A stretch of 42,669 bases of DNA from a bacterium (GCA_963663405.2 CAXXSM010000165.1:1-42669), one strand, 5' to 3'. Numbered from the stretch's first letter, positions 1-42,669 are shown. The notes: generated by a model from the letters alone, not told the origin. Translations and numbers: made by a program.

Positions 1-79
1 CCAGCACAGCCCCGGAAGCGGCGCCCGCTCCAAATTGGACGAATCTTCTTCGATTGATACGGGTACGTTTTTCAACCAC
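1..79 (-). CDS. 5' end of a Tat-exported protein (runs off the window edge)
   Basis: My translation from GTG at 79 is MVEKRTRINRRRFVQFGAGAASGAVL, a twin-arginine motif plus a hydrophobic stretch. A GAGGTG RBS lies upstream. Confidence 0.75.
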   Translation of the reverse strand, partial: MVEKRTRINRRRFVQFGAGAASGAVL

Positions 80-138
80 GATACACCTCGATATGAGAAT
101 TTTACCCCCGATAAACCGCTTCAAATCCAACAGCCTTC

Positions 139-168
139 ATCTTACTGCGAGAGGCGGCTGGTTGTCAA
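139..168 (-). promoter_or_regulatory. sigma70-type promoter for the edge gene
   Basis: TTGACA-N18-TAAGAT on the minus strand, about 60 nt upstream of the GTG start. Confidence 0.5.
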
Positions 169-264
169 CAAAAAATGGGGATGAACAGAAATCTAACCTG
201 ACAGGATAGAAATTCAGTTATGGGAAGGCTTTTTCTCCCCTGGCATAATTTCCGGAACGTATCA

Positions 265-298
265 CCAGTAACGACAACGCCGCGTGGTGGCGGCTTTT
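265..298. repeat. 34-bp hairpin-containing repeat, copy 1
   Basis: CCAGTAACGACAACGCCGCGTGGTGGCGGCTTTT; 33/34 identical to 480-513. Confidence 0.9.
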
Positions 299-397
299 AG
301 ATGAAAAACCTTGCCCTGGCCACCCGCCTAACCGGGTAGAATAGAAATCCAATCACGAATTGCTTTGAAGCCTTGTACGGCTATGCGGGATTTTTCA

Positions 398-542
398 TTG
401 TCTGAACCTTGATTCTAAGGATTATAGGATTGCCATGATTAATAAATCAAGAAAATCATACGAATCAAGTAAGACAGCGCCAGTAACGACAACGCCGCGC
501 GGTGGCGGCTTTTGACTGGCTTTTTAATCATGGTTCAGACGA
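398..542. repeat. TGTCTGAACC...GGTTCAGAC palindromic (MITE/REP-like) element, interrupted by an insertion
   Basis: Matches the reverse complement of 20328-20418 except for about 55 extra bases at roughly 470-525. Confidence 0.8.
480..513. repeat. 34-bp hairpin-containing repeat, copy 2
   Basis: CCAGTAACGACAACGCCGCGCGGTGGCGGCTTTT, nested inside the 398-542 element. Confidence 0.9.
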
Positions 543-608
543 TTACGCCATCCTAAACAATGAGCGCAATGAACTAAAATGATTTTGTACTCAATTACCG
601 GATAAACC

Positions 609-1136
609 TTATTCTTTTTCCCAAGGCCCAATTAGTTCAATAAAGGTTCCATCGGGATCTTTGATCAGGATAAATCCATTCGCTTCGCCCAGTTTAATCG
701 GGGTTTCGCCCAGCATTTTCACTTTGTGCTTTTTAATACGCTCGATGAACGGTTTGAGATCCTTGACGAAGATCGTGATGTATTGAACGCCGGTGTGGGT
801 ATGGATGTATTCATTATCCTGCTTTTTGGCTTTCTTTCCGAAGGTCATTAATTTCAACTGCGTGGCGGCTTCGCCCGATCCCAGTTTCAACACTTCAACA
901 TTTATCGGCAGCCCATCCGTCAATCCCGACCGTTTGCCGAAATCCGCGTCCACACTGAACCGTTCCTGGTCGACTTGCGCCATTCCTACGACCTCTTTAT
1001 AAAAGGCGACGGACTTTTCCAAATCCGAGACGATCATACCCACCATGATCGTTTTATTCGCGAATTCTTCCTCCGCGGCGGGAACGCTGGACGCGGTGAC
1101 GGCCAATAAACACAATGCGAGTATCCAATTTTTCAT
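609..1136 (-). CDS. Secreted VOC (glyoxalase/bleomycin resistance) family protein
   Basis: Signal peptide; VSDLEKSVAFY and IKDPDGTFIELI motifs; GGAG RBS. Confidence 0.85.
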   Translation of the reverse strand: MKNWILALCLLAVTASSVPAAEEEFANKTIMVGMIVSDLEKSVAFYKEVVGMAQVDQERFSVDADFGKRSGLTDGLPINVEVLKLGSGEAATQLKLMTFGKKAKKQDNEYIHTHTGVQYITIFVKDLKPFIERIKKHKVKMLGETPIKLGEANGFILIKDPDGTFIELIGPWEKE

Positions 1137-1238
1137 CTTGATTCTCCTATGGTTTTTAGAAATGGATCATTCAGGAAACTTACAATACGGCGGAATAACA
1201 GGCGTGTCCAGGGGATTGATTGGCGCCGCTAAGTCAAC

Positions 1239-2288
1239 TCACACTTCGCGGCGCTTTTCCTGCTCGATCTCGGCGGCCATCATGTGTTCGTCATACGTTT
1301 TCATCTCGAATTCCCGCAATACATCAGCGACTTTCACATCGGGTGAACGGCTTTCGATAATCGTCCATTCTTCTTCTTGGTACGTTTTGATCTGGATTTT
1401 CCGCCCATATTTAGCAAGAATTTCTGGGAAATGCCGGTTATACGGCCAGGTATGGAGAAAGGCTTTTTCCAGATTCACCGGCGCGCAGACCCAGCCCCGA
1501 TTCCACCGGCCTGTCCAGGCGACATCCTCTCCGGTGATGTCACAGATCTTCGATGTGTCTTTCCGCGTGCTGGTCACGACACAATAGCGGTTCGTCATCG
1601 CCTTCGCGTTCAAGGCCTTGCCTCCCGCAAACGCGGACGCCCAAAACACAATTTCCGCTCCTTTCTTTTTCAGCCTCTGCCATCCATCCGGCCATTCGAG
1701 ATCAAAACAGATCTGCGCGCCGATTGTTCCAAAATCCGTTTGAAAAACAGGAGGATCGAGGGGACCGGGGCTGACGCCGTTTTTCATCTCTCCAATCGTT
1801 GGACGGATTTTCCGGTATTCCCCAATCGCGTTCCCTTCCCGGTCAATAATCACTGCGGCGTTATAATACTTACCGTCTTCGTGGGTATAGATAGGACAGA
1901 TCACATAACACCGGTTGTTCCGCGCATACTCCGCGAACGGTTCAGTCAATGGACCGATGAGTTTTTCCGAAGGCTCGGACGAATCGGACAGGTTGTTCGA
2001 GGACGCGCGAAGAAACGCTTCGGGCAGGCATACAATATCCGGTTGATACGGTTCGATCTCTTTCATCCGGCGGAGAAACTGCGCGGTATGATCTTTCGGC
2101 GTTTCCCCCTCGATCCCTTCTTGGGACACTGTCGCGATCCAAACTTCCCGCGGCAGTCTTGTGTTTCTATCTCTTAGTTCACTCGCGTTTGAAACCGCCG
2201 CATTGGATTGGATGATAGCCGCCATTCCAATCCCTGAGGAAATCCCTTTCATGAAACGGCGCCGGTTGGATGTAGAAGTGTTCATCAT
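1239..2288 (-). CDS. Tat-exported carbon-nitrogen hydrolase (nitrilase superfamily)
   Basis: NRRRFMK Tat motif; E-K-C catalytic triad motifs CLPEAF, YRKIRP, QICFD. Confidence 0.88.
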   Translation of the reverse strand: MMNTSTSNRRRFMKGISSGIGMAAIIQSNAAVSNASELRDRNTRLPREVWIATVSQEGIEGETPKDHTAQFLRRMKEIEPYQPDIVCLPEAFLRASSNNLSDSSEPSEKLIGPLTEPFAEYARNNRCYVICPIYTHEDGKYYNAAVIIDREGNAIGEYRKIRPTIGEMKNGVSPGPLDPPVFQTDFGTIGAQICFDLEWPDGWQRLKKKGAEIVFWASAFAGGKALNAKAMTNRYCVVTSTRKDTSKICDITGEDVAWTGRWNRGWVCAPVNLEKAFLHTWPYNRHFPEILAKYGRKIQIKTYQEEEWTIIESRSPDVKVADVLREFEMKTYDEHMMAAEIEQEKRREV

Positions 2289-2363
2289 TCCCTTGTCTCC
2301 TTTTACGAAACGTGTGTTGATCTTACTCTACGCCGGAAGGAGAACGGTTGTCCAGGGGATCAA

Positions 2364-3794
2364 TCAGCGGATATCATCGACAAGGCCTTTATCGTCTTTG
2401 CGGTTGGGGCCGATACTGCGGACATCGGGATAGATTTTGTCTTTCTCTTTGTAAAGGGAATAGATAAACTTCGATCCCCACGGATCCCGCTTCGGCAACA
2501 GAGGAGGCACGTAGGGGCCGCGCCAGGATTTCAAGTTAAAACTCTGGAAAAGCGCTTCGAGTCCATGATCGTCCGATGGATAACGGCCCACATCGACTTT
2601 GTACCGCTCAAGCGCTTTCCTATAGATATCGATAATCTCACCGATGCTGCGTGTTTCGGCGGGCAGCGTCATGGTCTCATCGATAGCGATACGGTGCGGA
2701 TGAAGAACGGGCATAGGGCCAAACGCGGGCAGCGTTTTCAATGGAGGAACCAACGGCTCCAGATTCACGGCGAGAGGCTCCGGTTCCCACTCGTTCCACG
2801 TCACCATCGCCTGCAGGAGAAAATCGACAATTCCCCGCTCCTTTGTTTTCAGGCGATTGCTGGCGGGAGTGACTTCCAACGTACTGCCGATTTGAAGGGT
2901 GTAGGGCGGATCGTCGCCCCGCCAGAAGGTTAAATCGCTTTTCCCTTTGAGCAAGGTGATATCAATCGCGCCGGCGGATTCTTTCTTTTCCAAATACAGC
3001 GCCGCTTCTTGTACCACAGTTCTCGCGGAATTAAATTTCCAGATCACTTGGTTCCGGCCCGATAAAGTCACGTTCACATTGATCCAGGCTTTGCCCTCGA
3101 TCAAGTCGAGGCCGATGCGATAGAACCGTGTCACCTGATCCAGGCGGATATCATCGAAGCGAATCTGTGTTTTCCCATACAATCCGATCTCTCCCACATC
3201 AGCGGCTTTGATCGTCGCGCGTGAATTGGGAGACACGGCTAAAATGGAATCCAGAGGAATCACAGAGCCTGTTTCCAATGCGGTTCCTTTGCCATCCCGG
3301 AGTGCGCGGGCGCTTTCATACACGTACACCCAACCGCGAATTTCCTTTGCGACCAGAGCGTCATTCTCTTGTTGGAGAATCGAGGATTTGTCTGGAGGGG
3401 TCTCTTCCTCCAATTCGGTCACAATCGCGCCTTCTTTACGCAAGCGTTCGAGAAGTTGGTCCACATTGACATCAACCGAAGTTTTTTCTGGGGTGGGTTC
3501 TACATTTCTGACCGTGCTGCGGTCAAGCAGAACGAGGGAATTATTGACGCGAATCTGCAGATAGGTATGACCGTTATGCGCCGCTTTCTGTTCCCCCACG
3601 ACCTCGCATAACAACCGGGAACCGTCTTTAAGCGTCACAATATCCGCAAATGAGAGACCGTGCAGGAAGAAAATGAAAACCGTGGAGAACACAAAGAAGC
3701 TAAATCCCGCGCCCGGCGCCCGGCATTTTCTTGATGAATGATATCGCGGGCGCCGAATCCAGGGCCACGCATATGGATCGATTGATTCACGCAT
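2364..3794 (-). CDS. Membrane/secreted protein with FecR-like middle domain and C-terminal GspG (T2SSG)-like domain
   Basis: N-terminal hydrophobic segment; FecR-like beta region (VSPNSRATIK, LDLIEGKAW); C-terminus ALERYKVDVGRYPS..GLEAL..WRGPY..DPWG..VRSIGPN..DDI. Confidence 0.7.
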   Translation of the reverse strand: MRESIDPYAWPWIRRPRYHSSRKCRAPGAGFSFFVFSTVFIFFLHGLSFADIVTLKDGSRLLCEVVGEQKAAHNGHTYLQIRVNNSLVLLDRSTVRNVEPTPEKTSVDVNVDQLLERLRKEGAIVTELEEETPPDKSSILQQENDALVAKEIRGWVYVYESARALRDGKGTALETGSVIPLDSILAVSPNSRATIKAADVGEIGLYGKTQIRFDDIRLDQVTRFYRIGLDLIEGKAWINVNVTLSGRNQVIWKFNSARTVVQEAALYLEKKESAGAIDITLLKGKSDLTFWRGDDPPYTLQIGSTLEVTPASNRLKTKERGIVDFLLQAMVTWNEWEPEPLAVNLEPLVPPLKTLPAFGPMPVLHPHRIAIDETMTLPAETRSIGEIIDIYRKALERYKVDVGRYPSDDHGLEALFQSFNLKSWRGPYVPPLLPKRDPWGSKFIYSLYKEKDKIYPDVRSIGPNRKDDKGLVDDIR

Positions 3795-3806
3795 CCGATT
3801 CGCTCC

Positions 3807-4568
3807 TTAAGAAGCCTGACAGATTCGTTTATTAATCAGGCTGGCGGTGTAACCCGCTCCAAATCCATTATCAATATTAACGACAGTCACACCGGCGCTG
3901 CAGCTGTTCAACATGGTCAGCAGGGCTGATAAACCACCAAAACTCGCCCCATATCCAACGCTCGTGGGAACGGCGATAACGGGAGCATCCACCAATCCAC
4001 CGACAACGCTGGCCAGCGCCCCTTCCATACCCGCTACGACGACAATCACATTCGCGTTGCGAATCATATCCAAGCGGCCCAGCAGACGATGAATCCCCGC
4101 GACGCCGACATCGGCGAGCATCTCGGCGTTCGAGCCGGTAAACCGGGCTGTGATCGCCGCTTCTTCCATAACAGGAAGATCCGACGTGCCCGCCCCAATG
4201 ACGAGAACATTACCCACTTTCTCTTCCTGTTTCTCTCCTTCGATCACCAAGGCCCGCGACCGTTCGTAATAGATCGCTTCTGGAAATTCTTTCCGCAGTG
4301 GATCGATTGACGGATCCGGAACACGCGTGGCCAAAACGGGACTTTGATTGTTCCGCAGCCGTTTAACTATCTCAATTGTATCACGAGTCTCTTTGTTTTG
4401 ACAAAAAACCACTTCGGGCGCTCCTTGGCGAAGAACGCGGTGATGATCGATATTCGCGAAGCCAAGGTCTTCATAGGGAAGATGCTTCAACCGGTCCATA
4501 GCCTCATCCACGGGGAGAGAACCGGATTGAACTTGAGCGAGTAATTCACGAAGAGTATCAGGATTCAT
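3807..4568 (-). CDS. larB: Nickel pincer cofactor biosynthesis protein LarB (PurE-like)
   Basis: DLGFANIDHHR..PEVVFC, AGTSDLPV, DVGVAGIHRL, VAGMEGAL, PTSVGYG and VVNIDNGFGA motifs. Confidence 0.92.
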   Translation of the reverse strand: MNPDTLRELLAQVQSGSLPVDEAMDRLKHLPYEDLGFANIDHHRVLRQGAPEVVFCQNKETRDTIEIVKRLRNNQSPVLATRVPDPSIDPLRKEFPEAIYYERSRALVIEGEKQEEKVGNVLVIGAGTSDLPVMEEAAITARFTGSNAEMLADVGVAGIHRLLGRLDMIRNANVIVVVAGMEGALASVVGGLVDAPVIAVPTSVGYGASFGGLSALLTMLNSCSAGVTVVNIDNGFGAGYTASLINKRICQAS

Positions 4569-4815
4569 AGTAAAACATTGCTTTCAGCGTATTCATTTAA
4601 CGCCTCGAACCAGCGAATTGATGTTACCGGCGCCTAAGGACTCTATCAATCCCCGCAGGGAAAGAATCACTCTTTGGCGATACGAATCCACATTAAAGGA
4701 AGCGTTTTTGATATAGTTTTGATTATACTCGATGTGAAATGAGGGCGGGCGCTCAGGACAAGTTTTTTTGGAGGCGGGCGCCTGGCGGATTGATGATTCG
4801 ATGTCTTTGATGAAT

Positions 4816-6408
4816 CTATTGACTGAGTTGATCCATCAATTCCGTGGCCTCTGGATTGTTGGGAGAGCGTTTTAGAACCTGTTTTAGGATATTTTGCGCA
4901 TCCCGGAAGTTTTCCCCTTCGATATTCTGACGCGCTTCTAAAATGAGCATGGTGATTTCTTTGTTTTTCGATTCCGCCTGACCAATAATCTTTTTGGATT
5001 CCTCTAAGTTTTTGGGATGATCGGCGGAAAGCGATTTGGCGCGTTCGGCCAGTTCGATGGCTCGATCGTAGGCGCCATCATCTAAATACTCTTTAGCGGC
5101 TTTCAGGTTCTGTTCGGCCAACTGCGCCCGTTTTTGAGCGCGCTGCCGTTCGCGTTCCAACGCTTCCTGCCGCCGGGTTTCCTGTTCCAGCGGATCGTCG
5201 AGAATGCGTTGGATATAATCTTGCAGATAAATCGCGGTTTTGTGATCACTCACCCGATCGAGGATGATTCGCGTATTATCCATCGCGAGTTGGAAATTAT
5301 TGTTCTCCAGGTTTTTCAACACTTCCGCAACCAAACCGTTCGCATATTTCATATCCACGATCCGGCGTTCATACTCGGCGATCTCATCGCGCAGTTGGTT
5401 GATATCCTCGCGCATTTTTTCCACGGCGGTTTCTTTACTGGCCGTCAGATTATTCAACGCCTTGTCACGGTCGGATTTGACACTTTTAATCGTGTTTTGG
5501 GCCACGACTAATTTGTCTCGGAAATCGTTCGCGCGATCGTTCGCTTCCTTTATTTCTTTATCCTTTTCCGCGATCGTTTTCTGGTACTCCAGAATGTCAT
5601 TTTTGTTCTTATTAATGACAGCCTGCATGGGACTCATCCGGCTGATTTCCCGTTTTTGTTCGTTGATCTGATTCGTCAGTTCCTGGATTTTATCTTGCTG
5701 TTCTTTCTCAGAAGTCCTGTTCTGTTCCAACCGGCGGGTCATTGAACGTTGATACGTATCATATTGTTTTTCTTTTTCTTCGAGTTGCCCTTTTAACTTA
5801 CCCAATTCGGCTAACAGACCATCAATTCCACTTTTAGGAAAATCTTTGGTGAATTCCTCGTATTTGATTTTCCACTTTGTGGCATCGTCTGTACTGACGC
5901 TGAGCTGATCCTTCAAATCACTGATCTCACTCGAATGAAAGTAAGATTTCACACCGAAGTAGGCCGTTGTCACCAACAACAGCGCCGCGATCACTCCTAA
6001 TGAGATCGAGGAAAGCAGGAACGGGCGTCTTATTTGTTCTTCCGCCCAATCTTCCTCCATGTGGCGCGCTTTGTCGATATTCGAATACGCTTTTTCCATT
6101 TCAGGATCGATCGAGAGACAACGCTCCCACGCGTCGATCGCCTCGCTGTAAAGACCCTTTTGAGCGTAGACCGTTCCCAGCAGGTTATGGTAATTGGGAT
6201 TTTGGGACGACAGAGCCAACGCGGCTTCCAACTGACCGATGGCCTCGTCCAGCCGTCCACCATGAGCCAAAGCCAGCGCCTCATTATAATGAGTGTTGGC
6301 GGTGTCCATTACGCTTTTAATCGTGGTAAGGTCTTCACCGCAACTTTCGCAAACCGTGGCTTCGACGGGATTACTGGCGCCACACGCGGGACATATAATC
6401 GCATCCAT
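4816..6408 (-). CDS. Zn-ribbon + TPR + single TM + coiled-coil + TPR protein
   Basis: CPACG..CESCG zinc ribbon, about 3 TPRs, TM helix (LLSSISLGVIAALLLVTTAYFGV), long coiled coil, C-terminal TPR-like helices. Confidence 0.8.
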   Translation of the reverse strand: MDAIICPACGASNPVEATVCESCGEDLTTIKSVMDTANTHYNEALALAHGGRLDEAIGQLEAALALSSQNPNYHNLLGTVYAQKGLYSEAIDAWERCLSIDPEMEKAYSNIDKARHMEEDWAEEQIRRPFLLSSISLGVIAALLLVTTAYFGVKSYFHSSEISDLKDQLSVSTDDATKWKIKYEEFTKDFPKSGIDGLLAELGKLKGQLEEKEKQYDTYQRSMTRRLEQNRTSEKEQQDKIQELTNQINEQKREISRMSPMQAVINKNKNDILEYQKTIAEKDKEIKEANDRANDFRDKLVVAQNTIKSVKSDRDKALNNLTASKETAVEKMREDINQLRDEIAEYERRIVDMKYANGLVAEVLKNLENNNFQLAMDNTRIILDRVSDHKTAIYLQDYIQRILDDPLEQETRRQEALERERQRAQKRAQLAEQNLKAAKEYLDDGAYDRAIELAERAKSLSADHPKNLEESKKIIGQAESKNKEITMLILEARQNIEGENFRDAQNILKQVLKRSPNNPEATELMDQLSQ

Positions 6409-6542
6409 GAATTCACTCCTTCTTTCTACATCGAACTCTCTATGTACTTATTATATGACAAATTTATATAATTCAAAATATAACGAAACATGCGCCACGC
6501 CGGTTCTTGGGAGATTCCATCCTTTTCCCCACTCGGATGGGT

Positions 6543-6573
6543 GGCAAGGGTAAGGTTTTATTCTACCCTTGCC
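6543..6573. other. 10-bp inverted repeat (hairpin or operator)
   Basis: GGCAAGGGTA-N11-TACCCTTGCC upstream of the TPR gene. Confidence 0.45.
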
Positions 6574-6630
6574 TAATATCAAATCATTTAAACTTTTCTA
6601 ACCTTATATCAAATGCTTCGGTTTTTTTCT

Positions 6631-6652
6631 GCGGGCGGGACGCCCGCGCTCT
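6631..6652. repeat. GC-rich REP-like palindrome
   Basis: Reverse complement AGAGCGCGGGCGTCCCGCCCGC; related to 12390-12413 and to degenerate halves at 4741 and 4770. Confidence 0.6.
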
Positions 6653-6718
6653 ATTATAGTTTACGCAACCTTAATTAATAAAACGAAAGAGGAAAACACT
6701 CCGTTACGAAAACGATAG

Positions 6719-6750
6719 AAAAAGAACGAGACGGCCTGAAAGACCGTCTC
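6719..6750 (-). terminator. Intrinsic terminator after the Hsp70 gene
   Basis: Minus strand GAGACGGTCT-TTC-AGGCCGTCTC followed by GTTCTTTTT. Confidence 0.7.
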
Positions 6751-6783
6751 AGTATAGTTTATCCGGGTATGAAAAACGATGGA

Positions 6784-8538
6784 TTAATAATCGGCGGTTT
6801 CATACTTTGAAATCAAATCGTTCAGCAGTTCCATTTTCTCCTGCACCGAAACTTCATCCGCTTCCTCACGGGCGATTTCCAGTTCGGAGACAACGCGCCG
6901 GGCGTCTTCCGCCATCGGATCGTCACTGTCGGAGAAGAGGCGCTTAGCGCGGAAGACCATGCTGTCCACCTCGTTCTCCACATCTTCCCGCTCCCGCGCG
7001 GCCAGGATTTTCGCCACACGTTCCTGCGCTTCCTGCCGCAGCCGTTGGACATCCTCATCCGCCAGCCGGTTATCGGTTGATTCAACGGTAATGGTCACTT
7101 CCTGATCGGTGGTAAGGTCTTTCGCTGTCGCTTCGAGAATCCGGTCTTGATTCAACCGGAAGAGCACTTCAACACGGGGCACGCCACGGGGTGAAGGAGG
7201 AATATTCTCGATTCGCAGCATATCGAGGAATGTATTGGCCGACGCGACCAGCTCTTCCCCTTCGAAAATGGGGAAACTGATCGCCGTTTGAAAGTCTCTT
7301 GTCGTTGTGAATAGATCCCGCGCTTCGGTTGGATAGGTGGAATTGCGTTCAATCAAAACACCGTACCGGTCGTCTGAAAGCCCAACCCCCAGGGAGAAGG
7401 GTGTCAAGTGAACAATCACCGGCCCATCTCTATGCACTTGATCCGCCGCGTATTCCTGGAATTCATCGTCAAGTGGAGCGAGGATCGAGGCTTGGATGGC
7501 GGCGCCCAACGCGACGCATTCATCCGGATTCACATCTTTCCGGGGATCTTTTTCAACCACTTTGTGGACGAGTCGCTGAACGGCGGGAATACGCGTGCTG
7601 CCTCCGACCAGGAGAACGTTGGAAATATCATTCGACGTCAGGCCCGCGTCCTCGATCGCCTCATAGCAAGGCCTCACGGTCATTTCTAAAAGATCAGCGA
7701 TCAGGCTTTCAAAGGTCGCCCGAGTCAATTCCTCCTCCAGGGTGATCGGCCCTTTGGATGTCATGGCGATCGCTTCAATGATGATATGCGTTTTGGTGAC
7801 GCCGGACAGTTCGATCTTGGCTTCCTGGGCGGCTTCACGAAGGCGGAACATGGCTTTGGGATCTTGTGATAAATCAATCCCTTCTTTTTCCTTGCACCGC
7901 TCAAGAAGATAATCAACGATTCGCTTATCGAAATCATCACCACCCAGGTGGTTGTTTCCTTTAATGGAAAGAACCTGGAAAACACCCTCGACCATTTCAA
8001 TAATGGAAACGTCGAAGGTCCCGCCGCCCAAGTCGTACACCATGAGAACCTGATCGCTTTCTTTCTCCAACCCATAAGAGATGGCGGCGGCGGTCGGTTC
8101 ATCGATGATGCGGCGGACATGAAATCCAGCGATCTGTCCCGCATCCCGTGTCGCTTGGCGTTGCGCGTCAGTAAAATAGGCGGGAACGGTGATAACCGCT
8201 TGAGGGCATTCTTCACCGAAATAGTTTTCCGCGTCGGTTTTGAGTTGTTGGAGCACACACGCCGAAATCTCCTGTGGCGTATATTCTTTTCCATCTATTT
8301 CAACGCGATACGCAGTCCCCATATGCCGCTTGATAGAAAACACCGATCGTTCGGGATTCAACCCTGCGGCGCGACGCGCTTTTTTCCCAACGAGTACCGT
8401 GCCATCATCTTGATAGTACACGACAGAGGGGGTAATCCGGTCCCCCAATTCGTTCGTGATGATGGTCGGTTTATCTCCTTCCATATACGCGACAACGGAG
8501 TTCGTTGTCCCAAGGTCTATTCCTAAGATGCGTGCCAT
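6784..8538 (-). CDS. Hsp70/DnaK-family paralogue (divergent linker and substrate-binding domain)
   Basis: [32 protein letters not shown] motifs. Start moved to ATG 8538 (MARILGID), which follows a GGAGG RBS. Confidence 0.93.
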
Positions 8539-8748
8539 AAAAAATTCGCTCCTCCGGTTCAATCATCCACCGGCTGAAATTTGCCTAATATATCATAAAA
8601 ATAAAATTTTGTCCTGATTAAGACTCGACAAATTTTTTATTCTAAGTTACCGCAAACTCTTCCAAGGAAAACCGCCCTCATGGAGACTTGGTCTTACATA
8701 AGAATCGTCTGAGTCATGCAGGCGTTTATTACCCTTTAAAAACTATTA

Positions 8749-9387
8749 TCAATCGCGGTCGATCTCTTCCAGAGGTTCTTCCGTTTCCCCAGTCAACTCG
8801 TCTTCCACCGCTGTCTCCTCTTCCATAGAAGGATCGAGTAATTGAGTTCCAGGAACATAGCCGGGATTTTTCGCGACGATGACTTTTGCGTCACGCAGAA
8901 TCCGGGCGCCATACTGATACCCTTTGACCATCTCTTCCAGCACAATATTGTCCGGCGCGTCGTTCACTTCCCGGACGTCAATCACTTCCTGGCTGGAAAG
9001 GTCCAACGGTTTTCCCACTGATTCTATCGCAACCAATCCCTCTTTTTCTAGAGCCGAGAGAAGACGGAGATATAGTTTTTCCAGCGTGTTGAGCCAATTC
9101 GAGAGGATTTCATCCTCCACAATGTTCTGCGATTGCGCATACTTGAAGATGCTGTTGAATCCGTCCAGAATAGGAAGGATCTTACGAAAAAACTCGATCT
9201 TTTCCTTATCGACGCCCGCGTTTCGGATCGGGAACCGGCGGCCTTGCTGATTGGTGACAGATTGCTTCTGTTTTTTATAGAGAAGACTTAACGCGTCGCT
9301 TCCTTTAACGCTGAGAATTTCCAGCGGCAGGTTTTCAATCGGGAACGCGTCCCTTAATTCATCGGCGTTTTGGGACCAGCCTTTCAT
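8749..9387 (-). CDS. grpE: Nucleotide exchange factor GrpE (paralogue)
   Basis: FFRKILPILDGF, GLVAIESVGKPLD and KGY..GARILRDAKVIVAK motifs; ATGA overlap with the upstream gene. Confidence 0.88.
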   Translation of the reverse strand: MKGWSQNADELRDAFPIENLPLEILSVKGSDALSLLYKKQKQSVTNQQGRRFPIRNAGVDKEKIEFFRKILPILDGFNSIFKYAQSQNIVEDEILSNWLNTLEKLYLRLLSALEKEGLVAIESVGKPLDLSSQEVIDVREVNDAPDNIVLEEMVKGYQYGARILRDAKVIVAKNPGYVPGTQLLDPSMEEETAVEDELTGETEEPLEEIDRD

Positions 9388-10661
9388 CGAAGCCCTCCAA
9401 GCCGTTTCGCTTCGCGGATCCCCTGCCGGGCCACTTTATTCCGTGGGTCGATATCCATGATCCGTTGGTATTCCTGAAGCGCGGCGGAGAAATTGCGCAT
9501 CTGGAAATAAGTCTCCGCCAAATGGTGACGGATATCCAAATTATCCGGTTCATGCTTGAGAGCGTTTTTAAATTGAACGAGCGCTTGGTTGAATATACGT
9601 TGTTCCTTCAGTCGTTTTCCGAAAATAGTATATCCACGAACCAGATGATCGATAACCTGCCCTTTTCCAGGCGCTTTCTTCAAGGCCAAGTTCCACATAT
9701 GAAACGCCCGGTTTTGATTGTTGGTATTGAGATACGCCCACCCGAGTTGACAGAGAACATCGACATCATTCTCATTTTCCCGCAACGCCTGCTCCAACGC
9801 TTCCATGGCTTGCCGCCAGTTGCCCTTCTGGATGCAGGCGTAACCGAGTTCTTTCGCGGATCCCGCCCCTCCGGTTCCGGAAGAGACGCTCCCCCCTTCC
9901 AAAAACTTACCACCGGTGTATTTATGCAACGCGACAATAAGCGCTTTCATATATTCATCATTCGGATTTTCTTTGAGCGCCTCGTTGTACGCTTTCAGGG
10001 CGGAACGCCATGCGTTTTCCGCTTCCTCTTTTTTGCCTTGTTTCTCATACGCGAGGGCTAAATTCTGATACACCGCGCTGTCTATAATGCCTTCCTCTAC
10101 AAGAGACGCGAATTGTTTTTCCGCTTCTGCGTAATTTCCATTTTGGCTTGCTTCATACGCGTCACACCATGTAGCGACTGCGAGATTTTCTTTGGATTCC
10201 TCATCGCTGGGCTCCATTGCAAGAATCCGCCGCCAGATCTCTTTGGCTTCATCTAAATGATCGTGCAAGGCCTGATACAGAGCCATCCCCCGCAATAAGT
10301 GCAGAGCCTGATTCCGGCTGTGATCTTGGAGAGATTCCGGTTCGGCTTCTCCACAGACGGTCTTCATTTCTTGGTTCAGTTTGAAGAGAGAGAGTGGCTG
10401 CCGTGGAAAATCAGGATAATCGGAATGGTAAAACATCGGCGGCGCGGAGAAATTCTCAATATCAGTCGCGGCGCGGGTATGAGGATCTCTCAAAATATCA
10501 TACGCGGTTCGAATTTCAATGAATTCATCGGGAAAATATTCCGGATTGAATTGTTTGACAAGATGAAAGTACTGCGCTTTGATCTTCTCTTCATCTGTCC
10601 AACGGGTTATTTTAAGAATTTCATATGGTGATCGCGTAAGTGTTGTCGTCTGGGTATCCAC
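9384..10661 (-). CDS. J-domain-like + TPR protein (HPD replaced by NPE)
   Basis: SPYEILKI..IKAQYFHLVKQFNPE..FIEIRTAYDILRDP..R is a J-domain pattern, followed by multiple TPRs; GTG start. Confidence 0.85.
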   Translation of the reverse strand: MDTQTTTLTRSPYEILKITRWTDEEKIKAQYFHLVKQFNPEYFPDEFIEIRTAYDILRDPHTRAATDIENFSAPPMFYHSDYPDFPRQPLSLFKLNQEMKTVCGEAEPESLQDHSRNQALHLLRGMALYQALHDHLDEAKEIWRRILAMEPSDEESKENLAVATWCDAYEASQNGNYAEAEKQFASLVEEGIIDSAVYQNLALAYEKQGKKEEAENAWRSALKAYNEALKENPNDEYMKALIVALHKYTGGKFLEGGSVSSGTGGAGSAKELGYACIQKGNWRQAMEALEQALRENENDVDVLCQLGWAYLNTNNQNRAFHMWNLALKKAPGKGQVIDHLVRGYTIFGKRLKEQRIFNQALVQFKNALKHEPDNLDIRHHLAETYFQMRNFSAALQEYQRIMDIDPRNKVARQGIREAKRLGGLR

Positions 10662-11357
10662 AGTTATTCACTCATATTCATTCAGATTTTTAATGCTTCA
10701 GATTAAATTTGAAAGTTTTTTATCCGCCATTGAATGGATGAGAACTACCTGTAACGTTTGATTTTAATAATGGACGGACGGAAAAGCAACAGACGCAGGA
10801 GACTCTCGGTCGTTCAATCTGAAAATGAATCATCTTTCAAGCCATTCGGGCAGTACATTCAGCCATGTAAGTAATTTATATAATAATGAACCCCACGAAA
10901 TTAATAGCATATAAGGTTTAGGGATCGAGGTCTAGGGTCTTGGATGATTCTCCATATCCGATTCCGGATTTCATTATCGCGTAAGATCCTGAATTCATTA
11001 TTTTTATAATAATATATAAGAAATAAGTTTTCTTAAGCGCTGATTCGCGTCTCTCCTCCTAACTCGTTGTTTTTTAGTTGGATATGCTATATCCTAATTC
11101 CTTCTCGCGGCACAAGTGACACGCGCCGGTCAATCAACGACGTTTCTTGTTTTTTTTTAAATGAGTCTCTAAAACTATCTTATTCGTAATATATGTCGCA
11201 GCTCATTTCCATTTGCAATTGTGATCTCAAATCATGATGGTTACCATGATTCCGTCTGGGAGGATGACGATAATGAGTATAAAATTAATGGATCGTCACA
11301 GTTGGATAGAGCGAACATAACTCGATCGCCGAAGAAAATCGAGGTGAAATTGATTGT

Positions 11358-11921
11358 ATGATCGTGCCGAACATAAAATTTTCAGAATTATTGGTCACGC
11401 ATCCCGTGCTTCTGCTCTCCTCCCGAAGCGGACGTTCAAACACCGTGGCGCCGCTAACATGGTATATGCCCGTGAGTTTGGATCCGCCATTAATCGCCAT
11501 TTCTTTAAAACCCAGCGCGTTGAGTTGGCGTTACGTGCGGGAATCCGGTGATTTTATCCTCGCGGTTCCGGGAGAATCCATGCTGAAAGCGGTTCAATTC
11601 TGCGGCGTTCATTCCGGTCGTGACATGGACAAAATACACCACTTGGGCTTACAAACCGCATGGGGAAAAGCCGCGAGTCCTTTGATGCTGACGGGCTGCA
11701 TGGCGAATATCGAATGCCGGACGCGGGACATCCATCAAACCGGCGCCCGGCCATTGATCGTAGGAGAAATCCTTTCGATTTACGCGGATGAGATTTTTTA
11801 CAAAGATGGATGGCGCCCTAACGCCCGTCTGATTTATTACGCTGGAGGGAATCGGTACCGCATTGACAATGAGATCATAGACATGGGTCACATCCGCCCT
11901 GGATATGTGCCTCCCATATAA
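11358..11921 (+). CDS. Flavin reductase family protein (DIM6/NTAB-like)
   Basis: PVLLLSS..NTVAPLTW.MPVSLDPPLI, FCGVHSGRDMDK, NIEC motifs; GAGGTG RBS. Confidence 0.85.
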   Translation: MIVPNIKFSELLVTHPVLLLSSRSGRSNTVAPLTWYMPVSLDPPLIAISLKPSALSWRYVRESGDFILAVPGESMLKAVQFCGVHSGRDMDKIHHLGLQTAWGKAASPLMLTGCMANIECRTRDIHQTGARPLIVGEILSIYADEIFYKDGWRPNARLIYYAGGNRYRIDNEIIDMGHIRPGYVPPI

Positions 11922-11923
11922 AT

Positions 11924-12352
11924 ATGATGACTGAGACTTCGGGGATTGTCACAATGCTGGATACCAGCTCGATCGTGGCGGCTTTTTTCGGCTCCCGCGC
12001 GAAAAAACTATTGACCGCGTGGGGACACGGCGCTCTGATCCTCTATTACAGCGAAGCGATTTGGAGGGAATATCAACGGATTCTAATGAAGATCCCACCG
12101 ATCCGCCGGAAATCACAGTGGTTTTTAAGCGAGATTCAAGTCAACCGGTTCGCTGTAAAAATCGGGAAAACACCCGTTGTCCGGATCCCGCTCGAAGATC
12201 CCGAAGACCGCAAGTTCCTCGCGTGCGCCCAGGCGGCGAAGGCGGAATATCTAGTGTCATTGGACGCGCATCTCTTGAACGTTCGCGAGTATCATGAGAC
12301 AAAAATAGTACGGCCGGGGGAACTGCTCCGGGAATTGAAGAAAAAACATTAA
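11924..12352 (+). CDS. PIN-domain protein (putative toxin, PIN_3-like)
   Basis: LDTSSIVAA, EYQRIL and DPEDRKFLACA..AEYLVSLDAHLL carry the acidic PIN residues. Confidence 0.85.
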   Translation: MMTETSGIVTMLDTSSIVAAFFGSRAKKLLTAWGHGALILYYSEAIWREYQRILMKIPPIRRKSQWFLSEIQVNRFAVKIGKTPVVRIPLEDPEDRKFLACAQAAKAEYLVSLDAHLLNVREYHETKIVRPGELLRELKKKH

Positions 12353-12455
12353 AAATGAAACCATCTTACTTTATCACACACGCGCCAATGGAGGGCGGGC
12401 GTCCCCGCCCGCCAGAATCATAAAATGAAACCACCACACTTTATCACACGCGCGC
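12351..12455 (+). repeat. Imperfect direct duplication of the dgt 5' end around a REP-like palindrome
   Basis: AAAATGAAACCATCTTACTTTATCACACACGCGC versus AAAATGAAACCACCACACTTTATCACACGCGCGC, 70 nt apart, with GGGCGGGCGTCCCCGCCCGCC between them. Confidence 0.85.
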
Positions 12456-13552
12456 ACCATGAAAAACGGGAAGCAAAATCCCTAGCGCCCTACGCGGCTC
12501 TATCAGGCCAATCGAAAGGCCGCGCGCATCCCGAACCCGAACATGAGTTGCGTACCTGTTATCAGCGCGATCGGGACCGGATCATCCATTCCGTCGCTTT
12601 CCGCCGGTTGGAATACAAGACACAGGTCTTCATCAACTGGGCGGGCGATCACTACCGGACGCGGTTGACACACACCCTGGAAGTCGCCCAGATCGCCCGG
12701 ACACTCGGCCGCATTCTTGGATTAAACGAAGACCTTTGCGAAGCCAACGCGCTGGCCCATGATCTGGGACATCCTCCCTTCGGACACGCGGGGGAACGAA
12801 TATTGGACGCCGCGCTATCGGATCAAGGAGGTTTCGAACACAACGCCCAGGCGCTTCGAATCGTCGACTGGCTCGAACGGCGTTATCCCAATTTCCCCGG
12901 TCTCAATCTGACGGCGGAAACGCGAAGGGGAATTTTGAAGAATAAACCGCCCTACGCGGGGATGGGTGAAAATCTGCCGGATGCGCTTTCGATGGAAGCC
13001 CAGGTTGTTGATATTGCGGATGAGATTTCATATAACACACACGATCTCGACGATGGAATCGTTTCTCGTTTGGTGGAACTGGATGACGTGATGCGGCTGC
13101 CACTTTGGTCCGAAGCCTGCGAAACCGTCAAAGCGCGCTATCCTGCCATTGACGTGAAACGCGAACGCGATCAGATCATCGTCCAATTGATTAACCGGCT
13201 TGTTACAGACGTGGCGAACCAGACCATAAAAAATCTGGAACGCGCCGGGGATTCCTCCCTCGATCCCGTTGTGAATTATAGTGAAGAGATTCAAAAGAAA
13301 ACTCTTGAGACAAAAGCGTTCCTGACGGAGCGGCTGTACCAGCACCCAAAAGTAATGCGGACAACAAGCCGCTGCAATCGAATTATTGAACGGCTGTTCA
13401 AGCATTATTGCGACAATCCAAAACAACTTCCACATTCCTTTCAGGACCGGATCGAGAGTGGCGGATTAGAACGTTCGGTCGTGGATTACATCGCCGGAAT
13501 GACCGACCGGTACGCCGAAGAAGACTGCCGGCAGTTGTTTGGGTTTCTCTAA
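12425..13552 (+). CDS. dgt: Deoxyguanosinetriphosphate triphosphohydrolase (HD family)
   Basis: RDRDRIIHS.AFRRLEYKTQV, RTRLTHTLEV, HDLGHPPFGHAGE, FEHNAQ, DYIAGMTD motifs. Confidence 0.95.
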   Translation: MKPPHFITRAHHEKREAKSLAPYAALSGQSKGRAHPEPEHELRTCYQRDRDRIIHSVAFRRLEYKTQVFINWAGDHYRTRLTHTLEVAQIARTLGRILGLNEDLCEANALAHDLGHPPFGHAGERILDAALSDQGGFEHNAQALRIVDWLERRYPNFPGLNLTAETRRGILKNKPPYAGMGENLPDALSMEAQVVDIADEISYNTHDLDDGIVSRLVELDDVMRLPLWSEACETVKARYPAIDVKRERDQIIVQLINRLVTDVANQTIKNLERAGDSSLDPVVNYSEEIQKKTLETKAFLTERLYQHPKVMRTTSRCNRIIERLFKHYCDNPKQLPHSFQDRIESGGLERSVVDYIAGMTDRYAEEDCRQLFGFL

Positions 13553-14112
13553 TGATACGGCGATGGATTCTGCGGGGATTGCTTCTGTGCAGCGTGTTGG
13601 CTGTGTTGACCGCGCTCATGAGCTGGCGGTATTACCAACTGAAGACACGGGTGCAAATAACGCGGTTCTTCCGTGAAGCGCCAATGCTGTTTCCTCCGAT
13701 GCTGGATCTTTCCCTCCAATCGTCTGCACTGAAGATCCCTCCCTCGATCCGGAAGACAACCGGCAACGTTCTTCCGGAATTACTCCGCCTGTATCCAACC
13801 ATGCGGCAAAGATCGCAGAAAGATCCCTTCGGGTCTGAATCCGGGGGGAAACGGTTATTAGAAGTGCGGTACGGTATCGTACGGCACAGCGCTCCTGTAC
13901 AGATGCCGTATTCGAATCCAAACCGACCCGTCTGGTTCACATGGAGCGCCGGCCCTTCCGACGCCGATCCAGCGCTCATCAGCCAATTGGTGGATAACAC
14001 CACACCCACACACCAGTTCAAAGCGCCCCCTTACCAGCCAAGCAATGGACTCTGGAGTCAGGGCTATCTATATGTGGATTCTCTTGGAGGCCAGCTGGGG
14101 AAATTCCGGTAG
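13552..14112 (+). CDS. Membrane-anchored protein with a pilin-like C-terminal motif
   Basis: ATG overlaps the dgt stop (TAATG); N-terminal TM; DPFG, WSAGP and YQPSNGLWSQG motifs resemble the prepilin at 16984. Confidence 0.65.
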   Translation: MIRRWILRGLLLCSVLAVLTALMSWRYYQLKTRVQITRFFREAPMLFPPMLDLSLQSSALKIPPSIRKTTGNVLPELLRLYPTMRQRSQKDPFGSESGGKRLLEVRYGIVRHSAPVQMPYSNPNRPVWFTWSAGPSDADPALISQLVDNTTPTHQFKAPPYQPSNGLWSQGYLYVDSLGGQLGKFR

Positions 14113-14298
14113 AATACAAAAGAGGCTCATCCGAAAAGTGAGTACGTTTCAGTTTAAAGTTCTTCTCTTTTCATGGAAGAATTCGAAACTATGTTCGCCC
14201 AGACTTGAAAGTAGGGCTATTTTCATTTGTCTCGAAGGGATATCTCCAGCCTTTCAAGGCTGGGTACTTATTATGATTCTGTATCTTATGGTTGAACT

Positions 14299-15834
14299 CT
14301 ATTTCATCCATAATTTGCGGTCGAGTGTCCGGTATTGGACCGCTTCACTGATGTGCTGTGGCAGGATTTGACCGGATTGCGCCAAGTCGGCTATGCTGCG
14401 GGCGACCTTGATTACACGGGCGTAGGCGCGGGCGGACAAGCCCAGCCGTTCGAGGCCTGCGCGCAGCATATCCCGCGTAGGTTCTTCCATCGGACAATAG
14501 TCTTTAATCTCTTTCGATTGCATATGCGCGTTGCAGAAGATATGCGTGCCGGTGAATCGTTCCCGCTGGATCGCTCGCGCCCGTTCCACCCGTTCACGAA
14601 TCACGGTGGAAGGTTCTCCTGACGGCGGGGCGTGCAGGTCTTCGAAAGAGACGCTGGGGACTTCGACGTGAATATCGATACGGTCCAGCAATGGTCCTGA
14701 GAGTTTGGAGATGTAACTTTGAATCTGGTTGGGCGTACAATTACAGACCTTTTGCCCATCCCCAAAATATCCACACGGGCATGGATTCGCGGCGGCGACC
14801 AGCATGAAGCGACTTGGAAACGTCAGCGAGGCCGCGGCGCGGGATATTGTTACAACGCCGTCTTCCAGCGGCTGTCGCAGGTTCTCTAAAACATTGCGGG
14901 AAAATTCCGGCACTTCATCAAGAAACAAAATTCCATTCGTCGCCAGACTCACTTCTCCCGGCCCTGGGATTCGGCCCCCGCCGATCAATCCTGCGTCGGA
15001 CACCGAGTGATGGGGAAACCGGAACGGGCGAGTCGCGATCAACGGTGTGTTTGACGGAAGGGAACCATGAATGCTGTGGATCTTCGTCGTCTCCAACGCT
15101 TCTTCAAAACTCATCGGCGGGAGAATGCTCGGCAGGCGTTTGGCCAGCATCGTTTTCCCTGATCCCGGCGGTCCGACCATGATAATGTTATGCCCTCCGG
15201 CGGCGGCGACCTCCAGCGCGCGTTTGACATGCTCCTGCCCTTTCACTTCTGAGAAATCGAATTCGTACCTTCCCGATTCTTCAAAGAGTGACCGCACATC
15301 GATCTGGCATGGTTTGTGGTGATTCTCGCCGGATAAAATCTCGACCGCATCGGGCAGGGATCGCGCGGGATAGACGTCGATTCCATCGACAACCGCCGCT
15401 TCCTTCGCGTTTTTTTCGGGAAGCAAAAAAGATTTCAGCCCATGTTTCTTCGCCGCAATCGCTACGGGCAGCGCTCCCCGAATCGGCCGCAGCGTTCCAT
15501 CCAGCGCCAGTTCTCCCAAGATCAAGGTTTCCGCGAGCCGCTCCGGAGGCGTCAGCCCGGACGCCGCCAATACCGCAACGGCCATCGGAAGATCCAGCGA
15601 TGTTCCTTCTTTCGGGATATCCGCCGGCGCCAGATTGAGCGTCATTCGTTTTGGAGGATATGCGTACCCACAATTCACCAACGCCGACCGCACCCGCTCG
15701 CGGCTCTCCTTCACCGCCGCATCCGGAAGCCCGACAATCGTCAATCCCGGCTGGCCGGACGTCATATCGAGTTCGACCTCCATAATATACGCGTCAATCC
15801 CCATCGTCGCGCTGGATAATACCCGGATATACAT
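14299..15834 (-). CDS. comM: YifB/ComM family Mg-chelatase-like AAA+ ATPase
   Basis: [57 protein letters not shown]. Start placed at ATG 15834 after a GGGGGA RBS. Confidence 0.95.
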
Positions 15835-16023
15835 GCTTAATCCCCCGTTCTCTTGTGATACGTTACACAAAATTGAACAAATTGAAAAGCGGAAGAAACG
15901 CGCCAAACAAAACTCAATTTAGTGTTGTGGAAAAAAACAGCGTAGTAAATCTCGCTGGTGATTGCTTGCGTTCTCTGTTGATGTGGAATCGATTGTCGTG
16001 GATCATCGTGGTCCAATCTATTG

Positions 16024-16063
16024 AAAATCATCTTGACATCTTCCTCGTTCATTATCTATGATG
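16024..16063 (+). promoter_or_regulatory. 40-bp direct repeat copy 1, containing a sigma70-type promoter
   Basis: AAAATCATCTTGACATCTTCCTCGTTCATTATCTATGATG; TTGACA-N18-TATGAT; 38/40 identical to 16910-16949. Confidence 0.85.
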
Positions 16064-16242
16064 GATGTCGATATCAAACGAAGTGGGGCGCAGGATTTGG
16101 TAACTTTAATTTTCAATCTTTAGTTTGTTAACATCGAGCCGCTTATTGTCGCCATATGGGATGTTCTGGTTTTCCTAGTTATTTACTCATATTGTGAGTA
16201 AATGGTTTTGCATAAAGGCAGCGATACGACAAAGGAAATGTC

Positions 16243-16893
16243 ATGTTGAGAAAATTATTTGGTTGGAAGAAAGAACGGTCTGAAGAGGAAATCGAAAAAC
16301 TCGAAGACGAATGGTATGACAAAAAAAGTAAAATGATGGAATCTATTCTAGGAGAAGAGCATGGCATGGTCATGCATGCTATTATCCCTTATGAGGTGGG
16401 AGGATCATTAGATCTTTATTATTATCCAAATGAAATTCCAGGGACGGCTGTCGCGACAAAGGAACTAACGTTTGCATGTCAAGAGAGCGCATCCAATGAC
16501 AAGTTTGAAAAATATGAACTTGTCATATTTACCAAACATGATCTGGATTTAGATCAGATTGGAAACAAAGATTCCCCATTCAATCAAGCCCACCACAATA
16601 TCAATGTCATTCTCAATGCCATAGCCCGTTATAGTGAACATGCGAAACTGAATCCGCTTGACACGTGCGAATTTCCACCGGAGATCGAAGAAATAGGTGG
16701 GAAATGCGTCATTTTTTTTGATTATGGATCTGGTACGGAAGGAAAAGAAGAATTTGGTTTGTTAGGGATCATGGAAGTATTTCGGAATGAAATGGAATTT
16801 GCAATGCAAAACGGTACTGGTTTATTAATTGAACGGCTAAAGGGCGAAGGGGCATTTCCTTACTCTGATATGGATCGGGAATCTGTTGTCTGA
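16243..16893 (+). CDS. Suppressor of fused (SUFU)-like domain protein
   Basis: VMHAIIPYEVGGSLDLYYY, ATKELT, YELVIFT, EMEFAMQNG..LIERLK..PYSDMDRESVV match the bacterial SUFU pattern. Confidence 0.8.
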   Translation: MLRKLFGWKKERSEEEIEKLEDEWYDKKSKMMESILGEEHGMVMHAIIPYEVGGSLDLYYYPNEIPGTAVATKELTFACQESASNDKFEKYELVIFTKHDLDLDQIGNKDSPFNQAHHNINVILNAIARYSEHAKLNPLDTCEFPPEIEEIGGKCVIFFDYGSGTEGKEEFGLLGIMEVFRNEMEFAMQNGTGLLIERLKGEGAFPYSDMDRESVV

Positions 16894-16909
16894 CAAGTTA
16901 TTCGATCAA

Positions 16910-16949
16910 AAAATCATCTTGACATCTCCCTCGTTCGTTATCTATGATG
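16910..16949 (+). promoter_or_regulatory. 40-bp direct repeat copy 2, promoter of the prepilin gene
   Basis: AAAATCATCTTGACATCTCCCTCGTTCGTTATCTATGATG, about 35 nt before the prepilin ATG. Confidence 0.85.
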
Positions 16950-16983
16950 AGTAGGCTCTTATTGAACGAAGAGGGAGCGAGAT

Positions 16984-17529
16984 ATGTGGAATCTGAAGAA
17001 TTCCCGGTTTGGCTTTACGCTGATCGAATTGCTTATTGTTGTCGCGATTATTGGGATTCTTGCCGCGATCGCTGTGCCGAACTTTACGCGGGCGCGGCTG
17101 CGGGCGCTTCTGACTTGCATAATCCAGGATATGCGGACGCTGGATCAGCAGATCGATATCTACCGGCTCGATCATGGCCGGCCACCCGTGTCGGATTATA
17201 TCAATGGGAAAAACAGCCTGATCCGCCTTTCTACGCCTGTCGCTTATATGTCCTCCATCCCCTACGATCCCCATCGGAAGAACGAAGAGATCGCCGAGAC
17301 CAACGGTGTCTTTTATAACTATTGGTACAACGAAGAAGACCCATCGCTGCGGTACAACACGGGTGGTTCGCAATGGAGTTCGCAGGGATGGCATATCTAT
17401 ATTTTGTCGGTTGGAATGGATCATGATATCGACTGGATCACATACCATCCCAGCAACGGGCTCGCCTCGAATGGGGATATCCGCTATTTCACTCCCCGGC
17501 GCTTGTCGGATTGGCAGGATTCGCTTTAA
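16984..17529 (+). CDS. Type IV pilin/pseudopilin with prepilin cleavage and methylation site
   Basis: G|FTLIELLIVVAIIGILAAIAVPNF; YRLDHGRPP; LSTPVAYM; DP; SVGMD; YHPSNGLASNGDI. Confidence 0.9.
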   Translation: MWNLKNSRFGFTLIELLIVVAIIGILAAIAVPNFTRARLRALLTCIIQDMRTLDQQIDIYRLDHGRPPVSDYINGKNSLIRLSTPVAYMSSIPYDPHRKNEEIAETNGVFYNYWYNEEDPSLRYNTGGSQWSSQGWHIYILSVGMDHDIDWITYHPSNGLASNGDIRYFTPRRLSDWQDSL

Positions 17530-17605
17530 CGGCGGCGCGGCTGTGTTGCGTTTTTTTGAATGGACGTGAGGAACGGTTTGGTTGAGTTTCACAGGAGAAT
17601 GAATA

Positions 17606-18703
17606 ATGACAAAGACGATATTAACCCGGCGCGGATTTCTAGCAAGAACCGGCCAAGGAGCGTTGCTCGCAACAGCGGGTTCTATCGTATCCACGGCTGA
17701 TGGGGCCGCGTCCGAACCGAAAAGAAGGGGGGCGCAGCGGTTATCCATCGACCGGTTGAAGAACTGGGAGGCGATGGGATATGGGATGTTCATCCATTTC
17801 GGCATGAGCACGTTCACTGGTGGTGAACTGCCGGACGGAAAAGATCCTTCGAGTCTCTACGCGCCGGGAAAACTGGATGTGGATCAGTGGATATCCGTCG
17901 CGAGAGACGCGGGGATGCGTTACGCCGTGCTCACGGCGAAACATGTCGCGGGACATTGTCTTTGGCCTTCAAAGTGCACGGATTACAATGTCACAAACAG
18001 TGGGAACACGACCGATGTCGTAGAAGCGTTTGTGAACGCCTGCGGCCGCCGGGGTGTGAAGCCGGGATTTTACTACTGCTCGTGGGATAATCACAACCGC
18101 TTCGGCAGCCGCACGCCATCCGATGGGGGATGGGATGGGATGAACTCATTCCCTAAAACCCAAACGGAAACACTGCCCCCTTACACAACCTCGCTCTATC
18201 AGAATTTTCAGACGGCGCAGATCACGGAGCTGCTCACGCAATACGGGCCTATTATGGAAATGTGGGTGGATATACCCGGCGTGCTGGGGCGTGGATACCG
18301 GGAATTTCTCTATCACCGGATCGCGTCGCTGCAACCGGATATCTATATCATGATGAACAACGGAATTGGGACGGGTGATCCCTATCCGGTGGATTACGCA
18401 TGGCCCGCCGACCTGATCGCCATTGAACGCCGCCTTCCCCCGGAAACAGGACACCGGAAATGGCGGACGATTGAAGGTAAAGAATATTATATGCCTGCCG
18501 AACTCTGCGATCCGATCGGTAAGAACTGGTTTTGGGTTTCCGGTGACAATCCCCGTCCTGATAATGAACTCGCCGAACAATTCACAACCTGCCGCGAACG
18601 AGGCGCTAACGTCCTGCTTAATGTGCCCCCGGATAAGGACGGATTAATTCCCGAAGTCCATGTGAAAGCGTTGAACCGTCTGCGGAAGAATGTGAATTTA
18701 TAA
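17606..18703 (+). CDS. Tat-exported alpha-L-fucosidase (GH29)
   Basis: TRRGFL Tat motif; GMFIHFG, AGMRYAVLTAKH..G.CLWPS, WVD nucleophile, LLNVPPD..GLI. Confidence 0.88.
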   Translation: MTKTILTRRGFLARTGQGALLATAGSIVSTADGAASEPKRRGAQRLSIDRLKNWEAMGYGMFIHFGMSTFTGGELPDGKDPSSLYAPGKLDVDQWISVARDAGMRYAVLTAKHVAGHCLWPSKCTDYNVTNSGNTTDVVEAFVNACGRRGVKPGFYYCSWDNHNRFGSRTPSDGGWDGMNSFPKTQTETLPPYTTSLYQNFQTAQITELLTQYGPIMEMWVDIPGVLGRGYREFLYHRIASLQPDIYIMMNNGIGTGDPYPVDYAWPADLIAIERRLPPETGHRKWRTIEGKEYYMPAELCDPIGKNWFWVSGDNPRPDNELAEQFTTCRERGANVLLNVPPDKDGLIPEVHVKALNRLRKNVNL

Positions 18704-18787
18704 CCTCTTTGCATGGCTCATGAAACATGATACGTTCATGCATAATGTTGACTGCCATCGGAATAAAATCTTAAAAAGGAATCGATT

Positions 18788-20239
18788 ATGAATATATCCA
18801 GAAAAGGGAAGAATGGATTATCGCGGCGGCGGTTTTTCGTGACCGCTGGGGGGGCTTTAGGGGCGTGTCTGTTGGCGGAAGGGGGATTTCCTTTTGCCGC
18901 GCGGGGGGAACGGAAGATCGTGGCCGCTGGGCCTGCGTCGAAGTACAAACCTAAAATCCAAGCCGCGTTCGTACGCCGGGAGAGTGAATACGGCATGCGG
19001 TGGCCCGGTCAGATTTACGATGGGAAGTCCGCGTTGAAGATGTATTTGGAATTATTCACATCAGCGGCGGAATCGATGGGCGCCCAACTCGATCTGCCAT
19101 CCAAACCGATTTACTCGCTGGAAGAAGCGGGGCAGTGGGTCGATCGGGCGAAAGCGGAAAAACCGGATGGATTGTTTGTAATTCTCCTCGACCGGCAAGA
19201 GCACGCCTGGCCTGCGGCGACACTGGCGGCGGAGAGCGGTATTCCCACCGTGATCTATTCACCTGTCGGCTCGTCTTTCACGACGAATACAGTAAAACTG
19301 GCCAAGCGGGATGGATTGTTTATCAGTTCGACCGATGACGCGCGGCAGCCGATTTATGGGATGAAGATGATTTGCGCCGCCGCCAAGTTGCGGGAGATGC
19401 GCTTTATCGTGCTGAAAGGCGACAAGCGCTATGACACAGCGATGGACTTTTTTAACACACGGCTGCGCTACGTTCCCGCCAATGCGTTTTTGGAAGAATA
19501 CCAGCGGACGCCAACGAATGAGGAAGTGAATGAAATCGCCAATCAATATATGAGAAACGCGAGGCGGATTCATGGCGCCCAGTTGGATGATGTGAAGAAC
19601 GGGGTGAAAAGTTATATCGTCGCCCGCACGATTCTGGAGCGGGAAGAAGGCGATGGGATCACGATGGATTGCCTGGGGGCGCTGGGTAAATCGAAAGTAA
19701 GTTTGCCCTGCATCGCCTGGTCGCGGATGCTCGATTGTGGAATCCCCGCCGCATGTGAGGCGGATCTCGGCGCGGCGCTTACGCACGCCGCCGTCCAGTA
19801 TCTCTTCGATCGGCCCGGATTCCAGCAAGATCCGGTCGCGGAGACTGCGAAGAACTGCCTGATCGGCGCGCACTGTACCTGCGCCACACGGTTGAATGGA
19901 TTCTCGCAGCCGCCGGAGCCGTATCACCTCTCGCATCATCATGGGAACCGCGACGCCGTTCCCATTCCTGAATGGCGTGTGGGGAATCTGATGACGTCGG
20001 CGGATATTGTTCCACGCAAAGACGCGGCTCCGCAGATGATTATCTCATCCGGCACGGTGGTTGATAATGTGTCCGTGCCGCCCGCTGGTGGGTGTGTGGT
20101 GTCCGTGATGGTGCAATTGGATGGAGTGGAGGAGTATCTCGATTACCCCGGCTTCCATCAAATCTTCTTCTATGGGGATTATAAGAAAGAACTTCGGGAT
20201 TATTGCCGGTTATATGGGATTGAACCGGTGGTTGTTTAG
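18788..20239 (+). CDS. Tat-exported L-fucose/L-arabinose isomerase-like protein
   Basis: SRRRFF Tat motif; GITMDCL..PCIAWS.M..GIPAACEADL, AHCT and GFH..FFYGD resemble the FucI-fold C-terminal region. Confidence 0.6.
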   Translation: MNISRKGKNGLSRRRFFVTAGGALGACLLAEGGFPFAARGERKIVAAGPASKYKPKIQAAFVRRESEYGMRWPGQIYDGKSALKMYLELFTSAAESMGAQLDLPSKPIYSLEEAGQWVDRAKAEKPDGLFVILLDRQEHAWPAATLAAESGIPTVIYSPVGSSFTTNTVKLAKRDGLFISSTDDARQPIYGMKMICAAAKLREMRFIVLKGDKRYDTAMDFFNTRLRYVPANAFLEEYQRTPTNEEVNEIANQYMRNARRIHGAQLDDVKNGVKSYIVARTILEREEGDGITMDCLGALGKSKVSLPCIAWSRMLDCGIPAACEADLGAALTHAAVQYLFDRPGFQQDPVAETAKNCLIGAHCTCATRLNGFSQPPEPYHLSHHHGNRDAVPIPEWRVGNLMTSADIVPRKDAAPQMIISSGTVVDNVSVPPAGGCVVSVMVQLDGVEEYLDYPGFHQIFFYGDYKKELRDYCRLYGIEPVVV

Positions 20240-20327
20240 GTAGGTGGTTAGGTTGAAGACTGAAGGCGGAAGGTTTTTTCTTTGGCCTTCGGCCTGCAGA
20301 GTGTTGTGATGTGGATATGGAAGTTTT

Positions 20328-20418
20328 TTGTCTGAACCTTGATTTGCTTGATTGACCTGATTTTCTTGATTTTTAAATCATGGTAATCCTATAATCCTTA
20401 GAATCAGGGTTCAGACAA
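20328..20418. repeat. 91-bp palindromic element with GATT periodicity
   Basis: Terminal inverted repeats TTGTCTGAACC(T/C)TGATT (16/17); GATT repeats on the left arm and AATC on the right; lies between convergent genes. Confidence 0.85.
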
Positions 20419-20441
20419 TTACACGCATGGAATTAAAATGT

Positions 20442-20472
20442 ATCCGAAGGGGCTTGTGGGGCCCCTTCGGAT
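20442..20472 (-). terminator. Terminator hairpin after WD40 gene 2
   Basis: 12-bp stem ATCCGAAGGGGC/GCCCCTTCGGAT, followed on the minus strand by ACATTTT. Confidence 0.75.
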
Positions 20473-20483
20473 TGTTGAGTTGA

Positions 20484-21539
20484 TTATTGATCCAGTGAAT
20501 CAAATGATTTGACTCCTGAGGTGAGATCGCTGATGTCCCAGATGTGGATATTCGAGCCGTTGACGGTTAGAAAGCGTTTGCCGTCCGGGAAAAACTGGAG
20601 ATAAGAATCGACGCTATCCGGCGCGTTTTTCTCCGCCTCGAGGGAGGTGGCGTACGACCGGATTTCCGAACCTGTTTCATTGTTGAAAATTCGGCGGTTG
20701 CGTACTTCTTTGGAGTATGAATCCTGATAGCCTCCTAATATTGCATATTTTCCATCCGGCGAGAGTGCTATCACATTAGATGAATGATGAAATCCAGGAA
20801 TCGTTCGTATTACTTCGCCAGTATTCACATCATAGATATTCCCAATACGGCTCAGTAGATATTTCCAATTACTAGAAATTCGACAACCACTACTTGGAAA
20901 TTCACCGATTTTTTCTCCTGTTTCGATATCAACTAGATATGCGCTACCAGATTCCTGCTTTAAAAAAGTCTTTCCATCTGGAGATACTTTGATGTATCTG
21001 ACATCTCCTCTAGGTTCATATCGCCGTATTTCTTTACCAGTTGTTGTATCCCACAATTGCACTTCTCCGTCACTATCACCCGTGATCAATTGCGAGCCGT
21101 CGGGAGTAAAATCACAGGCAGTGACACCAAGGATGTAATAAACAGATTGGGGATCCTTTGTCCATGTGAACGTTTTGATGATAAAAATGTTTTCTCCAGT
21201 GACCATATCCCAATATTGCCCACGGAAGTCAAATATTCCTGTAAATATATGTCTTCCATCAGGAGAAAAGACCGCGGATGATATCCAACTCGCATTATTC
21301 GTATAATGCAGGATTTCCCGGCCTGTTTCAGTATCCCATATTTTGGCGGTTTGAAGTCCTCCCAATAACTGTTTCCCGTCGGGTGAAATGGCGACTTTGA
21401 GTGAGAAATCACCTTCGTATTGGGTATTGATAGTTAAAAGCGGCTGCCCATAGGCTTTGCCAGCGGCGCCGATAAATGGAATGAGTAATGAAATCGCGAT
21501 CAGGTAAAGATTGGTTGTGTTTTTTCTGGAAATAAACAT
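20484..21539 (-). CDS. Secreted WD40 beta-propeller protein (paralogue 2)
   Basis: Signal peptide; repeated SPDG...WD units. Confidence 0.9.
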   Translation of the reverse strand: MFISRKNTTNLYLIAISLLIPFIGAAGKAYGQPLLTINTQYEGDFSLKVAISPDGKQLLGGLQTAKIWDTETGREILHYTNNASWISSAVFSPDGRHIFTGIFDFRGQYWDMVTGENIFIIKTFTWTKDPQSVYYILGVTACDFTPDGSQLITGDSDGEVQLWDTTTGKEIRRYEPRGDVRYIKVSPDGKTFLKQESGSAYLVDIETGEKIGEFPSSGCRISSNWKYLLSRIGNIYDVNTGEVIRTIPGFHHSSNVIALSPDGKYAILGGYQDSYSKEVRNRRIFNNETGSEIRSYATSLEAEKNAPDSVDSYLQFFPDGKRFLTVNGSNIHIWDISDLTSGVKSFDSLDQ

Positions 21540-21577
21540 GTTCTTTTTCTTGTCTACGCCATTCGTTATTTAAATGT

Positions 21578-21608
21578 ATCCGAAGGGGCTTGTGGAGCCC
21601 CTTCGGAT
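21578..21608 (-). terminator. Terminator hairpin after WD40 gene 1
   Basis: 13-bp stem, near-identical to 20442-20472. Confidence 0.75.
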
Positions 21609-21619
21609 TGTTGAGCTGA

Positions 21620-22672
21620 TTACTGATCCAGGGAATCAAATGATTTGACTCCTGAGGTGAGATCGCTGATATCCCAGATGTGGATATTCGAGCCGTTGAC
21701 GGTTAGAAAGCGTTTGCCGTCCGGGAAAAACTGGAGGTAAGAATCGACGCTGTTCGATGCGTTTTTCTCCACCTCGAGGGAGGTGGTATACGACCGGATC
21801 TCCGAACCGGTTTCATTGTTGAAGATTCTTCTGTTCGCTATTACTTTTTCTTGCTGGTCTGCCACGCCTCCGATAATGGAATATTTCCCATCAGGAGAGA
21901 TGGCAAGCGCTTTTGTCACATTAGGAAGAAGGGGAAACATTTGAATTTCATCACCTGTGTTGATATCAAATATTCGCAAGCACTGCCCCATATTTGAAAG
22001 CATATATTTCCAATCCTTGGAAATCGAACAATAGGCGCTTAAAAAATCATTGATAATCTCTCCTGTTTCCATATCAATAAGAAACGCTTGAGAAAAATCC
22101 TGCTTTAAAAAAGTCTTCCCATCTGGAGAAATCTTAATATATTGGACATAGCCTCTAGGTTCATACCGTCGAATTTCCTTTCCCGTCGCTGTATCCCACA
22201 ATTGCACTTCCCCGTTACTGTCACCAGTAATCAATTGTGAACCGTCGGGAGTGAAATCACAGGCGGTGATGCCATGGATGCTCATTACAGTTCGGGGATC
22301 CTTGGTATTTGTGAACGTTTCGATACTATAGATTTTTTCTCCTGCAATCATATCCCAATATTGTCCTACATATCCTGTTGATCCTGTGAATATGTGTCTT
22401 CCATCAGGGGAAAAGACTGATGAGGCAACTGTATTCTCAATATTTGGATAATGTAAGATTTCCCGACCTGTTTCCACATCCCATATTTTCACAGTATAAC
22501 GCCCCGTCAATAGCCGTTTTCCATCGGGAGAAAGAGCGATTTTAGGTGAGGCGTCACAATTGATGGTTAATATTGGCTGTCCATAAACTTTGTTAGCGGC
22601 ACCGATTAAAGGAATGATAAGCGAAAATACGATTGAGTAAAGAATAGATGTATTTCTTGTTATGATAAACAT
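21620..22672 (-). CDS. Secreted WD40 beta-propeller protein (paralogue 1)
   Basis: Signal peptide; SPDG...WD repeats; C-terminal 43 aa identical to paralogue 2. Confidence 0.9.
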   Translation of the reverse strand: MFIITRNTSILYSIVFSLIIPLIGAANKVYGQPILTINCDASPKIALSPDGKRLLTGRYTVKIWDVETGREILHYPNIENTVASSVFSPDGRHIFTGSTGYVGQYWDMIAGEKIYSIETFTNTKDPRTVMSIHGITACDFTPDGSQLITGDSNGEVQLWDTATGKEIRRYEPRGYVQYIKISPDGKTFLKQDFSQAFLIDMETGEIINDFLSAYCSISKDWKYMLSNMGQCLRIFDINTGDEIQMFPLLPNVTKALAISPDGKYSIIGGVADQQEKVIANRRIFNNETGSEIRSYTTSLEVEKNASNSVDSYLQFFPDGKRFLTVNGSNIHIWDISDLTSGVKSFDSLDQ

Positions 22673-22715
22673 GTTCTTTTTCCTTTCTTTTATAAATAAA
22701 TTATTTTTTTGGTAA

Positions 22716-25658
22716 TTAGGGCTCTACAAAGCGAATAAAAATTGGATTATCACTGACGATTTTGTGACTGTCATTAGTATCGTTGTCGGATATGGTAATT
22801 CTTGTTTTTCCCGACGTAGGTGTATTTGCCTGAACGGTCAAGGAATACTTGTTTGATTGGAGAGTAACTAAGGATGGTGGACTCGAATCGAAATCGAATT
22901 GGTAAACTGTTTCGTCGTATGAACCACCGAACACGGCATCCACATCTACCGTTCGACTACCACTTCCAGTACCAATGTATGATGTGTTGGGGACATAACG
23001 CCAAATGGCCACCCATGCTTCATCGGAATAGACGGTTTCTGGATCTCGCCATGCGCACCAAGCAGTATAATCGATAACTATTGGACCTGTTGTTTCATAT
23101 GGTGTAATGATAACATAATCATCACTATCCAATCCTAATGTACTGGATCCAAATAATTCACGTGGCACATACCTGATTTTCCGACTTGTACCATATCCGC
23201 TGTCATTGTTAAAAAAACCAGTGTCAATGACTACGCCATTCTTTGGATGTTGAAAATATTGGATATCCTTCCATCCAATTCCTGGCAAACAGGCGCCCGA
23301 TCCATCTCCCTGGATTGTCGCTTGCAAAAGAGTAGTGCGAAGATAATAAAGCGCTTGCGAGACCTGAGATGCGCCATATGCTCCCCAATCCGAACTTTGC
23401 GAGGGACTAAAGCCATATTCTGTGATGGAAAAATTGGGAATATAACCTTCATTATCGCAGATGTCGAATAGTTCATTTAATCGATATTTCATTTCGGTAT
23501 CTGGATAATCTTCGTCCGGAGCATCTCGAAATTCCGGATTGTACGGACCGGTATAAGTATGAATCGCAATTGTATCTGGCAGTTTATCATTGGTGTTATT
23601 GGCGTCTTCCTGACATTTATTGATAAATCCATGAATGAATTCACCACTGCTGCCAAAAGTTTCGTTATCAGCCCATGTTAGCGTACCATGTTTTTCGATG
23701 CTGCCTCCACTGATGATTTCTATCTTATCTCCCCAATCTTCAGTTTTGATCGCATCGAAGGCTTCAAGGTAATATTCCGCAAAAGATGCGCCATCAATCT
23801 CGTTTCCATACCAATATTCAGGTGGATTACCTTCTCCACTCCACCATTTACATTCTTCTTCGTTACCAAGTTCGATGGCTTGAATGGTATCACCTATCGC
23901 TCCAGGAATTTGGTCGTCGATATAATTCATGCGATATAGTATCCAATCAACGTATCCATCTTTATCGGCAGTGTATCTATTTGTGTTTTCATCTATTATG
24001 TCTTGTACGATCCAATGGGCGGATACATTTGTAATCACGACTCCACAAGCGAAAACTGGAATCACCTTTCTATCATTATCTTTCGCTTCAGAAATGAAAT
24101 TTCTGAATTCTTCTTTCAAATCACCAACAAACAATCGAATTCCTTCCAAATCATCGTCATACATGTGGTTTTGTCGATCTTCTATTCCATAATACTGCTC
24201 ATCAGTTGAGTTTCCCACATCGGCGCCAAAAAGCGACGGCCTATACGTGACATGTAGAATAGGTCTTCTGGTATAATTGATAGAATATTCCCTACAGCAA
24301 ACATACCAACAGGCGCCTGTACTGCTTGTCATCTTGGCCAAAAAACCAAGATTCTCAATATCCGATTTTGCGTTTACAAAATGGGATTTCAACGCTTGTG
24401 TTACGTCGAACTCGATCCATTGATTGCTTGAACTTGGTAGGTTTTGCGCTTTGCTGCAATAAGCAGGAAAAGCATAATCCCCACCACTCGTATCCCACGT
24501 GTTGGAAGAAGTACGATTATACCAATTGGAATTATATTCGGACCATGCATTGGTGACTTTATAAATCCGAGCGCTGGCCACATCGCCTGCACTTTTATAC
24601 GTCTCATACAGTTCTAGTGAAGCGGATACAATCGATGCTCCGACATCTAAGTCATCTACATCAAATCCGAATAAAAGATGATCGTTGTTGTTCCATATAA
24701 GAGATGTGGACATGCCATAATAACTTGAAGATTGATAGGCGAGCCGGGTATCTTGTATCCCGTCGTTGTAATCGAATTCCATGTTCGGATCAATGACCAA
24801 ATCCCCATCCGGCAGGTCTTGTAAATCCGCAAGAAACACGGATAGTTCCGCCAGACCGGGACCGTCTTCACGCAGCTGCCACCGATTCGCCGTCCGAAAA
24901 CGAATCTCTTCATCAATCACTTGTTTGCCTTCGGCATCCAGCAAATAGGTTTCCGCCGGCCGCAGGTGATGGACGGTTTCACCATCCTTCTCAAATACAA
25001 GGGATTGATCCAAGTTGAGATTCTCCGCGTACGGATTGACCTTCTCACCGTTCTGTTTCACCTCGCTGGTCAGCATGACGGCCTCGATGTCAAAACGGGC
25101 GGTGAGATAGTTTTCAGAGTTGATTTCACCTTTTTGCAGGACATCCTTTAAATCCCGCATGAATGAATTCCGCAGGATTACATCAACTTTCATGACGTCA
25201 GGGATGTACCGCACTTCCACATCCACATTTTCAAAGACGTCCAGCCAGCGGATGCGATCGCCGTTCACTTCAAAATTATTGAAGTCCGGCTTTCCTAAAT
25301 CCACGGCCTGAAACTGCGAACCACGCCCATAGCCGAGGCTCGAAAAGCGATAGGTGAACACATCACCTTTGTGATGAGCCTGAAAACGGCCATCGCGGCT
25401 TACAAACAGGCGCCAGATACCCGTCGTGACCTCATAATCCCAATCTGGATCGTCCGATAAACGAAGAGTAGTATCGGTTAGTTGCAACTTGCCGCTCTCG
25501 TCCGGATAATACTTCGGATAGCTGAAAAATGTCATCGTTCCAGGCTTGCTTTTCTCTACAGATTCCGAAACGGGCGCCGGATATTCTTGCGCATACGAAA
25601 CGGATGCTGCGAAAAGTAATCCAATGAAAAAGATCGAATTGCTTATACGAACGTTCAT
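22716..25658 (-). CDS. Large secreted protein: N-terminal domain + DNRLRE-like domain + clan GH-A-like TIM barrel
   Basis: Signal peptide from ATG 25658 (GGAGG RBS); LVIDP boundary; IVSASLELY..W..WYNR..W...GGD..WIEFDVT (DNRLRE-like); ELGNE, AIHTY and ITEYG (GH-A-like catalytic motifs). Confidence 0.7.
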   Translation of the reverse strand: MNVRISNSIFFIGLLFAASVSYAQEYPAPVSESVEKSKPGTMTFFSYPKYYPDESGKLQLTDTTLRLSDDPDWDYEVTTGIWRLFVSRDGRFQAHHKGDVFTYRFSSLGYGRGSQFQAVDLGKPDFNNFEVNGDRIRWLDVFENVDVEVRYIPDVMKVDVILRNSFMRDLKDVLQKGEINSENYLTARFDIEAVMLTSEVKQNGEKVNPYAENLNLDQSLVFEKDGETVHHLRPAETYLLDAEGKQVIDEEIRFRTANRWQLREDGPGLAELSVFLADLQDLPDGDLVIDPNMEFDYNDGIQDTRLAYQSSSYYGMSTSLIWNNNDHLLFGFDVDDLDVGASIVSASLELYETYKSAGDVASARIYKVTNAWSEYNSNWYNRTSSNTWDTSGGDYAFPAYCSKAQNLPSSSNQWIEFDVTQALKSHFVNAKSDIENLGFLAKMTSSTGACWYVCCREYSINYTRRPILHVTYRPSLFGADVGNSTDEQYYGIEDRQNHMYDDDLEGIRLFVGDLKEEFRNFISEAKDNDRKVIPVFACGVVITNVSAHWIVQDIIDENTNRYTADKDGYVDWILYRMNYIDDQIPGAIGDTIQAIELGNEEECKWWSGEGNPPEYWYGNEIDGASFAEYYLEAFDAIKTEDWGDKIEIISGGSIEKHGTLTWADNETFGSSGEFIHGFINKCQEDANNTNDKLPDTIAIHTYTGPYNPEFRDAPDEDYPDTEMKYRLNELFDICDNEGYIPNFSITEYGFSPSQSSDWGAYGASQVSQALYYLRTTLLQATIQGDGSGACLPGIGWKDIQYFQHPKNGVVIDTGFFNNDSGYGTSRKIRYVPRELFGSSTLGLDSDDYVIITPYETTGPIVIDYTAWCAWRDPETVYSDEAWVAIWRYVPNTSYIGTGSGSRTVDVDAVFGGSYDETVYQFDFDSSPPSLVTLQSNKYSLTVQANTPTSGKTRITISDNDTNDSHKIVSDNPIFIRFVEP

Positions 25659-25996
25659 AAGAACCTCCATTTTTTATTTTCAAAACTCTCTAAATTCGAT
25701 AAACTTTGTTGTATCCAATCAATGTTTATCAACAAAAATGGAGGAGGGCGGATACGGAGAGTAAGATTAAATTCTCCTTTACACCACCCAAGCGAACGTG
25801 ATATACTTTTACTAAGTCCGCACTTCATGTGTGGCCTTATTCCTTTCAGGGCATGCATCGGGTCGCCAAACCAAACGATGTATGCCCGATTATAATTAGG
25901 CTAAAAACTGATTATTGGTTATATTCTTATTCTTCACCCCCGATATACTGGAAAGATTTCTAAACTTGTAGAAGGGAACTATACCTCGCTACTACA

Positions 25997-26025
25997 AATA
26001 TAGAGTGTATAGTCTGATTCGTCAA
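25997..26025 (-). promoter_or_regulatory. Candidate sigma70 promoter for the 22716-25658 gene
   Basis: TTGACG-N17-TATATT on the minus strand with an AT-rich region upstream. Confidence 0.45.
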
Positions 26026-26233
26026 CAAAAAAATGGTTAATTTTACGATAATATTTTTTTTTGATATTTTAGTTATATTTTGATTAATAAAGGAATAATA
26101 TTTAACAAAGAATGATTTGTGATGTCAAGAAATGGGTTTTGTTAATTTGGATTGTTGTAAAGATTGTTAATAAATAGGTGTTATTTCTGGTAAATTAATA
26201 AATAATGTATTTGAATGAAAGTCAAAAGATGTT

Positions 26234-27424
26234 TCAGCTCTGATTGAAGCGTTTTTGGAGGAGGGCGTAGCGTTTGCGGACGAGTTTGATGTAGCGATGG
26301 CCGGCGGGGGGGATGCCGGTGCGGCCTACGCGGCCTGGACCTACGTTGTAGGCGGCGATGGCGGTGTCTGTGTCTTTGAATGTGCGGAGGAGGTAACTTA
26401 AGAATTGAGTGCCTCCGCGGATGTTTTCTTCGGGATCGAAGGGATCTTCCACATCTAAATCTTTGGCGGTCATGGGGGCGAGCTGCATCAATCCTTGGTC
26501 GCCTGTGTGGGAAACCGCTGTTGTTTTCCATGAAGATTCGACATCGATGACCGCCCAGACTAAAAGGGGATCGATGTCATTTTTTTCGGCGTAATAATCG
26601 ACGTGACGGATCAATTCCATCGGCGGGAGTTCTTCCCCTTTCCGCTGGGCGATTTGCACTTTTTGGAGGAATTGAGTTGAGCCTTTTGAGACGGGTTTCT
26701 GGATGGTTTTGCGGGGCAGGTTAGCGAGTGTGTCAGAGCCGTAGCGGATCCATCGCCGTTTGAGTTCCACGAGTTCATCGCGGACTTTGTTCCATTCTTC
26801 GGGGTTGACATTGTATTTCTCCGCGAGGGCTAAATGGCGCTCCGCCTCGCTGATGTGGAGATGGTCGATCCGTTCACGGGCCATGAGCAGATGGAGGCGG
26901 CCCCGGTAACTGCCCCAATATTCGTCATCTGTGCTATAGCGCCGTTGGAGTTCGTTGATTCCCGCTTGAATGCCCCGTTGTTGTACGATGCGTTCGATCT
27001 GCCGTTCTTCGAGTTCTTTCTTTTTTTGATATTCTTCCTTGCGGATTCGCAGCAATTCACGTATGGCGCTTTCGCTCTCATTTTTCCAAGTGGAATAGGT
27101 GGACGCTTTGCGCAGGAATTTTTCCGCCCTATTGAGTTGTTTTCGATCCAGCAGATTCAGCCCTAAGAGAATGGCGCTTTCACCCGGCTGGGCGCGGACG
27201 ATATCTTTAACGGAGGATGGTGGGATAATTACGGTTCCGCCCACCGTTTCCACATGGATCGAATGGCGGGTTTCCGAGATGATATATCCTTTCACGCGCG
27301 CGCCGGATTCTAGATTGACGCAATCGAATTCCACCGGTTTCTTGGCGAACGCTTGATCCTGCGCTCCAATGAGAAGCAGGCTGTACAGCCAAACGAGGGT
27401 TACTAATTTGATGATCGGTTTCAT
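26234..27424 (-). CDS. Lytic transglycosylase (SLT domain) with an N-terminal accessory region
   Basis: VIDVESS (catalytic Glu), GLMQL, ENIRGG..L, AIAAYNVG; signal peptide; ATGA overlap with DUF58. Confidence 0.9.
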   Translation of the reverse strand: MKPIIKLVTLVWLYSLLLIGAQDQAFAKKPVEFDCVNLESGARVKGYIISETRHSIHVETVGGTVIIPPSSVKDIVRAQPGESAILLGLNLLDRKQLNRAEKFLRKASTYSTWKNESESAIRELLRIRKEEYQKKKELEERQIERIVQQRGIQAGINELQRRYSTDDEYWGSYRGRLHLLMARERIDHLHISEAERHLALAEKYNVNPEEWNKVRDELVELKRRWIRYGSDTLANLPRKTIQKPVSKGSTQFLQKVQIAQRKGEELPPMELIRHVDYYAEKNDIDPLLVWAVIDVESSWKTTAVSHTGDQGLMQLAPMTAKDLDVEDPFDPEENIRGGTQFLSYLLRTFKDTDTAIAAYNVGPGRVGRTGIPPAGHRYIKLVRKRYALLQKRFNQS

Positions 27425-28323
27425 ACGCTCATAGATGTTTTCATCCGCCGTTGGAGGTATTTGCGCAGAACCTCTTCCAATGGACGATCGGTTGAAATAA
27501 ATTGATAGTCTATATCCAGTTCCATGCAGCCGTTTTTGTACGCGTCTAGAAATTCCACGATACGCCGGCGGTAAGATTTAAGCAACCGTTTCGGCGCTGT
27601 CAGTAAAGATTCCTGGGCGCCTTCTAATGGATGGAATTCGACCATGCCGTGATAGGGCAGGTTGACTTCCTCCGGCGCCAAAAGGTGAAAGACGAGAATT
27701 TCCTGATGGCGTTTGCGGAGCAGGGCAAGGCTATTTAATACAACGGATGGATCATCGATCAGGTCAGAGATCAGGATGACCATGCCGCGTTTTTTTAAAT
27801 GTTCTCCCATTCCGGACAGGATATCGGCGATATTGGATTCGTCCTGGTTCAACTTCGTTTTCGCCAACGCTTCAATGAGGGCGCTCCATTGATCCGAACG
27901 GGCGCCGGGGGGAATGAACGAACGGACCTCGCGGTCGAAAACGGCCAATCCAACGCTGTCACCTTGTCCCAACATTAAATAAGATAATGTAGCGGCGAGG
28001 CGCCGGGCGTAATCGGCTTTGGAAAGGGTCGAATCTTTGAAATTCATGGATGCGCTGAGATCAGTGAGAATTAATGCGCGCAGATTGGTGTCTTCTTCGA
28101 AGAGTTTAATATGAAAGCGGTCGGTCTTTGCGAAAACACGCCAATCGATATGGCGGAGTTCATCACCGGGATTGTATGGGCGGTGTTCGCTGAATTCCAC
28201 GTTGCGGCCTAAGTAATGGCTGTGGTGAAGGCCGGAAACGGTTCCTTCCACCGCCTGCCGGGCGATGAGTTCCAAATGAGCGATCGAAGACAGGACCGCT
28301 GGATCGACGAAATGTTCATTCAT
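27421..28323 (-). CDS. DUF58 domain (vWA-like, MoxR-associated family) protein
   Basis: GLHHS..G..VEFSEHRPYNPGDELRHIDW, DLSASM, LISDL. Confidence 0.92.
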   Translation of the reverse strand: MNEHFVDPAVLSSIAHLELIARQAVEGTVSGLHHSHYLGRNVEFSEHRPYNPGDELRHIDWRVFAKTDRFHIKLFEEDTNLRALILTDLSASMNFKDSTLSKADYARRLAATLSYLMLGQGDSVGLAVFDREVRSFIPPGARSDQWSALIEALAKTKLNQDESNIADILSGMGEHLKKRGMVILISDLIDDPSVVLNSLALLRKRHQEILVFHLLAPEEVNLPYHGMVEFHPLEGAQESLLTAPKRLLKSYRRRIVEFLDAYKNGCMELDIDYQFISTDRPLEEVLRKYLQRRMKTSMSV

Positions 28324-28685
28324 ATTATTACTTTATTGTACTCTTTCTAAAAGGGAAAGCGCGGTAATGGGGAGTATGAGACTCCCGCCGGACCAAGTAA
28401 TATTGTATCGTTTCTTTGAAAAAACGTCAGGCGCGTCAGCTGGTATGCGTTTTTTTGTAAATGTGGGTATACTACTATTTAAGAATGATTCTAGAAAAAA
28501 AGTAAAACCTTCGTGCGCGGTCCGTTGTTACGCGAAGAATTTGCGGGTAGGATTAAATAGAGATCATTTTATCTATCGTCTTGACCGGGTGAGACGGGGG
28601 AGCCTTGCGCGTTCTATTCGTAGAATTAGAAGGCTTTATTCCTCCGGATCTCAGAATTTATTCATTGGAATTGAATCAATCTATT

Positions 28686-30029
28686 ATGTCGCCATTTTCA
28701 CGATCGTATAGAACAGAACATTTTATCACGATATCCTTGAGTCACCATACCGTGTCCCTGCGGGATTTGTCAGTCTATGTAATGAATTCGGAAGAGATGA
28801 GCGCGTTTGTCAAGCATCTTTCTTCATTGGAGCCGATTGATGAAGTGATGGGGATTTCTACGTGCAACCGTACGGAGATCTACGCTTCGGTTCATTCGGT
28901 CAAAGACGCGGCGCATGCGATTGTCCATGAGATCGCGGTCCGGTCGGGCGCTCTATTGGAAACGCTGCGGAAAGAACTGGACGTATTAGTCGATGCGGCG
29001 GCGGTCGAGCATCTGTTTCAAGTGGCGTCTGGATTGGATTCGATGGTTGTCGGCGACGCTCAGATTCTGGGGCAAATGAAGGAAGCCTATCAGCAAGCAA
29101 GTGACCTTGGAACCACAAGGGCGGTTTTACATAAGTTGGTTCAATCGGCGTTTTCAACGGCGAAACGTATCCGGAATGAGACGGATTTAGGGACAGGAAG
29201 AGTGTCAATCGGTTCACTCGCGGTGGATAGCGCGGAAGAATTTTTTGGGGATCTGCAGTCTGTTGTGGCGACCGTGATCGGCGCTGGAAAGATGGGGCGG
29301 TTAACCTCAAAATATCTCACGGCCGCGGGGGTGAAAGAACTGCGAATCATAAACCGGAGCGCTGATAAGAGTCTCGAATTGGCGAATGAATTCGGCGCAA
29401 AAGTGTATAGCATGGATGAGATTGACCGCGTGCTGATCGAATCGGATCTCGTGATCGCTGGAACCGCCGCGCCGGATCCGCTTCTGACCCGGGCCATGCT
29501 CGCAAGCGCCGCGCGGGTCGAACCCAAACAGCGGTTACTCATTGATATCGCCATTCCCCCGGATATTGAAACCGCCGCGGGGAATGTGGAAGGTGTGCGA
29601 TTGATCGATTTGGAAGAACTGCGCGTCCAAGCGGCGAAAAACTTGGAAACGCGCGCTCATGCAGTGGAACAGGCCAACGAAATACTGACGGAAGAATTGG
29701 AAGAATTAGGGCCGTGGCCGATTCCATTTCATATCAATACATTGGCGAATCAACTCGGGGAATACGCCAACCGAATCTTTCAGGAAGAATTGACGAGTCT
29801 TTTTGACGCTTTGCCGGAATTGACGCCTTCACAGCGGGAGATCATAAAGGCGAAAATGCAGCGCATGTCAGAGCGCATCGTTCTTCCTCCCCGGCGCAAT
29901 ATCCGGAAACATGGTTCTGTGCGCACGTGCCCAAACGCCGCGCAGTGCATCGCTGAATTGTTCCAGACCGAGTGCGGGGCGCGAACACCGCTCCTGGCGG
30001 AAACGCTGGATAACGATCCCAATGACTGA
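28686..30029 (+). CDS. hemA: Glutamyl-tRNA reductase
   Basis: STCNRTEIY, HLFQVASGLDSMVVGD.QILGQ, IGAGKMG, IDIAIP. Start uncertain; ATG 28686 chosen. Confidence 0.92.
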   Translation: MSPFSRSYRTEHFITISLSHHTVSLRDLSVYVMNSEEMSAFVKHLSSLEPIDEVMGISTCNRTEIYASVHSVKDAAHAIVHEIAVRSGALLETLRKELDVLVDAAAVEHLFQVASGLDSMVVGDAQILGQMKEAYQQASDLGTTRAVLHKLVQSAFSTAKRIRNETDLGTGRVSIGSLAVDSAEEFFGDLQSVVATVIGAGKMGRLTSKYLTAAGVKELRIINRSADKSLELANEFGAKVYSMDEIDRVLIESDLVIAGTAAPDPLLTRAMLASAARVEPKQRLLIDIAIPPDIETAAGNVEGVRLIDLEELRVQAAKNLETRAHAVEQANEILTEELEELGPWPIPFHINTLANQLGEYANRIFQEELTSLFDALPELTPSQREIIKAKMQRMSERIVLPPRRNIRKHGSVRTCPNAAQCIAELFQTECGARTPLLAETLDNDPND

Positions 30030-31110
30030 ACCAACCAACCGAAACACCGTTTCCCAAGAGACGATGACGAAGAAGGAGCGCTTTTTAGGCGCGATATCCG
30101 GCGTTCCACTTGACCGGCCGCCGATCTGGTTGATGCGCCAGGCGGGGCGGTATATTCCCGCCTATCAAAAAGTGAAAGAACGGTATACCTTTCAAGAGAT
30201 GTGCCGGATTCCCGATGTGGCGGCGGAGGTTTCGATTCAACCACTGAATCTTTTCAACATGGACGCCGTGATTGTTTTTAATGATATTCTAATCCCGTTC
30301 GAACAGATGGGGCTTGCAGTGGATTATACAGATAATGGGCCCGTCATTTCACCACCGGTCCGGAATGAACGGGACGCGGAACATGTCCATGTGGGCGTAT
30401 TTGATGAAACACCGCCCGTATTTGATTCGATCGGGCGAATCCGGCGTAGGGTGGGTGGATCGGTTCCGATTCTTGGATTCGCGGGCGCGCCTTTCACTAT
30501 GGCGGCGTATATGGTGGAAGGTTTGATGAGCAAGAATCTTCGTTATATTAAAGAATTGCTCTATTCACAGTCCGATCTTCTGCGCGAACTGCTGCATATC
30601 ATTACCGAAACCGTGATTGAATACTTACGGATACAAATCCAAGCGGGTGCGGACGTTGTTCAGATTTTTGATACCTGGGCGGGCGCTCTTTCCCAAGAAG
30701 ATTATCGGCGTTTCGCCGCTCCCTATCAAAGAATGATTATTGACGCCATTCAGAATGATGGCGCGCCAGTTATTTTATATGTAAAAGACTCGACTCCGTT
30801 TATCAAAGAGATGAAAGAGAGCGGCGCGTCCGTTCTCAGTGTCGATTGGCGCGTCGATTTGAGAAACGTGTATGAAATCGCGGGGGGCGAGGTGGCCTTG
30901 CAAGGAAACTTGGATCCAACAGTTCTCTTTTCGTCTCCAGAAGTTATTAGCGATTCGGCGTTGAGCGTTCTTAACAATTTTGGGCGTGATACTGGCCATA
31001 TTTTCAATTTGGGTCACGGCGTGCTGCCCGGAACGCCGGTTGAAAACGTCCAGGCGCTCATTGAAACGGTGCAATCCTATGAATACGTTCATATCTCCTC
31101 CCAGACCTGA
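30022..31110 (+). CDS. hemE: Uroporphyrinogen decarboxylase
   Basis: PIWLMRQAGRY, GFAGAPFT, QIFDTWAG, LQGNLDP, IFNLGHG. Confidence 0.95.
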   Translation: MTEPTNRNTVSQETMTKKERFLGAISGVPLDRPPIWLMRQAGRYIPAYQKVKERYTFQEMCRIPDVAAEVSIQPLNLFNMDAVIVFNDILIPFEQMGLAVDYTDNGPVISPPVRNERDAEHVHVGVFDETPPVFDSIGRIRRRVGGSVPILGFAGAPFTMAAYMVEGLMSKNLRYIKELLYSQSDLLRELLHIITETVIEYLRIQIQAGADVVQIFDTWAGALSQEDYRRFAAPYQRMIIDAIQNDGAPVILYVKDSTPFIKEMKESGASVLSVDWRVDLRNVYEIAGGEVALQGNLDPTVLFSSPEVISDSALSVLNNFGRDTGHIFNLGHGVLPGTPVENVQALIETVQSYEYVHISSQT

Positions 31111-32482
31111 AATCGATCGAAATTTAATTCCTAAATATACTGTGCGGGGTCCACGGTACACCAGCTATCCAACAGCGCCTGAATGGAAAGCGGATGTGGG
31201 ACCCACGGAATATTGGAAGCATATCCGCGAGACAAACGCAAGCGGCGCGGTGGCTCCTCTCTCTCTCTACGTTCATATTCCTTTCTGCGCGGAGCGGTGT
31301 TTTTACTGCGCTTGCAATGTCATCATTACGCAGCGGGGGGATGTGATTGAAGACTATGTAGATTATTTGATCCGCGAGATTGAATTGATCGCTAACGAGA
31401 TTGCGCCCGGCCGTTCCGTGGTTCAATTTCATTTAGGGGGGGGCACTCCGACGCAGCTGCCGCCTCGTCAGTTGGACCGCGTGCTTGCATGCGCTACGAA
31501 TCAGTTTTCATTCGCGGAGAATGCGGAGCGGTCGATTGAAGTGGATCTCCGGATAACCAACACCGAACATCTTCATGTTCTGCGCCGGTATGGATTCAAC
31601 CGTATTTCGACCGGAGTGCAGGATTTCAATGCGCAGACGCAGGAATTGATCCGGCGTAAGCAGAGTGTTGAGGAGACCGTCGATTTTGTGAACCAATGCC
31701 GGGAGATGGGCTTCGAGAGTGTTAATTTTGATCTTGTCTATGGGCTGCCTCTGCAAACCGCCCGGACGTTTGGTGAAACGATCGAGAAAATCTGCGTGAT
31801 CGATCCAGACCGCATCGCGTTGTATAACTACGCGCATCTTCCAAGTAAAATGCCGTTCCAGAAACGGATCGATGAATCGACGCTGCCCAGCGCGGATGAA
31901 CGGCTTTCGATCTTTCAAGGCGCGATTGAGCGTTTTACGGATAAAGGGTATGTCTACATCGGGATGGATCACTTCGCGAAGCCGGACGATGAACTTACCC
32001 TCGCGCAGCGTGAGGGAACGCTGCAGCGTAATTTTATGGGATTTACGACACGGGCCGGGGCGGATTTATACGCGTTCGGCGTTTCTTCCATCAGCGCTCT
32101 CCCCGCATTGTACGCGCAAAATACGAAAAATTTGAAACGCTATAAAGACGCTATCGACGCGGGCGTCCCACCGGTTGAGCGGGGGATGGAACTGAGCCGG
32201 GACGATCGAATCCGCCGGTGGGTGATTATGGAATTGATGTGTAACCTGCGGATTTCGTTGGAGCGGTTTCAGGCGATTTGGAACGAGGATTTCCGCCGCT
32301 ATTTTGAGAAGGAATTATCTCAGTTGCAGCCATTTATCGATGATGAGCTGATTGAGCCGGATCTAGAGCGGGAGATTCGCGTGACGGGGATCGGGCAGAT
32401 TGTGATTCGCCCAATCGCGATGGTGTTTGATAAGTATCTTCAGCGGGGGGGGAAGCCGGTGGTGTTTTCACGGACGTTGTAA
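31079..32482 (+). CDS. hemN: Oxygen-independent coproporphyrinogen III oxidase (radical SAM)
   Basis: GPRYTSYPTA, YVHIPFC..RCFYCAC, GMDHFA, LQRNFMG. Confidence 0.95.
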   Translation: MNTFISPPRPEIDRNLIPKYTVRGPRYTSYPTAPEWKADVGPTEYWKHIRETNASGAVAPLSLYVHIPFCAERCFYCACNVIITQRGDVIEDYVDYLIREIELIANEIAPGRSVVQFHLGGGTPTQLPPRQLDRVLACATNQFSFAENAERSIEVDLRITNTEHLHVLRRYGFNRISTGVQDFNAQTQELIRRKQSVEETVDFVNQCREMGFESVNFDLVYGLPLQTARTFGETIEKICVIDPDRIALYNYAHLPSKMPFQKRIDESTLPSADERLSIFQGAIERFTDKGYVYIGMDHFAKPDDELTLAQREGTLQRNFMGFTTRAGADLYAFGVSSISALPALYAQNTKNLKRYKDAIDAGVPPVERGMELSRDDRIRRWVIMELMCNLRISLERFQAIWNEDFRRYFEKELSQLQPFIDDELIEPDLEREIRVTGIGQIVIRPIAMVFDKYLQRGGKPVVFSRTL

Positions 32483-32549
32483 TCTTTTCGTCAGAATTTG
32501 GATGGGCTGGATTGAAGGATATTCATAGAAGGTTTGAGAAGGTTATCAA

Positions 32550-33953
32550 ATGGCTAAAGTGATTGTTATTGGGGCGGGGATTTCTGGATTGTCCACCGCG
32601 TATTGGATACAAAAAGCCGGGCATGATGTGGTTTTGTTGGAGAAAGAATCGAGGGCGGGTGGATCGATTGATACACTTCAGGAGGAGGGGTATCTTTTCG
32701 AAAAAGGGCCGAACTCATTTCTTGATAATGTGCAGGAAACGTTGGATCTATGCTTGGATTTAGGGTTGGAGAATGAATTGCTGACGCGCGTGATGCGAGG
32801 CGCGAAGCGGTATCTCTTTTTGAATGGGCGTCTGCAGGAAGCGCCATCCGGGCCGGGGGCGTTGTATAAAACGGAACTTCTTTCCGCGCGTTCAAAACGC
32901 CGCTTACTGACAGAGGTTTTCCGGGGGGGGAACCGCTCTCCAGAAGATGAGAGCCTGGCGTCGTTTATCCGCCGCCGGTTTGGGGATGAAATGCTTCACA
33001 ACATGGTCACGCCGTTCGTGTCGGGTGTGTATGCGGGAGATCCGGAAAAACTGAGCCTGCGGGCGACGTTTCCGATGCTTTACGATCTGGAACGAGAATC
33101 CGGCAGTTTGGTTCGAGGAATGATCCGGCGTGGTTTGAGCCGGAAAAAGAAGAGCGATCAGCCGAAAAAAAGGCGGACGAAGAACCTTTGTTCATTTGTC
33201 GATGGAATGTCGGCGCTGGTCCGAGCTCTCACGGGTGAATTGAAAGAGGCGCTTCATCTTGGTGTGAATGTGAATCCGATCGAGAAACGTTCCGGGGGTG
33301 GATTTTCGGTTTCAGCGGAAGGGATGGATGCGGGACAAACTGCTGACGCGGTTGTGTTAGCGGCTCCTTCGCATGTGGTCCCTGCGATCGCAGGCTCGTT
33401 ATTGGCTGAGACATCGGAGTATCTTCAATCGATTCCGTACAATCGGTTGAACGTGGTTGGGATTGGTTACCAGCGTGAGGATATTGAATCAGATTGCGAT
33501 GGATTTGGATTTCTTGTTCCACGGGATCAAGAGATTCGGATTTTAGGATCGATTTGGAGTTCGAGTTTATTTGCGCGGCGGGCTCCGGGGGGGATGCGTT
33601 GTTTTACAGTTTTCGTTGGCGGCGCTCTTGATCCCAATGCCATTTTGCTGAGCGATGAGGAACTGCTCGAACTCGTCCAAAACGATTTAAATGTATCGAT
33701 GGGAATCAAAGGAAAACCGGTGATTCAACGAATCTTCCGTTGGGAAAAAGCGATCCCGCAGTATCCAGTCGGCCATGTTGAGAATATTGAACGAGTGAAT
33801 CAAGAACGGGAACGGACGCCGGGATTTTTCTTAACCGGTAATTATCTGGATGGCGTATCCGTCAACGACTGTATCCGAAACGCAAAGCAGACCGCGAAAT
33901 CGGTTTGTGAATACTTGAATATTACTATGGCGGCGAGAGGAACCGGATCGTGA
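32550..33953 (+). CDS. hemY: FAD-dependent protoporphyrinogen/coproporphyrinogen oxidase (HemY type)
   Basis: IGAGISGL, FEKGPNSF, PFVSGVYAGDP, GFGFLVP, AIPQY, GNYLDGVSV.DCI. Confidence 0.92.
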   Translation: MAKVIVIGAGISGLSTAYWIQKAGHDVVLLEKESRAGGSIDTLQEEGYLFEKGPNSFLDNVQETLDLCLDLGLENELLTRVMRGAKRYLFLNGRLQEAPSGPGALYKTELLSARSKRRLLTEVFRGGNRSPEDESLASFIRRRFGDEMLHNMVTPFVSGVYAGDPEKLSLRATFPMLYDLERESGSLVRGMIRRGLSRKKKSDQPKKRRTKNLCSFVDGMSALVRALTGELKEALHLGVNVNPIEKRSGGGFSVSAEGMDAGQTADAVVLAAPSHVVPAIAGSLLAETSEYLQSIPYNRLNVVGIGYQREDIESDCDGFGFLVPRDQEIRILGSIWSSSLFARRAPGGMRCFTVFVGGALDPNAILLSDEELLELVQNDLNVSMGIKGKPVIQRIFRWEKAIPQYPVGHVENIERVNQERERTPGFFLTGNYLDGVSVNDCIRNAKQTAKSVCEYLNITMAARGTGS

Positions 33954-34946
33954 ACGCCGATGTGATCCTCATCGCGTATGGAGAGCCTCCTGAACCAACG
34001 TTCTTCGATCAGTGGAAATACTCCAGCCATATCCTCCGAAAACTAACCCGTCTTGTCGCTCCGATTCCGAAATTCGTAATTCCATTGATTGGCGCCTGGC
34101 GGGGGTATACGCGGGTCAAGCATTGGAAACAATATCACTATTCTTCCCCTTTGGAAACAATAACAAAATCCCAAGCGGCGAAGGTGTGGGACCGGTTGAA
34201 GGAACTGGCTCCTGCTGTGGATTGGCGCGTACATACCGCGTTTGAGTTTCGGGCGCCGTCTCTTTTGAGTGTCTTGGACAGAATCCCTGCGTTTGAGTGT
34301 GACCGGGTGATTCTTATTCCTATGTATGTGGCGCGCTCGGATTTTACGACAGAATTTTCTGTAAACGAATTCGATCAATTTATAAAACGAACGGAGAAAA
34401 CCTTTTCTCCTGTTGATTTCGTTCTGTTCGGCTCTCATTTAGAAGATCTTGCGAAGGTCATGGCGCGGCATATTCACGCGGAAGCGGAACGTCTCGATTT
34501 ATCACCACAGGACCCGAAAGAATCCGCGCTTCTGTTGGGATGTCATGGCACATTGACGCGCCCACCGAAGGGAATTAAGGAGACAGGATATCGCGAAACG
34601 TTTGGTCTCTATCAGGCGTTGGAACGGGAGTTGGCGTCTGCGTTTCAAGTGATCCGGATTGGATGGCTTAATCATAGGCTGGGCGGAGAATGGACGTCGC
34701 CTACATTGGCGGATTCGATACAAGAAATCAAAACAATGGGTGTGGAACGTATTCTCTATTACCCCTTCGGTTTTTTTAGCGGACAATGCGGAGACGCAAT
34801 TGGAGGGTCGGATCGCGATGGAGAAGGCGGGGATTTCCTCCTATTACCATTTGCCTTGTTTGAATGAGGATTCTGAGTTTATTGATTTACTAGCGAATTT
34901 GATTCTGCAATGCGGGGGAGAAAATGAATACCAATCCAGTCTATAA
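33950..34946 (+). CDS. hemH: Ferrochelatase (divergent), with a frameshift at the T-run near 34771-34777
   Basis: LIAYGEP, SPLETITKSQA, LIPMY, HG, W..P. The second frame continues FLADNAET..PCLN..FIDLL to the stop at 34946. Confidence 0.75.
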
Positions 34947-35857
34947 ACTCGGTACACGAGGCAGCCCTCTGGCGCTTTGGCAGGCGGAACGTGTGAAACG
35001 GCTTCTTTATGAGGCGTGTCAAGATGTAAGAATCAAGATTGTTAAAATTCAGACGACAGGCGATAGGATTCTTGACAAGCCGCTGGTTCAAGTCGGAGAC
35101 AAAGGGATTTTTACGAAAGAGATCGAAATCGCTCTGCTTGATGAAGAGATCGATTTTGCTGTACATAGTTTTAAAGACCTGCCCACTCAGCAGCCGGATG
35201 GATTGACGATTGTCTCGATTCCTGAGCGGGGAAGCGCCTTTTGACGCGCTCTTTTCGCGCAGCGCATCTACGTTGAAGGATCTGCCGGAGAGTCCGGTGA
35301 TCGCGACAGGCAGTTTACGGAGGAAAGCCCAGGTTCTCGCGGCGCGTCCGGACGCCACCATTGTGGATTTGCGGGGAAACGTTAACACCCGGCTTCGAAA
35401 GTATGAAGAATCGGATTGGGACGGCATGCTGATGGCGCTGGCAGGAGTCCGGCGTATGGAGTGGGAGGACAAGATCGCGGGTGTGTTGTCTTTGGAAGAG
35501 ATGCTGCCCGCGCCGGCGCAGGGCGCGCTCGCTATTGAAGCGCGGGTGGACGATGAAGAGACCCATGAACTGGTTGAATCGATCATCGATCCGGTGACGG
35601 CTCAAACCGTCTTAGCGGAACGCGCGTTTCTAACCCGGTTGGAAGGTGGATGTCAAGTTCCGATGGCGGCTTACGCTGTTATGGAAGATGATTCCATTAT
35701 TCTTCAGGGATTGATCGCGTCTCTCGATGGAACGCGTCTGATTCGTCAAACCGTTCAAGGAGCGGTTCATGATCCAGTTGAACTCGGTATTCAATTGGCG
35801 AAACTTGTTTTGGATAATGGGGGGAGCGATATAATTTCAGAACTCACAACCTCATGA
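34924..35857 (+). CDS. hemC: Hydroxymethylbilane synthase, with a frameshift at the G-run near 35228-35231
   Basis: GTRGSPLALWQA, KGIFTKEIE, AVHSFKDLP in the first frame; TGSLRR, RGNVNTRL, PAPAQGAL, LEGGCQVP in the second. Confidence 0.92.
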
Positions 35858-36087
35858 TATAAAGAAACTTAATGTAATTGAAATTAAATTATACTTGACT
35901 TCATCTTCGCTTTCGATGACAATTACAATTGGGCTATTGCGCTTATAAGACGTTATAGCAAAAAAAAACTTTGCTAGATGAAACTCATGTGTATCTTCTG
36001 GATAGATAAATATTAGATCTTAAAGATATATAGTTGAGTTTTTTTTCTATTTACTGTTACGTTTTCTATGTTTTCAGGAGCGAGGCG

Positions 36088-39000
36088 ATGATTGATTTCA
36101 AGCGAGTACCCAGCCAGGATTGTATTTCCCCTTTTCTTCCCATCGGACGATTGATTGTATCGATTCTAACCTGCCTATTTCTGTGTTTCCAAACCACCGC
36201 TTGGTCACATCTTGGTGTGGATACGCAAAGCGGGTATCAATCGGGAACGGCGGTGGTTCTTCAGCAACAGTGTGAGCGAATTCATTCTGGAAAGAAGCCG
36301 GGTGTTCATAATCCACTGATTCCTGAAGAATTTTTTGATCGAAATAGAGGAAATCAGATGGAGAACGCTTACCGGTGGCCATCTTTTTACTTCCGTGTCT
36401 CCAGCGACAGGACAGACAGTGATGGAGACGGGTTGCGGGAATGCCGTTTCCACTTGGATTTTTCGGCCTTTGCGGATGGCGGATATACCGAGGGGGAAAT
36501 CACGGATTTTGAAGCGGCGCTGCGGCGTTGTGTGGCGATGTGGAATTCAGCTCTTTCTCATGTTGGGTTGGAATTTTTAGAGGTGAATGACGGCAGTCAT
36601 CATATCCTATTTGAAGCGGCGTCTTTCAACGGGGATTCATCCATCCTGAGTCAAGCGACATTGTTTGGCGCTTGGAGCGAAGAATCACCCGTCTTTCAGA
36701 TTAACAGCAATTACACGAATTTTGGCGCGTATTTTGACTTGTTTAACAATGACGCCCCAGCCGCCGTTCACAAACGCCGCAAGGGAATCCCTATGTTTAC
36801 ATTTTCCCAGAGGAAACTTTTGGAGACGGATTCCGATCAGCCATGTGTTCCACCGGGAGATCGGTCATCTAGTCGGATTGATAGAACCGTGGCTCGCTTA
36901 TGTTCACTCGAAGGATGGAGAACTGGACGAGTATCTGATTGATTGGCTTTCCGCGCCAACGATTGGGGGATTGCCTCCTCGAATCCGTTCGTTTGCATAT
37001 GGGGGAGAAAATCTCTTTACGGCGGGATGGAGCCGGGGATATATCAATTCATTCATGACTGATGACGCGCCCCGCAATGTTCTCTATCCGGAGCTCCCGC
37101 CTCCCATCCAAGCGTTCATCGCCCATTATTACGCCCGTTATGATTATCAAGGAGCGCAAACGCTGTTGAACCAGGCGATTGACGCGCATACCAACGCGTC
37201 TTGGCTAGCGCAAGGGCGGGCCATTCAAGAGATCGAACCGAATGACACACGTTCGGTGAGCGCGAATCTTCAGATCAATCTACCGATTCTAGGCGCGTTG
37301 TCTTCTGTGAGCGCGTCATCTGAAGATATGCGGGAAACCGCCACGGATCTGCAGGATTGGTACCGGTTTGAAATCGTCAACGCTGATTTAGGCCGGGAAC
37401 TGACCTGTTCAGTCAGTACAGGAACCACCATTGGCGTGGAGGCGCAGATTGAGATACGGGATTCACAGAATGGGCTTCTTGCAACGAGTGAGAATGTGGA
37501 ATTTCCTGAAGTGCAGTTCGATCACCAACGGGCGGGAGTGTATTACACTGTAGTGAAGAGCGCGTCATCGGCGTCGCGTGATTATCTTCTTTCTCTCTTC
37601 TTTTCTGATGGGGAGGATGCTCATCAGCCTACGTTTACACCTACCCCGACCGCTTCGATAACTCCAACACAGACGCCGGTCCCGATTCCGGCTTTGAGGA
37701 TTCGAACAATGGACGGATCTATGGTTTGGGCACACTTGAAGCGGTGGCGTATTCACCCGATGGAGACTTGATTGCGACCGGCGGCAGTTTAGGCGTGTTT
37801 TTATGGAATGTAGAGACGGGTCAATTGATTCGCGTACTGGCCGGTCACAGCGCGAAAGTCTCTTCTCTCGCTTTCTCACCTAATGGAGAGGAATTACTCA
37901 CAGGCAGTTATGATGGCACGGCGAAATTGTGGAATGTTGAAGACGGCTTAGAGATACAAACATATACAGATCATTCGGACGCAATTTTGTCTGTCGCTTT
38001 TTCTGCGGATGGAACCTGGATTCTGACGGGGGGAAAAGACAAGACCGCAAAACAATGGGATAAAGAATCGGGAACTATCACGCGCACGTTCAGCGATCAC
38101 AGCGATTGGATCTATTCCGTGGCGATTTCTCCGGATGGTACGCAGATTTTAACAGGGAGCCGAGACAATACAACAAAACTATGGAATGTGGAAACCGGTT
38201 CGGTTATCCGGACCTTTGGCGGGCACAGCAGTTCTGTGCGCGCCGTGGCGTTTTCTCCGGATGGAGAGACGATCCTGACGGGAAGTTCCGACACAACGAC
38301 AATTTTATGGAATTCAACGACAGGGGCGCAGATCCGAACCTACGTGAGCGGTTCGGTTGAATCCGCTGTTTTTTCGGGTGATGGGACGAAAATTCTCGTT
38401 GGGGGATCGGGAAACGCCCGGTTGTGGGACGCGTCTTCGGACACATTGCTTGCGACGTTTAATGAGAACAGCGCGCGAGTGCGGTCGTCGCATTCTCGCC
38501 GGATGGAACAAAAGCGGTTACGGGAAGCGTTCCGAACAATGTGACGCTGTGGAATTTAGAGACGTATGAAAAGATCCGGGAATTCAGCGGGCATACCGGC
38601 GCCGTGTATTCCGTTGATTATTCGCCGGATGGAACTCAGTTCATCACGGGGAGTGAAGACCGGATTGTCCGGTTGTGGGATGTTGAATCCGGGCAGGTTC
38701 TCCGGATTTTGCAGGCCCATACCCGCAGTGTGAATGACGCTTTGTTCTCCGAAGATGGGAAATTTATTGTCACGGCGAGTGATGATAACACCGGCGCTCT
38801 TTGGGACGTTTCGGCGAGTGGAGCACTGTATGTGTTCGAAGGGCATACAGATCGAGTCTATTCCGCCGCGATCTCAATTCAAACCAACCGGGCGCTGACT
38901 GGAGGAGCGGATGGCTCCGCGAGAATTTGGAATATCGAAACAGGTGAGCTGGTTCGAATCCTGACCGGTCATGACGGACCGATTCATTCCGTTGCGCTTT

Positions 39001-42000
39001 CACGGGATGGAACAATGGCTTTGACCGGCGGGGAGGACGGCCGGGCGATTTTGTGGGAGGCTTCAACAGGGCAGATTCTGTATACATTTAATGGGCATCT
39101 TGGAGCGGTAAACGCCGTCACTTTCTCCGCAGATGGAAGCCGGGCTTTGACGGGAAGCAGTGATGGGACCGCAATACTTTGGAATACGCAGGACGGACGG
39201 GAGCTGCTTTCATTGGAAGGGCATACCGGCGCTGTTAACGCTGTCGCGATTTCTCCGAATGGAAAATGGGCGCTGACGGCGAGCGGCCAAACGGCGGTGT
39301 TGTGGAACATCGAAACGGGAACCTTCAACCAATCTTTTTTAGGGCATCTCGATACAGTCAATTCCATTGTTTTTTCACCGAATGGTGAACGGTTTCTCTG
39401 TGGCGGTAATGATGGAACGGCGCGATCTTGGATATCGCTGAGATTGTCAAAGCCACACCCACACCGACACTCACTCCAACGTTTACCCATACACCGACCG
39501 CCACCGTCACACCGACAGTGACGAATACCCGCACACCGACAAATACTCCTATACCGACGCAAACCCCCGTTCTCTTTTTCATTGAAGATGACACAGTCGT
39601 TGTCACGGATGATTTACATACCACAGAAAATCTGGTTGGGGGATATGATCGGGATCATATAGTCGACTCGATCCTGGCGATCCGTTGGAAATTCGCGGAG
39701 ACGGAAGTAACCGAATATCACATCTATGCGAGTGTCAATGATAGTACGCCAGAATATATTGCGCGGGTGGGCTCAAAAAGATATTCAATATTATGCCTGG
39801 AGGAACCCAGAATTTGGGAATCATTATTTATTTTCTGTTTTCGCGCTGCGGGAAGGAGCGTATCCGATACGTATTGAAGCGGAAGCGCCGGTGCTTTATT
39901 TAAGTGTGGATGACAGCCTGCCCACACCGACAGCGACAGCGACAGCCACACCGACAGCCACCTTTACACCGTCTCCGTCACCGACTGGCACTCCTGTCGT
40001 GTTTGAGATTCCAGACAATACGATCGTGGTGACGGATGATTTGCATTCGACAGAAGATCTAGTGGGTAAATACGATCAGGATAATCCACTAGACGCGGTG
40101 TTGGCGGTCCGGTGGCCGGATCTTGGAGAAGATATCACATCCTACCATATCTATGTGAGTGTAGATGGAGATGAATCCATTTACATCGATCGAGTGAAAG
40201 ATCCTTCCCAGACCTATTTCCTATGGGATGGGCCGGAATTCAATCATTCTTACCAATTCACGGTGTATGCGTTGCGCAGCGCCACGGAGCCTATCGAGAT
40301 TAAAGCGGAAGCTCCTGTCCTATTTCTGGATGAGAATAGTGTTACCCCTACACCGACTCCTACCAATACACCCATTATTTTCGATGTGCCGGACAGGACG
40401 ATTGTGGTGACGGATGACCTCTATTCAGTGGAAAATCTGGTTGGAGGCGTTGATGATGATACGTCTTCGGATCGGGCTTTGACGATTCGATGGGGGCTCT
40501 CGGAACCGGATGTCACAGATTTTCATTTGTATGTCAATGTCAATGGCGCGGACGACATCTATCTAGGCCGTACAGGAACTGGAAGCCGTCTCTATTTTGA
40601 TTGGAGAGAAGGGGCGGCCGGGATCGATCCGGCGTTCCGGGATGGGCCACAATTCAATACTGTTTATCAATTATTGTTTTTGGGATCGTTCCAGGGAGCC
40701 AGCCTATCCGGATTGGATCGGAAGGAGATATCAAGTACATCGAGACCGGCGGTCCCACACCGACGGCTACAATGACACCGGAACCGACGAAAGATCCCTC
40801 GCATTTTGATATCCCGAACAATACCGTTTACGTGACAGACGATCTGCAATCGACGGTTAATCTTGTCGGCAGCGCGGATGAAGACACCAAGTTGAATAAA
40901 GCGCTGGCGATCCGGTGGAATACGAATGTTACTGGGATTCTAAATTTTCATTTATATGTCCAAGTCAATGGCGGGGAGCGGCAGTATTTCGCTCAAACCC
41001 GCGATCCTAACGTATTTGCGTTCGAATGGAAAAAGGACGCGGTGGGACTCGATCCCACTTTTCAGGATGGTCCACAGTTTAATTATTCATATCGATTTTG
41101 GGTGTTTGGCGTAAAGGCGGAGAAACCTAACCTCGCTTTACACGCGGCGGATTCGGTTCTTTCCTAGAAATCGGTCTGGAACAACCAACGCCCACCTTTA
41201 CACCCACACCGACGAACACACCGGTTCCCGTTGATATTCCGGATAACTATGTGTTTGTCACAGATGATCGCAGTTCGGATGAGAACTTAGTTGGTGGATT
41301 CGATCAAGACAGTCCAACAGAACGTATCTTAGCGATCCGGTGGGATGTTGAAGATGATTTCTACAAGGATTTTCACATTTACACAGAAATCAATGGCGCT
41401 AAAGAAGTATATATCGCCCGGACGCGAAGTGGAGAAGTCAACCTCTATGAATGGAGACCGGGAGCGGTTGGAATACACTCTGATTATGTGGAAGGGCCGC
41501 AATTTGGTAATGAGTATCGTTTTATTGTATATGGGCTCCGGTTGGATGGAACGATCCTGCGTGTTGCGGCCGAGAGCGGCGTTCTCTTCTTGAGTGACGG
41601 CGACATCACGCCAACGTTGACTCCGGCGGAAACGAATACACCGGCTCCAACTGCGACGGCGACTGTCACGAACACCCCTACGCCAACCTTCACGCCCGAA
41701 GCGACGTATACGGCGACTCCAACGCCAACAGCGACACGGACACCGGAACCGACAGTGACGCCGACCATCACCCCAACTCCCAATTTTCCGGTTGGAACGG
41801 TGATTGTCACCGATTCGCTTATGAAGATGGATGATCTAAGCGGGGGGAGAGGATGAAGATGACTCGGATGATCGTGTCTTGGTGATCCGGTGGAATCTGC
41901 CGTTCGAAAACGCGATTGATTATCATGTGTATGTGTATGTGGATATGGCCTCTCCTATATTACTAGGCCGAACGAGCCGTGGAGATGTGAATTACTTGGA

Positions 42001-42170
42001 ATGAAGAAAGATGAGAAAAGACTGAATGCCTTGTTCCAGGATGGTCCACATTTCGGGCATTCCTATCAATTCAAGTGTTTGCGCTGACAGCGGATGATCC
42101 ACCGTTGATTTATGGACCGGTATCAAATGGGGGTCCTGTGTATTATGTTCAGCAAGAGGAAACGCCTTGA
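36088..42170 (+). CDS. Giant secreted protein of roughly 2000 aa: metzincin-like domain, PPC-like domain, 14 WD40 repeats, six novel repeat modules with Thr-Pro linkers; split by about 10 frameshifts
   Basis: ORF fragments at 36088, 36665, 37726, 38541, 39428, 39726, 40601, 41251 and a tail ending [10 protein letters not shown] join end to end across single-base shifts. Confidence 0.75.
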
Positions 42171-42365
42171 TATAAGATGATGATTTATAGCCTAAAATAT
42201 TATTCCGCGTCTATTTAATTAAATAATAATATCTTTATGAAAAATCTATCACAGGATTTGAATTTAGGTTTTGATGTTTAGTTATTGTTAGTTTTATTCT
42301 TTTCGCCAGTATGTTAAGGCTCCTTTGCTGTTCCGTTACCTTTCTATTATTTTTTCAATTTTATA

Positions 42366-42393
42366 TTGACACATTGAAATCTCTTACTATAAT
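42366..42393 (+). promoter_or_regulatory. Consensus sigma70 promoter for a downstream gene
   Basis: TTGACA-N16-TATAAT with an AT-rich region upstream. Confidence 0.6.
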
Positions 42394-42669
42394 TCATAAA
42401 GGCTTCTCAAGAGGGTGAGGAGTCTTATTTTTTGTGTATTCTGCATGAATGATGTCTTGAAATTGGGAGAAAAAGGCTTCTTTGAGAAGATTGACACATT
42501 TGAATCTTCCTGCCTGTGTTAGTCGGATTTCCTTTTGAATGGGATAGAGTGATTGCAAGAACGTCAAAGACAGACGTTTTTTGGGCGAGAACTGTGCCCC
42601 GGCAGCAAACAGTATGGAATTGTAAAAGAAATTGACACTCGAATAGGTCAAAAACAAAGGAAAAGGAGT

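Follow-up and report, generated by a model that had tools for sequence, protein, structure and literature searches.

We find that a single gene for a SUFU-domain protein, probably of foreign origin, lies in the chromosome of an uncultured candidate-phylum bacterium between two nearly identical copies of a 40-nt promoter sequence, the second of which precedes a prepilin-type gene. We favor, with about even confidence, the explanation that the foreign gene was acquired beside or inside a duplicated head of the pilin gene and that it reuses the promoter of that head. The anatomy of the locus fits such a reuse of a duplicated pilin head better than it fits the target-site duplication of a cassette; we infer both the horizontal origin of the gene and the order of events. 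The window (the whole stretch of DNA that was analysed, 42.7 kb or 42,669 nucleotides) is otherwise ordinary chromosome with dnaK, grpE, haem-synthesis genes, comM/yifB and a fucosidase gene. The features of the locus are as follows.

14299..15834, minus strand: comM/yifB, encoding a Mg-chelatase-like AAA ATPase of 511 aa with the ATG at 15834 as start, transcribed away from the repeat region
16024-16063, plus strand: left copy of the 40-nt repeat, a sigma-70-type promoter presumed to serve the SUFU-like gene
16033-16038 and 16057-16062, plus strand: boxes of the left copy, TTGACA and TATGAT, matching the consensus and separated by an 18-nt spacer
16072..16167, plus strand: putative decayed remnant, collinear in a gapped alignment with the pilin leader and first ~25 codons (compared with 16960-17060)
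16179..16205, plus strand: AT-rich perfect hairpin or palindrome of 9 pairs (ATTTACTCA / TGAGTAAAT) with a 5-nt loop, then TGGTTTTG
16243..16893, plus strand: gene for the SUFU-domain protein, 216 aa, 39% GC, with a Shine-Dalgarno-like AGGAA before the ATG
16910-16949, plus strand: right copy of the 40-nt repeat, the predicted promoter of the pilin-like gene, starting 16 nt past the stop codon of the SUFU-like gene
16950..16983, plus strand: leader of the pilin-like gene with the ribosome-binding site GAGGGAG
16984..17529, plus strand: prepilin-type gene (type II secretion pseudopilin / type IV pilin-like), 181 aa, matching Pfam N_methyl and TIGR02532
17534..17552, plus strand: computed terminator-like hairpin and T-run, 3′ of the pilin gene
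17606..18703, plus strand: alpha-L-fucosidase gene (Pfam Alpha_L_fucos, E 1.1e-36)

The two 40-mers are ungapped direct repeats, identical at 38 of 40 positions (95%) and spaced 886 nt from start to start. The two differing positions, 16042 (T/C) and 16051 (A/G), both fall within the promoter spacer, so that the longest exact run common to both copies is 18 nt. Each copy holds TTGACA-N18-TATGAT, which agrees with the consensus at 11 of 12 positions, and the edges of the 40-mer are the edges of the core promoter, the block covering roughly -46 to -6. Judged by these motifs, both 40-mers would act as promoters. The pattern of the repeat was found twice in the window, where 0.00 matches were expected from 100 shuffles, and the alignment and this search together bear out the description given in a sequence-only reading of the same DNA, which had reported 40-bp direct repeats of 38/40 identity, each with TTGACA-N18-TATGAT. 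The same reading had named as evidence against itself the case that the 40-mer is a common genome-wide motif. This can be rejected, as only two copies exist in the 82%-complete assembly (8.44 Mb in 170 contigs, 46.9% GC), which was searched by BLAST with each copy and its flanks; the remaining matches were 13–19 nt long. Upstream of 148 pilin paralogues nothing resembles the 40-mer (best other score 30, compared with 72), and an exact 37-mer pattern had 0 matches in metagenome_contigs and 0 in genome_contigs. When we listed the unique two-copy direct repeats of the genome (30–90 nt long, at least 90% identical, 300–4000 nt apart), a sigma-70-like pattern was present in one of 103, namely the present 40-mer. 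An extension of the repeat in the upstream direction, comparing the sequence before the left copy with the 3′ end of the SUFU-like gene, was equalled by 202 of 500 and 85 of 1000 shuffles and is not significant, so nothing suggests that whole units are arrayed in tandem.

The segment between the repeats (16064-16909, 846 bp) has a GC content of 39.0%, compared with about 55–60% for the flanking genes. It is AT-richer, yet not extreme, and lies at the 7.6th percentile of 846-bp windows across a heterogeneous genome (mean 46.9%). It contains a single ORF of at least 50 aa with homologues (16243-16893), and neither the segment nor the 33 window ORFs scanned with Pfam include a transposase or integrase; an AT-richer 846-bp segment with one SUFU-like gene and no such enzyme is also what had been read from the sequence. 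On the left, the comM product scores 643 bits against TIGR00368, the model beginning at residue 29 of a longer 535-aa ORF, and matches Mg_chelatase, ChlI and Mg_chelatase_C in Pfam. Its orthologues are full-length and 70–78% identical in 15 of 19 relatives of the host's family and partial in 3 more. The nearest named relatives are Candidatus Hinthialibacter (76%) and a record labelled Candidatus Omnitrophota (77%), and by this protein comparison comM places the host near Candidatus Hinthialibacter. On the right, the prepilin-type gene matches PF07963 (N_methyl, E 9e-9) and TIGR02532 (33.4 bits, cut-off 16.3), and its product has the N-terminal cleavage/methylation motif followed by a hydrophobic helix. 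It had 150 scored matches in its own genome, which corresponds to about 150 paralogues.

The protein encoded between the repeats is a member of the SUFU-domain family, judged by its relatives and its predicted fold. The label "SUFU-like" is thus correct at the level of family and fold, though the protein's own score against Pfam PF05076 is below threshold (18.8 bits with a cut-off of 25, E 0.0016). Of 996 candidates in a homologue search, 830 reached E <= 0.001, the best being 63–65% identical and many being labelled "suppressor of fused domain protein" in their source records, and all 28 of the 28 aligned family members (53–100% identical to the query) match PF05076 at E <= 0.01, the best at 2.2e-8. 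The AlphaFold2 model (pLDDT 77.6, pTM 0.78) is predicted to have the fold of the SUFU N-terminal domain. In a Foldseek search of the PDB the best 13 matches shown (ranks 1–14) are all SUFU structures (6lph, 4blb, 4bl9, 1m1l, 4kmd and others) at probability 1.00, E 7.7e-4 to 9.7e-3 and TM 0.39–0.43, and the next match has E 0.35; a sequence-profile search of the PDB with the same protein gave nothing significant. A C-terminal DxxR is conserved in the family alignment, D209 being nearly invariant and R212 invariant. The ~215-aa proteins, which have a long N-terminal helix, form a distinct, widespread and uncharacterised subfamily whose named carriers are mostly Planctomycetota and Verrucomicrobiota, while the closest carriers are bins of Calditrichia, Woeseiaceae and Spirochaetia.

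When the protein was used as a query against 41 genomes, matches were found in 2, the host's own genome included, and within the host's family a homologue is present in one of 19 relatives, where it is 35% identical. The GC content of 39%, this scarcity among relatives and the location of the best homologues in other phyla make a foreign origin probable, and we suggest from these comparisons that the SUFU-like gene was probably acquired horizontally. There is no second copy of the gene in its own genome, and no homologue of the family in the plasmid and phage collections searched. The idea that the SUFU subfamily regularly accompanies pilin genes is rejected, since none of 80 homologue loci adjoins a pilin gene; in two of the 80 a pilin gene lies within 4 kb.

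The observation that carries our preferred reading lies just behind the left repeat. In the ungapped register the identity of the two copies ends at both edges of the 40-mer, and a gapped local alignment continues collinearly into the leader and first codons of the pilin-like gene over 110 columns (70 matches, 17 mismatches and 23 gap columns), the similarity going from 95% within the 40-mer to ~64% per alignment column beyond it. Since the similarity runs on collinearly past the 40-mer, the left copy looks like a decayed duplicate of the head of the pilin gene. The score of the whole extension, 47, was reached by 0 of 500 shuffles. Taken separately, the leader part (…AACGAAGnGGG…GCG) was equalled by 2 of 1000 shuffles and the coding part (ATCGAnnnGCTTATTG…TCGCnAT…TGGGAT) by 9 of 1000, and 21 of 1500 real low-GC 147-mers from the genome reached the score of the coding part. 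The start codon is absent from the remnant and an in-frame TAG is present, and its translation, FVNIEPLIVAIWDVLVFLV…, corresponds to FTLIELLIVVAIIGILAAIAV in the intact pilin gene. When the heads of 148 pilin genes of the genome were compared with the remnant, the adjacent pilin gave the best match, although in this scoring its lead is only marginal (47 vs 43, 42, 42 and 41).

Searches with profiles gave no such signal. An nhmmer profile built from 135 pilin heads found nothing in 15837-16242 with the filters off, and the remnant is missing from the 158 genome-wide matches of that profile; nor does Pfam N_methyl match the translated remnant, whereas the corresponding 25 residues of the real pilin are matched at E 1.8e-7. 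The remnant is thus backed by pairwise DNA alignment alone. Weighing these results, we regard the remnant as probably real. At its mismatch rate, two or fewer differences have a probability of 0.009 over 40 positions, or of 0.07 over the 28 positions outside the hexamers. The step from 95% to ~64% calls for one more assumption, namely that selection acted on all 40 positions or that gene conversion took place.

Between the remnant and the SUFU-like gene, 38 nt before the start codon of the latter, stands the hairpin at 16179-16205, for which a junction scar, an operator or a weak attenuator are putative roles. Terminator prediction does not call it, and it is not a trait of the family, as a perfect hairpin of at least 7 bp precedes 9 of 77 homologues and none of these is alike. 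The fold of the 191-nt leader is no better than that of shuffled sequences (z 0.72), and an Rfam scan of 15800-17100 returned two chance-level matches only, both to eukaryotic families (E 0.061 and 0.51). From 5′ to 3′, the locus can be read as promoter, decayed pilin head, hairpin, foreign gene, promoter and intact pilin gene.

We suggest the following course of events. The head of the resident pilin gene, comprising core promoter, leader and first codons, would have come to be present in two tandem copies, of which the right one still fronts the intact pilin gene, while the left one would have lost its pilin coding sequence and would now have the acquired SUFU-family gene behind it. For the duplication, one possible route is that the pilin gene was doubled in tandem and its first copy overwritten afterwards; the other is that ~145 bp were duplicated when illegitimate recombination joined the foreign DNA. 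The useless pilin remnant would have decayed afterwards, and the 40-nt core promoter may have been kept near-identical by selection for promoter function, by gene conversion, or by both. In this way the SUFU-like gene would owe its transcription to a copy of the pilin promoter put to new use. The transcript from the left promoter could also continue into the pilin gene: no terminator-like site lies between 16063 and 16984, which makes read-through possible, so that two promoters may serve the pilin gene, and the first terminator-like site outside coding sequence downstream of the left promoter is that at 17534-17552.

Among the relatives compared, all of them outside the host's genus and without synteny at the comM and pilin loci, neither an intermediate nor an empty state of the site was found. 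Orthologues of the pilin-like gene are 79–83% identical in 5 relatives (of five genera) and 62–66% identical at four further loci. Within 1.5 kb of these 9 loci there is no comM, SUFU or fucosidase gene, and their upstream regions are unalike. Conversely, the neighbours that comM has in the window are not shared beside comM in 18 relatives, apart from three cases of paralogues: in G018 a pilin paralogue of 35% identity is oriented divergently to comM, in G013 another lies downstream of comM, and the comM locus of G012 has a paralogue (28%) of the gene at 18788. The C-terminal part of the pilin matched four loci in metagenome contigs, the best at 79% identity, and none of the four has comM, a SUFU gene or the promoter. 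When promoter and leader were compared with the region upstream of the 80% orthologue in G012, 11 of 500 shuffles reached the score, this being one of five such tests; that region has TCTTGAC… and …AGCGAGAT before the start. The likeness fits, weakly and at the level of sequence, a promoter that is native to the pilin lineage.

The sequence-only reading had proposed that a cassette was acquired with an unusually long target duplication that gave both the incoming and the resident gene a promoter. Parts of this hold, namely the probably foreign gene, the real repeats and the unique 40-mer. The clean long target duplication does not, as a decayed similarity to the pilin head goes on for ~100 nt beyond the left copy. 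In a sharper form of the proposal, the 40-mers would be the attL and attR sites, or the long target duplication, of an 886-bp element without integrase that inserted into the pilin promoter and brought a promoter copy along, so that the target gene stays expressed, as with islands that restore the end of a tRNA gene. Genomic islands that target tRNA genes are flanked by direct repeats of tens of bases, and the copy carried by the element restores the target gene. Our locus resembles them in that direct repeats of tens of bases flank inserted DNA. It differs in that the repeat is a promoter and not a tRNA end, in that the homology to the target continues inside the supposed element, and in that there is no integrase, other copy or sign of excision. 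The near-identical block with its sharp edges in the ungapped register, the lower GC of the insert, the single cargo gene of a patchily distributed family and the mere 16 nt between its stop codon and the right repeat all suit an inserted element, but we consider this decidedly doubtful. No recombinase or transposase is encoded in the insert or among the ORFs scanned in the 42.7-kb window, there are no terminal inverted repeats (none of the 3 inverted repeats in 15000-18000 joins the ends of the insert), and neither the 40-mer nor the SUFU-like gene has another copy in the genome. Furthermore, no further record in metagenome_contigs or genome_contigs contains the 37-mer, the plasmid and phage collections lack the gene family, none of 80 homologue loci adjoins a pilin gene and only two have one within 4 kb, and the similarity to the pilin head persists within what would be the element. 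Signs of an integron gene cassette are missing as well, there being no inverted repeat at the 3′ end of the gene and no integrase in the window. A narrower version, in which the 40-mer serves as the core for recombining a tiny, promoter-targeting cassette that has no integrase and is mobilised in trans by a recombinase encoded elsewhere, we regard as a long shot. The sharp 40-nt block is the sole positive support for such a promoter-carrying mini-cassette; were it true, the cassette would express both its cargo and its target and would be a promoter-targeting counterpart of the tRNA-targeting islands.

A further reading, which we consider unlikely but by no means negligible, is that two old tandem pilin paralogues stood here, that the left one was destroyed, and that its core promoter was overwritten by gene conversion in either direction, the 40-mer then being a recent conversion tract separate from the acquisition event. 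The abrupt fall from 95% to ~64% identity would be explained in this way, other pilin heads score close to the adjacent one when aligned with the remnant (43, 42, 42 and 41 vs 47), and tandem pilin paralogues do occur in relatives, for example with three matches within G018:C66:4891-8356. On the other hand, a 40-nt tract that ends exactly at the promoter edges would be a coincidence unless selection shaped it, and the leader part beside the 40-mer is specifically similar (2 of 1000 shuffles), a likeness that the leaders of the paralogues may or may not share. It is very improbable that the two genes independently bear the binding site and promoter of one regulon: both copies are indeed complete core promoters, but independent origin accords poorly with an identity of 38/40 that includes the spacer, and with the lack of a third copy in 8.4 Mb despite ~150 pilin paralogues. 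Least credible of all is an assembly artefact in which the repeat served as the point where low-GC DNA from a different organism became attached, the metagenome bin being of low coverage. The assembly has 170 contigs at 82% completeness, and the depth is ~3.7 and 2 in the two runs that contain the locus, out of three runs of one study whose reads were checked as contigs (depth ~3.7, 2 and 0). The copies, however, have no exact run in common beyond 18 nt, which is expected to be shorter than usual assembly word sizes, and a graph misjoin through the repeat copies is therefore unlikely. In addition, a separately built 15.5-kb contig from run X1 spans 15000-18000 with 0 differences, and a contig from run X2, which comes from the same sample, runs from comM through the left repeat and includes the first 14 nt of the insert. 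Run X1 may be the source of the window itself and does not count as independent support, and the X2 contigs leave parts of the stretch uncovered. Neither a joint that skips the 886 nt nor a circle junction was seen in the contigs of the three runs, though data of this depth and type would not reveal rare forms.

Reuse of a duplicated pilin head would have well-described parallels. A survey of reused promoters upstream of unrelated genes found more than 4000 families, mostly pairs, that are ~92% identical (Nijveen, Matus-Garcia and van Passel, 2012, PMC3575422), and these putative mobile promoters were proposed to rewire or supply expression. The present case is alike in that a near-identical promoter stands before two genes that are mutually unrelated by Pfam, with no known mobile element. 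It differs in length, the survey having set a minimum of 50 nt at 80% identity or more, whereas our block has 40 nt at 95%, followed by a weaker, gapped extension. It also differs in that the copies are adjacent (886 nt apart) and that one still has a degraded part of the donor gene behind it, which suggests that the route was a local segmental duplication. The cit+ case of the E. coli long-term evolution experiment, as cited in PMC3575422, is likewise one in which a tandem duplication set a gene behind its neighbour's promoter; the gene there was a silent resident, whereas ours is apparently foreign, and the event in the window is old enough for a coding remnant to have decayed. On present evidence the event is thus of a known kind, promoter reuse or capture, and no new class of mobile element.

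As to what the gene does, the sequence-only reading named SUFU domains as immunity proteins of polymorphic toxin systems, which is documented: Zhang et al. (2012, PMC3482391) assign to SuFu domains an immunity role against toxins of the HNH/EndoVII fold and others, list GxS, E, E and DxxR as the conserved residues of Imm-SuFu (Table 3), and treat toxin-free solitary immunity genes as polyimmunity loci. The window protein agrees with that description in its SUFU fold and family, in its C-terminal DxxR (D209, R212) and in being encoded by a solitary gene. It differs in belonging to the distinct ~215-aa subfamily with the long N-terminal helix, and in that adjacency to a toxin gene, the setting by which an immunity role is recognised, is absent both here, where the upstream neighbours are the promoter, the remnant and the divergent comM, and at the 42 homologue loci scanned. 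That scan covered the first 42 of 80 homologue loci, or 80 of 152 neighbour ORFs, and none of the 80 ORFs had a toxin domain at E <= 1e-5. The neighbourhoods are heterogeneous: 46 of the 80 ORFs have no Pfam family, and a Tdi1-type immunity domain, an ankyrin protein, a tyrosine recombinase and a Uma2 nuclease each occur as single cases. Elsewhere in the same genome a classical SUFU gene (96.7 bits) directly follows and overlaps an ORF with PT-HINT and GH-E nuclease domains; by its domain content this is a textbook toxin-immunity pair, and transposase fragments adjoin it. Going by its family, the window protein is most likely an orphan immunity-type binder that would neutralise a toxin from other bacteria.

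For the family, the window contributes a solitary member to the ~215-aa subfamily, whose toxin-free setting in the loci examined poses the question of whether its members are orphan immunity proteins or have another job. For the organism, if our preferred reading is true, the locus would be a tidy natural case of an acquired gene gaining expression through the duplicated promoter of its neighbour, in an uncultured bacterium of a candidate phylum in which the stub of the donor gene is still visible and records the route.

Between the pilin-like similarity and the SUFU-like gene lies one further element, 38 nt upstream of the start of the gene and close to the end of the similarity:

16179-16205: AT-rich perfect palindrome with arms of 9 bp and a loop of 5 nt, followed by TGGTTTTG

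This palindrome may act as an operator or a weak attenuator, or may be the scar of a junction, and a comparison of the regions upstream of homologues of the SUFU-like gene showed that it is not common to them.

A canonical polymorphic-toxin cassette is found elsewhere in the same genome, at locus L107 (G000:C122:114908-118372), where the following two genes share a 4-nt overlap, with coding sequences for an HTH protein and part of a transposase downstream of the pair:

L107:560-1387: toxin ORF with PT-HINT and GH-E (HNH/EndoVII) nuclease domains
L107:1384-1977: classical SUFU immunity gene (96.5 bits)

Other genes of the window have a GC content of 42-44%, below that of their surroundings, namely several WD40 beta-propeller genes and the gene for a protein of 984 aa that carries a disaggregatase-related repeat, located at 20484-25670 and 37726-39521. 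Outside the window, a direct-repeat scan of the genome revealed two CRISPR-like arrays, on contigs C103 (~9650-12240) and C75 (~16090-16640), whose repeats are GTATCTCCTTATCCCTTTGTAAGGAGCGGATTGAAAC and GTTTCCACTGATCAATATCAGTGGCCCCATTGAAG, with a period of ~70 nt.

A divergent comM/pilin arrangement is present in a relative from another genus of the family (locus L127, G018:C16), in which comM (3033-1501) and a prepilin-type gene (3179-3721) are separated by 146 nt; this prepilin-type gene is a paralogue of the pilin gene of the window (35% identity) and not its orthologue. The prepilin-type family is hugely expanded, with 65-152 scored matches per genome in our genome and 19 relatives from the family. 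The N-terminal prepilin motif alone has 148 matches in our genome, the heads of which carry a nearly invariant FTLIELLIVVAIIGILAAIAVPNF. Within the window, the minus strand encodes at 2364-3794 a pseudopilin-like protein that is unusually long at 476 aa; a match to the type II secretion protein G domain covers its C-terminal end (residues 388-467).
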